The notes under the pieces: generated by a model
Told to the model about the DNA's origin: nothing
The model's database searches: none
Seen by the model: only the letters and a program-made list of their open reading frames with translations
Made by a program: the position numbers and the translations under genes
Part shown: positions 1 through 64,000 of the stretch, one piece after another
Layout: every line of letters starts with the position of its first letter
Position numbering within the stretch: position 1 is the stretch's first letter
NCBI GenBank assembly: GCA_037046735.1
Contig: JBAOHC010000027.1
Coordinates: 111,909 to 175,908, forward strand
Direction of reading: 5' to 3'
Length of the DNA stretch: 64,000 bases
From: Candidatus Nanopelagicales bacterium
Lineage (GTDB): Bacteria; Actinomycetota; Actinomycetes; S36-B12; UBA10799

Positions 1-198
1 CACGAAGCCATCGTCGGTGGGACGGACCACCAGATCCTCCGGCGACAGGTCCATCGCGATCCGGGCGGCGGAGGCGACGACCTGCTCCACGACTCCCGTG
101 GTCGCGTCCCACGGGGCAGTAATGGTCAGCCGCACGGCGGGACCGCCGATGTCAGGATTCGGTCCTGGCAGGACACGGATGTCTTGAATCTGCGTCAC
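1..198 (-). CDS. hypothetical protein, 5' end only (runs off the left edge of the window)
   Basis: The minus strand is open from GTG at 198 to position 1: 66 codons, no stop, mostly G/C third positions (VTQIQDIRVLPGPNPDIGGPAVRLTITAPWDATTGVVEQVV...). It is absent from the ORF track because it has no stop inside the window. I cannot recognise a family from 66 residues. Confidence 0.4.
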   Translation of the reverse strand, partial: MTQIQDIRVLPGPNPDIGGPAVRLTITAPWDATTGVVEQVVASAARIAMDLSPEDLVVRPTDDGFV

Positions 199-208
199 AG
201 CCCTCAGG

Positions 209-1717
209 GTGCCACGGGTTAGCGGCAGAATGCCTAGGGTGAACGCTTCCCTGGATCCGCAGTTCGCGGTCCTCGACCTGCCCGCCATTCAGGACGCGGC
301 ACTGAGCACCGCCAGTCGACTGCGGGCCTCCTACGCCTGCGTACGCGTGCACCAGATCAAGACACGCATGCTGCATGTGCGCGATCTGCGGTTGGACACC
401 GCTGTGGATCACCGTGATATCGGAGTCGGGGTACGCGTCATCGTGGACGGCGCGTGGGGCTTCGCGGCGACCAGCGACCTGTCCCCCGCGGCGGTGGCGA
501 GCGCGGCGGAGCGGGCGTGCGCACTGGCGGTGCGCTGCGCGGTGCTGCCGGGGTCCGCGGTGCGCCTGGCCGACGAGCCGGTGGCCCAGGGCACCCACTT
601 CTCGTCCTACAGAATTGATCCGTTTGAGGTGTCGGTGGCCGACATGGTCACCCGCCTGCAGGAACAGTGCGCCCTGATGGCCGCCCTTGACCACACCAGC
701 GCGAGTGTGGAGTGCGCCAAGGAGACGGTGTTCCTGGCCGACCTGGCAGGCGCGCGCATCGTCCAGCAGGGGGTCCGGATCCACCCCGTGTACACCGGGG
801 TCCGGGTGACCGAACAGGGCTTCGACGACATGTCGACGACCGCGCCACCCACCGGCCGTGGTTGGGAGTACTGCCTGGATGGCTGGGACTGGGACCGGGA
901 ACTCGCGGACATGCCCGAGGTGCTCGACGAGAAGGTGGCCGCGCCCAGCATCGAACCAGGCCGTTACGACCTCATCATCGACCCTACGAACCTGTGGCTG
1001 ACCATCCACGAGTCCGTCGGCCATGCCACCGAGAAGGATCGGGCTCTGGGCTACGAGGCCAACTATGCCGGAACCTCATTCGCCACTCCTGAGAAACTGG
1101 ATCGATTGCGCTATGGCAGTGGCCTCATGAACATCCGTGCCGATCGCACCGTGCAGCACGGTCTGTCCACCGTGGGCTGGGACGATGAGGCGGTCGCGGC
1201 ACAGTCGTGGGATCTGGTCAGTGATGGCATGTTCGTGGGCTACCAGCTCGATCGGCAGATGGCCGCGCCGCTGCGCTCCAACGGCTGCGCGTACGCCGAC
1301 AGCGCCGAGCACGTCCCCATCCAGCGCATGCCCAACGTCAGCCTGCAGCCCGATCCCGGGGGCGGCACCACCACGGATCTGATCGCCGGTGTCGACGACG
1401 GGATCTACATCGTGGGGGACAAGTCCTGGTCCATCGACATGCAGCGCTTCAACTTCCAGTTCACCGGCCAGCGCTTCTACCGTGTGCGCCACGGCGAGGT
1501 GGTCGGTCAGGTCCGGGACGTCGCCTACCAGTCCAACACCCTGGACTTCTGGAACTCCCTGCGGGCACTGGGTGGACCGCGCACCTATCTGCTGGGGGGC
1601 GCCTTCAACTGCGGTAAGGGCCAACCCGGCCAGGTCGCCCCCGTATCGCATGGCTGCCCGACCGCGGTCTTCGAAGCGATCAACGTGCTGAACACTCGTG
1701 AGGAGGCGACCCAGTGA
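209..1717 (+). CDS. tldD: TldD-family metallopeptidase
   Basis: 502-aa ORF with the HESVGHATE metal-binding motif and TldD/PmbA-like sequence throughout. The start is GTG at 209 or ATG at 230. The stop overlaps the next gene's start (GTGA at 1714-1717). Confidence 0.85.
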   Translation: MPRVSGRMPRVNASLDPQFAVLDLPAIQDAALSTASRLRASYACVRVHQIKTRMLHVRDLRLDTAVDHRDIGVGVRVIVDGAWGFAATSDLSPAAVASAAERACALAVRCAVLPGSAVRLADEPVAQGTHFSSYRIDPFEVSVADMVTRLQEQCALMAALDHTSASVECAKETVFLADLAGARIVQQGVRIHPVYTGVRVTEQGFDDMSTTAPPTGRGWEYCLDGWDWDRELADMPEVLDEKVAAPSIEPGRYDLIIDPTNLWLTIHESVGHATEKDRALGYEANYAGTSFATPEKLDRLRYGSGLMNIRADRTVQHGLSTVGWDDEAVAAQSWDLVSDGMFVGYQLDRQMAAPLRSNGCAYADSAEHVPIQRMPNVSLQPDPGGGTTTDLIAGVDDGIYIVGDKSWSIDMQRFNFQFTGQRFYRVRHGEVVGQVRDVAYQSNTLDFWNSLRALGGPRTYLLGGAFNCGKGQPGQVAPVSHGCPTAVFEAINVLNTREEATQ

Positions 1718-3055
1718 GTGCCACCGACCTGATCCACGCCGCTCTCGACCGCCTCGGCGAGGGGGTTGTCGTGCTGCGCGACACCCACAGTCAGAACGTG
1801 CGCTGGGCCAACTCCCAGGTGACCACCAACGGTGACATGTGGTCGACCAACCTCACGGTGATCGCAGCACAGCCGGTCGCGAAGGGTACGGGGGTCGCGG
1901 TGATGTCCGGTCAGGTGGCCGATCCCCCCGAGGCGGCAGCACTGGCTGACCAGGCCCTCACGGCGGCGGCCGAGTCGACGGACAGTGACCGGGCCGACCT
2001 CATCGATGCCGGGACGGACGCCGGCTTCGAGGACTCGGCGCCTCCGTTGGAGCACAGCACACCGGAGCGCATGGTGAGGGCGCTGGGGGTCTTCCTGGAC
2101 GCCCGAACCCCGCAGTTCGGCTACGCGGAGGCGACCCGTTCGACCACGTACCTGGCCACGACTGCGGGCACCCGCCATCGGCACGTGCAGGACCAGTTCC
2201 GGTTCGAGGCATCGGCCCGGGACGCTTCGGGCTCCACCTGGTGGGGGACGAACACGTGGCAGGCCCCGTTCCGGGATGCAGCGGCTCAACAGACGCGGGA
2301 TCTGGCTGTGCAGCGCAGCCGGCAGTCCCTGGATCCGGGTAGGCACCCGGTGATCCTGACCCCGGGCGCCGTCGCAGACCTGCTCATCTACCTGGCGTGG
2401 TCGGCCAGCGGCCGGGATGCGGTTGAGGGGCACAACGTGTTCGCCAAACCGGGCGGAGGCACCCGGATCGGTGACAGTCTGACCCACGCGCGGTCACGCT
2501 GTTCGCCGATCCCGGGTACGAGGGGCTGCAGTCCGCAACCTCGGTCGTGGTGGAGGCGAACTCGAGCATGGACTCGGTGTTCGACAACGGTATGGCACTG
2601 GGTCGGCAAGCCTTGATCACCGACGGCCAGCTGACGTCCTTGCGGGCCTCCCGGCCCACGGGAGAACGGTTCGGCCTGCCCCCGGTGTACCTCACCGACA
2701 ACCTGATCATGACCGATGACCAGGGCCACGGCTCCCTTGCCGACCTGATCGCGCGCACAAACGAGGCGGTCCTGATCAACTGTCTGTGGTACATCCGCGA
2801 GGTGGACCCCAGAATCTGCTGTTGACCGGCCTCACCCGCGACGGGGTGTACCGCGTGCGCAACGGGACTGTCGTGGCCGGTCTGCCCAACTTCCGCTTCA
2901 ACGTTGCGGTGCCGGACCTGCTGCATCGCATCGCCGACGCCTCGGCGACCGTGAACTGCCTGCCGAGGGAGTGGGCGGACTGGTTCACCCGCACGGCGAT
3001 GCCCGCCCTGTTGATCGACGGGTTCAACCTCAGCAGTGCCAGCGATGCCCGCTGA
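1714..3055 (+). pseudogene. pmbA: PmbA/TldE-family peptidase partner, interrupted by two single-base deletions
   Basis: Three ORF-track pieces in three frames (1714.., 2547..2825, 2786..3055) join into one protein of about 447 aa. The first junction is ...IGDSLTHAR|VTLFADPGYEGL... near 2491, where GG occurs but GGG is needed. The second is ...LWYIREVDP|QNLLLTGLTRDG... at the C-run 2807-2810, where CCCC occurs but CCCCC is needed. Confidence 0.8.
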
Positions 3056-3059
3056 CCGC

Positions 3060-3347
3060 TCAGTCCTGGTGCGTGCTGCCGATCTGGCGTTGATCGTTCA
3101 GGATGATCATGGGGGATGCTTTCGGCGCCCGCTTGCGTCCCGCGTTGGCCATGACGACGGCGAAGTACGGTAACAGGACGGCACCGGCCAGCAGAGCCCA
3201 CCGCAGCCACCCCGACGCGATGATCGCCCCCAGGAAACACACGGTGCGGATGGCCATCGACACCAGGTAGCGCCGGGTCCGAGCCCGCTGATCCTCCACG
3301 AGGGACACCTGCGCGCCGGTAATCGAAATGCTGTCCGATCGGGCCAC
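3060..3347 (-). CDS. DUF3099-like small membrane protein
   Basis: RRYLVSMAIRTVCFLGAIIASGWLRWALLAGAVLLPYFAVVMANAG matches the two-TM DUF3099 pattern. The GTG at 3347 is preceded on the coding strand by TACCGT (TAnnnT) plus 6 nt, which is a leaderless-type promoter. The longer ORF-track N-terminus does not look like protein. Confidence 0.65.
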   Translation of the reverse strand: MARSDSISITGAQVSLVEDQRARTRRYLVSMAIRTVCFLGAIIASGWLRWALLAGAVLLPYFAVVMANAGRKRAPKASPMIILNDQRQIGSTHQD

Positions 3348-3548
3348 AGCTCTACGGTAGTCTCGCCCCGCAGGTGCCGCCAATGCCCGGATGGAGCATA
3401 CGGTGAAGTGACCGTTGTCAGACCCCACGCGGACTTCTGTCGGGGTCGGCAGCCGTGAGGTGGGCCACAATGCCCACGCTGACCTGCCGTACCGTGGGAT
3501 TGCAGACGTGACTGACGCGTTGCGAAACCTTCAGAACGGAGCGAGTGG

Positions 3549-3761
3549 ATGAGCAACCGCACCTACCGCCTGACCGAGATCGTGGGGACATCCCCCGATA
3601 GCGTGGACCAGGCCATCCGCAACGGCATCAGCCGAGCGGCCGAGACCCTGCGCCACATCGACTGGTTCGAGGTCACTGACATCCGCGGCTACATCCGCGA
3701 CACCGACGTCAACCACTATCAGGTCACCCTGAAGATCGGCTTCCGCCTGGAGGATCAGTAG
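3549..3761 (+). CDS. dodecin family flavin-binding protein
   Basis: 70-aa ORF (MSNRTYRLTEIVGTSPDSVDQAIRNGISRAAETLRHIDWFEV...). Its size and sequence pattern are typical of bacterial dodecins. A GGAGCGAGTGG Shine-Dalgarno-like stretch lies upstream. Confidence 0.8.
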   Translation: MSNRTYRLTEIVGTSPDSVDQAIRNGISRAAETLRHIDWFEVTDIRGYIRDTDVNHYQVTLKIGFRLEDQ

Positions 3762-3766
3762 CTGTC

Positions 3767-4507
3767 GTGTCCGACTGGTTGGCTGTGCTGCGCAAACCCG
3801 TGTGGTGGGGGCTGCTACTCGCGCTCCCGGTTGCAATGGGGCTGTGCCTGCTCGCGGCGAACTGGCAGTACGACCGCCATGAACGTCGCTCAGTGGAGCA
3901 GGCCCGGTCAGAGGCGGTCGACACCACCGCACCCCTGCCGTTGGCCCAGGCGCTGCCCCCCGCGACACCCTTGACGACGGCCGAACACTTCACGCCGGTG
4001 GTCGCGGCGGGTACCTACGACCCCCAGACCATCCTCATCCGAAACCGGTCCCGCAACGATCAGCGGGGACTCTGGATCGTCAGCCCACTTCGCCTCGCGG
4101 ACGGCTCGGTCATCATGGTTCTACGCGGCTGGGTGGCCGCCACCCGGGACAATGCGCAGGTACCACCCACCACTCCCCCACCCGCCGGACCGGTCGAGGT
4201 CACCGGAGTGCTGCGACCCTCCGAGCCGCGCAAAGGTCCCGGCATCCTCAGTAACGGCGAAGCGACCTCGCTGAACACCGAGACGCTGTGCCCCGATCCG
4301 AGTTGCTACCAGGCCTACCTGCAGATGACTGACTCCATCCCACAGGACTCCGTCGAGGCGGTCCCCGTCCAGGGGCCCGGGCTGGGGCCCCACCTCGGAT
4401 ATGCGGGGCAGTGGGTCATCTTCGCCCTCCTGCTGCCGGTGGGCTATGTGATCCTGCTGCGTCGCGAGGTACAGGAGAGGCGGGCGCGCAAGGTGCCCGT
4501 CGCCTGA
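3767..4507 (+). CDS. SURF1 family cytochrome oxidase assembly protein
   Basis: 246 aa with an N-terminal TM, an ANWQYDRHERR motif, a C-terminal TM and a basic tail, as in SURF1/Shy1 homologues. GTG start at 3767. Confidence 0.75.
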   Translation: MSDWLAVLRKPVWWGLLLALPVAMGLCLLAANWQYDRHERRSVEQARSEAVDTTAPLPLAQALPPATPLTTAEHFTPVVAAGTYDPQTILIRNRSRNDQRGLWIVSPLRLADGSVIMVLRGWVAATRDNAQVPPTTPPPAGPVEVTGVLRPSEPRKGPGILSNGEATSLNTETLCPDPSCYQAYLQMTDSIPQDSVEAVPVQGPGLGPHLGYAGQWVIFALLLPVGYVILLRREVQERRARKVPVA

Positions 4508-4588
4508 GACGCCACCCACGGCGCGACATGTCACGGCGCGCCCGTCCCATCGCGAGCACGGCTGGTCCCGGTGGGGCAGGATTGCAGC

Positions 4589-5365
4589 ATGGACCTCAGA
4601 CTGGCCGGGCGCTGCTACGTGGTCACGGGGGCCTCACGCGGATTGGGTTTCGCCGCCGCGAAAGTCTTGATCGACGAGGGTGCGATGGTGGTCCTGGTCG
4701 CCCGTGATCAAGCCACCCTCAGTGGCGCGGTGGCCGCTCTCGGGCCCAATGCGTTCGGAGTCGCCGCTGACCTGGGGGCCGCCGCCACCGCGGAGAACGC
4801 GACAGCCGCCGCGATGGCCCGGTTCGGCCGCCTCGATGGCACCCTGATCAGTGCCGGCAGCCCGCGGCCCGGGACGCCCATGACGGCCACTGATGACGCC
4901 TGGCGGGCCGCCTTCGAGACGCTGTTCGTGGGCGGCATGCGGATGGTCCGGGCGACCGTCCTCGTGGCGACGCAGGAGGCCGCGGTGACGGGGACCGGCG
5001 CCAGCATCGTCTTCGTCTCGTCGAGTTCGGTACGCTCCCCCATCCCAGGGCTGTTGATGTCCAACGACATCCGTCCCGGCCTGTCCACGATGATCAAGGA
5101 CCTCGCCGACGAGATCGGGCCTCGCGGCGTTCGGGTGAACGGCATCCTCCCGGGGAGGTTCGCCACGGACGCCGTCTTCGCTCAGGATGCCCAGCAGGGC
5201 GACCCCATGGCGGTCCGCCGGCGCCGGGAGGCCGGGATTCCCCTGCGCCGCTACGGCGAGCCCGACGAGTTCGGACGGCTGGCGGCCTTCCTGCTGTCGC
5301 CGGCGTCGTCGTATGTGACAGGCTCGGTGGTGGCCGCCGACGGCGGCCTGCTGCGCGCCCTGTAG
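4589..5365 (+). CDS. SDR family oxidoreductase
   Basis: VVTGASRGLGFAAA Rossmann motif and typical SDR length. The ATG at 4589 follows GGGGCAGGA. The ORF track begins 18 nt earlier at a GTG. Confidence 0.8.
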   Translation: MDLRLAGRCYVVTGASRGLGFAAAKVLIDEGAMVVLVARDQATLSGAVAALGPNAFGVAADLGAAATAENATAAAMARFGRLDGTLISAGSPRPGTPMTATDDAWRAAFETLFVGGMRMVRATVLVATQEAAVTGTGASIVFVSSSSVRSPIPGLLMSNDIRPGLSTMIKDLADEIGPRGVRVNGILPGRFATDAVFAQDAQQGDPMAVRRRREAGIPLRRYGEPDEFGRLAAFLLSPASSYVTGSVVAADGGLLRAL

Positions 5366-5372
5366 CCCGACG

Positions 5373-7250
5373 TCACTGGGCCGCGGCGCTGAGACTGAAC
5401 TGCTCGTAATGCCGGGCGTACACCCCGCCCTCGGCCAGCAGTTCGTCATGACGACCCCGTTCGACGATCCGGCCGTTCTCCACGACCAGGATCAGATCGG
5501 CGTCGCGCACTGTGGACAGGCGGTGGGCGATGACCAGGGAGGTGCGCCCCCGCAAGGCTGCGCTCAGGGCGCGCTGCACGGCCCGCTCGTTCTCGCTGTC
5601 AAGGTGCGCGGTGGCCTCGTCCAGCACCACGACACCGGGCCGTTTGAGTAGCAACCGGGCGATCGCCAACCGCTGCTTCTCGCCACCTGACAGCCGGTAG
5701 CCCCGATCTCCGACGACCGTGTTCAGCGCGTCCGGAAGGCTGCGAATCAGGTCGGCGATCTGGGCGTCCTCGCAGGCCGCCCAGATCTGCTCCTCGGTGG
5801 CGTCGGGGGCGGCGTAGCGCAGGTTGGCCAGGATCGTGTCGTGGAACATGTGGGCGTCCTGGGTGACGTAGCCCACGGTCTGCCGCAGGGACGCCAGGGT
5901 CAACTCCCGCACGTCAACGCCGTCGAGCTGAACAGCTCCGGAGTCGACGTCATAGAGCCGGGAGACGAGTTGGGTGATGGTGGTCTTCCCCGCTCCGCTG
6001 GGGCCGACAAGGGCCACCATCGAGCCGGCCGGGATGTCGAAGTCGACGTCGAACAGGATCTGTTCGTTGGAGGTGGCCTCCTCAATCGCGACCGCCTCCA
6101 GGGACGCCAGCGACACCTCCTGGGGTGACGGGTAGTGGAACGCGACCTGGTCGAAGCGCACACTCACCGGGCCTGGCGGCAGATCACGCGCACCATCGCG
6201 TTCAGTGATCAAGGGCGGTAGATCGAGGACCTCGAAGACCCGCTCGAAACTCACCAGTGCGGTCATGATGTCCACGCGGACATTGCTCAACTGGGTCAGC
6301 GGCCCGTAGAGCTGGGCGAGCAGCCCGACGAGCGCCAATAGCGTTCCCAACGTCATGGCCCCGGTCACCACCAGGTTGCCGCCCAGTCCGTACACCAGCG
6401 CTGTGGCCAGCGACGCGACCAGAGTGAGCGCCGTCAGGAAGTAGCGGTTGGCCATCGCGATCTGCACCCCGATGTCGCGAACCCGCGCGGCCCGGCCGGA
6501 GAAGTCGGCGTCCTCCTGCGCCGGCCGGCCGAAGAGTTTTGCCAGCAGGGCACCACCCACGTTGAAGCGCTCCGTCATCTGAGTGCTCATGTCGGAGTTC
6601 AGTTGCATCTGCTGGCGGGTCAAGGTCGCCAGCCGCCGCCCCATCCACTTGGCGGGCAGGATGAACAGCGGCACGAGTACCAGCGAGGCCAAAGTGATCT
6701 GCCACGACAGTGCGAACATGGTTATCAACACCACGACCAGGCTGATCAGGTTGCCCAGGACGCCCGACAGCGTGGAGGTGAACGCCTGCTGAGCGCCGAT
6801 CACGTCGTTGTTGAGACGCGAGACCAGCGCCCCGGTCTGGGTGCGCGTGAAGAACGCGATCGGCTGCCGCTGCACGTGGGCGAAGACCTCTGAACGCAGG
6901 TCGTAGATCAGGCCTTCGCCGATCCGCGAGGACTGCCAACGGCTGATGAGGCCGACCCCGGCATCGAAGAAGGCCAACAGCGCGACCAGCAGCGCCGTGG
7001 TTGTCACGACAGCGGCATTCCCGGGGGTGATGCCGTCATCGACGATGCGCCGGAAGAGCAAGGGTTGCGCCACTACCAGCAGCGAGTCGATGACGAGCAA
7101 CACGAGGAACCCGCTGATCAGCCCGCGGTACTTCGTCGCGTACCCCAGGATGCGCCGAAAGGTGCCCGGTGCCAACTTGTGGTCGACGACCGATTCATCC
7201 CGCCTGAATGACCGCATGGCCATATGCGGTCGCATCATCGACATAGCCAC
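5373..7250 (-). CDS. ABC transporter, fused permease/ATP-binding exporter (MsbA/multidrug type)
   Basis: 625 aa. The N-terminal half has six hydrophobic segments. The C-terminal half has Walker A GPSGAGKTT, signature LSGGEKQR and Walker B VVVLDEAT. Confidence 0.85.
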   Translation of the reverse strand: MAMSMMRPHMAMRSFRRDESVVDHKLAPGTFRRILGYATKYRGLISGFLVLLVIDSLLVVAQPLLFRRIVDDGITPGNAAVVTTTALLVALLAFFDAGVGLISRWQSSRIGEGLIYDLRSEVFAHVQRQPIAFFTRTQTGALVSRLNNDVIGAQQAFTSTLSGVLGNLISLVVVLITMFALSWQITLASLVLVPLFILPAKWMGRRLATLTRQQMQLNSDMSTQMTERFNVGGALLAKLFGRPAQEDADFSGRAARVRDIGVQIAMANRYFLTALTLVASLATALVYGLGGNLVVTGAMTLGTLLALVGLLAQLYGPLTQLSNVRVDIMTALVSFERVFEVLDLPPLITERDGARDLPPGPVSVRFDQVAFHYPSPQEVSLASLEAVAIEEATSNEQILFDVDFDIPAGSMVALVGPSGAGKTTITQLVSRLYDVDSGAVQLDGVDVRELTLASLRQTVGYVTQDAHMFHDTILANLRYAAPDATEEQIWAACEDAQIADLIRSLPDALNTVVGDRGYRLSGGEKQRLAIARLLLKRPGVVVLDEATAHLDSENERAVQRALSAALRGRTSLVIAHRLSTVRDADLILVVENGRIVERGRHDELLAEGGVYARHYEQFSLSAAAQ

Positions 7251-7315
7251 CTCAATCCGGTGACCGCGTCAGCCACCCTTAAGGCAACCGTGGCACCCAG
7301 GCAAAGATTCCCTGT

Positions 7316-7534
7316 CTAAGAGGCAGCGCGATTATTTCCCCGGGTGGGACCACCGCGACCACGCAGCGTAACGTCGGCCTCTACGAGCAAGCGGTGGATG
7401 AAGCCATATGAGCGTCCCGTTTCCTGGGCGAGCTGCCGGATGCTGGCGCCGCCTTCGTACTGGGCACGCACTTCCTCCGTGAGTGACTCACGAGCTGAAC
7501 CGGAGATGCGACGCCCTTTGGGCAACGTTGTCAT
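7316..7534 (-). CDS. small helix-turn-helix domain protein
   Basis: 72 aa from the ATG at 7534, preceded by GAGGAAGG 8 nt upstream. ASIRQLAQETGRSYGFIHRLL is an HTH-like segment, and it resembles a small HTH family I recall as widespread in actinobacteria. Confidence 0.7.
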   Translation of the reverse strand: MTTLPKGRRISGSARESLTEEVRAQYEGGASIRQLAQETGRSYGFIHRLLVEADVTLRGRGGPTRGNNRAAS

Positions 7535-7629
7535 GAAGTGACCTTCCTCGTCCTGCAATGGCTATGGAACTTACGATACGGTGCGAATCTAGGTCACGCA
7601 CGGCAATTAGTTGGAACTACCCATACGTG

Positions 7630-9219
7630 TCATGCCAGGGCGATCAGATCCGCGTACTGGTCGTCCCAAAGATCCTCTGCCCCGTCTGGGAGCAGCAATA
7701 CACGCTCTGGCTCAAGAGCTTGCACCGCTCCCGGATCGTGAGTCACCAACACCACTGCACCCTCGTACTCCCGCAGGGCTTCCAGGATCTCGGCACGGGA
7801 GGCCGGGTCGAGGTTGTTCGTCGGCTCGTCGAGAAGCAGCACATTGGCGCCGGACACGACCAGGCACGCCAGCGCCAAACGCGTCTTCTCACCGCCGGAG
7901 AGTGTGCCGGCCGGCTGGAACACGGTGTCGCCGCTGAAGAGAAAGCGCCCGAGGACACCGCGGGCCTCGCCCTCGCTGAGCGCGGGCGCCTGCTGCAGAA
8001 GGTTCGCCAGGACGCTGCGCTGCGGATCCAGGGTCTCGTGCTCCTGGGCGTAGTAGCCGCTGACCAGACCGTGACCGTCGACCACCTCACCGGTGTCCGG
8101 GGTGAGTTCGCGGGCCAGCATGCGCAGCAGTGTCGTCTTGCCCGCTCCGTTGAGACCCAGGACCACCACCCGGGCGCCGCGGTCGATGGCCAGATCGACA
8201 TCCATGAACACCTCCTGTGACCCGTACGACTTCGACAGGCCCTGCGCCGACAGGGGTACTCGCCCACACGACTGCGGGGTGGGGAAGCGCAGGGCAGCGG
8301 TGCGCTCATGCTGGCGTTCCGGCTCGACACTGTGCAGTAGGGCGTCGGCGCGGCGCAGCATCGTCTGGGCCTGCCTGGCCTTGGTCGCCTTGGCGCGCAT
8401 GCGCTCGGCCTGGTGGCGCAGGGCCTCCGCCTGTTTGGTGGCGTTGGCCGTCTCCCGCTTGCGCCGCCGGGCGTCCACCTCCACCTGCTTCTGGTAGGCG
8501 TCCCAGCCCATGGCGTACTGATCCAGAGTGCATCGAGTCGCGTCCAGGTGGGCCACCCGGTTGACGACGTCACGCAGGAGATCCACATCGTGGCTGATGA
8601 TCATCACGCCGGCTGAGTAGGTGCGCAGGAAGGAGCGCAGCCAGGTGATCGAGTCAGCGTCGAGGTGGTTGGTGGGCTCATCGAGCAGCAGGACGCCTTC
8701 GCCGGAGAACAGGATGCGGGCCAGTTCCACGCGGCGCCGCTGCCCACCGGACAAGGTGGCGATCTCACGTTGCAGTTGCTCCTGGGACAGGCCCAGTCCG
8801 TCGGCCACAGCCAGCGCCTGCGCCTCGGCGGCGTATCCCCCTTGCGCGAGGAACTCCGCCTCGGCGCTGGCATACCGGCGCATGGCCTGGTCGCGCAGTT
8901 TCGGGTCCTCCATACGTTTGGCCTGCTTGTGCATCCGCATCACGGCCTCGTCGAGGCCCCGGGCGCTCATGATCCGAGCCAGCGCCGACTGCTCACCATC
9001 AGCAGCTGCCGGATCCTGTGGCAGGTAGCCGACCTCAGCCCTGGTGACTGTCCCGTGCGCGGGGGTGGAGATGCCTGCCAGCACCTTCATCAGGGTGGTC
9101 TTACCGGCCCCGTTACGGCCGACCAACCCCACCCGATCCCCCGGCCCGATGCGCAGGTTCACTGCCTCCAACAGCAGCCGGGCGCCGGCGCGCAACTCGA
9201 TGTCGGTGGCCTGGATCAC
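7630..9219 (-). CDS. ABC-F family ATPase (soluble, tandem ABC domains)
   Basis: 529 aa with no TM segments. It has two Walker A motifs (GRNGAGKTT, GLNGAGKTT) and two signatures (LSGGQRRR, LSGGEKTR) joined by a charged linker. Confidence 0.85.
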   Translation of the reverse strand: MIQATDIELRAGARLLLEAVNLRIGPGDRVGLVGRNGAGKTTLMKVLAGISTPAHGTVTRAEVGYLPQDPAAADGEQSALARIMSARGLDEAVMRMHKQAKRMEDPKLRDQAMRRYASAEAEFLAQGGYAAEAQALAVADGLGLSQEQLQREIATLSGGQRRRVELARILFSGEGVLLLDEPTNHLDADSITWLRSFLRTYSAGVMIISHDVDLLRDVVNRVAHLDATRCTLDQYAMGWDAYQKQVEVDARRRKRETANATKQAEALRHQAERMRAKATKARQAQTMLRRADALLHSVEPERQHERTAALRFPTPQSCGRVPLSAQGLSKSYGSQEVFMDVDLAIDRGARVVVLGLNGAGKTTLLRMLARELTPDTGEVVDGHGLVSGYYAQEHETLDPQRSVLANLLQQAPALSEGEARGVLGRFLFSGDTVFQPAGTLSGGEKTRLALACLVVSGANVLLLDEPTNNLDPASRAEILEALREYEGAVVLVTHDPGAVQALEPERVLLLPDGAEDLWDDQYADLIALA

Positions 9220-9271
9220 GGTTCAACCCTATGCGGGCCGGCGTCCAGTTCCACCTGCCCGGTGTCCCTGC

Positions 9272-9579
9272 TCAGACGTTGAAACCCAGTGCGCGCAGCA
9301 TTTCGCGGCCCTCGTCAGTGATCTTGTCCGGACCCCACGGCGGCATCCACACCCAATTGATTCGGAAATCCCGAACCACCTCGGACAGGGCCACGCGGGT
9401 CTGATCCTCGATCTCGTCGGTCAGCGGGCAGGCCGCCGAGGTCAGCGTCATGTCGATGGTGGCGATCTCGTCGTCATCGACGTGGACCCCGTACACCAAA
9501 CCGAGGTCAACGACGTTGATCCCGAGTTCGGGGTCCACCACGTCACGCATCCGCTCGGTCAGCTCGTCAACAGTCACAC

Positions 9580-9583
<4 letters not shown>
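9272..9583 (-). CDS. sufT: Fe-S assembly protein SufT (DUF59/MIP18 family)
   Basis: MSVTVDELTERMRDVVDPELGINVVDLGLVY... is the DUF59 pattern. It is the last gene of the suf operon, and its start overlaps the sufU stop. Confidence 0.8.
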
Positions 9584-12028
<2,445 letters not shown>

Positions 12029-12032
<4 letters not shown>

Positions 12033-12358
12033 CGTGCCTCCTCAGGAATCGCGACGAGCACTACTGCGTCGTCGCCGTGGCCTTCAATGTGTACGGGGTA
12101 GGTTGCTATGGGTTCGAACGCCGGAGGGCCGGACGGCTCGCCGGTGCGCAGGTCGAAACGGGAGCCGTGCAGCCAGCACTCGATCTCGCAGCCGGAGACC
12201 TCGCCTTCGGACAGGGACACCTCGGCGTGGGAACAGTGGTCGTCGATCGCGAACACCTCGTCACCGACGCGCACGACGGCCAGCGGTATGCCAGCCACGA
12301 TGATGCGCCGCGGCTGGCGATCACGTAGTTCGCCGAGCCGCACAGAGACGTCGGCCAT
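12029..12358 (-). CDS. Rieske [2Fe-2S] ferredoxin-like protein embedded in the suf operon
   Basis: 109 aa with the Rieske ligands CSHAEV (C-x-H) and CWLHGSRF (C-x-x-H). It is translationally coupled on both sides, to sufD and to sufC. Confidence 0.85.
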
Positions 12359-13476
12359 CAGGTCTCCAGATCCTCGTAGCCGAGTTCCGCCTCCACAGCT
12401 CGCATGAGTTCGCTGCGAATCATCGGGACCCCGATGCTGTCCAAGACGTCCGCGAAGAAGCCCAGTACCACCAACCGGCGGGCCTGCTCCTCGGTGATAC
12501 CCCGCGACATCAGGTAGAACAACTGCTCCTCGTCGAACCGGCCGGTCGCGCTGGCGTGCCCGGCGCTGATGACGTCACCAGTGAGGATCTCCAAGTTGGG
12601 GATCGAGTCCGCGCGGGGGCCGTCGTCGAGCAGCAGGTTGCGGTTGATCTCATAGGTCTGGGTGCCGATCGCGCTGGGCTGGATGAGGACGTCGCCAACC
12701 CACACGCTGCGCGCCCCATGCCCTTGCAGGGCACCCTTGAACACCACATTGCTCGCGCAGTGCGGCTCACGGTGATCGACGAAGGATCGGTGTTCGAAGC
12801 GTTGGCCGGACCCCGCGAAGTACAGGCCTCGCGCGTCGACGCGTCCGCCGGGACCCGCGTAATCGATGGTCTGGACCAGCCGGACCGCCTCGCCACCCAG
12901 CGTCACGATCACCGTACGCAGGCTCGCATCCCGGCCGACCCGGGTCGCGAAGTGTCCCGCGTGGACCGCATCGGCGTCCCAGTTCTGCACTAGGACCAGT
13001 TCCAGTGATCCGCCATCCTGCACCACGGCCGATACGTTGCCGCCGTAGATGGCGCTGCCACTGTGCTTGACGACGACCGTGGCCCGGGCATCGCGGCCGA
13101 CCTCGATGAGGGTCTGTCCCCACACGACCTCGCGGCTGCTGCCGGTGAGATCCAGGATGATCGGCTCGGGGTGCGTGGCACCGGCCGGTACTTCGAGCAG
13201 CCAGGACCGTTGGGTGTGTTTGGCCGCCAGTGCGGAGATCCGGTCGACGGGTGCGCTCGCGACCCTGGCCCGAGCCTCCTCGGAACTGATCTCGCGCAAA
13301 ACGGCCCCGTCGGACAACACCGTGGACAACGACAGCCGACCATGGGACCCGGCGTCCTCGAAGAGCGGCTTGAGGGCGGCGCGCGGCGCGAACCGCCACA
13401 CCTCCTCGCGGCCGGTCGGGACCGGGAAGTCGGCCACGTCGTGGGAACGTCGGCTGGTCATGGACAACTGCGCCAT
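12358..13476 (-). CDS. sufD: Fe-S cluster assembly protein SufD
   Basis: 372 aa with a SufBD-fold C-terminus ([34 protein letters not shown]). It sits between sufB and sufC. Confidence 0.85.
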   Translation of the reverse strand: MAQLSMTSRRSHDVADFPVPTGREEVWRFAPRAALKPLFEDAGSHGRLSLSTVLSDGAVLREISSEEARARVASAPVDRISALAAKHTQRSWLLEVPAGATHPEPIILDLTGSSREVVWGQTLIEVGRDARATVVVKHSGSAIYGGNVSAVVQDGGSLELVLVQNWDADAVHAGHFATRVGRDASLRTVIVTLGGEAVRLVQTIDYAGPGGRVDARGLYFAGSGQRFEHRSFVDHREPHCASNVVFKGALQGHGARSVWVGDVLIQPSAIGTQTYEINRNLLLDDGPRADSIPNLEILTGDVISAGHASATGRFDEEQLFYLMSRGITEEQARRLVVLGFFADVLDSIGVPMIRSELMRAVEAELGYEDLET

Positions 13477-14882
13477 CAGCCGACCGCTCCTTCCATCTGC
13501 ATTTCGATCAGCCGGTTCAACTCCAACGCGTACTCCATGGGAAGTTCGCGGGCGATCGGCTCGATGAACCCGCGCACGATCATGGCCATCGCCTCGTCCT
13601 CGGTGAGACCACGCGACATCAGGTAGAACAGTTGGTCCTCGCCGATCTTGCTGACCGTGGCCTCGTGTCCCATGGCGACGTCATCCTCGCGGATGTCGTT
13701 GTAGGGGTAGGTGTCGGAGCGGCTGATGTCATCGACGAGCAGCGCATCACACTTCACCGTGGACCTCGACCCCTTGGCACCGGGGTTCACTTGGATCAGA
13801 CCGCGGTAAGAGGTCCGGCCGCCGCCTCGCGCCACCGACTTGCTGACGATGGTCGAGGAGGTGTTGGGGGCGGCGTGCACCATCTTCGCGCCTGCGTCCT
13901 GATGCTGGTCCTCGCCGGCGAAGGCCACCGACAAGGTCTCCCCCTTGGCGTGCTCGCCCATCAACCAGACGGCCGGGTACTTCATGGTGATCTTCGACCC
14001 GAGATTGCCGTCGATCCACTCCATGGTGGCCCCGGCCTCGGCGATCGCACGTTTGGTGACCAGGTTGTAGACGTTGGTCGACCAGTTCTGGATGGTCGTG
14101 TAGCGGCAGCGGGCATCCTTCTTCACGATGATCTCGACCACGGCGGAGTGCAGGGAGTCCGTGCTGTAGATCGGCGCGGTGCAGCCCTCGACGTAGTGCA
14201 CGTACGCGCCCTCGTCGACGATGATCAGGGTGCGCTCGAACTGGCCCATGTTCTCGGTGTTGATCCGGAAGTAGGCCTGCAGCGGAATCTCGACGTGCAC
14301 GCCCTTCGGGACGTAGATGAACGAGCCGCCGGACCACACTGCCGTGTTGAGCGCCGAGAATTTGTTGTCCCCCGTGGGAATCACCGACGCGAAGTGCTCG
14401 CGGAAGAGGTCCTCATGCTCCTTGAGTCCCGTGTCGGTGTCCAAGAAGATGACGCCCTGCTCTTCGAGATCCTCCCGAATCTTGTGGTAGACCACCTCCG
14501 ATTCGTATTGCGCCGCCACCCCAGCGATCAACCGCTGCTTCTCCGCCTCGGGGATGCCGAGCCGGTCGTAGGTGTTCTTGATGTCACTGGGCAGCTCATC
14601 CCAGGAGGTGGCCTGCTTCTCCGTGGAGCGCACGAAGTACTTGATGTTGTCGAAGTCGATCGTGCTCAGATCCGCACCCCAGGTCGGCATCGGCTTCTTC
14701 TCGAACAGGCGCAGACCCTTCAGCCGCATCTCGAGCATCCATTCGGGCTCGTTCTTCAGCGCGGAGATCTCCCGGACCACAGCCTCGCTGAGGCCACGCT
14801 TGGCCACGGCGCCGGCGTCGTCGGAGTCCGCCCAGCCGTACTCGTAGCGGCCAAGATCGGCCAACTGGTCCACATCGCTCAT
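13476..14882 (-). CDS. sufB: Fe-S cluster assembly protein SufB
   Basis: 468 aa of highly conserved SufB sequence ([10 protein letters not shown]..., [21 protein letters not shown]). There is no intein-sized insertion. Confidence 0.92.
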
Positions 14883-15547
14883 GAAGAGATCCTTTCGGTG
14901 GCATGTGTCGGAGAAACCAGACAGGTGCAGACCCCGTCGCCGTGGGCGATCGTGGCCAGCCGTGTCACATTCGTGTCGAGCAACCGCGCGAAGGCCGCCG
15001 CCTCCGCGTCACACAGTTGCGGGAACTCATTGGCGGCCTGGGCCACCGGGCAGTTGTGCTGGCACACCTGCAAGACCGCGGCCGGACCCTCTTCGACGGT
15101 GGCGGCGTACCCGTCGGCGGTGAGCAACTCAGCGAGCCGGACGGCCCGCTCGTGGGGATCGTGGATTTCGTCGAGTTCGAGGCGGTACCGATGTTCGAGT
15201 TCCGCCGCCCGCCGATTGGCGAAGTCCGCCAGTGCCTGCGGATCCATCTGACCCATGAAGCGCAGGGCGCTGACGGCCAGATCGTCGTAGGCCTGCTCAA
15301 AGCGGCTGCGGCCGGCATCGGTCAGGGCGTAGATCCTCGCTGGCCGGCCGCGACGAGGGCCCGGCATCGGGCCGAAGGGGGGCCGGTCGCCAGCAACCAC
15401 ATCGCCGCTGTCCGCAAGGGCGTCGAGGTGCTTGCGTACCCCGGCGGCTGTGATCCCCAACCTGGCCGAGAGCTCGGCGGCGGTCGCAGGACCGGCCGCG
15501 AGCAGACTGCTCACGACACGTTCCCTGCCACCACCGGAACTTTTCAC
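14879..15547 (-). CDS. sufR: SufR-type ArsR-family transcriptional repressor of the suf operon
   Basis: The N-terminal winged HTH is [30 protein letters not shown]. The C-terminal Cys cluster is [10 protein letters not shown]...LCDAE...GVCTC. It is the first gene of the suf operon. The start is GTG at 15547, or GTG at 15514, which has AGGGAA 6 nt upstream. The ORF-track extension to 16084 is not protein-like. Confidence 0.8.
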
Positions 15548-15560
15548 AACTCTATTGTTG
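15547..15560. promoter_or_regulatory. candidate SufR operator, perfect CAAC-N6-GTTG palindrome
   Basis: The plus strand reads CAAC tctatt GTTG. On the coding strand this is CAACAATAGAGTTG, which contains a TAGAGT (TAnnnT) -10-like hexamer and abuts the first GTG of sufR. Confidence 0.55.
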
Positions 15561-15634
15561 CGTAATTCTCGAGATCTGCAAACAACCGGGGTCCTCACCT
15601 TGCGGATGGTGCCGACCTGACGGACGGTGGAAGC

Positions 15635-16093
15635 ATGGCTCACTACCGCACTACCGTGACATCGGCCGCGAGCGCCGACGACGTGTTCACGTATCTGGCT
15701 GACTTCGCCACCGTCGCCGAGTGGGATCCCGGCGTGCGGGAGGCATGGCTGGTATCCGGTGACGCCGCCGAGGTCGGCGCCGTATACCGCGTGGTCACCT
15801 CGACCTTGGGCCTCACGCTGGCCCTGGATTACCGGATTCTTGAGTCGGTGCCTCCGGTGGCAGGGCGCCCCGGCCGGGTGGTCCTGCAGGCCGATACCCG
15901 TGACTTCCGCTCGTATGACGTGATTCTGGTCGAGCCGACCGCCACGGGATGTGCGCTGACCTACGACGCTGACCTGGCCCTCAAGGGCGTTCGCCGCCCG
16001 TTCGACCCCTTCCTGCGCGTGGCCTTCCAGGTCATCGGTGGCCGCGCCCGGGCCGGTCTGGAATCTGCGGTGCAGATGCGGCAACCCGCGTGA
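15635..16093 (+). CDS. SRPBCC (polyketide cyclase/START-like) family protein
   Basis: 152 aa. The N-terminal pattern TTVTSAASADDVFTYLADFATVAEWDPGV is typical of SRPBCC proteins. The call rests on pattern recognition only. Confidence 0.55.
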   Translation: MAHYRTTVTSAASADDVFTYLADFATVAEWDPGVREAWLVSGDAAEVGAVYRVVTSTLGLTLALDYRILESVPPVAGRPGRVVLQADTRDFRSYDVILVEPTATGCALTYDADLALKGVRRPFDPFLRVAFQVIGGRARAGLESAVQMRQPA

Positions 16094-17010
16094 AGGGCAT
16101 GGTTGACGGTCTGCTGGAAGTCAGCGTCGTGGGTAGCTTCAGCCGCCTCGGCTACGAGACGCGCTCGCGCATGCAGCCCTGGGACACCCACTACCGGTTG
16201 GCCGGCAACCGCATGCTGATCACGGGTGGCACAACCGGTCTGGGCTATGCCGCTGCCCGCGAGGCGGTCGCAGCAGGAGCGGTCGTGGCCATCACAGGGC
16301 GCGACCCCGGACGCACTGCCGCGGCAGCCGCACGAATCGGGGCAGTGCCCCTGGCCGCGGATGCCGCCGATCTCGATGCCATGGCGGGCCTCATCGACCG
16401 GGCCTCGAGCGAATTGGGTGGACTGGACACCCTGGTCAACAATGCGGGAGCCCTCGATGCGGACTACACGCTGTCGCCGCAGGGGTTCGAGACCACGTAT
16501 GCGGTGCACGTGCTGGCGCCATTCCTGCTGACGGCCCTGGCCCGCGAACGGGTGCAGACGGTGATCGCGGTGTCCTCAGGAGGCATGTACTCCCAGCGAC
16601 TGGATTCCGCGGTGGTCGAGATGACCGCCGAGGACTATGACGGGGTCACGGCTTACGCCCGCGCGAAACGGGCGCAAGTGGCGCTGACATCCGAATGGGC
16701 CAGACGCCACCCGGGCAGGCCCACGTTCGCGGCCATGCACCCGGGTTGGGCGGACACCCCTGGGGTGCAGCGCTCCCTGCCGACGTTCCGGCGGGTGACC
16801 GGGCCGATCCTGCGCACGCCGGAGCAGGGCTGCGACACCATGCTGTGGCTGGCCGGGCACGCGGTGCCCAGCGGTCTGTTCTGGTTGGATCGCGCCCCGC
16901 GCAGCACCGTACGACTGCCCTGGCTGCGATACGGACAGGACGAGATGGCCACGTGCTTCGACATGGTCGCCGAGCAAGTGAGGCCGTGGCTGGGCGCAGC
17001 CACGCTCTGA
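16090..17010 (+). CDS. SDR family oxidoreductase
   Basis: ITGGTTGLGYAAAREAVAAGAVVAITGRD Rossmann motif plus NNAG and YARAK catalytic motifs. GTGA overlap with the upstream SRPBCC gene. Confidence 0.8.
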   Translation: MKGMVDGLLEVSVVGSFSRLGYETRSRMQPWDTHYRLAGNRMLITGGTTGLGYAAAREAVAAGAVVAITGRDPGRTAAAAARIGAVPLAADAADLDAMAGLIDRASSELGGLDTLVNNAGALDADYTLSPQGFETTYAVHVLAPFLLTALARERVQTVIAVSSGGMYSQRLDSAVVEMTAEDYDGVTAYARAKRAQVALTSEWARRHPGRPTFAAMHPGWADTPGVQRSLPTFRRVTGPILRTPEQGCDTMLWLAGHAVPSGLFWLDRAPRSTVRLPWLRYGQDEMATCFDMVAEQVRPWLGAATL

Positions 17011-17024
17011 CGTCGGGGTCGGCG

Positions 17025-17935
<911 letters not shown>

Positions 17936-17942
<7 letters not shown>

Positions 17943-18685
17943 CTCTCGACCTGAGCCAGGGCACGGTGGCGGCATCAGCGGGCCGGCGGGTCTGGTCGCA
18001 GGCCCTGTTCGACACCCGCAACGCCCTGCGCAACGGGGAGAACCTGCTTCTCACGTTGGTCATACCTGTGGCTGTGCTGGTGCTCGTGCTGAAGACGCCG
18101 TTGGGCGGCGATCGCAGTCCTGCCGACGCGCTCATCGCGGCACTGAGCCTCGCGGTGCTGGCCACCGCATTCACCTCGCAGGCCATCGGGACCGGATTCG
18201 ATCGCCGCTACGGCGTCCTGCGCATGCTGGGCCTCTCGCCACTGGGTGTGCGAGGCCTGCTGGCCGCCCGGGCGATGGTGAGCTTGTTGATCATCGGTGG
18301 CCAGTTGGTCCTGCTGCTGGGGCTCACCCTTGCCCTGACAGGTTGGTTTCCCACAGATGCCGCGGCGATCGCGCAGGCCGTCCTGACGATCCTGCTCGGG
18401 GTGTGGGGCTACACCGCGTGGGCCGTGCTGATCGCGGGCGGTTTGCGGGCCGAAGCCACGCTGGCAGTGGCCAACGCGGTGTTCCTGGCGCTCATGTTCG
18501 GCGGTGGCCTGGCGATCCCCCTCGACGCACTGCCCTGGCAGGGGGTGGCTCAGTGGTTGCCGACCGGGGCCATGGTGCAGGCGTTGTCCACCTCGCCAGT
18601 GGCCTGGCTGCCGCTGGCCGTGCTGGCCGGCTGGGCTGTGGTGGGCACGGGGTTGGCCACTCGCTTCTTCCGCTGGGAGGTCTGA
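17936..18685 (+). CDS. ABC-2 type transporter permease
   Basis: 249 aa with about six hydrophobic segments. ATGGTGA overlap with the ATPase gene. Confidence 0.75.
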
Positions 18686-18702
18686 CCCGCCCCACGGCGG
18701 GT
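18685..18702 (+). terminator. short GC hairpin after the ABC-2 permease gene
   Basis: ACCCGCC ccac GGCGGGT forms a 7-bp stem starting at the stop codon. There is no U-tract. Confidence 0.3.
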
Positions 18703-18716
18703 ACAAATCGTGCGCG

Positions 18717-18728
18717 TAGGCTCAGAGC
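18717..18728 (+). promoter_or_regulatory. leaderless-type -10 element for ctaA
   Basis: TAGGCT (TAnnnT) at 18717-18722 is followed by 6 nt and then the GTG start at 18729. No Shine-Dalgarno sequence is present. Confidence 0.5.
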
Positions 18729-19694
18729 GTGGCAGTTGACACAGCACCGGAGGCGGTGGGTGTGCCCGTTACCGCACCCGCCCCGCGCTGGTTACGCAGA
18801 ATCTTCTGGGCAAACCTGATCGCTCAGATCGGCATCGTCATCACCGGCGGCATCGTGCGGGTGACCGGCTCCGGCCTGGGCTGTCCCACCTGGCCAGAGT
18901 GCGTGGATGGCTCCATCACACCAACCGCCAGCCAGACCGAAGGCGTGCACAAGCTCGTCGAGTTCGGCAACCGTACCCTGACCGGTGTCCTGATGATTCT
19001 GGCTGTGGCGGCCATCATCGGCGTCTTGGTCTGGCGTCGTCGCAGCGGTGTGCGCCGGCCGTGGGTGTTCACGTTGGCCGCGGTTCCGCTGGTGGGCACC
19101 CTCGCCCAAGCAGTCCTCGGCGGCGTCACAGTGCTTGTCGACCTGCACCCGCTGGCAGTGGCCAGCCATCTGCTGCTGTCCATGGCCGTCATCGCGGCCT
19201 GTGTCGCCCTGGTCGAATTCGCGAGCGAGTCCGCTGACCCGCCGGGAACCGCGCTGACCCGGCCAACGACCCGCTACGTGGGTAACGGGCTGATCGCCAT
19301 CACCAGCCTGGTCATCGTCATGGGAACCGTGGTGACCGGGGCGGGGCCCCACGCTGGGGATTCCCGCACACAACGTCTGGACATCGATCCACGCCTGGTG
19401 AGTTGGCTGCATGCCGATGTCGTGCTGTTGTTCATCGGTCTGCTGATCGGAATGTTGGCCCTTCTGTACGTCGACCATTCGTCTGCCGTGGCACGGCGGC
19501 GAGCGTGGTGGGTCGTCGCCTTCGCCCTGCTGCAGGCCAGCATCGGCTACGTCCAGTACTTCACGGGTCTGCCCTGGGTGTTGGTCACCCTGCATCTGCT
19601 GGGGGCCTGCCTGGTCTGGGTGGGGGTCTGGCGTCTGCGCTTCAGTCTTACGCAACGAGCCGCGGCGCACACCCCGGCCAGGTCGGGACAGTAG
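18729..19694 (+). CDS. ctaA: heme A synthase (COX15/CtaA family)
   Basis: 321 aa, polytopic, with the GSGLGCPTWPEC motif and conserved His in TM segments (VHKLVEFGNR, ASHLLLS, LHADVV, LHLLGA). Confidence 0.85.
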   Translation: MAVDTAPEAVGVPVTAPAPRWLRRIFWANLIAQIGIVITGGIVRVTGSGLGCPTWPECVDGSITPTASQTEGVHKLVEFGNRTLTGVLMILAVAAIIGVLVWRRRSGVRRPWVFTLAAVPLVGTLAQAVLGGVTVLVDLHPLAVASHLLLSMAVIAACVALVEFASESADPPGTALTRPTTRYVGNGLIAITSLVIVMGTVVTGAGPHAGDSRTQRLDIDPRLVSWLHADVVLLFIGLLIGMLALLYVDHSSAVARRRAWWVVAFALLQASIGYVQYFTGLPWVLVTLHLLGACLVWVGVWRLRFSLTQRAAAHTPARSGQ

Positions 19695-19716
19695 AAGCCG
19701 GGCGCACGTCGGACTG

Positions 19717-20565
19717 CTAGGTGTCTGTCGCGCTCAGCGCCGCCCTGACCGCCCGCGCGAATCGGGCGGGTGCTGCAGGCGCGGTCTCCAGGAACAAACG
19801 GGGCTCGGTGGCCTCGAACTCCATGACCAACCACTGATCCCCGTCCGGGATGAAGTCGACTCGGGCGTATAGCAGGGGGTCTTCACAGGTGTAGGCCAGC
19901 ACCTCGCGCACCGTCTCGCCGACACCGGTAGGCACGTCGACTGCGGCCACCTCGATCGCCTCGGTGCCGACCCGGGTAACAGCGTGTGAGACAGCGCCAC
20001 CGAGCACGACCACCGACAGTTCCGCAGCCCGCTCCACGACCGAGAGGTATGGCTGGATGAGCGCGACCAACCCGCGAGTGGCCAGCGCTGCGGCTACTGC
20101 GGCGGCCTCCTGCGCCGTATCCAAGGGCACCGCCCGAAAGACGCCGTCGCCGATATTCGGCTTCACCACAAATCGGTCCCAACCCGTGGCCGCCAGACTG
20201 TGTTCGCAGGACGCTGGGTCGTCACCGGGCTCAAACCACACGGTCGGGATCGTGGGAATTCCCCGCAGCGCGAACTGGCGCAGATAGGTCTTGTCCGTGT
20301 TCTTGGCCAGGCATCGCACCGGGTTGGCCAGCGTGGTCACCTCCTCGACCCCCCGCGCCCACTTGAGGAACTCCGGGCGCCGCCCCGAGTAGTCCCACGT
20401 GGATCGCACAATGACCAGATCGAAGTCAGCCCAGTCGACTGCCGCGTCATCCCAGACCACGGCCTGCGCTTCCAGGTGGCTCTCGCGCAGCGCTGCCAGC
20501 GCCAGCGGGAGATCCGGATCGGGGAGGCTACCCCGATAGGTCACGTAGGCGACGCGTGGAAACAT
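19717..20565 (-). CDS. ATP-grasp domain protein (RimK/glutathione-synthetase-like)
   Basis: 282 aa from the ATG at 20565 (MFPRVAYVTY...). ATP-grasp-like blocks are KTYLRQFALRGIPTIPT, FVVKPNIGDG, LIQPYL and YARVDFI...LVMEFEATEP. Its start overlaps the ctaB stop by 1 nt. The upstream part of the ORF-track entry lies inside ctaB. Confidence 0.55.
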   Translation of the reverse strand: MFPRVAYVTYRGSLPDPDLPLALAALRESHLEAQAVVWDDAAVDWADFDLVIVRSTWDYSGRRPEFLKWARGVEEVTTLANPVRCLAKNTDKTYLRQFALRGIPTIPTVWFEPGDDPASCEHSLAATGWDRFVVKPNIGDGVFRAVPLDTAQEAAAVAAALATRGLVALIQPYLSVVERAAELSVVVLGGAVSHAVTRVGTEAIEVAAVDVPTGVGETVREVLAYTCEDPLLYARVDFIPDGDQWLVMEFEATEPRLFLETAPAAPARFARAVRAALSATDT

Positions 20566-21479
20566 CAGCCCAGGATGAGCGGATCGATGGCCACCAGCAG
20601 GAACAGCAGGGCCAAGTACGTGATCGACCAGTGGAACAGGCGCATCGGCTTGGAATCCTCGCCTCTGCGGGTCCGCCGCCGCAACAGCCAGGACTCCCCT
20701 ACGAACACCAGGCCAAGCAGGAGCGATCCAATCGCGTAGATCCACCCCATGGGGGCCACCGGTACCAGCGCCAGCGAAGCCACCACAGTCGCGATGGCGT
20801 ACCACAGGATCTGGTCGGCCACCCGCCGGGTGTCTGCGACGACCGGCAGCATGGGCACTCCGGCGCTGTGGTAGTCCTCACGGAACCGCAGTGACAACGG
20901 CCAGTAATGGGGAGGGGTCCAGAGGAACACGACGAGGAACAGGATCCAGGGGCTCCAGGAAAGGCTCCCGTTCACCGCTGCCCACCCGATCAGGACGGGG
21001 AAACAGCCCGCTGCCCCACCCCAGACGATGTTTTGGGAGGTGCGCCGCTTGAGCACCATCGTGTACCCAACGACATAAAGGAAGATCGCCATGCCGGCCA
21101 GGCCGGCGGCCAGCAGGTTCGTGGTCCAGGCGAGCCAGCCGACACTGAGCACACTGAGCAGACTGCCGAAGGCCCATCCCGCTGCTGGCGAGATCTCACC
21201 GGTCACCATCGGGCGGGCACTCGTGCGCTTCATGATCGAGTCGATGTCACGGTCGTAGACACTGTTCATCGAATTCGCCCCGGCCGCGGCCAGCGACCCG
21301 CCGATCAGGGTGGCTACCAGCGTGGTCAAGGACGGCAGCCCACGGGCGGCGAGCACCATCGCCGGAACGGTCGTCACGAGCAACAACTCGATGATGCGGG
21401 GTTTCGTCAGGGCGACATACGCCCGCACCCTGCTGGTCCGAGCCGGCGACTGGGCATCGACACGGGTACTGGCCACCAC
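20565..21479 (-). CDS. ctaB: protoheme IX farnesyltransferase (heme O synthase)
   Basis: 304 aa in the UbiA prenyltransferase family (YVALTKPRIIELLLVTT, NSVYDRDIDSIMKRTSARP, WTPPHYW). Confidence 0.9.
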   Translation of the reverse strand: MVASTRVDAQSPARTSRVRAYVALTKPRIIELLLVTTVPAMVLAARGLPSLTTLVATLIGGSLAAAGANSMNSVYDRDIDSIMKRTSARPMVTGEISPAAGWAFGSLLSVLSVGWLAWTTNLLAAGLAGMAIFLYVVGYTMVLKRRTSQNIVWGGAAGCFPVLIGWAAVNGSLSWSPWILFLVVFLWTPPHYWPLSLRFREDYHSAGVPMLPVVADTRRVADQILWYAIATVVASLALVPVAPMGWIYAIGSLLLGLVFVGESWLLRRRTRRGEDSKPMRLFHWSITYLALLFLLVAIDPLILG

Positions 21480-21565
21480 TGCAGACTACCGTGCAGACCG
21501 CGCCGAATCGGCAGCGATCCGGCGCAATTGCTGATGCGCGCTCGCGTGCGTGCCATCCTGACCGC

Positions 21566-22567
21566 ATGCAACCACTGCGTGCGTTCCTGCGTGTCGTGCT
21601 CGACCTGCCCGTCCCGACGCTCAACCGGTGGGCCGGGCAGCCGGCGACGATCGACGGCCGGACGCTGGACCCGGCCGTAAACCTGCTGCTGCATCTGGAG
21701 AGCCGCATCGGGGCCGGTAAACCCCAGGACGTGCTGGGCCGTCGGGCCGCCATGGCGAAGAACACGTCGCTGGTCATGACCCGCCCGGCAGGCGTCGTCA
21801 CCGCCGACCACGTGCTTGCAGACCGGATACCGGCCCGCTCCTACCGGGCCGCCCACCTTCGCAAACCAGCCCCGCTGATCATGTATCTGCATGGCGGCGG
21901 TTGGGTCGTCGGGGATCTCGACAGCCACGACGGATCCGCCCGGATGCTGGCCCTGCACAGTGGCTGCACCGTCGTCAGCGTCGACTACCGGCTGGCCCCC
22001 GAGCATCCGTTCCCGGCCGGACTCGACGATGCGGTCGCAGCCTTCGACCATTTGCACGCCCATCCACAGGAGTTCGGGGCCATCTCGCAGGCGGTGGCGG
22101 TAGCTGGTGACAGCGCGGGGGCGAATCTGGCCGCTGCGCTGTGCCTGTCCAGGCAGCCGATCGCGCTGGCGATGATCTACCCCGCCGTGGATCTGCGGAT
22201 GACTCAGCCCTCCATCGACACGTTCGCGACCGGGTACTTCCTGACCCGCGACGACATGATCTTCTACCGCGACCACTACCTGCCGGACTTGGCCCTGGTC
22301 ACTGATCCGCGGGTGTCCCCGGCGCTTGCCGAGGACCTGTCGGGAATGCCACCGACGGCCATCTGGACCGCCGGCTTCGACCCCCTGCGCGACGAAGGCC
22401 TGGCCTTCGGGCAGCAGCTGGCGGCGGCCGGCGTGCCCGTCACCGCGCACTGCTTCGACGACCAGGTACACGGCTTCTTCGGTATGGGAGTGCTGCCGCG
22501 GGGCATGGAAAGGATCGCGAGGGTGAGCCGGGAAACCGGTCGGCTGGTGGCCTCTGCACTGGGTTGA
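21566..22567 (+). CDS. alpha/beta hydrolase, hormone-sensitive-lipase-type esterase
   Basis: HGGGW oxyanion motif (YLHGGGWVVGD), nucleophile elbow GDSAGANL and C-terminal DQVHGF. ATG at 21566. Confidence 0.8.
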   Translation: MQPLRAFLRVVLDLPVPTLNRWAGQPATIDGRTLDPAVNLLLHLESRIGAGKPQDVLGRRAAMAKNTSLVMTRPAGVVTADHVLADRIPARSYRAAHLRKPAPLIMYLHGGGWVVGDLDSHDGSARMLALHSGCTVVSVDYRLAPEHPFPAGLDDAVAAFDHLHAHPQEFGAISQAVAVAGDSAGANLAAALCLSRQPIALAMIYPAVDLRMTQPSIDTFATGYFLTRDDMIFYRDHYLPDLALVTDPRVSPALAEDLSGMPPTAIWTAGFDPLRDEGLAFGQQLAAAGVPVTAHCFDDQVHGFFGMGVLPRGMERIARVSRETGRLVASALG

Positions 22568-22657
22568 CCACACCTGCAGCGTCGCCAATGGTTCAACCGT
22601 GTCGAGCCACCGCCGAGCCGATACGCTCACTGGGAGTTCAACGAAAGGAACCAACAC

Positions 22658-24703
22658 GTGACCGTCGAGTGGACTGATCTGGACCGGCAAGCCGTGGACA
22701 CCGCCCGCGCTCTGGCCATGGATGCGGTGCAGAAGGTCGGCAACGGCCATCCCGGCACCGCGATGAGCCTGGCACCCGCCGCGTATCTGCTCTTCCAGCA
22801 CTTCATGCGCCATGACCCGAGCGACCCGCGCTGGCTGGGCCGTGACCGCTTCGTCCTGTCCAACGGCCACAGCAGCCTGACCCAATACATCCAGCTGTAC
22901 TTCAGTGGCTACGGTCTGGAGCTGACCGACCTGGAAGCCTTCCGGACGTGGGGCAGCAAGACCCCTGGGCATCCCGAGTACGGCCACACCATCGGCATCG
23001 AGACCACCACGGGTCCACTGGGGCAGGGGTTCGCCACGGCCGTTGGGATGGCGATGGACGGCCGGTACGTTCGCGGTCTGTTCGACCCCACCGCCGAGAC
23101 CGGGAGCAGCCCGTTCGATCACCGCGTGTGGGTCTTCGCCGGCGACGGCTGCATGGAGGAGGGCATCACCAGCGAGGCCGCGAGCTTGGCAGGGCACCAG
23201 GAGCTGGGCAACCTCATCTGCATCTACGACGACAACCACATCTCCATCGAGGGCAACACCGACGTCGCCTTCAGTGAGGACGTTCTCAAGCGGTATGAGG
23301 CCTACGGCTGGCACGTGCAGAAGGTCGACTTGGGCCTCGACGGCGACGTCGACGTCATGGCGCTGGCCTCCGCGATGGACAACGCCAAGGCCGAGCACGG
23401 GCGGCCCTCCCTGATCTCGCTGCGTACGATCATCGCCTGGCCGGCTCCGACCTTGCAGAACACCGGCAAGTCCCATGGCTCCGCGCTGGGGGCCGACGAG
23501 GTCGCCGCCACGAAGACCGCCATGGGCATGGACCCCGCTCAGGACTTCGCGGTCAGCCCGCAGGTGCTCGACCACGTCCGACAGGTCAAGAGCCGGGGCG
23601 CCGTGGCGCACTCGGAATGGCAGGCCACCTTCGACGCCTGGCAGCAGGCTCACCCCGACCGGGTGGCACTTCTGGATCGCCTCGTGGCACAGGAGTTGCC
23701 CGCCGACCTGGCCGACGCGCTGCCACGTTTCGATCCCAGTAAGCCCATGGCCACGCGAAAGGCCAGTGGCGAGTGCATCAACGCCATCGCCGCCGTGATG
23801 CCCGAGTTCTGGGGTGGATCGGCGGACCTGGCCGAGAGCAACCTCACCACGATCGAGGGCGGCGGTTCCTTCCTGCCCGCCACCTCGCAGGCGCCAGGCA
23901 AGACACCCTACGGACGGATCCTGCATTTCGGGATCCGCGAGCATGCCATGGGCGCTGCTCTGAACGGCATCGCGGTGGGCGGCCTGACCCGGCCGTTCGG
24001 CGGGACCTTCCTGGTCTTCAGCGACTACATGCGAGGGGCCGTGCGGCTGTCCGCGTTGATGCAGGCACCCGTGACCTACGTGTGGACCCATGATTCGATC
24101 GGCCTGGGCGAGGACGGTCCCACCCATCAGCCGGTGGAGCACCTCACTGCGCTGCGGGCGATGCCCGGCCTGGACGTCGTGCGTCCTGCTGACGCCAACG
24201 AGACTGCCGTCTGCTGGCTGCAGGTCCTGCGCAACCGGCGCCCCGCCGGGCTGGCCCTCACACGGCAGAATGTGCCGACCTTGGACCCGGACCAGGTCCA
24301 GGGTGCCGCCAAGGGCGGGTATGTCCTGGCGGAGGCGGACGGCGGCAGCCCGCAGGTGATCCTCATCGCCACCGGCTCCGAAGTGCAGCTCGCGCTCACC
24401 GCCCGCGACACGCTGCAGGCCCAAGGTGTGCCGACCCGGGTGGTCTCGATGCCCTGCACAGAATGGTTCGATGCCCAGAGCGCTGACTACCGGGAATCCG
24501 TGCTGCCCAAGGCCGTCACCGCTCGCGTCAGTGTCGAGGCGGGCCGGGCGATGCCGTGGTACCAGTACATCGGAACGGCGGGACGCGCGGTGAGTCTGGA
24601 GCACTTCGGCGCTTCTGCGGACTACCAACGACTGTACGAGGAGTTCGGCATCACCAGTGACGCGGTTGTCGCGGCGGCGAGGAGCAGTCTGGCTGATGCC
24701 TGA
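22658..24703 (+). CDS. tkt: transketolase
   Basis: 681 aa with GHPG, GDGCMEEGI and THDSIGLGEDGPTHQP motifs. GTG start preceded by GAAAGGAA. Confidence 0.95.
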   Translation: MTVEWTDLDRQAVDTARALAMDAVQKVGNGHPGTAMSLAPAAYLLFQHFMRHDPSDPRWLGRDRFVLSNGHSSLTQYIQLYFSGYGLELTDLEAFRTWGSKTPGHPEYGHTIGIETTTGPLGQGFATAVGMAMDGRYVRGLFDPTAETGSSPFDHRVWVFAGDGCMEEGITSEAASLAGHQELGNLICIYDDNHISIEGNTDVAFSEDVLKRYEAYGWHVQKVDLGLDGDVDVMALASAMDNAKAEHGRPSLISLRTIIAWPAPTLQNTGKSHGSALGADEVAATKTAMGMDPAQDFAVSPQVLDHVRQVKSRGAVAHSEWQATFDAWQQAHPDRVALLDRLVAQELPADLADALPRFDPSKPMATRKASGECINAIAAVMPEFWGGSADLAESNLTTIEGGGSFLPATSQAPGKTPYGRILHFGIREHAMGAALNGIAVGGLTRPFGGTFLVFSDYMRGAVRLSALMQAPVTYVWTHDSIGLGEDGPTHQPVEHLTALRAMPGLDVVRPADANETAVCWLQVLRNRRPAGLALTRQNVPTLDPDQVQGAAKGGYVLAEADGGSPQVILIATGSEVQLALTARDTLQAQGVPTRVVSMPCTEWFDAQSADYRESVLPKAVTARVSVEAGRAMPWYQYIGTAGRAVSLEHFGASADYQRLYEEFGITSDAVVAAARSSLADA

Positions 24704-25196
24704 CACCGCCGCCTCGTCCAATCCGCGGGTGGCCACTGGACTCATGGTTGCCACCTACGTTGTGGGGGCGGTCGGCATCGCCGTGGGCTTTGGCACTGTC
24801 ACGGCCGAGCCGCCGAGCCTGTCCCTGGCATGCTTGCTCGCCGTCGGCGCGGCCGGGCTGCTCAGCTTCCTGCGGCACTCGATCTTCCACCGCAGCGATG
24901 CGGTCCGGATGGGCTGGGATCTGGGCGCACGCAACAACTTCCAGATCGAGGTGGGATTGGCGAATCTGGCATGGGGCCTCACGGGGGTGCTCAGCGTCGT
25001 CCTCGGCTGGGGTATCCGCGCGCAGGCCGCGACGTTCCTCACCTTCGGGATCTACCTGCTCGCCGTGGCGGCCATGCAGGCGATCAGTCCCGGCGGCAAG
25101 CGGCGCTCCTTGGCACCCATGATTGCCCTCTTCATGTTCGGGTTGATGCTCAGCGTGCTGGGCACGATTGCACTGCAAGGTTCTACGCCCGTCTGA
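24696..25196 (+). CDS. small integral membrane protein of unknown function
   Basis: 166 aa from an ATG that overlaps the tkt stop by 8 nt. It has four to five hydrophobic segments and high G/C third-position bias throughout. I cannot place it in a named family. Confidence 0.6.
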   Translation: MPDTAASSNPRVATGLMVATYVVGAVGIAVGFGTVTAEPPSLSLACLLAVGAAGLLSFLRHSIFHRSDAVRMGWDLGARNNFQIEVGLANLAWGLTGVLSVVLGWGIRAQAATFLTFGIYLLAVAAMQAISPGGKRRSLAPMIALFMFGLMLSVLGTIALQGSTPV

Positions 25197-25247
25197 CAAG
25201 CCGTCGCGGGCGGGAATCGCCTACCGTCGCTCAATAAGGAGGAATCC

Positions 25248-26366
25248 ATGACCGATCCCCTCAAGGCACTGTCGGACCTCGGAGTGTCCATCTGGCTCGA
25301 TGACCTGGCCCGGACCCGCCTCACCAGCGGCGGCCTGGTTCGGCTCACCGAGCAGGACCACGTGGTGGGCGTCACCACCAACCCATCGATCTTCAGCAAG
25401 GCGATCTCCGCCGGGGCTGACGCCTATGCGACTCAGGTCGCCAGTCTGGCTGCCGGTCAGGCGGACGCCGACTTCGCTGTCCGGGAGATGACCACCCAGG
25501 ACGTCCGGGACGCGTGCGACGTGTTCTCGGAGATTGCGGCGGCTACCGACGGGGTCGACGGCCGGGTCTCCATCGAGGTCGATCCACGCCTGGCCCGGCA
25601 GACCGGCCCCACGATCGAGCAGGCCCGAGCCCTGTGGCAGATGGTCGACCGACCCAATCTGCTGGTCAAGATCCCTGCTACCGCCGAGGGCCTCCCTGCG
25701 ATCACGCAGGCCCTGTCCGAGGGGATCAGTGTCAACGTCACCCTCATCTTCAGCGTCAGCCGCTACCGCGAGGTGATCGACGCATGGGCCACCGGCCTGG
25801 AGAAGCGCCTCGCGGCCGGGCAGGACGTGCGTTCGGTGCATTCGGTGGCCTCCTTCTTCGTCAGCCGCGTGGACAGCGCCGTGGACGCCGCCCTCGAGAA
25901 GATCGGCGGTGATGAGGCGCTGGCGCTGCGCGCCAAAGCGGGGCTGGCCAACGCCCGGTTGGCGTGGGCGGCCTACCAGGAGTTCCGCGCCAACGATCGG
26001 TGGGCTGCCCTGGAAGCGGCCGGCGCCTTCCCGCAGCGCCCGCTATGGGCATCCACCAGCACCAAGGATCCAGCGCTACCCGATGACCTCTACGTGGTGG
26101 GCCTGGCCGGGCCGGGCTGCGTGAACACCATGCCGGAGCCGACGCTGCGCGCCGTGGCCGATCACGGCCACGTCCGCGGCGACACCCTCGATGGTCAGGC
26201 CGAGGCAAGTCAGCAGTTGTTCGATGATCTGGCGGCGGCCGGTGTCGATCTGGACGCGGTGTTCGTGCAGCTGGAGGACGAGGGCGTGGACAAGTTCGAG
26301 CAGGCGTGGCTGGAACTTCTGGGCACAGTCAACGAGGCGCTGAGCGCGGATCGAGGTAGCTCATGA
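25248..26366 (+). CDS. tal: transaldolase (long actinobacterial type)
   Basis: 372 aa ([30 protein letters not shown]). Strong Shine-Dalgarno AAGGAGGAA upstream. Confidence 0.92.
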
Positions 26367-27901
26367 GACAAGCGGAGTTCACCAGCACCAACCCGCTGCG
26401 CAGCCCGCTGGATAGGCGCCTGCCGAGGGTCGCCGGTCCGTGTTGCCTGGTGATCTTCGGGGTGACTGGAGACCTCGCACGGCGCAAACTGATGCCTGCG
26501 GTCTATGACTTGGCCAATCGGGGCCTGTTGCCACCATCGTTCGCGCTAGTGGGCTTCGCCCGCCGGGACTACAGCGATCAGGACTTCGCCCAACAGGTCC
26601 ACGACTCGGTCCGCGAGCATGCCCGCACCGAGTTCCGCGAGGACGTCTGGAATCAACTCCAGCAGGGTTTCCGGTTCGTGGCCGGCGACTTCACCGACGA
26701 CGCTGCCTTCGACGCGTTGGCCGCGACCGTGGCGGATCTGGCCAACGACCAGGGCACAGGCGGGAACACCGCCTTCTACCTGTCCATCCCGCCCGGGATG
26801 TTCCCGCTGGTGGTACAGCAACTGAAGCGCTCCGGCCTGGCGTCCGAGGAGCGGGGCGGCTGGCGCCGGGTGGTCGTGGAGAAGCCGTTCGGCCATGACC
26901 TGGAGAGTGCCCAGGAGCTCAACCACACACTGGGCGAGGTCTTTCCCAGCGGCTCGATCTTCCGCATCGACCACTACCTGGGCAAGGAGACAGTGCAGAA
27001 TCTGTTGGCTCTGCGCTTCGCCAACACGCTGTTCGAGCCGATCTGGAACCGCGGGTACATCGACCATGTGCAGATCACGATGGCCGAGGACATCGGCATC
27101 GGCAGTCGCGCCGGGTACTACGACGGGATCGGCGCCGCCCGCGATGTCATCCAGAATCACCTGTTGCAGTTGATGGCCCTGACAGCAATGGAGGAGCCGG
27201 TGTCCTTCTCGGCGGAGAACGTCCGCCAGGAGAAGGAGAAGGTGTTGGCCTCGGTGGTGCTGCCCGACGACTTGGGCGCCTACACAGCTCGTGGGCAGTA
27301 CGGCATCGGGTGGCAGGGCGGGGAGAAGGTCGTCGGCTACATGCAGGAGGCGAACATCCCCCCGACATCGACCACCGAGACCTACGCGGCGATCACGTTG
27401 AACGTTGACACCCGGCGCTGGGCCGGGGTGCCGTTCTATCTGCGCACAGGCAAACGGCTGGGGCGGCGGGTGTCGGAGATCGCGATCGTGTTCAAGCAGG
27501 CCCCACATCTGCCGTTCGCCACGACCGACACTGAGGAACTGGGTTCGAACACACTGGTCGTGCGGGTGCAGCCCGACGAGGGGATCACCATGAAGTTCGG
27601 CTCGAAGGTGCCCGGCACGCAGATGGAAGTGCGCGACGTGACGATGGACTTCATGTACGGCGATTCTTTCACCGAGTCCAGCCCGGAGGCCTACGAACGG
27701 CTCATCCTGGATGTGCTGCTGGGTGATCCCCCGCTGTTCCCCCGCCACGAGGAGGTGGAGATGTCCTGGCGCATCCTGGACCCGATCCTGGACCATTGGG
27801 CTGCGAACGGTAAACCTGACACGTACGACCCCGGCACCTGGGGCCCGGCCAGCGCCGACGAGATGCTCGCCCGCGACGGTCGCGTCTGGCGACGGCCATG
27901 A
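26363..27901 (+). CDS. zwf: glucose-6-phosphate dehydrogenase
   Basis: 512 aa with [11 protein letters not shown] and RIDHYLGKE motifs. ATGA overlap with tal. Confidence 0.95.
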
Positions 27902-28845
27902 CCACGCGACTGGAGAACACCAGCGCCGACGAGATCGTACGCACCATCAACGCGGAGCGGCACAAGATCGGGGCGACATCCACTGGGATGGTGCTCACGT
28001 TGATCATCGTCACCGATGAGGAGAACCAATCCGACACCACTCGGGCTGCTGCGCATTCGGCCATGGAACACCCATGCCGCATCATTACCATGATCCCGCG
28101 GCCGGGGCGCGTAGCGCCGGCACTGGATGCCAACATCGACGTCGGGGACACGATGGGCCCCGGCGAGACGGTGCGTCTGAGGCTGCGCGGTGAGCTGGCC
28201 GATCACGGCGCCTCGGTGGCCCTGCCCCTACTGCTGCCCGACACCCCCGTGGTGGTCTGGTGGCCGACCAATGGCCCAGATGTCCCATCGGCGGACCCGT
28301 TCGGCCGCATGGCGCAGCGCCGGATCACCGATGCCGCCGCCGCTCGGCATCCGATGCAGGCCTTGATCGCCCGCCGCAAAGGTTATGTGGCCGGCGACAC
28401 TGATCTGGCCTGGACCCGGACCACGCCATGGCGGTCCATGCTCGCGGCAGCGCTGGACCTGCCGTACGCACCGATCGAACGAGCCGAGGTCAGTGCCCAG
28501 GGAGCCAATCCCTCTGCAGCACTCCTGCAGGCGTGGCTTCGCAACTGTCTCGACGTCCCCGTGGACCTGCATCGCAGCCGGGGGCCTGGCATCACGAGTG
28601 TGGTCCTGCACACCACCGGCGGCCCGATCGAATTGACCCGGCCCGACGGCCGGACGGGACGACTGGCCCGACCTGGCATCACCACCCACGATGTGCCGCT
28701 GTCACGCCGTGATGTCCGGGATTTGATCGGAGAGGAGCTGAGCCGACTGGATCCCGATGACACCTATGCGGAGGCGCTGGCGGCCCTTGAGGTGCCGACG
28801 GCTCGCAAGCGCGGCAGCAAATCGGCGGCGGCCGCTCCCGCATGA
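27898..28845 (+). CDS. opcA: glucose-6-phosphate dehydrogenase assembly protein OpcA
   Basis: 315 aa with LLPDTPVVVWWP. The conserved position between zwf and pgl supports the call. ATGA overlaps on both sides. Confidence 0.85.
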   Translation: MTTRLENTSADEIVRTINAERHKIGATSTGMVLTLIIVTDEENQSDTTRAAAHSAMEHPCRIITMIPRPGRVAPALDANIDVGDTMGPGETVRLRLRGELADHGASVALPLLLPDTPVVVWWPTNGPDVPSADPFGRMAQRRITDAAAARHPMQALIARRKGYVAGDTDLAWTRTTPWRSMLAAALDLPYAPIERAEVSAQGANPSAALLQAWLRNCLDVPVDLHRSRGPGITSVVLHTTGGPIELTRPDGRTGRLARPGITTHDVPLSRRDVRDLIGEELSRLDPDDTYAEALAALEVPTARKRGSKSAAAAPA

Positions 28846-29585
28846 CGAGCATTCAAGTGGGGGTGTACCCCAACGCGCAAGCGGTGGCCGACGCGGTGGC
28901 CAACCGCATGGCTGGCAGCATTCTGCGGGCTTTGACCACAGAGTCGGTGGCGCATATCTGCATAACAGGCGGCCGCGGCGGCCATGGTGCACTGGCTGCC
29001 CTGGCGCCCGACCCCGGCATCGACTGGTCACGGGTGCACGTGTGGTGGTCCGACGAACGCTTCGTTCCCAGCGGCGATGAGTTGCGTAACGACGTGATGG
29101 CCCAGGCCGCGCTGCTCGATGTGGTGGACCTGCCGGTAGCCAACCTTCATCGGATGCCGGCCGCCGATCAATTCGAAGACATCGCAGAAGCAGCTGATGC
29201 ATACGCGGCCGAGATGGCTGCGTTCGGCACCCTGGGTCCACAGTTCTGCGTGTCAATCCTGGGAATGGGTGAGGACGGTCACGTGGCGTCGCTGTTCCCC
29301 GAGCACCCGGGTCTTCGGGAGACGCGCCTGGCATTTCCGGTCACCGACTCCCCCAAACCGCCACCCCGGCGAATCTCCATGTCGCTTCCTGCCATCAACA
29401 ACGCGAACGAGGTCATCCTGATCGCCGCAGGCGCCGGGAAGGCCGACGCTGTCGCCATGTTGATCAACGATCCCGGTCCCTTGGTGGTACCGGCCGCAGG
29501 CGTTCACGGCATGGACACCACACTCCTGGCCGTGGACATCGCCGCCGCTCGCCATCTTCCGGCTGGGCTGCTGCGCTACCCCTGA
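28842..29585 (+). CDS. pgl: 6-phosphogluconolactonase
   Basis: 247 aa with ILGMGEDGHVASLFP and WWSDERFV motifs. Confidence 0.9.
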   Translation: MTSIQVGVYPNAQAVADAVANRMAGSILRALTTESVAHICITGGRGGHGALAALAPDPGIDWSRVHVWWSDERFVPSGDELRNDVMAQAALLDVVDLPVANLHRMPAADQFEDIAEAADAYAAEMAAFGTLGPQFCVSILGMGEDGHVASLFPEHPGLRETRLAFPVTDSPKPPPRRISMSLPAINNANEVILIAAGAGKADAVAMLINDPGPLVVPAAGVHGMDTTLLAVDIAAARHLPAGLLRYP

Positions 29586-29841
29586 ACTGGGTTGCCTACG
29601 TCGTTGGGGTCTGCTGAATGCGAGTAGGTGGGGCAGCGGGGATTGCGGCAGTACCGCTCGCGCACACCGGCCGCGGTGGCGGGTCACAGCCACGCCGCCC
29701 GTTCCCCCTGCGGGCAGTTCGGCAGTTGTTGCTGCGACACGCCGTGGGAAATCGCACCGTCCGCCCATCCCCGGTCGAGGTCGTCGCCGGGCGGCACTGA
29801 TCGTGCTGGGGGCTGTTGCTTGGTGCTGACGCTGGGCGTCT

Positions 29842-29864
29842 GGCCGGCCCCCGGGGGGGCCGGC
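29842..29864. terminator. GC-rich hairpin between convergent pgl and the HNH gene
   Basis: GGCCGGCCCCC GGGGGGGCCGGC is self-complementary and sits immediately 3' of the HNH-gene stop (29865-29867). There is no U-tract. Confidence 0.4.
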
Positions 29865-31076
29865 TCAGGTTCTTCGCCGCACAGGCACACAGCGGGGTAT
29901 GCCGTCGACCATCTGGATGGTGAATCGGCCGTTGTGCAGGTCGCGGTGGCAGCGTGGGCACAGCAGACACATCGCATCGACATCGGTTTGGCCGCCGGCG
30001 GCCCAGCCGGTGATGTGGTGGGCGTGGCAGCGCCGGGCCGGCTGCCCGCAGCGCACACATCCCCGATCCCGCGCCGTGAGTGCGGCCCATTGGGCGTGGC
30101 TGGCGCGGCGCTGGGTGCGGCCCAACGCCAACGGTATGAAGCTGCCCGCCCGGCGTTTGCCCAGGATCACCGACACCACCGCCGAACAGGTCAGCAACGC
30201 GAAGGTGTCCGGGCCCAGCAGGGTGCCGTCCTCCAGGCGGGCCCCGTGGCCGTCGGGCAGCTGCTCGGCATCGACCAGCACCGTCACCCCTGACACCCCC
30301 AACGGCCGGGTGTTGGCCTGCGCGGCACTGACCAGGTCGTCCAAGGCGTCGGCCAGGCGCTGGCTGGGGGTGCGGTCATCCCCGGGCGCGGGCGGGTCAG
30401 TGAACCCGGCCAGCGCGTCGCGCAGCCGGGCCCCGGCCACCTGGTCCAGGTGCCCATCCACCCGGTACAGCCCGTTACCCAGGTCTGAGAGGTGCAGGCC
30501 GCGTTTGGCCCGGGCGCCCCGCAGGTCCTCATCGGGTGCCTCACGGCGGTCCTGGGTGATCAGTATGTCGAGGACCTGGGCCAGCACCACCGGTTCGATC
30601 ACGGCGGCGGCGGCGACCAGATCCGGCTCCAACACCGGGAAGTGCCGCAGGCGGGGGGCGGCCCGGCACAACAGGTGCACATGCCGGCCGGTGATCTCCC
30701 CGGCCCGGTAGGCGTCGGCCACATGCGGCATGGACCGTAGGTCTCGGGCCCGGCCCACGATCGCTGAGCCGACGGCCCGGTTGTTTCCGGTCAACGCGGC
30801 TACCATCGACCCGGTCGTGCCGGCGGCGAACAACCGGGAATCCTGCTGCGCGTCGCTCACCCCGGCGACCTGGGTCTGGTAGGCCTCCAGCATTGTCTGC
30901 AGGCGGGCCGCGGCGCGCACCGCGCCGAGGCGCTGTTCCACGCTCAAATCGGCCGGATCGGGCAGGCCCAGCACGCTCTCGGCCAACTCCTCAAACACCG
31001 CCGGAATCTCCACCGGCAGTTCATCGGCCAGCTGGGCGCGGCGTAACGCCGCCGCCGGAATCTCGAAGAACCCCAT
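29865..31076 (-). CDS. DUF222 / HNH endonuclease-domain protein (REP13E12-like family)
   Basis: 403 aa from the ATG at 31076. The N-terminal two-thirds is DUF222-like (RDLRSMPHVADAYRAGEITGRHVHLL). The C-terminal HNH motif is CVRCGQPARRCHAHHITGW...CLLCPRCHRDLHNG. Confidence 0.8.
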   Translation of the reverse strand: MGFFEIPAAALRRAQLADELPVEIPAVFEELAESVLGLPDPADLSVEQRLGAVRAAARLQTMLEAYQTQVAGVSDAQQDSRLFAAGTTGSMVAALTGNNRAVGSAIVGRARDLRSMPHVADAYRAGEITGRHVHLLCRAAPRLRHFPVLEPDLVAAAAVIEPVVLAQVLDILITQDRREAPDEDLRGARAKRGLHLSDLGNGLYRVDGHLDQVAGARLRDALAGFTDPPAPGDDRTPSQRLADALDDLVSAAQANTRPLGVSGVTVLVDAEQLPDGHGARLEDGTLLGPDTFALLTCSAVVSVILGKRRAGSFIPLALGRTQRRASHAQWAALTARDRGCVRCGQPARRCHAHHITGWAAGGQTDVDAMCLLCPRCHRDLHNGRFTIQMVDGIPRCVPVRRRT

Positions 31077-31480
31077 CAGCACACACCCCCACCCACGACG
31101 GTCGGTGCCGAAACCAGGGGCAAGGCTCCCCTGCGGCGTCGCTCCACGAGCTGATGGCCACCAAACCTGGTGACACCCCAAACCTACGGGGAGGGTCTGA
31201 CATCTTTCACCCACCCGCCCACGGGCATGGGGACAACCCCGACCGAGTCGGGCGGACCCTCATCGACGACCGCCGGAACCGGACCGCGGTACTGGGGGGC
31301 GCCCACGGCACCCCCACACCTAACTGTGGTTCCCCTGTGACGTCGTGAACACGCTGCGCCACGCGTAACGCCACCCGCGTCCGCCACGACAGTGGGCCGC
31401 CACCGCAACGATTCATGCGCCAGCCGCAGACTCAGACAACAACACGACAGGCCAACGCACTACACCGAAACTGTCGAGGC

Positions 31481-32434
31481 CTAAACCGGCAGACCCAGTT
31501 CCGCGAACGTGTTGCACTGGTTGATGTCGCCGGTGTCGTACCCCCGGGTGTACCAGAACTGCCGTTGTTTGGCCGAACCGTGCGTGAATTTCTCCGGATT
31601 GACGCGTACGCCGGCGCCTTCCATGATCCGATCGTCACCGACGGCCGCGGCGGCGTTCGAGGCCTGCTGGAACTCCTCAGGGGTGATCTGGACGTTGCCC
31701 ATGTCATTGGCGAGGCGGCCCCAGACGCCGGCGAAGCAGTCGGCCTGCAACTCCATCGCCACGCTGTAGTTGTTCGGGTTGCGGGCGTCCTGCTGGGCCC
31801 GCCGTACCTGCTGCTCGATGCCCAGAACATTCTGCAGATGGTGGCCGTACTCGTGGGCCATGATGTACACCATCGCGTACTGGCCCTGCACGCCGAGCCC
31901 CGCAAGTTGGCGATTGAAGCCCAGGTCGAAGTAGATCCGCTCATCCCCGGGGCAGTAGAACGGCCCCACGTTGGTGTCGGCGGGTCCGCAGGCGGTGCGG
32001 GTCGACCCGTCGAAGAACGTCAGACCTGGGGTCTGCAACGTCCGGCCAGCCTGTTGGAACACCCCGGACCACACGTCGTTGGCCTCGTTGTAGGACTTCA
32101 CCAATAGGCAGTCCGTGTCCTCGAACACCCCGTCCTCGGCATCCTGCGGACACCTCTGCGCCAGCGAGACATTCACCCCTTGGGCATTCGACGGCACCTC
32201 GTACAGGGCCCCACCATCTCCGGTTGTCCCCGTCTCCCCACCGATGCTGCACATCACGAAGACAAGCAGGATGATGATGGTCATCACCCCACCGCCGCCG
32301 AGCATCTTGGCCAGGCCCCCAGCCATCGCCACCTGGCCGGGTCCGACGCCACCGCCGCGCGACGATCGACCCCCGCGACCGTCCCGCTGATCGTCGACTC
32401 CGGAGAAGTCGATGTTGTTGTCGTCGAACTTCAC
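31481..32434 (-). CDS. neutral zinc metallopeptidase (YpfJ-like)
   Basis: 317 aa with a Gly-rich N-terminus, one TM and the HExxH site MAHEYGHHLQN. GTG start preceded by GGGAGG. Confidence 0.8.
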   Translation of the reverse strand: MKFDDNNIDFSGVDDQRDGRGGRSSRGGGVGPGQVAMAGGLAKMLGGGGVMTIIILLVFVMCSIGGETGTTGDGGALYEVPSNAQGVNVSLAQRCPQDAEDGVFEDTDCLLVKSYNEANDVWSGVFQQAGRTLQTPGLTFFDGSTRTACGPADTNVGPFYCPGDERIYFDLGFNRQLAGLGVQGQYAMVYIMAHEYGHHLQNVLGIEQQVRRAQQDARNPNNYSVAMELQADCFAGVWGRLANDMGNVQITPEEFQQASNAAAAVGDDRIMEGAGVRVNPEKFTHGSAKQRQFWYTRGYDTGDINQCNTFAELGLPV

Positions 32435-32512
32435 GCCGAGCGCCTCCCGCCTGCCAGGAGTACCACCGTATCGGGGAACTCACCACCCACCCAGTGCCCC
32501 CAGGCGAGTGAC

Positions 32513-32845
32513 TTAGGCCTCTGGCAGGTTCTTCATCGCCTCGTCGAGCAGGGCGTTGGCCTCGCCCTCGGATCGGCGCTCCTTCACGTACGCGAGATGC
32601 GTCTTGTACGGTTCGGTGACAGGCGCAGCCGGCGGGTTCTCCTTGTCGGTGCCCGCCGGTAGCCCACAACGTGGGCAATCCCACTCCGTGGGCGCCGCGG
32701 CATCCTGCGCGAAACTGGGTTGGCTCTCATGGCCGTTCGAGCAGTAGAAGGAAATCTTCTTCCGGGGCGCTGCCTCCCCCCGCTCGGCTTCGCCCATCGG
32801 GCCTGCGCCGACTCGACTCCCCCTGATTGCACTGCCACCTGCCAC
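32513..32845 (-). CDS. rbpA: RNA polymerase-binding protein RbpA
   Basis: 110 aa with IRGSRVG..., the Zn-ribbon-like core YCSNGHE...WDCPRCG, and the sigma-interaction helix PYKTHLAYVKERRS. Confidence 0.8.
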   Translation of the reverse strand: MAGGSAIRGSRVGAGPMGEAERGEAAPRKKISFYCSNGHESQPSFAQDAAAPTEWDCPRCGLPAGTDKENPPAAPVTEPYKTHLAYVKERRSEGEANALLDEAMKNLPEA

Positions 32846-32861
32846 AGTGAATCCCTTCGCG

Positions 32862-33092
32862 TTAAGACTTGGTGATCAGACCAAGAGCAATGATCGTGGC
32901 CGCCCAGATGAGCCCCACTCCGACCGTCACGCGGTCCAGGTTGCGCTCAGCGACGCTCGACCCACCCAGCGAAGTGCTCACACCGCCGCCGAACAGATCG
33001 GAAAGGCCGCCCCCCTTACCCTTGTGCAGCAGCACCAAGACGATGAGCAGAACGCTGGTGACCAGCAGCAGTATCTCCAGTCCAAGAATCAC
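32862..33092 (-). CDS. secG: preprotein translocase subunit SecG
   Basis: 76 aa from the GTG at 33092 (Shine-Dalgarno AAAGGGA) with the LLHKGKGGGLSDLFGGG motif. The ORF-track N-terminal extension runs into tpiA and is rejected. Confidence 0.85.
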   Translation of the reverse strand: MILGLEILLLVTSVLLIVLVLLHKGKGGGLSDLFGGGVSTSLGGSSVAERNLDRVTVGVGLIWAATIIALGLITKS

Positions 33093-33135
33093 CGGTGAGT
33101 CCCTTTCACGTCGTGCGGCAAGTTCCAGAGTAACC

Positions 33136-33924
33136 TCAGGCCGAGACCTGCGGGTGGAGGCGGTACCGGACAATCGCCGCGAACTCCTCCGCGTCCAGGC
33201 TGGCCCCTCCGATGAGGGCGCCGTCCACGTCGGCCTTGGCCATGATCCCGGCGATGTTGCTGGACTTGACCGAACCTCCGTAAAGCACGCGTACCTGCTC
33301 AGCGACCGCAGGGCTGTATGTCGAGGCGATCCACTCGCGGATGACCTGGCAGACCTCTTGGGCATCCTCCGGGGACGCCACCTCGCCGGTCCCAATCGCC
33401 CACACGGGCTCATAGGCGATCACGACGTTGAGAAGCTGGTCCTCAGTCAGTCCGGCCAGGCTGCCCGTGAGCTGCGTTGTCACATGGCCGACATGTTCGC
33501 CCGCCTGCCGCACGTCGAGCTTCTCTCCGACGCAGACGATCGGGACCAGGCCATTGTCCAGCGCGGCCTTCGCCTTCGCGTTGACAACGGCATCGGTCTC
33601 GTTGTGATACTCGCGGCGCTCACTGTGCCCCACGACGGCGTAGGTGCATCCCAGCTTGGCCAGCATGTGCCCGGCGACCTCGCCGGTGTAGGCACCGGCG
33701 GCGTGCGCGGAGACGTCCTGCCCGCCGTACTGGATCTTGAGCTTGTCGCCTTCGATCAGGGTCTGCACGCTGCGGATGTCGGTGAATGGCGGCATGACAG
33801 CCGCATCCACTGCCGCGTAGTCCTCGTCCTTGAGCAGAAAAGCCACCTTCTGCACGAGTGCGATCGCTTCGAGGTGGTTCAGGTGCATCTTCCAGTTGCC
33901 GGCCATCAGTGGCTTACGGCTCAT
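33136..33924 (-). CDS. tpiA: triose-phosphate isomerase
   Basis: 262 aa with AGNWKMH, GHSERR and [14 protein letters not shown] overlap with pgk. Confidence 0.95.
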
Positions 33925-35093
33925 GATTCCTCCAAAACGGCGATTCCGGGTAGGGTCTTGCCCTCCAGCAGTTCGAGGCTCGCCCCGCCACCGGTGGAGA
34001 TGTGGTCGATCGCATCCGCATCGACGTCGAGCAGCCGCACGGCAGCCGCGGAGTCGCCACCGCCGACGACGGTGAAACCGTCCGTCTGCGTCAAGGCTTG
34101 GGCCACGGCCAGGGTCCCAGCGGCGAAGGGCGCCACCTCGAACACGCCCATGGGGCCGTTCCACACGACAGTCGCCGACGTCAGGATGGCGCCCGCGTAG
34201 GCTTGGGCCGTCTGCGGTCCGATGTCCAGGCCCTTCCAACCGTCCGGAATCCCGTCCGCCATCGACACGACGCGGGTATCGGCATCCTCGGCGATGTCCA
34301 CGGCAATCACGACATCTGTGGGAAGCAGCACGTCCACACCGCGCTTTGCAGCGGTTGCCAGGATCTCGCGGCAACGCTCCACCCAGTCGGCTTCGAACAG
34401 CGAGTCCCCGATGCTGTGGCCCTGCGCAGCCAGGAACGTGAAGCACATACCGCCGCCGATGATCAGGCGGTCGACCGAGGCCAACAGGTTGTCGATGACC
34501 CCGAGCTTGTCCGAGACCTTCGATCCCCCGAGGACAACGGTGTAAGGACGAGACGGATCCACCAACACGTTCTGGAACGAACGGATCTCCTTCTCCACCA
34601 GCCGGCCAGCCGCGTTCGGAAGCAACTTCGCCACATCGGTCACGCTGGCCTGCTCACGATGCAGCACACCGAAACCGTCGCTCACGTAGGCCGTCATGCC
34701 TTCCGCCAGCTCGCTGGCCAGGGCAGCCCGCTCAGCGGGATCCTTGCTGGCCTCACGTGGGTCGAATCGGATGTTCTCCAGCAGAACGACGTGACCCGGA
34801 ACGCCTGGGGTGATCGTCCCCGCTGGAGCCAGGTCGACGGGCGAGCCGAGCAGCTCGGCCATGCGCACCGCAACGGGTGCCAGAGAGAGTTCGGGTTTGA
34901 CCGCGCCCTTCGGACGGCCGAGATGGGCCACCACCACCGGGCGGGCACCGGCGCCCAGCAGTTCGTTCAGGGTCGGCAGGGCCGCCCGGATCCGGCCGTC
35001 ATCCGTGATCTGCCCATCGGACAGCGGGACGTTCAGATCCAGGCGAACCAGTACCGAGGCGTCCTGAAGATCAAGATCGCTCAGGGTGTGCAT
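33921..35093 (-). CDS. pgk: phosphoglycerate kinase
   Basis: 390 aa ([34 protein letters not shown]). Confidence 0.95.
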
Positions 35094-35096
35094 ACG

Positions 35097-36141
<1,045 letters not shown>

Positions 36142-36172
36142 TTAGGTCGAGTGGTTCAATTCTATCGGCACC

Positions 36173-37153
36173 TCAGACAAGTTCGTCATCGGAAGCCAGA
36201 CCCGCCTCAGTATCCGGAATTCCCAACTCCCGTGCACGGCGATCGGCCATCCCCAGCAGGCGCCGGATGCGCCCGGCAATCGCGTCCTTGGTCATGGGTG
36301 GGTCGGCCAGGGCGCCGAGCTCCTCCAGCGATGCCTGTCGGTGCGCCATCCGCAACTGACCGGCCGCCGAGAGGTGATCGGGGACGTCGTCGCCCAGGAT
36401 CGCCAAGGCGCGCTCCACCCGGGCACTGGCGGCCACGGCAGCGCGAGCCGAACGGCGCAGATTCGCATCGTCGAAGTTCGCCAGCCGGTTGGCGGTGGCC
36501 CGGACCTCACGACGGGTGCGCCGCTCCTCCCAGACCAGCACCGACGAGTGCGCACCCATCCGGGCCAGCATCTGCGCGATGGCGTCGCCGTCACGGATGA
36601 CGACCCGCTCCACGCCCCGGACCTCGCGGCTCTTGGCCGAGATCCCCATCCGGCGAGCGGCCCCGACCAGGGCCAGCGCCGACTCCGGTCCTGGACAGGT
36701 GATCTCCAGGGCCGCCGAACGCCCCGGTTCGGTCAACGAGCCGTGTGCCAGGAAGGCCCCCCGCCAGGCGGCTTCGGCGTCACAGATGCCGGCTGTCACC
36801 ACATGCGGCGGCATCCCCCGAATCGGGCGGCCGGCGCCGTCCACCAGGCCCGCCTGCCGCGCCAGTTGCTCACCACCGGTGACCACCCGCACCATGTACC
36901 GGGTGCCTTTGCGAAGGCCCCCTTTGTGCACCACCGCGAAGTCGGCCTGCTGGCCGAAGACCTCAGCGAGGTTGGCGCGCAGCCGGCGGGCGGCGGCGCC
37001 GGTGTCGAACTCGGCCTCCACGACGATCTTGCCGCTGACGATGTGCAGAGCTCCACCAAAACGCAGCATCGCCGACGTTTCCGCCTTACGGCAGCACGGT
37101 TTGCTGACTTCCAATTGGTTGAGCTCGTCTTTGACGGCGGCGGTCATGGCCAT
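36173..37153 (-). CDS. whiA: DNA-binding sporulation/cell-division regulator WhiA
   Basis: 326 aa from the ATG at 37153 ([34 protein letters not shown]...), with a C-terminal HTH region. Confidence 0.9.
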
Positions 37154-37229
37154 GGCCGCAATTCTCACACGCTCGGCGTGTCGCCTGGGGCGGGAACTGC
37201 CGAATTGGACCCGGTGCACCCGCAGCCGG

Positions 37230-38192
37230 TCACTGCAGGAGCCGCCCGAACACCGCGGCCAGCATGAGGGAGTCGTGCACGGGCAGCAGCGTGCCCCCGT
37301 CACTGGCTCTCACGTCCTCGATGACCACACTCGCCCCGACGGCCGCGCACGCCACGCGCAACCTGCCCTCATCGACCACCGAGCTCGGGTCCACGATCAC
37401 GTCATCGAGACGGACTTCGGGGAAGCTGGCCGCGAGGTTGTGCAGGTACTTCGAGGCGGTGAAGCCGGTCGTCTCTCCCACCTGGGGCGCCACATTGACG
37501 ACCAGGACTTTGCGAGCGTCGGACTCGACCAGCGCTTGCCGCACCTGTCGGACGTGCAGGTGCGGAAGCACGGAGGTGAACCAACTCCCCGGGCCGAGCA
37601 CGATCAGCCGGGCCCGGCTCAGCGCCTCGGCCACCTGCGGACAGGGTTTCGGATCGGCCGGTTCGATGTACAGCGCCTCCACCTGGCCGGTCGTGGTCGC
37701 GATGGCCACCTGCCCGCGCAGCGTGCTCAGCGCGGAACCGCCGTCCAACCCGCGCACGTCGGCGATCAGGTCCACCGGCTCGTTGGCCACGGGCAAGACC
37801 CTTCCCTGCGCCTCGAGCAACGCGGCGACCCAGTCCAGACCCATCACGGCATCGCCGGTCTCCTGCCACAGCGCACTGATCAGCAGGTTCCCCAGCGCGT
37901 GCCCGGCCAGTTCCCCGTCTCCCTCGAAGCGGTGCTGCAGCACCTGCGACCAGGTTCTGCCCCAGGTGTCGTCGCCGCACAGGGCAGCCAGCGCCATGCG
38001 CAGATCCCCGGGCGGGATCAGCCCCAATTCCCTGCGAATACGCCCGGACGACCCGCCGTCATCGGAAACCCCGACGACCGCGGTGACCGCATCGGTGACC
38101 CTGCGCAGCGCACGCAGGGTGGCCGCCAGGCCGTGACCGCCGCCCAATGCCACCACTGCCGGTCCCGTGCTCCACTCCCCTGTTTGGCGCAC
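37230..38192 (-). CDS. yvcK: gluconeogenesis factor YvcK/CuvA family protein
   Basis: 320 aa with [15 protein letters not shown] and [11 protein letters not shown] motifs. It lies in the conserved rapZ-yvcK-whiA order. Confidence 0.85.
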
Positions 38193-38195
38193 GAC

Positions 38196-39065
38196 TCACT
38201 CCCGGCCGAGGTCGCGGTGTTGCACCACCACCTGGTGGCCGGCCTCGCGCAGCATCTCGGCGAGCCGCTCGACCATGGCCACGCTACGGTGTTTGCCGCC
38301 GGTGCACCCGATGCCGATCGTCACATACCGCTTGCCCTCCCGGACGTAACCCTCCGCGACGAGATTGACGATCGCGGCGTAGTGATCCAGGACATCCAGT
38401 GCGCCTTCGCGGCTCAGGACGTAACTGCTGACCTCAGAGTCCCGTCCCGTCTGCTCGCGCATCTCCGGCACCCAGAAGGGATTGGGCAAGAACCGCACGT
38501 CGGCGACCATGTCGGCATCAACGGGGATTCCGTACTTGAACCCGAAGGACAGGACCGACACCCGCAGCGAATCCGGGCCGGGGGTGCGGTAGTTCGCCTC
38601 GATGATCCGGCGCAGGTCGTGCACCGACTTCGTGGAGGTGTCGATGACCATGTCCGCGCCTGCCCGGAACGCGCTCAACATCGTGCGCTCCTCGCGCAGG
38701 GCGTCGAGCAGGGTGCCGTCCTCCTGCAGTGGGTGGGGGCGCCGTGACGACTCGAAGCGACGGACCAGCACCTCCTCGGACGCCTCGAGGAAGACGATGC
38801 CCACGTTCACGTGGGCCTCCCGCAGGGCTTGTGTGACCGAGACCAGGTTGGAGAACAGAGGTCCGCCCCGCACGTCCACGACCACGGCCAGTCGCTGCAC
38901 GTCGGGACGCGGTTGCAACAGATCGATCGTGGACTGCAGCAGCGACGGCGGCAGGTTGTCGACCACGAACCAACCAGCGTCCTCCAGTGCGCGGGCCGCC
39001 GTGCTGCGCCCCGCGCCCGACATCCCGGTGACGATCAGCACTTCGAAGTTCGGGTTGTTCATCAC
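38196..39065 (-). CDS. rapZ: RNase adapter / nucleotide-binding protein RapZ (YvcJ)
   Basis: 289 aa with P-loop TGMSGAGRS and C-terminal GCTGGKHRSV. The start is GTG at 39065 or ATG at 39062. Confidence 0.9.
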   Translation of the reverse strand: MMNNPNFEVLIVTGMSGAGRSTAARALEDAGWFVVDNLPPSLLQSTIDLLQPRPDVQRLAVVVDVRGGPLFSNLVSVTQALREAHVNVGIVFLEASEEVLVRRFESSRRPHPLQEDGTLLDALREERTMLSAFRAGADMVIDTSTKSVHDLRRIIEANYRTPGPDSLRVSVLSFGFKYGIPVDADMVADVRFLPNPFWVPEMREQTGRDSEVSSYVLSREGALDVLDHYAAIVNLVAEGYVREGKRYVTIGIGCTGGKHRSVAMVERLAEMLREAGHQVVVQHRDLGRE

Positions 39066-39077
39066 AGCCTCCCTGGG

Positions 39078-41018
39078 TCAATCATCGTCAATCACTTCCC
39101 CGGTCGTCACATTGACCGCTGGTGCAGGCGTGTCCTTGGCCAGATGGTCAGCGATCACGTGGGCCAGATCGGGGCTGATGCCCGGTACCTCGGCGAGTTC
39201 TTCCCAGGTCGCCCGGCGCAACCGGCCCAGGGTGCCGAAGGACTTGATCAGGGCCTTGCGCCGGTGGGGGCCCACGCCAGGTATGTCCTCGATCACCGAA
39301 CTGCTGAGCCGCTTGCTGCGCTTCTGCCGGTGGTAGGTGATCGCGAACCGGTGCGCCTCATCCCGGATCCTCTGCAGCAGGTACAGACCCTGACTGCGCC
39401 GGGACAGGATGATCGGGTCGTCGTACTGCGGCATCCACACCTCTTCGAGGCGCTTGGCCAGACCTGCCACCGCGACGTCGTCGATGCCGAGGTCGGCCAG
39501 GGCCGCGCGGGCGGCGGCCACCTGCGGTTTGCCGCCGTCGATGAGCAACAGGTTCGGCGGGTAGCGGAAGGCCTTGCGCTCGTCGTTGGCCCCCCCGGCG
39601 GGTCCGAACTCGATGTCAGAGGCCTCGGCGCGTTCGGCGAGGTAGCGGGTGAAACGCCGGCGCACCACCTCCGCGATGCTGGCCACGTCATCCTGGCCGG
39701 TCACCCCGCGGATCGCAAAGCGGCGGTAGTCGGACTTGCGCGGAAGTCCGTCCTCGAAGACGACCATGGACGCGACAACATCGTTGCCCTGCAGGTTGGA
39801 GATGTCGATGCACTCGATCCGCAGCGGCGCGACGTCCATCTCGAGGGCCTCGCCGATCTCCTCGAGTGCGGCAGCCCGGGTGCTGAGATCGCCCGCGCGG
39901 CGCAGTTTGTGCGACTGCAGCGTCTGCACGGCATTGGTCGTCACGGTGTCCAGCAAAGCGCGCTTCTGACCCCGCTGCGGTGTCTTCACGGTGACCCGGT
40001 GCCCTGCCTTCAAGGCGAGCCACGGTTCGACCGCCGCTTCGGGCAGCACGGGCACGAGCACCTCGTACGGGATATCGGCGTCATCCTCACCGTAGAGCTG
40101 CTGCATGACGCCCGTGATCAGTTCAGTGGGCAGCTCATTGGCGATCTTCTCAAGGACGAAGGCGTGCTGGCCCCGGACCCGGCCGCCGCGCACGTGGAAG
40201 ATCTGGAAGGCCGCCTCCAACTCGTCCTCGGTGAACCCGATGAGGTCCGCACTGGTGTCGCCGGGCAGGACCAGCGCAGTCCGCTCCATCGCCTTGCGCA
40301 GCGCTCCCAGATCGTCGCGGAGCCGGGCCGCCGTCTCATAGTCCTGAACCGCCGATGCTGCTCGCATCTGGCGCTCCAGATCCCGCATGAAGCGGTCGGT
40401 CCCGGTACCGAGGAAGGCGACCAGATCCTCGGCCAGCCGGCGGTGGTCATCCGCGCTGATCCGCTCAATGCAGGGGGCGCTGCACTTACCGATGTAGCCG
40501 AGCAGGCACGGCCGGCCCATCTGCTCCGAGCGCCGGAACACCCCGTTGCTGCAGGTGCGCACCGGGAAGACGCGCAGTACCTGATCCACGGTCTCCCGGA
40601 TCGCCCACGCCTGTGCGTACGGGCCGAAGTACTTGACCCCCTTGCGCTTCTCGCCACGCATGACCATGACCCGGGGATACTGCTCGGCCATCGTGATCGC
40701 CAGGTAGGGATAGGACTTGTCGTCGCGGTACTTCACGTTGAAACGCGGCGCAAACTCTTTGATCCACTGGTACTCCAGCTGCAGCGCCTCGGTCTCGGAG
40801 TCGACGACCACCCAGTCGACGCTGCACGCCGTCTGCACCATGGTGGCGGTGCGCGGATGCATGTGAACGGGATTCTGGAAGTAGCTGGACAGCCGCGAAC
40901 GGAGATTTGTCGCTTTTCCGACGTAAATCACCCGCGTGTCGTAGTCTCTAAATCTGTAAACACCTGGTAAAGGCGGGATGCTACCCGCGGGTGGTCGGTA
41001 GGACCTCGGGTCTGCCAC
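39078..41018 (-). CDS. uvrC: excinuclease ABC subunit UvrC
   Basis: 646 aa with the GIY-YIG motif (GVYRFRD...VIYVGKATNLRSRLSSY), a UVR domain (AVQDYETAARLRDDL) and a C-terminal (HhH)2. GTG start at 41018. Confidence 0.93.
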   Translation of the reverse strand: MADPRSYRPPAGSIPPLPGVYRFRDYDTRVIYVGKATNLRSRLSSYFQNPVHMHPRTATMVQTACSVDWVVVDSETEALQLEYQWIKEFAPRFNVKYRDDKSYPYLAITMAEQYPRVMVMRGEKRKGVKYFGPYAQAWAIRETVDQVLRVFPVRTCSNGVFRRSEQMGRPCLLGYIGKCSAPCIERISADDHRRLAEDLVAFLGTGTDRFMRDLERQMRAASAVQDYETAARLRDDLGALRKAMERTALVLPGDTSADLIGFTEDELEAAFQIFHVRGGRVRGQHAFVLEKIANELPTELITGVMQQLYGEDDADIPYEVLVPVLPEAAVEPWLALKAGHRVTVKTPQRGQKRALLDTVTTNAVQTLQSHKLRRAGDLSTRAAALEEIGEALEMDVAPLRIECIDISNLQGNDVVASMVVFEDGLPRKSDYRRFAIRGVTGQDDVASIAEVVRRRFTRYLAERAEASDIEFGPAGGANDERKAFRYPPNLLLIDGGKPQVAAARAALADLGIDDVAVAGLAKRLEEVWMPQYDDPIILSRRSQGLYLLQRIRDEAHRFAITYHRQKRSKRLSSSVIEDIPGVGPHRRKALIKSFGTLGRLRRATWEELAEVPGISPDLAHVIADHLAKDTPAPAVNVTTGEVIDDD

Positions 41019-41030
41019 CCCTCAAGGCTA
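41019..41030 (-). promoter_or_regulatory. leaderless-type -10 element for uvrC
   Basis: The coding strand reads AATTAGCCTTGAGGG GTG. TAGCCT (TAnnnT) ends 6 nt before the start codon. The stretch is nearly identical to the one in front of uvrA. Confidence 0.5.
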
Positions 41031-41050
41031 ATTCAGTGAGGAACGTAGAC

Positions 41051-41614
41051 GTGGTGAAGTTGATGGCTGGCGCGCTGGTCGCACTCAGCCTGGCCGTGCC
41101 CGCCGGCTCCCGCCGACCGGCGCTCAGCTCGACGGGCTGTTCGTCGAGGGCGACTCCTTGACCGTCGGCTCCTCCAGCGCCATCAAAGCCAATCTCAGCG
41201 CTGAGTTTCGCAACATCACCGTCGATGCCGAGGTGGGCCGCAGCACCCCGACGGGGATCTCCCGGCTCGATGCCGGGCAGAGCGCGAACGTGTGGGTCCT
41301 GGCCCTGGGGACCAACGACGCCCCGGACCCCAAGACCATGCGCCGCAATGTGAAGACCGTTCTGGCGCGGGCCGGCTCCCGACCAGTTCTGTGGGTCTCC
41401 GTATGGCGCAGCGCCGAGTACGGCACGGGTCAACCGCATGCTCTCGCGCCAGGATGCGAAGTCGGCGCAGCTGTCAGTCCTGCGCTGGGATCTGTTCATC
41501 AAGAGCAACCCGCAGTACCTCGCCGGCGACCGCATTCACCTCACGTCTGCCGGCTACGAGGTGCGCGGGGCGATGATCGCCGACGCCGTCCGGGCATTGC
41601 TGGGCTCCCGGTAG
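41051..41614 (+). pseudogene. secreted SGNH/GDSL hydrolase with two compensating frameshifts
   Basis: The signal peptide VVKLMAGALVALSLAVPAGS is in frame 2. The catalytic core LFVEGDSLTVGSSS...VWVLALGTNDA...VLWVSVWR is in frame 1 (ORF 41158..). The C-terminus VNRMLSRQD...GDRIHLTSAGYEVRG is back in frame 2 and ends at TAG 41612-41614. The junctions are at the C-run 41109-41111 (one C missing) and the G-run 41427-41429 (one G extra). Confidence 0.7.
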
Positions 41615-41617
41615 GCC

Positions 41618-42244
41618 TCAACTGCGCTCGACGCCCTGCAGCACGAGATTTGTGTAAGCCTGGCACCCCTGCGGATTGAGGTGAATGCCGTCGGGGTACA
41701 GCCCTGGCGCGAAGACGCTGGCGTTCCAGTCGATGACGTGGGCATTCGGCCACCTGGCGGGCATGGCCCGCAGTCGCTGGTTCACATCACCCTCGTACGT
41801 ATAGGTGTCCGGCAGTTCGACGGTCAGGAAGTACACCGCGCGGTCAGGTCCGGCGGCCTGCATGATCCGATCGAGCACCTTGAACCCGAAGGGACCGTTG
41901 GTGCCCAGCGCCACCACCACCCGGGGCGGCAGGGTCCCGTCAGCGGCCTTCTGTTCGATGAGCGCCGCGCCCTCGGTGATCGTCCGGTTCTCAGCCGCAT
42001 TCACTTTCACGACCGTGCCCTTGAGACACGATTTCGCGCCGAGCAGGACCGAGTCGCCTACGGCATACACCGGACCGGTCAGCGGCGCTGCAGGCGGTTT
42101 CGCCATGGACAGTACGGCTTGCGGGGAAGGCAGACCCGCCTTGCCACTGACCCACAGGCCGGCGATCACGAACGCCAGCGTGGCCAGAACGCCACCCAGA
42201 ACCGTCGGCAGGCGCTGGATCAGGCTGTCGTCGTTATCCGCCAC
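41618..42244 (-). CDS. membrane-anchored SGNH-like hydrolase/acyl-esterase domain protein
   Basis: 208 aa with an N-terminal TM (LGGVLATLAFVIAGLWV), then YAVGDSVLLG (block I), ALGTNG (block III) and PDGIHLNPQG (block V). It resembles the C-terminal domains of the AT3-SGNH proteins at 52-60 kb. Confidence 0.7.
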   Translation of the reverse strand: MADNDDSLIQRLPTVLGGVLATLAFVIAGLWVSGKAGLPSPQAVLSMAKPPAAPLTGPVYAVGDSVLLGAKSCLKGTVVKVNAAENRTITEGAALIEQKAADGTLPPRVVVALGTNGPFGFKVLDRIMQAAGPDRAVYFLTVELPDTYTYEGDVNQRLRAMPARWPNAHVIDWNASVFAPGLYPDGIHLNPQGCQAYTNLVLQGVERS

Positions 42245-42254
42245 GGTTGCCGGA

Positions 42255-42695
42255 TCAGGCCAGGACCACGTTGGCGCCGTCGACCCGCACAGCGACCGGA
42301 GACAGCCCCGTCGTGGCAGGACCTTGAATCACCGCACCATCGGTGATGGAGAACTGCGATCCGTGACACGGGCACAGGATCGTCTGTTCGGCCACCTCGT
42401 TGACCAGACACTTCTGGTGCGGGCAGACGGCGCTGAGCCCCACGAAATCCCCGGCGGTCGGCTGCGTCACGACGACCTTCGTCTGGCCGGCGTCGACGAT
42501 CACCCCGCCATCCACCGGGACGTCGGTGGTGGCCACCAGCACTTCGCCGGCCGCGGCGGGCGAAGGCGCGGCCGGGGCGTCGCCCGTCGGGTCGCTGCTG
42601 CTCCCGGAATCACCGCTCGAGCACCCGGTGAGCACCACCCCAGCGGCTCCAAGCGCGCCTACAGCCATGACATTCCTGCGCGTGACATCGGTCAT
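42255..42695 (-). CDS. Tat-exported Rieske [2Fe-2S] lipoprotein
   Basis: 146 aa with the twin-arginine motif TRRNVM, lipobox LTGC, and Rieske ligands CPHQKC (C-x-H) and CPCHGSQF (C-x-x-H). Confidence 0.8.
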   Translation of the reverse strand: MTDVTRRNVMAVGALGAAGVVLTGCSSGDSGSSSDPTGDAPAAPSPAAAGEVLVATTDVPVDGGVIVDAGQTKVVVTQPTAGDFVGLSAVCPHQKCLVNEVAEQTILCPCHGSQFSITDGAVIQGPATTGLSPVAVRVDGANVVLA

Positions 42696-42763
42696 TGGTC
42701 ACTCCCATCGATCTGCTGACAGCCTAAGCGCATGACCAGATCACGACCGGCCAACACACCGGG

Positions 42764-45601
<2,838 letters not shown>

Positions 45602-45629
45602 TCCCCAAGGCTAACTGGGGGGTGGGACA
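45602..45629 (-). promoter_or_regulatory. leaderless promoter of uvrA with a TGTC upstream box (RecA-NDp-like spacing)
   Basis: The coding strand reads TGTCCCAC-cccccagt-TAGCCT-tgggga-GTG. That is a TGTC box, 8 nt, a TAnnnT hexamer, then 6 nt to the start codon. Confidence 0.45.
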
Positions 45630-45738
45630 GCGCATGCGGGCTTCTCCCTGGCCCGTTCAGCTCCGCCCTGGACCGGGCGGACTGCTCCGAACGGTTGACG
45701 CGGCAAAGCCCAGCATCTCCGAACTCCGACAAGACGGT

Positions 45739-46605
45739 ATGCGAGCAGCACTTCCTCTCCTGATCACCGGCACACTGCTGGTGGCACCGGTGCTCGCGAT
45801 GCCCACATCTGCTGCCGCTGCAGAGCCCGTGTCCAGCACCGCCATCGCCATGGCCGCAGCCGGCCACAAGGCCAAACTGAGCAGCAAGGCGGGGACCAGC
45901 CGCCTGCGTGTGACCATCACCGGTTCACCGGTGGGACGGGTCCAGGTCGTGGGCTTGAACAAGCGGTACATCCTCACCGAATCAGCCGTCATGCGCCTGC
46001 GGGTGGGCCATTACACCGTGCGGGCGAGCAACGTCTCCTCGGCCAAAGACACTTACCGTCCCGCGAGCCGCAAGCAGACAATCACGGTGCGCAAGGGTGT
46101 CACCGCCCAGGTGCAGGTCACCTACTCCCACGCGGGGAGTTCGGCACCCGGCACGGTCCGTCAGGACACTCCCCCTGCCGGTGAACTCACCGAGGTCTTC
46201 AACCTGGTGAACACTGCGCGCTCTCGCACCCAACAGTGCGGAACCAAGACCATGCCCGCGGTTGATGCGCTGACCTACAACGCTGACATCGGCCAAGCGG
46301 CCCAACTCCACGCCGAGGACATGGCAGCCAAGAACTACTTCGAGCACGTCTCCCTCGACGGTCGCACCTTCGTCGACCGCATCAACAACACCGCCTACGA
46401 CGGCAGTCCGGCGGGCGAGAACATCGCGATGGGATTCCAGTCCGCCGCGGACGTGGTGCAGGGTTGGCTGAACAGCCCGGGACACTGCGTGAACCTGATG
46501 GATCCCGACTTCGACGATGTGGGCCTCGGGTTCACCTCCCTGCAGGATCCCAAGTACTCCACCGCCACCACCTTCTGGGTGCAGGACTTCGGATACGCAG
46601 GCTAG
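45739..46605 (+). CDS. secreted CAP (SCP/PR-1, YkwD-like) domain protein
   Basis: 288 aa from the ATG at 45739. It has a signal peptide (LLITGTLLVAPVLAMPTSAAA), a beta-rich middle part and a C-terminal CAP domain (AAQLHAEDMAAKNYFEH...GENIA...GWLNSPGHCVNLM). Confidence 0.75.
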   Translation: MRAALPLLITGTLLVAPVLAMPTSAAAAEPVSSTAIAMAAAGHKAKLSSKAGTSRLRVTITGSPVGRVQVVGLNKRYILTESAVMRLRVGHYTVRASNVSSAKDTYRPASRKQTITVRKGVTAQVQVTYSHAGSSAPGTVRQDTPPAGELTEVFNLVNTARSRTQQCGTKTMPAVDALTYNADIGQAAQLHAEDMAAKNYFEHVSLDGRTFVDRINNTAYDGSPAGENIAMGFQSAADVVQGWLNSPGHCVNLMDPDFDDVGLGFTSLQDPKYSTATTFWVQDFGYAG

Positions 46606-46645
46606 AGTCACTGATCCAGAGGTGTTCAGGCGGTACGTTTCTCGC

Positions 46646-47299
46646 ATGACGTACACCGGCAAGACCCACGTCGGCGGACCCGCGGCCGTGCGCGAGCTCC
46701 CCGATCTGGTGATCTCCAAACTCGCGGTCGGCCCCATGGACAACAATGCGTACGTGCTGCGCTGCCGGGCGACTGGGGAGCAGGTGCTCATTGATGCGGC
46801 GGCAGAGCCGGCCCGCCTTCTTGACCTGATCGGCTCAGATGGCCTGACCACCGTCGTGACCACTCACGGCCACGCCGATCACTGGCAGGCTCTGGCGGCG
46901 GTACGCAAAGCCACGGGAGCGCGCAGCCTGGCTCCCCGGCTCGACGCCGAAACCCTCGGCGCACTGGTCGACGACACCCTCGAGGACGGCGACACGGTTT
47001 CGGTTGGCCACTGTCGCCTGCGGGTGATCCACCTTGGTGGACACACTCCCGGCGCCATGGCCTTGCTGTATGAGGACCCGCTGGGTCACCCGCACCTGTT
47101 CACCGGCGACTGCCTGTTTCCCGGCGGCGTCGGCAAGACCTGGTCGGAGCAGGACTTCGACACCCTGTTCCGCGGCGTGCGCGACCGGGTGTTCGCCAGT
47201 CTGCCCGACGAGACCTGGGTCTACCCAGGACACGGCAACGACACGACCCTGGGGGCCGAGCGTCCCGCACTGGCGACGTGGGAGGCGCGGCGCTGGTGA
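46646..47299 (+). CDS. MBL-fold metallo-hydrolase (glyoxalase II-like)
   Basis: 217 aa with the THGHADHW (HxHxDH) motif and later His/Asp ligands (LGGHTPG, TGDCLFPGG, GHG). Confidence 0.8.
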   Translation: MTYTGKTHVGGPAAVRELPDLVISKLAVGPMDNNAYVLRCRATGEQVLIDAAAEPARLLDLIGSDGLTTVVTTHGHADHWQALAAVRKATGARSLAPRLDAETLGALVDDTLEDGDTVSVGHCRLRVIHLGGHTPGAMALLYEDPLGHPHLFTGDCLFPGGVGKTWSEQDFDTLFRGVRDRVFASLPDETWVYPGHGNDTTLGAERPALATWEARRW

Positions 47300-47336
47300 C
47301 GTGACCTGGACCCCGAGCGGGTGACCCACATGTCGC

Positions 47337-48323
47337 TTACGCGTCCTGACCGACCTCAGGATGGCGCCGCTCATGGATCAGACTGGCCACCACCGTGATG
47401 GTCAAGATCGAGATGATGACCGCCAAGCTGACCCAGTTCGAGATCACCGGCACATCGAACGGCTCTCCCCCGTTGAGGAACGGCAGCGAATTCTCGTGCA
47501 TGGCCTCCAGAATCAGTTTCACCCCGATGAACCCGAGCACGGCCGCCAGCCCGACACCCAGGAAGACCAGTCGGTCCAGGAGGTTGCCGAGCAGGAAGTA
47601 CAACTGTCGCAGGCCCATCAGGGCGAACACGTTGGCTGTGAAGACGATGAACGGGATCTTGGTCAGCCCGAAGATCGCCGGGATGCTGTCCAGAGCGAAG
47701 AGCACATCGGTGGTGCCAATCGCGATCAACACCACCAGCATGGGGGTGTACAGCCGCTTGCCATCCACGATGGTTCGCAGCCTCTTGCCGTCGAACTCCT
47801 GGGCGATGGGTACGAGCCGCCCGACCGTTCGCACGATCACGTTCTCCTTGTACTCCTCGTCGTCGTCCTCACCGTGGGTCAGCAGCTTCACCGCTGTGAC
47901 GATCAAGAAGATGCCGAACAGGTAGAACACCCACGAGAACTGCGCCAGAATCGCAGCCCCCAACGCGATGAAGATGCCGCGTAGGACCAGCGCGACGATG
48001 ATCCCCCACATGAGCACGTACTGCTGCAGTTCCCGTGGTACGTAGAACCGGGCCATGATCAGCACGAAGACGAACAGATTGTCCACGCTCAGGCTGTACT
48101 CGGTCAGCCATCCGGCATAGAACTGCACCGCGATGTCCCCGCCGAACTGCCAGCCCAGGAATAGCCCGAAGGCGATCGCGCTACCGACGAAGAGGGCCAA
48201 CCAGCGCAGTAGTTCGGGGGTCTTCGGCACGTGCGGGCGGCGGCCCACGACGAGGAAGTCCAGGGTGAACAGGACCAGGAACAGCACGATGGTGCCGGCC
48301 CACAGCCAGCCTGGCACAGTCAC
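47337..48323 (-). CDS. TerC family integral membrane protein
   Basis: 328 aa, polytopic, with conserved TerC blocks ([21 protein letters not shown]). Confidence 0.8.
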
Positions 48324-50422
48324 TTCGTCGCGTCCCGCATGCCGCGCAACTCCTTCTTCAGTTCGTGGATCTCGTCGCGATAGCGGGCCGCCACCTCAAA
48401 CTGCAGTTCCTCGGCCGCGGTGTGCATCGCCTGGGTGAGCTGATCGATCAGGTCGGTCAGATCCTGGGCGGGCATCGTGGCCAGGGACGCGGCGTGTCGG
48501 CCCACATCCGCTGCCGGTGCCTTCGGCCCCACACCACGACTCAGACCGCGCCCGGATCCGGCCAGCAGTTCCTGCGTATCGGCGTCCTCGCGCGCCAACA
48601 GGTCGGTGATGTCGGCGATCTTCTTACGAATCGGCTGCGGGTCGAGTCCGCGCTCGGTGTTGTAGGCCACCTGCTTCGCGCGCCGCCGGTTCGTCTCATC
48701 GATGGCCGTGCGCATCGACGCGGTGATGGTGTCCGCATACATGTGCACCTGCCCTGACACGTTGCGGGCGGCGCGGCCGATCGTCTGGATGAGGCTGCGC
48801 TCCGAGCGCAGGAACCCTTCCTTGTCGGCGTCGAGGATGCTGACCAGGCTGACCTCGGGCAGATCCAGACCCTCTCGCAGCAGGTTGATCCCGACCAGCA
48901 CATCGAACTCGCCCAGCCGCAATTCGCGCAGCAACTCGACGCGGCGCAAGGTGTCCACCTCCGAATGCAGGTAGCGCACCCGCACCCCGTTCTCCAACAG
49001 GTAGTCGGTGAGGTCCTCGGCCATCTTCTTCGTCAGGGTCGTCACCAGCACCCGCTCGTCGCGCTCGGCTCGCAGGGTGATCTCGGTCATCAGATCGTCG
49101 ATCTGACCGCGGGTGGGTTTGACGATGATCTCGGGATCGATCAGCCCGGTGGGCCGGATGACCTGCTCAACGACGTCACCCCCGACCCGGGACAACTCAT
49201 AGGGACCGGGCGTCGCGGACAGGTAGATGGTCTGCCCGATGCGCTCCACGAACTCCTCCCAGCGCAACGGCCGGTTGTCCATGGCGCTGGGCAGGCGGAA
49301 GCCGTGCTCGACCAGAGTGCGTTTGCGGCTCATATCGCCTTCGTACATCCCGCCGATCTGCGGCACCGTCACGTGGGACTCGTCGATGACCAGCAGGAAG
49401 TCCTCCGGGAAGTAGTCCAGCAGGCAGTTCGGCGCGGAGCCGGGCGCCCGGCCATCGATGTGGCGGGAGTAGTTCTCGATGCCGTTGCAGAACCCGACCT
49501 GCTGCATCATCTCCACGTCGTACTGCGTGCGCATTCGCAGGCGTTGCGCCTCCAGCAGGTGTTTGCCGCGCTCCAACTCGGCCAGCCGCTGCTGCAACTC
49601 GAACTCGATCCCACTGATGGCACGGCCCATGCGTTCTGGCCCGGCTACGTAATGGGTCGCCGGAAAGACGTACAACTCGGTGTCCTCGGTGAGGATCTCC
49701 CCGGTCACGGGGTGCAGGGTCATCAGACGCTCCACCACATCTCCGAAGAACTCGATACGCAGCGGATGCTCCTCGTAGACGGGGAACACCTCCACGGTGT
49801 CACCACGGACGCGGAACGTCCCACGGGCGAAGGAGAGGTCGTTACGCGCGTACTGGATCTGCACGAGCATCCGGAGCATGCCGTCCCGGTCGATCTCATC
49901 GCCGACCCGCAGCCGGACCATCCGATCGACGTACTCCTGCGGAGTGCCCAGGCCATAGATGGCGCTCACAGAGGCCACCACGACCACGTCCCGGCGTGTC
50001 AGCAGACTGTTCGTGGCACTGTGCCGCAGCCGCTCCACCTCCTGGTTGATCGAGGAGTCCTTCTCGATGAACGTGTCCGTCTGCGGGATGTACGCCTCCG
50101 GCTGGTAGTAGTCGTAGTACGACACGAAATACTCGACGGCGTTGTTGGGCATGAGTTCGCGGAACTCGTTCGCCAGTTGTGCCGCCAGCGTCTTGTTGGG
50201 CGCCATGACCAGGGTGGGCCGCTGCAGCTTCTCAACGATCCACGCTGTGGTGGCGCTCTTGCCCGTGCCGGTGGCGCCGAGCAGGACGACGTCTTTGGCT
50301 CCGCCCGCTATCCGCCGGGAGATCTCCTCGATGGCCTGTGGCTGGTCCCCCGCCGGCTGGTACTCGCTGATCACCTGGAACGGCGCCACCGTGCGCTGCA
50401 GGTCAGTGATGGGACGGGCCAT
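48320..50422 (-). CDS. uvrB: excinuclease ABC subunit UvrB
   Basis: 700 aa from the ATG at 50422 ([28 protein letters not shown]...). Walker A GATGTGKS, helicase motifs and a C-terminal UVR domain ([15 protein letters not shown]). The ORF-track extension to 50560 is rejected. Confidence 0.95.
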
Positions 50423-50451
50423 GAGGTCTACGCTACGACGACCCCCTGACA
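50423..50451 (-). promoter_or_regulatory. leaderless promoter of uvrB with a RecA-NDp (PafBC-type) motif
   Basis: The coding strand reads TGTCAGGG-ggtcgtcg-TAGCGT-agacctc-ATG. It fits tTGTCRgtg-N8-TAnnnT with the exact 8-nt spacer. The -10 hexamer ends 7 nt before the ATG. Confidence 0.55.
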
Positions 50452-51095
50452 TCCGGGGCAGGGGCGGTTGTGCTGTCATCGACCTCGACATCCCACAGCG
50501 GGTGCTTGGTGCGCGCCCAGTCGCGGGACACGTACCCGGTGCGCAACCCTTGCCGGGCACGGGGATCGCTCCAGGCCATCCAGATATGACCGGTCGACAC
50601 CATCATCACGAACAGCGCGAAGACGTCGTGGACGAACGTGGCGCCCGTGCGCAGATCATCTGGGACGAGGGCGAAGAAGTGCATCATCAGTCCGGTGATG
50701 AACATGATCAGCGCGGCCGCCACGACAAACGCCGAATTGAGTTTCTGACCCGCGTTGAACTTGCCGGAGGGTCCCGACACATCCCCGCGCAGTGCCCTGC
50801 GTAGCCAGACCCAGTCTGCCGGCACGAATCTGTTGAGTCGTGAGGCATCGGCACGGAAGGCCGGTGAGAGCACGACTGCCAGGATCAGTGGCAGCGGCAA
50901 CAGCAGCCCGGCCCACAGGTGCACGGTCGACAGCAGTGCGCGTCGGCCGACCAGAGTGCTCAGTGGGTCGACATACAGCACCGCGGCGGTGGTGATGAGC
51001 ACGAGCATGAGCGCAGCCAAGGCCAGGTGGGCCCAGCGCTCGCCGGCACTGAACCGCCGGATCTGATCAGACGACCGGGGTGTCGTCGCGGCCAT
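50433..51095 (-). CDS. cytochrome b (b561/FdnI-like) membrane subunit
   Basis: 220 aa with four hydrophobic segments carrying conserved His ([32 protein letters not shown]). Its 5' end overlaps the upstream molybdoenzyme gene by 29 nt. Confidence 0.6.
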
Positions 51096-51771
51096 TGGAC
51101 CTCCCCACCCACGCGTCCACGGCGTATCCGCGCTCCTCCCAGTAGCCGGGAATGACGTCGTCGGTCACGGTGATGCGGTTGAGCCATTTGCTGGATTTGT
51201 AGAAGTACATCGGCGCCACGTACAGCCGGACTGGGCCCCCGTGATCGTGCGTCACCGGCTCTGAGTTCATCGACGTGGCCACCAGCACGTCGGAACGCAT
51301 CGCCTGCTGCATGGTCAGCGATTCGGTGTACACCCCGTCGGAGGACCCGAACTGGACAGCGCCCGCGCCGGGATGCACCCCCGCCGCGGCCAGCAAGTCG
51401 GCCAACAACACCCCGCCCCAGACGACGTCGGGAACGCGCCATCCAGTGACACACTGCACATCCTTGGTGATCACCTGCTGGGGAAGCCGCGACAGCTCAG
51501 CCAAGGACAGCCGTAGCGGGCGGTCGACCAGCCCGTCGACCGTGAGCGAGTACTTCTCCGGCGGGATGCGCTCGACCTTGTTGACCACCGAGTAGAAACG
51601 GAAGCGCCCACCGCCCGGGATCAGGCCCGTGAGGCCCGTCGGGTCCTTGGCCGCGATCGTGGTCAGGGCGGAGTTGGCACGCGCACCGACCAGCACCCCC
51701 ACGCCAGCCAGACCGAGCAGGCCGAGCACAACGCGCCGACCAACCGGAGTGCCCTGGGCGTCCTGATCCAC
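51067..51771 (-). CDS. molybdopterin-dependent oxidoreductase (sulfite-oxidase/MsrP-like catalytic subunit)
   Basis: 234 aa with an RR-containing signal (VGRRVVLGLLGLAGVGVLVGARA). The Moco-domain blocks are LTVDGLV.RPL.L.L.EL, VTGWRVPDVVWGGV and GGPVRLYVP..YFYKS.KW. Confidence 0.7.
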   Translation of the reverse strand: MDQDAQGTPVGRRVVLGLLGLAGVGVLVGARANSALTTIAAKDPTGLTGLIPGGGRFRFYSVVNKVERIPPEKYSLTVDGLVDRPLRLSLAELSRLPQQVITKDVQCVTGWRVPDVVWGGVLLADLLAAAGVHPGAGAVQFGSSDGVYTESLTMQQAMRSDVLVATSMNSEPVTHDHGGPVRLYVAPMYFYKSSKWLNRITVTDDVIPGYWEERGYAVDAWVGRSNGRDDTPVV

Positions 51772-51840
51772 CTGATCAGTATGTGGGCCATCGCAGCGAC
51801 GTGCAGGGCGGACGCCCGGGCGCGGGCTAGCCTGGGAGCC

Positions 51841-52431
51841 ATGCGGCGGATCGGATTGACCGGTGGTATCGGGTCGGGGAAGTCGACTGTGGCCAGTCTT
51901 TTCGCCGACCTGGGGGCGGTCGTCATCGATGCGGACGCGATCGCCCGCGAGGTCGTTTCGGTGGGCAGTGACGGCCTACGCGCGCTGGTGGAAGCATTTG
52001 GTCCCGGCATCTTGGCCCCGGATGGCAGCCTCAATCGCCAGCGGCTGGCCGACATCGTCTTCGCCGATCCCGCGGCCCGCGCCACACTGAACGCCATCAC
52101 CCACCCCCGGATCGGCGCCCGGACGGCCGAGCTCATCAACGCGCTGCCCGCAGACGCGGTCGTGATCCACGACGTCCCGCTCTTGGTGGAGTTGGGAATG
52201 CAGGACGCCTACGATCTCGTCGTTGTTGTCGACGCCCCCGATGACGTGCGATTGGACCGGCTCGTGGCCAGAGGTCACACCCCCCAGGATGCCGCCGCCC
52301 GAATCGCCGCACAGGCACCACGCGACGCCAGGCTGGCGGCCGCGGACGTCGTCATCGACAACTCCGGGAGCCTCGACGACCTCACTGGGCAGGTGGTGAC
52401 GGCGTGGCCGACGGTGGCAGGCCGGCGCTGA
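51841..52431 (+). CDS. coaE: dephospho-CoA kinase
   Basis: 196 aa from the ATG at 51841, with P-loop GLTGGIGSGKST and typical CoaE sequence (DADAIAREVV, NAITHPRI). Confidence 0.9.
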   Translation: MRRIGLTGGIGSGKSTVASLFADLGAVVIDADAIAREVVSVGSDGLRALVEAFGPGILAPDGSLNRQRLADIVFADPAARATLNAITHPRIGARTAELINALPADAVVIHDVPLLVELGMQDAYDLVVVVDAPDDVRLDRLVARGHTPQDAAARIAAQAPRDARLAAADVVIDNSGSLDDLTGQVVTAWPTVAGRR

Positions 52432-54343
52432 GCAGCCGGGGTCCAAGCCACTGCCAATACAGTCGGGCGCCCTCTTCGGTGAAATGCACACCGTCGGTGT
52501 GCATCGGGACTCCATCGATCGTCGCCCGGTAGTCACCGCCGTCACACAGGTACGGGTTGGGGTCGATGATCGTGATGTCGCGACCGCTGCGACGCACCGC
52601 CTCGCGGGCTGCGGCATTCACAGCCGCGATCCGCGCGGGGTCGTTGACGACATCTGCGAACCTGCCCGCTTGGTACAGCACAGCGTCGGGCAGATCCAGC
52701 GCCGGAGCTCCGTGGCAGGTACCGAGAACCACCGCCTGCGCTGGAAGCTGGGCCAGTTCGGCGATCACCCGGCTGTAGGCGTTGACCGTGGCCTCCTGCC
52801 ACCGACGATCGGTGTACGGCACCGCCTCCCCATCGATCCACCGGTCGTACTGTTCCCAGGGCCCCACAAACATCACCCCCAGATTCGCCCCGGCCGAAGC
52901 GATCCGCTGGGCGCGCTGCTGTTCCCACGTCTGGCATTGCGCGCGGGCCTTGATGGGGGCACCGTTGAGCGCCACGTCGTAGGGCACGAGCCCGCACCCG
53001 AATTCGGTTCCGGGATAGACGCTCAGCCCGGGGATCAGTGCGGGCTGATAAGCGGCATACAGGGACAGCGCGATGGAGTCGCCCACCAGCACGGCACGCA
53101 CATCGCTGGGTGCAGGCGTCGACGTGCTGATCGGCGATGGGCTGCGGGTGGCCGAAGCGGCGATGGACTCCAGGGAATCCGGGGGGGCGGGGCGGGCACA
53201 GGCCGTGGTGAGTCCGACCATCGCGACGATGGCCAGTGGTGCGCCCAGCACCACCGCGACCCGCTGGCGCGAGGTGAAACGTTGGAGGGCTCCCCTCCGC
53301 ACGGGAAGTTCGACCCAGTAGTAGGAAGCCGTGGCGATCGCGAACGTCACGGCGAACCGCAGGGTCAACAGGCCGATCCCCGACAGACCGGTGCGAGCTG
53401 GGCTCAGGACCACGTAGACGGGCCAGTGCCATAGGTACAGACCGTAGGAGATCCGCCCGATCCACACCACGGGGCGGGTGCTGAAGATGCGAGCGACGAA
53501 GCCATCCGGATGGGCTTGGACACTGGCCAGCAAGAGCGCACTCGAGCCGGCGAAAGCCAGGAAGCCCCCGTCATACATCCAGGCACTCTGATCGCTGATC
53601 AGGAGCATGAAGCCGATCAGGCCGACCAGCGCTGCGGGGCCCGCCCATGCGGCAGCCACCCTCACCTTCTGTAGGACGCCGGGCGTCAGCACCGCAGCGA
53701 GCGCCGCGCCAACGAGCAGCGCCTGCAGGCGAGTGTCCGTTCCGTAGTAGACCCGCGAGGCATCAGTCTGTGGACTGGCCAGCCACGCCATCTCCAGGGC
53801 GGACAGGACCGCCAGTCCTGCGAATGTCCAGGCAAGGCGGCTGCGGCGCCACCTGGGCAACAGCAGGACAAGGACCAGTGGGAGCAGCAGGTACCACTGC
53901 TCTTCGATCGCAAGACTCCAGGTGTGGGTCAGCGGAGACGGGTCCTGGAACTGCTCGAAGTAGGAGTTGCCCGATGCGATGAACCACCAGTTGCTCACGT
54001 AGAACAGGGTGGCCAGCGCGTCGGATCGCACGGCCGAGGCTGCCTCTCCGACGAGGAAGGTCGCGTACAGCAGGACCGCGACGAGCACGAGGAAGAGGGC
54101 GGGCAACAGCCGCCTGGCCCGACGCCCCCAGAAGGCCCTCAGATCCAACCGCCCGGCCTGCTCGAACTCGATCAACAGTAGGGAGGTGATCAGGAATCCC
54201 GACAGGACGAAGAAGACGTCGACCCCCAGAAAGCCACCACCGGCCCAGGACGTGCCGCCGTGATAGAACATGACGGCGAGCACCGCGAAGGCCCGGATGC
54301 CGTCCAGCGCCGGTGAGTAGGCAAGCGTCGCTGGGCGGGTCAC
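52382..54343 (-). CDS. OatA-like acyltransferase, AT3 membrane domain fused to a SGNH domain (paralogue 1)
   Basis: 653 aa. AT3 motifs: LDGIRAFAV, GVDVFFVLSGFLIT, FWGRRARRLLPAL, TWSLAIEEQWY, ISYGLYLWHWP. C-terminal SGNH blocks: LVGDSIA ... TDGVHFTEEG. Confidence 0.85.
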   Translation of the reverse strand: MTRPATLAYSPALDGIRAFAVLAVMFYHGGTSWAGGGFLGVDVFFVLSGFLITSLLLIEFEQAGRLDLRAFWGRRARRLLPALFLVLVAVLLYATFLVGEAASAVRSDALATLFYVSNWWFIASGNSYFEQFQDPSPLTHTWSLAIEEQWYLLLPLVLVLLLPRWRRSRLAWTFAGLAVLSALEMAWLASPQTDASRVYYGTDTRLQALLVGAALAAVLTPGVLQKVRVAAAWAGPAALVGLIGFMLLISDQSAWMYDGGFLAFAGSSALLLASVQAHPDGFVARIFSTRPVVWIGRISYGLYLWHWPVYVVLSPARTGLSGIGLLTLRFAVTFAIATASYYWVELPVRRGALQRFTSRQRVAVVLGAPLAIVAMVGLTTACARPAPPDSLESIAASATRSPSPISTSTPAPSDVRAVLVGDSIALSLYAAYQPALIPGLSVYPGTEFGCGLVPYDVALNGAPIKARAQCQTWEQQRAQRIASAGANLGVMFVGPWEQYDRWIDGEAVPYTDRRWQEATVNAYSRVIAELAQLPAQAVVLGTCHGAPALDLPDAVLYQAGRFADVVNDPARIAAVNAAAREAVRRSGRDITIIDPNPYLCDGGDYRATIDGVPMHTDGVHFTEEGARLYWQWLGPRLLSAGLPPSATPSPPAQ

Positions 54344-54359
54344 GGCGTCATCGTATGCG

Positions 54360-56216
54360 TCAACCTGTCAACTGCTGCAGGCGAGGACGCAACGTATCCC
54401 AAACCTTTGCAGAGCCCTCCGGTGAGAAGTGCAGGCCATCTATGTAGAGATCCGAGGGGTCGGGCACACACGTCACTCCATCAAGGTCCACGAAGGAGTA
54501 ACCATGCTCCTCGGCGTATGTGCGCAGCAGGTCGTTCAAGAATTGAGTGCGTGTCCGGTCGTTCTTTGGGTTGTTGATGACGTTGCTCGGCAGGGCTGTG
54601 CAGGGGACGCTGGTGATGACGATCCGTTCCGAACTGAAGTCGCGCAATGTCAAGTCCAGTGCCTGCCGGATCCGGTTCACGTAGCCCTGGGAGCCGAACG
54701 CCTGTAGCATCCCGTTCTCGTCATAGACGTCGAATTGGAAAGAACTCGTCCCCACGAACACGCCAAGTTCGGGCTTCATCGACTGCATGTCGGCGCGCCA
54801 CTGCTGTTCCCAGGCATCGCACGCCGCGGGGTCATCCGCCAACACCGGCGCCCCCGCTGCCTGCACGGTGAGACCGAAGAGTGGACACCCCAGCAGGAAC
54901 GATCCGGTGATGGCGATGTCGTCGCGCGGTGGCACAGTGGCCGGCAGCCACAGCGATCCGGAGACGGAGTCTCCCACGAAGAACGCGGCGGGCCCGGTAC
55001 CGCTGTAGGGCGGCGCGGCGTGATCTGGCAGTGCCTTGGCGAAGACCGTCTGTGAAGCCAGGGGCGTACAAACGACCGCCATGATCACCAGGATCACCGG
55101 GACGGGCATCAGCCACCGCAGTCGCAACCGTCCCTGCCTGATGGGCTTCTCGAGCCAGATGTAAGACGCAGTCGCGATAGATACGGTCAACAGCAGCCGG
55201 ACTGGGGTTGTCGCATTTGTCTGGTCGGCACCGATCATGACCGCGATCGGCCAGTGCCACAGATACAATCCGTAACTGATCACGCCGATCGCCGCCAGCG
55301 GTGTCCAGGAGAGCCAGCGGCCCACCAGACTGGTTCGGTCAAGCGCGCCGATGATCAACAACACACTGCCCATGGCGGCAACCGGCAGCTGGACGGCGAC
55401 CAGACGACCTTCGGGCCACAGAATGAACATCGCCAGAAGCATGCTCAGACCGCAGAGTCCAGCGAAGCCGCCGCGCGCCCCGGCGAATGCCATTCGCGGG
55501 CGCCCACTCGCGACCGACCTGGCACCCACGACGGCCAGCAGACTCCCGAGAAGTAGCTGCTGGGCACGCGTGTCCGTACCGAAGTACAGCCGCTCAACAC
55601 TGGCGCCCTGCTCGGCCAGCCAGGCCGTCCACCCGAAGGACATGACCGCCATTACCGCCAGCAGCCAGATCAGCGGTCGCCATGTGAACCGACGAAGGGC
55701 GATGACGATGAGCAGGATGACAGGCAGCAAGATGTAGAACTGCTCTTCCACGCTCAGGGTCCAGGTATGCAGCAGGGGTGAGGGCTGCTGATAGGCCGCA
55801 AAATATGTCGATCCGCTGAACAGCAAGTACCAATTGTTGACGTAGAAGATGGTGGCTAAGCCCTGGCCCCGGATCGCGGTCTGTTCCAGCGCCGGCACAG
55901 TGAGCGCGTAAAGGAATACCACCGCCAACATCAGTGATAGCGCCGGGAACAACCGACGGATGCGTCGCTCCCAGAACCTTCGCACCGCAAAGGGCTGCGG
56001 CGCCCGCTGGACCAGCAGGGTGGTGATCAAGAAGCCCGACAGCACGAAGAAGACGTCGACGCCGATGTACCCACCCGGAATCCAGCCCTGGCCGAAGTGG
56101 AACATCATCACCGCGATCACGGCGACAGCGCGGATGCCGTCGAGGGATGCGACCCGCCGGTTCGGGGACGCCGCAGTATCAAGTGCAGGTGGCTCCGGGT
56201 CAGTGCGTACGGTCAC
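54360..56216 (-). CDS. OatA-like acyltransferase, AT3 plus SGNH (paralogue 2)
   Basis: 618 aa. AT3 motifs: LDGIRAVAV, GVDVFFVLSGFLIT, FWERRIRRLFPAL, TWTLSVEEQFY, ISYGLYLWHWP. SGNH blocks: FVGDSVS ... IDGLHFSPEG. GTG start in a GTGA overlap with the upstream gene. Confidence 0.85.
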   Translation of the reverse strand: MTVRTDPEPPALDTAASPNRRVASLDGIRAVAVIAVMMFHFGQGWIPGGYIGVDVFFVLSGFLITTLLVQRAPQPFAVRRFWERRIRRLFPALSLMLAVVFLYALTVPALEQTAIRGQGLATIFYVNNWYLLFSGSTYFAAYQQPSPLLHTWTLSVEEQFYILLPVILLIVIALRRFTWRPLIWLLAVMAVMSFGWTAWLAEQGASVERLYFGTDTRAQQLLLGSLLAVVGARSVASGRPRMAFAGARGGFAGLCGLSMLLAMFILWPEGRLVAVQLPVAAMGSVLLIIGALDRTSLVGRWLSWTPLAAIGVISYGLYLWHWPIAVMIGADQTNATTPVRLLLTVSIATASYIWLEKPIRQGRLRLRWLMPVPVILVIMAVVCTPLASQTVFAKALPDHAAPPYSGTGPAAFFVGDSVSGSLWLPATVPPRDDIAITGSFLLGCPLFGLTVQAAGAPVLADDPAACDAWEQQWRADMQSMKPELGVFVGTSSFQFDVYDENGMLQAFGSQGYVNRIRQALDLTLRDFSSERIVITSVPCTALPSNVINNPKNDRTRTQFLNDLLRTYAEEHGYSFVDLDGVTCVPDPSDLYIDGLHFSPEGSAKVWDTLRPRLQQLTG

Positions 56217-58168
56217 CGGGCCAACTCCGTCACAGGGAATGGGATCAGCTCACCGGTCTGTTCAGAGACCCTGTTCCCGATGGTCAGATCGGTGACGCAG
56301 ACAGTGGCGCCGATCGTGCCGGCTGAGACCAGGACTTCTTGGCCCGGTCCGCTGACCCGAAAGAAAACCGCGTGGAGCCCACCGCCGCGCAAGGGAACGG
56401 TGTGAATCCTGCCTCCAACGGCCACATTGAGAGTGGTATCAACGCCGGTGAAGTATGCCACTCGCGCGTAGAAGTCCCATGCGATGAGTTTGCCGTCGAG
56501 GGGAATGCTGCGCGCTTGGTCGGTCACCTTGTATCCGCAGTCCGGATCGGGACCCGGCGGTGCGGCCGGACCTGCGACGGTCTGCTCCTCCACGTTGCCG
56601 TCAGGACTGAAACCGTACATCGTGTCTGCAGCGACATCTGCGAAGATCGGGGCCCCCGGGACCGGGGTCATCACAGTCCGGGCGTTGGCGTATGGGGCCA
56701 TCAATGCAGGATGGATGAGGTCGTCGGGAACGCCTTGGTCCAGCACCTGCTGAGCCGGGGGGATGCGCGAGAATGTCGCTTCGGCGTTCGCCATGTACTC
56801 TCGGGCCTGATTGCTCATCCAGTCCTGGGCCGGCACCACTGTAGACACCAGGGCACTGGCACAGATAACTGCCACGACAATGACGCCACCGCGGCTGACC
56901 CTTGCGGGTTGCCACCGCATCGGAACGACCGCCAACGTCAGCAGCAGCGACACCGGCCAGAGGATGTCAAAGGTGTATCGATAGGCAGTGCTTTCAACGA
57001 CGGTTCCCGATCGGGCCAGTGCCGCGATCACCAAAATGATCAGGGTGAATGTGGCGGTACCAACCAAAAGCGCCCGCAGATGGCGACGGGTGACCCAGAT
57101 CCAGACTGCTGCTGCGGCGGTGGCAACAGCAAAGAGGAACATCGCCCACGTGGCTGGCGCCGGGTTGGTGACGATCGGGGACCAGTTCGGTGGAGGAATC
57201 TCAAACCAGCGCCAAGGACCGCCCCAGATGGCGGGCAAGACGTTGTTGACCAACAGCATCCACATGTATCCGGGTATCTCAGTGAGACTGAAACCTGATC
57301 GCGCGATTTCTGCACTGCGGGTGATGACCAAAAGTATGGCTGCGGCAGAGGCGATCAGCATGGACATCCAGATCTTCTGCCGCCCGCGCCAGGCAGCCCG
57401 CAGACCTCTGGGACCTTCGGGCGTCAGTGGCACAAGGGCGGCTACACCGAACATGAGCAGCGGCGCCATGAAACCACGGCTGAACGAGAAACAGGCACCG
57501 ACAGCACATGCCACCGCGACCCAATCCCATAGTCGGCCGCCCAGGCGTTGGCTGGCGACGACACTGACGACCCCCCCGACGAGGAAGAGCTGGTAGGGCC
57601 CTGCGTAGACGGCGGCCGCCCACCAAGTGCTGTTCTCAAAGCCGAAGAGGCTCAAACCGGCGATCGCAACGATGATCACGCTGCCCTGCCACCGGTCGGT
57701 CAGAAGCAGAGCCAACATGGCCGCGAGCACAAGCGTCGCGGCCCAGAGCACAAGCGTGAATACAGCCAAAGCGGTATGTGATCCCGGGAAGAGCGCCTGC
57801 AGGATCCACTGGTTGAACAGCCCGATGGGGTTGACATGCCCTCCGTAGGACCGGGTCAGGTAGTCGAAGTTCAGCGAGTCGGTGGCCGCCCAGTACCGGA
57901 AAGCGAAGTCATCGGCGTAGAGGTAGCCCCGCAGTGAGATGGACGCCCGCAGCGACACCACGACCACGAGCACGGTGGACAGAATCGCCACATGCTTGCC
58001 TGACAGCAAACCGGCTCCCCACCCTTGGCGCACATCGCGACGATACAGCACGACAGTCGCGAGCCCAGCGTGCATCGCGGTGGTCCCACTCCGTGCCCGC
58101 CCTTTTGAAACAGCGCCACCCGCCCGGTGCCATGACCCTGCCCCACTGCTGAGATCGGGGTTCGTCAC
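56213..58168 (-). CDS. polytopic (about 12 TM) membrane protein with a C-terminal extracytoplasmic domain; putative GT-C-fold glycosyltransferase
   Basis: 651 aa. The first predicted loop carries YLYADDFAFRYW, an acidic DD motif like those of GT-C enzymes. About 12 hydrophobic segments are followed by a soluble tail of about 195 aa. The start is GTG at 58168 (GTGA overlap) or ATG at 58075. The family assignment is an inference, not a recognised match. Confidence 0.5.
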   Translation of the reverse strand: MTNPDLSSGAGSWHRAGGAVSKGRARSGTTAMHAGLATVVLYRRDVRQGWGAGLLSGKHVAILSTVLVVVVSLRASISLRGYLYADDFAFRYWAATDSLNFDYLTRSYGGHVNPIGLFNQWILQALFPGSHTALAVFTLVLWAATLVLAAMLALLLTDRWQGSVIIVAIAGLSLFGFENSTWWAAAVYAGPYQLFLVGGVVSVVASQRLGGRLWDWVAVACAVGACFSFSRGFMAPLLMFGVAALVPLTPEGPRGLRAAWRGRQKIWMSMLIASAAAILLVITRSAEIARSGFSLTEIPGYMWMLLVNNVLPAIWGGPWRWFEIPPPNWSPIVTNPAPATWAMFLFAVATAAAAVWIWVTRRHLRALLVGTATFTLIILVIAALARSGTVVESTAYRYTFDILWPVSLLLTLAVVPMRWQPARVSRGGVIVVAVICASALVSTVVPAQDWMSNQAREYMANAEATFSRIPPAQQVLDQGVPDDLIHPALMAPYANARTVMTPVPGAPIFADVAADTMYGFSPDGNVEEQTVAGPAAPPGPDPDCGYKVTDQARSIPLDGKLIAWDFYARVAYFTGVDTTLNVAVGGRIHTVPLRGGGLHAVFFRVSGPGQEVLVSAGTIGATVCVTDLTIGNRVSEQTGELIPFPVTELAR

Positions 58169-60060
58169 CCGCGCCGGTCGCTAATCTGTTGGAGCACATA
58201 GGCCCACAGGAAATCGCGACCCTGATTACTCCAGTGAACCCCGTCCTGACGCAGCGTGGTTCCCGCAATGGCATTCACCGGGCCACGGCTGGAGCACGAC
58301 AGAGGAGCCAAGTCTATGAATTCTGCATTCTCATGGGTGTGGGCCACCTGGCGCAGGATTTCGTTAAGTGCGGCTTGCCTGGTGCGATCGTTGAGTACGT
58401 CGCCGTTGAGTTCGGGGCCCGCCGCGTGGCAGGGGACACCGAGTATGTACACCGGTCCCTCGCCAGGCGGTGTGATGAGGTCAACTGCCTGGGCTACTGC
58501 CTCCGAAACCGCGGCGGTGTACTCGGGCGAACCGGGCGGGTAGTGCACCCCGTTCTCCACGACGTCGAACAACTCCCAGACATTCTCCATGAGCACGGTG
58601 GCGTCCGGTTTCGCCCAGGCGACAAAGTCGGCCCACCTCTGCTGCCACCCGTCGCATTCCACACCGGCAGGGTTCGACCCCACCTGCTGAAGTCGCCTGT
58701 CCCGGATACCGCATCCCAGTGGCGCCAAGTACGTGAACTGCGTATTTCTGTACCGCGAGGTGGGGAAGCCGCCTGCAGCAGTGTAGGCAGTGGAGTCGCC
58801 GAACAATGTCAGCCGAGTGGGCAGTGAGGTGGCCGACGGCCACTGCGATTCAGACGGCTCGCCTCCCTGCGCACCGACCGTAGGGACGAAGGCGAGCGCC
58901 GCGACCACGGCCACCCCAACGCCGTACGTCACCCACTGGCGCGCAGCGGGCAGACTGCTGAACCGGACACCACGGATAGGTCTCTCGATGAATCGGGTGG
59001 TGCCCCACGCCAGGACCACTGACACCGCGATGGCCCACACTTGTCCGCCCAAAGGTGTGTCCTGATTGCCTTGGATCCACAGGAACACGGGCCAGTGCCA
59101 CAGGTACAGCGCGTAGGAGATGCCCCCGACCCACACCAGCGGCCGCCAGCTGAACATGCGAGCAAGGGCGGAGTGGGAGGACTCCAGCACCGCCCAAAGG
59201 AGTACAGCAGACAAGAGGGCTGCAGCCGTCAGGACTCCGGCGTACGGCCTCTGCGTCCAAGGCTGGGCAAACACCATAAGCACCAAGAGGCCAGCCAACG
59301 CGACCCATCCCAGCGACTGCCGGAGCACCTTCGTCGGCCCATCCCCCACCTGGACCGGCCGGGCTACCACGAGCCCGAGCACGACGCCGATGAACAGTGC
59401 CTGCACCCGCGTACCCGTTCCGAAATAGACGTGTATGGGAGCGACGCCCTGCAGGGACCATGCCCACCCAGCGCTCGCCACGGCGAGGACCACGAAGCAC
59501 GCGACCAGCGACCGGGCACCTACTCGCATCCTCCATAGGAGCCACAGCAGCAGTGGCAACACGATGTAGAACTGCTCTTCAATTCCGAGTGACCAGGTCT
59601 GCAGCAAAGGCGACGGTGAACCCCACTGCGTGAAGTATTGAGCGTCACCGGCGAGCGCCCACCAGTTCGTGACGTACAGCAAAGCCGCGATGGCATCGCC
59701 GCGCAGACCCGGACCGCCCTGGACAAGACCGAGGATCGACATGGCAAGGACAGCCGCGACCACCGTAAGCAGGGCCGGGGCCAAACGGCGTGCCCGGCGA
59801 AGCCAGAAATCGACGGGACGGCTGCGCAGGTTCCAGGGATGTCCCGCAACCAGAATTCCGGCCATCAGATAACCCGAGATCACGAAGAAGACGTCCACCC
59901 CGAGGAATCCTGCGGACAGCCACTGACCGTCGGTGTGGAAGGCCAGAACCGTGCCTATGGCGAGCGCTCGCAACCCATCCAGGGGTAGGTAGCGACGACC
60001 TCCAGCTGTCACAGGGGCGACAGCAGCAACGGGCACCTGGGTGTCCTTGGCGGTCGTCAC
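58165..60060 (-). CDS. OatA-like acyltransferase, AT3 plus SGNH (paralogue 3)
   Basis: About 631 aa from the GTG at 60060 (VTTAKDTQ...). AT3 motifs: LDGLRALAI, GVDVFFVISGYLM, FWLRRARRLAPAL, TWSLGIEEQFY, ISYALYLWHWP. SGNH blocks: LFGDSTA ... QDGVHWSNQG. The ORF-track extension to 60399 is Cys/Pro/Ser-rich and not protein-like. Confidence 0.8.
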   Translation of the reverse strand: MTTAKDTQVPVAAVAPVTAGGRRYLPLDGLRALAIGTVLAFHTDGQWLSAGFLGVDVFFVISGYLMAGILVAGHPWNLRSRPVDFWLRRARRLAPALLTVVAAVLAMSILGLVQGGPGLRGDAIAALLYVTNWWALAGDAQYFTQWGSPSPLLQTWSLGIEEQFYIVLPLLLWLLWRMRVGARSLVACFVVLAVASAGWAWSLQGVAPIHVYFGTGTRVQALFIGVVLGLVVARPVQVGDGPTKVLRQSLGWVALAGLLVLMVFAQPWTQRPYAGVLTAAALLSAVLLWAVLESSHSALARMFSWRPLVWVGGISYALYLWHWPVFLWIQGNQDTPLGGQVWAIAVSVVLAWGTTRFIERPIRGVRFSSLPAARQWVTYGVGVAVVAALAFVPTVGAQGGEPSESQWPSATSLPTRLTLFGDSTAYTAAGGFPTSRYRNTQFTYLAPLGCGIRDRRLQQVGSNPAGVECDGWQQRWADFVAWAKPDATVLMENVWELFDVVENGVHYPPGSPEYTAAVSEAVAQAVDLITPPGEGPVYILGVPCHAAGPELNGDVLNDRTRQAALNEILRQVAHTHENAEFIDLAPLSCSSRGPVNAIAGTTLRQDGVHWSNQGRDFLWAYVLQQISDRRG

Positions 60061-60112
60061 CCTGCCGAGATTACACAGCCGATCACCTGCGGAGACGGCC
60101 AAGAGCGGGACC

Positions 60113-60343
60113 TCATGGCGTGATCGACTTCCACAGTTCTTGTAGTTGCTGGGCCTGCTGGGGATCGCGCAGCAGTTGTGGATCTGCCCAGGTGACTGCA
60201 TCGACGTACCCATCGGGTAAAGGCCGGGCATAGTGGCCGACCCGCCATCCCGGTCCGCTGAGGAACAGCGGGTCCATTGGGGTTGGGTCGGCGGGCACCC
60301 GGCATGAATCTCTGCTGAGCCAGGAACCTGTCTGTGAGGCCAT
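60113..60343 (-). CDS. small hypothetical protein at the head of the AT3 operon (or a gene remnant)
   Basis: 76-aa ORF with protein-like composition (...DPLFLSGPGWRVGHYARPLPDGYVDAVTWADPQLLRDPQQAQQLQELWKSITP). G/C third-position use is about 66 % by my count, lower than in core genes. No family recognised. Confidence 0.3.
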   Translation of the reverse strand: MASQTGSWLSRDSCRVPADPTPMDPLFLSGPGWRVGHYARPLPDGYVDAVTWADPQLLRDPQQAQQLQELWKSITP

Positions 60344-60467
60344 CTCGTGGGCGCCGGGGAGTCGATCTCCTGGGTGACGCCTGGTACGGCGAATACCACC
60401 TAACGCCTCCCACGGCCTGACCCAACACGATCATGCCGACCTTAGCCGATCGTGTCTCCCGCACGAC

Positions 60468-60508
60468 GAGTTCGGCCCCGCACCCTCTTGGGGCGCGGGG
60501 CCGAACTC
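60468..60508 (-). terminator. rpsA terminator hairpin
   Basis: GAGTTCGGCCCCGC ... GCGGGGCCGAACTC forms a perfect 14-bp stem with a 13-nt loop, beginning 21 nt downstream of the rpsA stop. No U-tract, which is common in high-G+C actinobacteria. Confidence 0.65.
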
Positions 60509-60528
60509 ACGTCACTACCGGGAATTCA

Positions 60529-62001
60529 TCAGCCCTCTTGCTGCAACTTCTCCCGCAGCGCGGCAAGAGCCTCGTTCGCGTCATCATCCAGCGACCCTGA
60601 CGGCTCGGCGGGAGCGGCGGTGTAGTCACCGGAGACCGCAGCCTCTTCGTCGGCTTTCTTGGCCTCGGTGATCTGCTCCTTGTGCTGGGTCCAGCGCTGG
60701 TAGGCCTCCTGGTACTGCTGCTCCCACTCGGTGCGCTGATCCTCGAAGCCCTCTTTCCACTCACCGGAGACCGGGTCGAAGCCCTCGGGACCGATGTACG
60801 CGCCGTTCTCGTCGTATGACGCGGGCATGCCGTACAGGTACGGATCGAACTCGTCGGTGGTCTCAGCACCGGCGTCCTCATTCGCCTGCTTGAGCGACAG
60901 CGAGATGCGGCGGCGTTCGAGGTCGATGTCGATGACCTTCACGAAGATCTCGTCACCAACCGTGACGATCTGCTCGGGGATCTCCACATGACGCTCAGCC
61001 AACTCGGAGATGTGCACCAGACCCTCGATGCCCTCGGCCACCCGCACGAACGCGCCGAACGGCACGAGCTTGGTGACCCGGCCGGGAACGACCTGGCCGA
61101 TGGCGTGGGTACGGGCGAAGTGCTGCCACGGGTCTTCCTGCGTGGCCTTCAACGACAGCGAGACCCGCTCGCGGTCCATATCCACGTCGAGCACCTCGAC
61201 AGTGACTTCCTGGCCGACCTCGACGACCTCCTGCGGGTGGTCGATGTGCTTCCAGGACAGCTCGGACACGTGAACGAGGCCGTCGACGCCACCGAGGTCC
61301 ACGAAGGCACCGAAGTTGACGATGCTCGACACGACGCCGGAGCGGACCTGGCCCTTCTGCAGCTGGTTCAGGAAGCCGGTGCGCACCACGGACTGGGTCT
61401 GCTCGAGGAAGGCCCGCCGGGACAACACGACGTTGTTCCGGTTCTTGTCCAGCTCGATGATCTTGGCCTCGATCTCCTGACCCACGTAGGGCTGGAGGTC
61501 GCGCACCCGGCGCATGTCGACCAGCGACGCCGGCAGGAAGCCGCGCAGCCCGATGTCCACGATCAGACCGCCCTTGACGACCTCGATCACATTACCGGTG
61601 ACGACGCCATCGGCTTCCTTGATCTTCTCGATGTCGCCCCACGCCCGCTCGTACTGCGCGCGCTTCTTGGACAGCATCAGACGGCCGTCCTTGTCTTCCT
61701 TCTGCAGGACCAAGGCCTCGACCCGATCCCCCACGGCAACCACCTGCGACGGATCGACGTCGTGCTTGATGCTCAGCTCACGCGCGGGGATGACACCCTC
61801 GGTCTTGTACCCGATGTCGAGCAGGACCTCATCGCGGTCGACCTTGACGATGACACCCTCCACGATGTCGCCGTCGTTGAAGTCCTTGATGGTCGCATCG
61901 ATGGCCGCGAGCAGTGCCGCGTCATCACCGATGTCGTTGACGGCCACCTGGCGGGCCGCGGAAGATGTGGGAGCAGGGTTGATATCGGGGTTGTCAGTCA
62001 T
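60529..62001 (-). CDS. rpsA: 30S ribosomal protein S1
   Basis: 490 aa with four S1 repeats (GDIVEGVIVKVD..., GVVTGNVIEVVKGG..., GQVRSGVVSSIVNFG..., GQVVPGRVTKLVPFG...) and an acidic C-terminal tail. Confidence 0.95.
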   Translation of the reverse strand: MTDNPDINPAPTSSAARQVAVNDIGDDAALLAAIDATIKDFNDGDIVEGVIVKVDRDEVLLDIGYKTEGVIPARELSIKHDVDPSQVVAVGDRVEALVLQKEDKDGRLMLSKKRAQYERAWGDIEKIKEADGVVTGNVIEVVKGGLIVDIGLRGFLPASLVDMRRVRDLQPYVGQEIEAKIIELDKNRNNVVLSRRAFLEQTQSVVRTGFLNQLQKGQVRSGVVSSIVNFGAFVDLGGVDGLVHVSELSWKHIDHPQEVVEVGQEVTVEVLDVDMDRERVSLSLKATQEDPWQHFARTHAIGQVVPGRVTKLVPFGAFVRVAEGIEGLVHISELAERHVEIPEQIVTVGDEIFVKVIDIDLERRRISLSLKQANEDAGAETTDEFDPYLYGMPASYDENGAYIGPEGFDPVSGEWKEGFEDQRTEWEQQYQEAYQRWTQHKEQITEAKKADEEAAVSGDYTAAPAEPSGSLDDDANEALAALREKLQQEG

Positions 62002-62122
62002 GAAGTGTTGGTAGCCGGTCTGTTAGGTGGGCACACCGAACGCGTGCTGGAGTGTGAATCCGCTCGGTCTGGGTTCACGCACACGACGCTGTGAGGGCAT
62101 CGATGCCTTGGGGAAAGCATAG

Positions 62123-62162
62123 CGAAGGGGCGACCCGGCCTCTAGACCGGATCGCCCCTTCG
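62123..62162 (-). terminator. terminator hairpin after the DUF3068-like gene, upstream of rpsA
   Basis: CGAAGGGGCGA ... TCGCCCCTTCG forms a perfect 11-bp outer stem with additional inner CCGG pairing. It begins 22 nt downstream of the stop at 62184. Confidence 0.6.
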
Positions 62163-62183
62163 TGCTACTGAAGCGATGTACCG

Positions 62184-63182
62184 CTAGACAGAAGCTGTAG
62201 CGCCCTGCGCGGGTGCCGCAGCATCCCCATCCTTCTTGTCCCCGCCACGGCTGAGCAACAGTCCGATCACGATGAGCACGATGCCCAGGATGGCGAACAC
62301 CAGCGGCAGCGTGGTGCCGATCATGGTGACCAGTCCTGCCAGGGCGGCGGCGTCATCTGCGGACTCCTGGTTGCCGCTCTTGCCGGTGTAGTCGGCCTTG
62401 ACGAGCTTCTGCTCGCCGTCAAGGTCATAAGTAGTGAACTCGCTGGACTCACCCTGGATGATCTGGCCGGTGACCGGCTCCATCCAGTACGTGCTCTTGG
62501 AGGAGTACATCTCGTCGAGGACCGTACTGCCCTCAGCGTCCTTGTCCTCGCCCGGGATCGCCGATGTCGGGATCTCGAGGGTGTCGACCATGGTGGGCGG
62601 CACCTCGTTGGTGTAGACGTAGGTCGGCACTCCGAAGACCGTCTCTTCACCCTGGTAACTCCACGTGGTGCCCGTCTTGATGGACGAGTTGAAGACGTTG
62701 TAGTCCTGCTTCTGCAGATCGAATGCCCACTTGACCGGCATCACGGCGCCCGTCATGTCCACCGGCTCATCATCCACGCTGGCCCCACAGCAGTTGGCCA
62801 GTTCCGAACTCACCCGGTTGAAGGGGTAGCGCGCCGTGGACGCAGTGATCAGCTCGCCCGTCGCGTCGTCGTTGACCCGCATGAAGTAGTCGAAGACCGC
62901 CAGATCCTCGGCCTGGGCCTCTGGCTGCTCGGCCGCCGGCACATCACCGCGGACGTAGATGGACTGGGTGGCCGCGACGTTGCGCTCATAGGGGTCGGGG
63001 TCCCCAGCAGCGACCTTCGCGGGGTTGAGCAGCTGTGCGAACTCAACGACTGCGGTGCTCTCGGTGTATTGATCAGTCGGGGTCTTCGCAGCGCTGGGTA
63101 GTACGTAGAACTTCAACAGCGGAGCAAGCACCAGCAGCATCGCTCCGAGCCCCAGCAGGATCAATCCCACTACTCGCTTCAT
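62184..63182 (-). CDS. DUF3068-like envelope protein (N- and C-terminal TM anchors)
   Basis: 332 aa from the ATG at 63182 (Shine-Dalgarno GGAGGG). MKRVVGLILLGLGAMLLVLAPLLKFYVLP... is followed by a large extracytoplasmic domain, then a C-terminal TM and a charged tail. The family call is from memory of the DUF3068 pattern. Confidence 0.55.
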   Translation of the reverse strand: MKRVVGLILLGLGAMLLVLAPLLKFYVLPSAAKTPTDQYTESTAVVEFAQLLNPAKVAAGDPDPYERNVAATQSIYVRGDVPAAEQPEAQAEDLAVFDYFMRVNDDATGELITASTARYPFNRVSSELANCCGASVDDEPVDMTGAVMPVKWAFDLQKQDYNVFNSSIKTGTTWSYQGEETVFGVPTYVYTNEVPPTMVDTLEIPTSAIPGEDKDAEGSTVLDEMYSSKSTYWMEPVTGQIIQGESSEFTTYDLDGEQKLVKADYTGKSGNQESADDAAALAGLVTMIGTTLPLVFAILGIVLIVIGLLLSRGGDKKDGDAAAPAQGATASV

Positions 63183-63249
63183 TACGCCCTCCATAGTTGG
63201 CCTCAGTGACAAGGGACGTTATCGGAAAACACCCCTCTAATGCGACATG

Positions 63250-64000
63250 ATGGGCAGACACGCCCTAAACAGGTATCCTCCCCCTGTGACGAGCACGAGG
63301 CGGCGCCGTGCTGCGGACTTCTTACAGATCGAGACCGTGGTCCCGCATCGGTTTCGCACCCTTGACGGCTATCGCGCGATCGCCGTTCTCGCCGTCGTCA
63401 CGACGCACGTGGCGTACTTCAGCGGGATCGTGGTCATCACCGCGTGGGGACACATGTTCGCCCGCATGGACATCGGCGTCACGATCTTCTTCCTGCTATC
63501 CGGTTTTCTGCTCTACCGGCCATGGTCCAAGGCGGCGCTGCACGACAGCCGCTGGCCCAGTACCCGCACGTACTTCCGGCGACGACTGTGGCGCATCGTG
63601 CCCGCCTACGTGGTGCTGGTGGTGGTCGTGCTGGCCTTCATGCCCGGCATCGAGGTCCTTCCCAAGCATTGGCTCGCACATCTGACTCTGACGCAGATCT
63701 ACTGGCCAAAACTGCTGATCAATGGGTTGACCCAGAGCTGGTCGCTGGCCACGGAGTTGTCGTTCTACCTCGTGCTCCCGGCCATCGCCTGGTGGATCGG
63801 CCGACGCCACCGGGGGGATGTCGCGGCCAACACCAGGCGCCAATTGTGGACGCTGGCCGCGTGTGGCGGGCTGGCATTCGCCTGGCTGCTCCTGCGCACC
63901 CTCACACCGGTGGGTGAGTTCACGGTGGTCAACATGTGGCTGCCCAATTTCATGGACTGGTTTGCCGTCGGCATGTTCTTCGCGTTGGTCCACAATCGCC
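63250..64000 (+). CDS. acyltransferase family 3 (AT3) membrane protein, 3' end beyond the window (paralogue 4, divergent)
   Basis: This is not in the ORF track because it has no stop in the window. The frame is open from ATG 63250 (alternative GTG 63286) to the end. The sequence reads ...FRTLDGYRAIAVLAVVTTH..., MDIGVTIFFLLSGFLLYRPW, YFRRRLWRIVPAY and QSWSLATELSFYLVLP. Confidence 0.75.
   Translation, partial: MGRHALNRYPPPVTSTRRRRAADFLQIETVVPHRFRTLDGYRAIAVLAVVTTHVAYFSGIVVITAWGHMFARMDIGVTIFFLLSGFLLYRPWSKAALHDSRWPSTRTYFRRRLWRIVPAYVVLVVVVLAFMPGIEVLPKHWLAHLTLTQIYWPKLLINGLTQSWSLATELSFYLVLPAIAWWIGRRHRGDVAANTRRQLWTLAACGGLAFAWLLLRTLTPVGEFTVVNMWLPNFMDWFAVGMFFALVHNR

Follow-up and report, generated by a model that had tools for sequence, protein, structure and literature searches.

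What do three acyltransferase genes and a membrane protein gene do side by side between rpsA and coaE in an uncultured wastewater actinobacterium? The gap between these two genes holds four consecutive minus-strand open reading frames (ORFs), within the 64,000-nucleotide stretch of DNA analysed here (the window). A first-pass annotation had read them as a translationally coupled operon, with a candidate glycosyltransferase that extends a glycan and three acyltransferases that decorate it, and knew of no described system with this architecture.

Organisation of the block

The order and reading-frame coordinates of the four genes agree with the first-pass annotation (Table 1). The neighbours of the block are rpsA, coaE, an MsrPQ-like pair and uvrB, and the 3' end of the type C gene overlaps the convergent coaE by 50 nt.

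Table 1. Features of the block and its surroundings in the window (the ORF column gives the full open reading frame where it was recorded)
Feature	Position	Strand	ORF	Details and basis
Type A AT3-SGNH acyltransferase (predicted)	58165..60060	(-)	58165-60060/60399	631 aa, start GTG 60060; PF01757 and PF19040, motifs, orthologues
Predicted GT-C-fold membrane protein with C-terminal CBM-like beta-sandwich	56213..58075	(-)	56213-58168	620 aa from ATG 58075
GT-C alternative starts	GTG 58051 or GTG 58168	(-)		Homologue N-termini, gene callers, GC pattern
Type B AT3-SGNH acyltransferase (predicted)	54360..56216	(-)	54360-56216	618 aa; start overlaps GT-C stop (GTGA)
Type C AT3-SGNH acyltransferase (predicted)	52382..54343	(-)	52382-54343	653 aa; domains, motifs, L095 orthologue
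AftB-like second GT-C gene, 3' relic	60113..60345	(-)		~75 codons and stop; tblastn, DNA alignment
Terminator-like 18-bp stem-loop, just past rpsA stop	60468..60508	(-)		Sequence and fold
PgfA-family (PF11271 'PorA') envelope protein	62184..63212	(-)		Pfam 189 bits; NCBIfam PgfA equivalog
AT3-only acyltransferase, TmaT-like position	63247..64000	(+)		Gene cut by window end; identity and synteny

Two junctions had been described as GTGA start/stop overlaps, and we find just one credible translational coupling. The overlap between the GT-C and type B genes (56213-56216) is real, with GGAG 8 nt upstream, and it recurs in relatives L001, L013 and L095. The 16-nt gap reported between types B and C also stands, and its length is identical in L095. 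The other GTGA, at 58165-58168, exists in the sequence but probably does not mark where the GT-C gene starts. Its closest homologues begin at residue 40 of the window protein, gene callers choose M32, and the first 30 codons of the long ORF have a non-coding GC pattern, GC by codon position being a weakly discriminating measure for start sites. The corresponding junction in L095 is a 25-nt gap. Thus, the GT-C start is probably ATG 58075 or GTG 58051 rather than GTG 58168, and the junction with type A would be a gap of approximately 89-113 nt. Scans inside the block for sigma-70 promoters (none) and intrinsic terminators (6 terminator-like sites against 4.1 expected) were uninformative and returned nothing defining a single transcript.

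Three AT3-SGNH acyltransferases with complete motifs

Profile searches of the kind proposed in the first-pass annotation placed both expected domains above their Pfam cut-offs in all three acyltransferases. Types A, B and C scored 93.6, 98.9 and 97.5 bits for PF01757 (cut-off 31) and 36.1, 29.6 and 72.3 bits for the SGNH domain PF19040 (cut-off 27). AT3 proteins are defined by R/K-X10-H in TMH1, a GG-F/Y-xGV-D loop, an FFxISG-type motif and RxxR in TMH3 (PMC7448272). Each of the three proteins has one each of R-X10-H, [GA]G-F/Y-xGV-D, FFxxSG, RRxRR, GDS and DGxH, with the AT3 motifs at the expected positions and AG replacing GG in type A. Block I of the SGNH catalytic triad (GDS) lies at residues 421 (A), 415 (B) and 421 (C), and block V (DxxH) reads DGVH at 606 (A), DGLH at 593 (B) and DGVH at 617 (C). 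By these domains and motifs, all three are predicted to be AT3-SGNH fused carbohydrate O-acyltransferases of the OafA/OatA type, and the description of three paralogues, none of them decayed, is upheld.

Pairwise identity among the three is merely 32-35%. Orthologues are found in related genomes, 55-63% identical and 633-640 aa long for type A (L095, L097) and 61-81% identical for type B (L001, L002, L012, L016, L095). For type C, L095 has a counterpart at 74% identity; the L001 copy is truncated and the L016 copy is split. All three proteins fall far short of the NCBIfam SucT equivalog (NF058601): they scored 90-111 bits, the cut-off being 1275, and the AT3 part alone aligned. A separate lead, that SucT lies beside AftD (as Rv0228), was dropped, as the literature gives SucT as Rv1565c/MSMEG_3187.

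A central protein with a predicted GT-C fold

The central protein had no sequence match in Pfam, NCBIfam or the PDB even at E = 10. Neither phmmer nor a 41-sequence profile turned up a meaningful match in the PDB, and PF11847 and the AftB/Emb models had no sequence match to it. The comparison of a predicted structure with GT-C folds, also proposed at first pass, gave an AF2 model (pLDDT 90.3, pTM 0.87) with approximately 11-13 membrane-length helices, too loose a range to confirm the 12 TM helices counted at first pass. Its top 18 Foldseek matches in the PDB are exclusively GT-C and include STT3, PglB, AglB, EmbB, Pmt4 and DPY19 (probability 0.96-1.0, E = 1e-4 to 1e-2, with modest TM-scores of ~0.35). 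The sole Pfam family matched by family members is PMT_2 (PF13231; 3/41 and 4/73, best E = 2.5e-9). The protein is therefore modelled as sharing the polytopic GT-C fold, in agreement with its earlier description as GT-C-like.

The YADDFAF loop motif picked out at first pass is likewise real. It follows TM1, in the first extracytoplasmic loop, and its two aspartates, D86 and D87, do not vary among 41 homologues; across 73 diverse family members, D55 is invariant and D56 at least 90% conserved. A GGPWRW loop is also conserved in the family, and several loop motifs are kept across the 73 members. The C terminus of the AF2 model is a beta-sandwich (residues ~470-640) with no helix behind it. This domain matches CBM4, 6, 16, 36 and 61 and Cry domain III jelly rolls, and has two conserved cysteines in the homologue alignment.

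The PMT_2 matches, and Pmt4 among the Foldseek matches, suggest an alternative: O-glycosylation of proteins by a PMT-like GT-C enzyme, with the acyltransferases acting on the glycans of those glycoproteins. We regard this as quite improbable. PMT_2 also includes ArnT-type lipid and glycan transferases, the central protein has no MIR domain, and its CBM-like C-terminal domain and the AftD- and AftB-like neighbours favour a polysaccharide acceptor.

A fixed GT-C gene and exchangeable acyltransferases

A co-occurrence search found the full four-gene block conserved in one other organism, L095, at 61-81% identity (63, 69, 81 and 74%). The GT-C gene adjoins at least one AT3-SGNH gene in 9/9 related lineages of the clade, and the acyltransferases among these relatives are of five types (A to E), with one to three per genome. 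The three paralogues, presented at first pass as a unit, are thus not conserved as such: the GT-C gene is the fixed element and the acyltransferases are exchangeable cassettes. The pattern of surface-glycan acylation would therefore differ between lineages, and the block, assembled from enzymes of known types, appears to be a variable module for decorating the cell surface.

This constancy of the GT-C gene bears on whether the acyltransferases work with it at all. OatA is an AT3-SGNH protein (PMC7448272), and homologues carry the database name 'peptidoglycan/LPS O-acetylase OafA/YrhL', as would be expected if these proteins were OatA-like peptidoglycan O-acetyltransferases, or had separate targets, and adjacency to the GT-C gene were merely co-expression. 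However, such names are generic. The adjacency persists in all nine lineages despite replacement of the acyltransferase type, the GT-C/acyltransferase start/stop overlap recurs, and an AT3 gene directly follows a GT-C gene of the wider family in 12 distant species. We consider independent action of this kind improbable.

A second GT-C gene also varies in presence. The first-pass annotation ran the block to 60399, but gene A does not include the ORF extension at 60061-60399, where the 3' relic of another gene sits in a different frame. A 527-aa protein of L095 matches the relic at 56% identity over 84 aa (E = 2e-21, tblastn), and in a DNA alignment the stop codon is aligned, with frame and stop checked. 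The 744-aa type A protein called by public gene callers was rejected for one of 631 aa, given this frame and the lengths of the orthologues. Intact homologues of the relic match the NCBIfam AftB model NF041481 at E = 2e-13, under its cut-off, and an AftB-like GT-C gene fills this position in L095, L097 and L015. The window organism has lost this gene, so the pathway may be partly degraded.

Such a relic, and the truncated or split type C genes of two relatives, could also mean that the block as a whole is decaying and no longer functions in the window organism. That is highly improbable, given that the four genes are full length with all catalytic motifs intact, that an identical block was seen in independent metagenomes, and that it is conserved at the identities given above in L095.

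Linkage to an AftD/TmaT/PgfA locus

In relatives, the gene order is GT4, methyltransferase, AftD, AT3-only, PgfA, rpsA and then the block, with the AT3-only counterpart adjoining the AftD homologue. The block in the window lineage lies on the opposite side of rpsA from the PgfA, AT3-only, methyltransferase and AftD genes. The window PgfA scores 192.3 bits against the NCBIfam equivalog (cut-off 160), and the AT3-only protein is 80% identical to that of L012 and 73% identical to that of L097.

In many Actinobacteria, genes of the central-protein family adjoin those for PgfA-like, AT3-only, methyltransferase and AftD proteins. Of 78 loci of distant GT-C homologues from actinobacterial species, 58 had AftD and 50 had an AT3-only gene at a distance of up to 8 kb, and in 12 the AT3-only gene came directly downstream; PgfA-like and MtrP-like genes were also present. 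AT3-SGNH tblastn queries had suggested that distant homologues have no acyltransferase neighbours, which the AT3-only query (50/78) refuted. The distant-homologue contexts in L005, L007 and L009 had no consistent pattern, and an hhalign comparison of the family profile with the neighbouring AftD homologue was not significant. Clustered at 50% identity, the family falls into over 4,000 clusters, and 1,380 of these match at E < 1e-30. These data show that a large GT-C family with no Pfam or NCBIfam model belongs to the AftD-type locus across the phylum, and that it is repeatedly paired, at times translationally coupled, with AT3-type acyltransferases. Judging by gene order, the block is a displaced arm of a conserved AftD/tmaT-type locus.

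The claim that no such architecture has been described does not survive this comparison. The Corynebacterineae tmaT locus (PMC8698533) is one close precedent, and the recently reported TmaT-AftD assembly, a 1:1 GT-C/AT3 complex (bioRxiv 10.64898/2026.07.31.741936), is another. In Corynebacterium glutamicum, MmpA (NCgl2761/Rv0226c) is a polytopic protein with no recognisable catalytic domain that is needed for TmaT-dependent acetylation, and its extracytoplasmic domain sits between the last two TM helices (PMC8698533). The central-protein family is found in an MmpA-type neighbourhood (PgfA, AT3-only and MtrP methyltransferase genes), a likeness by gene position; no NCBIfam model matched for an MmpA-type identity of the central protein.

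The GT-C-like protein could, on these precedents, be mainly a non-catalytic partner of the AT3 proteins, an MmpA-like scaffold or substrate presenter, perhaps with a glycolipid acceptor. MmpA itself, its slot in the tmaT locus, and the pairing of AftD, a GT-C enzyme, with TmaT all speak for this. We nevertheless think it unlikely: the invariant DD of the first outer loop and the loop motifs conserved in 73 members argue for catalysis, the central protein ends in its soluble domain whereas MmpA has a TM helix after it, and the window lineages are not known mycolate makers.

Proposed function and significance

Our preferred reading, held with some confidence but not strongly, is that the block encodes an extracytoplasmic tailoring module, which adds sugar and O-acyl groups to an envelope glycan associated with AftD. 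Its direct basis is domain content, catalytic motifs, fold, synteny and cassette variation; the enzymatic activities, donor, acceptor, co-transcription and physical pairing are what we infer. GT-C enzymes act extracytoplasmically with lipid-linked donors (PMC9574508). The GT-C-fold protein, with its invariant DD and carbohydrate-binding-like beta-sandwich, would transfer a sugar from a polyprenyl-phosphate donor to a glycan at the outer face of the membrane. The AT3 domain of each AT3-SGNH protein would pass an acyl group from cytoplasmic acyl-CoA, and the SGNH domain would then esterify a particular hydroxyl on the same glycan. The GT-C protein and the downstream acyltransferase would be co-translated, and might form a physical pair by analogy with TmaT-AftD.

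The target is likely the product of the conserved AftD/AT3-only/PgfA/methyltransferase/GT4 locus flanking rpsA, possibly an arabinofuranose-containing polymer, the acceptor being read wholly from gene neighbourhood. Donor-synthesis genes would be expected to count in favour of this reading, yet the scanned window genes include no GT-A polyprenyl-phosphate glycosyltransferase, GtrA flippase or UbiA/DprE, and neither a GT-A polyprenyl-phosphate-sugar synthase nor a GtrA/Wzx flippase lies in or near the block. The first-pass idea of a glycosyltransferase and acyltransferase module is supported by the GT-C fold and adjacency, but a protein that adds a single-sugar branch, or serves as a non-catalytic partner, would suit the data as well as one that 'extends a glycan'.

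A wider reading is more tentative, and we put it forward as a possibility. The rpsA-coaE gap of this wastewater clade may be a fixed chromosomal hotspot in which one conserved GT-C protein, interchangeable AT3-SGNH proteins (at least five types, one to three in each genome) and an optional AftB-like GT-C protein generate combinatorial, lineage-specific acylation and glycosylation of the product of a pan-actinobacterial AftD/TmaT-like/PgfA locus. If true, the hotspot would be the counterpart, in a Gram-positive lineage without mycolates, of O-antigen serotype conversion, and would suggest that physical pairing of GT-C and AT3 proteins, as in TmaT-AftD, is ancient and general rather than a mycobacterial speciality.

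Mycobacteria cannot do without the AftD/TmaT/PgfA/MmpA/MtrP locus, which is of interest for drug targets. The family described here, in organisms including Nocardioides, Pedococcus and Micromonospora, offers a tractable, non-pathogenic comparative system for asking which glycan is made by AftD-type enzymes outside the mycolata, and whether GT-C/AT3 pairing is general. In activated sludge, phages and epibionts select on surface structures, and acyltransferase swapping suggests that surface-glycan acylation varies as a trait among the actinobacteria there.

Comparison with known systems

The Corynebacterineae tmaT locus (TmaT, PgfA/NCgl2760, MmpA/Rv0226c and MtrP) has the same gene families as the neighbours of the block. 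In the window lineage a PgfA equivalog, an AftD-adjacent AT3-only gene, a methyltransferase and a GT4 all flank rpsA. Also shared is the genetic link between an AT3 acyltransferase and a polytopic protein whose extracytoplasmic domain lies towards the C terminus. Unlike the AT3-only tmaT locus, the block has AT3-SGNH fusions, one to three and varying among relatives, and the window organism is no known mycolate producer. The central protein differs from MmpA, by the latter's published description, in its clear DD motif and in lacking a TM helix beyond the soluble domain.

Types A to C have the same fusion and essential motifs as OafA/OafB (Salmonella O-antigen), OatA (peptidoglycan) and SucT (mycobacterial arabinan succinylation), but here three sit in one block with a GT-C gene. 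Mycobacterial EmbA/B/C, AftD and AftB, like the central protein, carry carbohydrate-binding-like beta-sandwich modules outside the membrane, after a GT-C domain; the Foldseek matches include EmbB, and AftD and AftB-like genes adjoin the family. At 620 aa the central protein is far smaller and has just one such module, at its C terminus.

The Gtr-type O-antigen, CsdAB/CflA and GacIJKL rhamnan side-chain systems differ from the block in their partners, which here are acyltransferases, with no GT-A synthase or GtrA/Wzx flippase nearby. These systems likewise use a sequence-divergent GT-C protein to decorate a finished glycan outside the membrane, and their decoration genes are strain-variable (PMC9574508), as they are here between relatives.

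The acyltransferase block and its gene models

The gap between rpsA and the convergent coaE was filled by four large minus-strand ORFs: three AT3-SGNH acyltransferase genes (A, B and C) and, between A and B, a gene for a polytopic membrane protein (the central, or GT-C, protein). The window has a G+C content of 63–70%, and its housekeeping genes (suf, ctaA, tkt-tal-zwf-opcA-pgl, tpi, gap, whiA-cofD-rapZ-uvrC, uvrA, TerC-uvrB, an MsrPQ-like pair, coaE and rpsA) form a conserved actinobacterial stretch. Contigs from anaerobic-digester and other ENA metagenomes carried the block proteins at 99.7–100% identity, and the nearest genomes were activated-sludge MAGs labelled Micrococcales, Nanopelagicales or Actinomycetota. 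Thus, the host is an uncultured wastewater actinobacterium.

Features of the window and of loci from related lineages (L numbers)
Feature	Sequence	Position	Strand	Remark
DUF222 + HNH endonuclease gene	window	29865-31214	-	amid pentose-phosphate and glycolysis genes
MsrPQ-like pair	window	50433-51771	-	molybdopterin oxidoreductase + cytochrome b561; between uvrB and coaE
coaE	window	51781-52431		convergent with C
C/coaE 3' overlap	window	52382-52431		50 nt
C	window	52382-54343	-	AT3-SGNH
B	window	54360-56216	-	AT3-SGNH
GT-C	window	56213-58075	-	likely start ATG 58075 or GTG 58051
A	window	58165-60060	-	AT3-SGNH
AftB-like relic	window	60113-60345	-	3' end, by sequence comparison
Stem-loop	window	60468-60508	-	probable terminator
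rpsA	window	60529-62001		
PF11271/DUF3068 gene	window	62184-63212	-	PgfA-like
AT3-only gene	window	63247-64000	+	cut by window end
C/coaE 3' overlap	L095	9496-9545		as in window
Type C stub	L001	13717-14721		AT3-only
Type C, two ORFs	L016	11490-13591		
GT-C homologue and epimerase	L005	7127-11795		
GT-C copy	L078	4520-22232		record range, NZ_LQPJ01000115.1
GT-C copy	L079	93977-111689		record range, NZ_LQPJ01000115.1

The first-pass annotation proposed GTGA start/stop couplings on both sides of the GT-C gene. The GT-C/B junction is a true overlap, with GGAG 8 nt upstream, and the same 4-nt overlap recurs in L001, L013 and L095. The A/GT-C overlap is doubtful, because the two closest homologues of the central protein begin at its residue 40, gene callers choose M32, G+C in the first 30 codons peaks at codon position 2, and L095 has a 25-nt gap at this junction. 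The gap between B and C is 16 nt in both the window and L095.

Gene A had also been drawn up to 60399, an extension that proved spurious. The corresponding 744-aa version in public gene calls was rejected, as A-type orthologues are 633–640 aa. The callers had merged into it a stretch that, in a frame other than A's, encodes the C-terminal ~75 residues of a 527-aa membrane protein intact in L095, with the stop codons aligned (tblastn 56% identity, E 2e-21; DNA alignment and translation concordant). On this alignment, an AftB-like GT-C gene survives here as a 3' relic. This second GT-C is intact in L095, L097 and L015 (512–527 aa) and matches NCBIfam NF041481 at E 2e-13, under the cut-off. The window copy has lost some 1.3 kb from its 5' portion, so that the hairpin of rpsA adjoins the relic. 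The hairpin, just past the rpsA stop, is a perfect 18-bp G+C-rich stem-loop without a U tract and probably a terminator, in which case transcription of the block would depend on read-through or on a separate promoter within the relic region.

Where the window has the MsrPQ-like pair, L002 has a DDE transposase and L013 nothing, making this slot a second variable spot adjoining the acyltransferase block. Elsewhere in the window lies a DUF222 + HNH endonuclease gene, a type of selfish element frequent in actinobacterial genomes.

The central protein has a predicted GT-C fold

No sequence match to the central protein, or to its family profile, was found in Pfam, NCBIfam or PDB, and PMT_2 was the sole Pfam family matched by any family member (3/41 and 4/73). 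AlphaFold2, given 41 homologues, modelled the protein confidently (pLDDT 90.3, pTM 0.87), with disorder limited to residues 1–51. The best PDB structure matches to this model were all GT-C (STT3, PglB, AglB, EmbA/B, Pmt4 and DPY19; probability 0.96–1.0, E 1e-4 to 1e-2), at modest TM-scores of ~0.35. The YADDFAF motif lies just past TM1, and family alignments show no variation at D86 and D87 and hardly any in a GGPWRW loop. Residues ~470–640 were modelled as a beta-sandwich with two conserved cysteines, which, modelled alone (pLDDT 84), best matched Cry-toxin domain III and CBM4, 6, 16, 36 and 61 jelly rolls (E ~1e-3). From the model, we conclude that the protein belongs to an undescribed family of predicted GT-C fold with a carbohydrate-binding-like ectodomain, and we infer that it is catalytically active. 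The family comprises 4,131 clusters at 50% identity with E <= 1e-3, 1,380 of them with E <= 1e-30.

[quoted passage not shown] The context is a different one in L005, where a 34%-identical homologue with a PMT_2 match shares a start/stop overlap with the gene for an NAD-dependent sugar epimerase. Next come genes for a PAP2 phosphatase and a diacylglycerol-kinase-like protein, a setting that hints at a pathway for a lipid-linked sugar donor. Protein O-glycosylation, which the Pmt4 and PMT_2 matches might bring to mind, is a less likely function.

The acyltransferase complement varies between lineages

A, B and C all scored above Pfam's curated cut-offs for both Acyl_transf_3 and the AT3-associated SGNH domain. 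Each contains R-X10-H, [GA]G-F/Y-xGV-D, FFxxSG, RRxRR, GDS and DGxH once and in the correct order, motifs essential in OafA by mutagenesis (PMC7448272). Decay of the block, for all that a relic lies beside it, is a less likely reading of three genes with complete motifs. Pairwise identity is only 32–35%, so they are old paralogues rather than recent duplicates. SucT orthology was rejected, as the three scored 90–111 bits against the NCBIfam SucT equivalog (cut-off 1275).

We compared nine lineages of the close clade (GT-C at least 42% identical). L095 has the entire block, in the order AftB-like GT-C, A, GT-C, B, C, with identities to the window of 63% (A), 69% (GT-C), 81% (B) and 74% (C), and 78% for coaE. 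All remaining lineages have at least one same-strand AT3-SGNH gene adjoining GT-C, but the set varies: B with a truncated or split C (L001, L016), B only on a cut contig (L012), B with a further type, D (L002), D with another type, E (L013, L015), or A only (L097). The three paralogues had been taken as a unit; instead, the conserved unit is GT-C with an exchangeable acyltransferase complement. The type C gene is intact in the window and L095, and its truncation in L001 and splitting in L016 are either real decay or assembly error.

The block belongs to a wider AftD locus

Directly upstream of rpsA, relatives carry genes for a GT4, a methyltransferase, an AftD homologue (PF11847 + CBM_AftD), an AT3-only acyltransferase (lacking the SGNH domain) and a PF11271 protein (Pfam 'PorA'). 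The window holds the last two. Its PF11271 protein scored 192 bits against the NCBIfam PgfA equivalog (cut-off 160); the host is not expected to make mycolates. The AT3-only gene, the fourth AT3 gene of the window, is 73–80% identical to the L012 and L097 genes between AftD and the PgfA-like gene.

We surveyed 78 species loci with distant (24–32% identical) GT-C homologues. An AftD homologue lay within 8 kb in 58, an AT3-only gene was present in 50, and 49 had both. In 12 loci (Nocardioides, Pedococcus, Marmoricola and several MAGs), often near rpsA, the AT3-only gene was directly 3' of GT-C on the same strand. The 19 loci without AftD/AT3-only context were mostly Nocardia, Mycobacterium and Rhodococcus paralogues. 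Set beside this neighbourhood, peptidoglycan acetylation is a less likely task for the AT3-SGNH enzymes. Some non-tuberculous mycobacteria, Nocardia and Rhodococcus have GT-C family paralogues outside any AftD, AT3 or PgfA context, and one Mycobacterium palustre contig (NZ_LQPJ01000115.1; L078 and L079) apparently has two copies.

Interpretation and comparison with known systems

We somewhat favour, at little better than even chances, an extracytoplasmic tailoring module. GT-C would attach sugar to the glycan that the AftD-centred locus produces, and the AT3-SGNH enzymes would esterify the same glycan, differing in position or in acyl group; the acyltransferase set varies lineage by lineage. 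The first-pass description thus largely stands, a glycan-modifying module being reasonable; it overstated the coupling, erred on the ORF extension and the unit, and overlooked the connection with a known locus.

That locus is the 'tmaT locus' of Corynebacterineae, which comprises TmaT (AT3), PgfA (Rv0227c/NCgl2760), MmpA (Rv0226c/NCgl2761) and MtrP, with AftD nearby (PMC8698533). MmpA is polytopic with an ectodomain and is reported to resemble, in part, the membrane domain of AftD; trehalose monocorynomycolate acetylation and export require MmpA, TmaT and MtrP (PMC8698533). The main rival reading, which we consider rather improbable, casts the GT-C-like protein chiefly as a partner that the acyltransferases cannot do without, much like MmpA. 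Compared by position and description rather than sequence, the two occupy the same locus position, and, across seven non-mycolate loci with ORFs listed, no separate large polytopic gene was found next to PgfA. However, the GT-C family ectodomain is terminal, whereas that of MmpA is followed by a TM helix.

The window AT3-only gene resembles mycobacterial TmaT in family and in AftD adjacency, a likeness of family and position. A 1:1 TmaT-AftD complex is described in a 2026 preprint (bioRxiv 10.64898/2026.07.31.741936), and PgfA is a lipid-trafficking factor, its gene sharing a transcript with that of the MmpA orthologue (PMC9678360). AftD itself has homologues in 11 further actinobacterial orders. 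The enzyme classes and precedents for GT-C/AT3 association are already known; the novelty lies in the unnamed GT-C family, in its association with AftD and AT3 genes across the phylum, in its joining in one block with as many as three AT3-SGNH genes, and in the cassette-like exchange of those genes.
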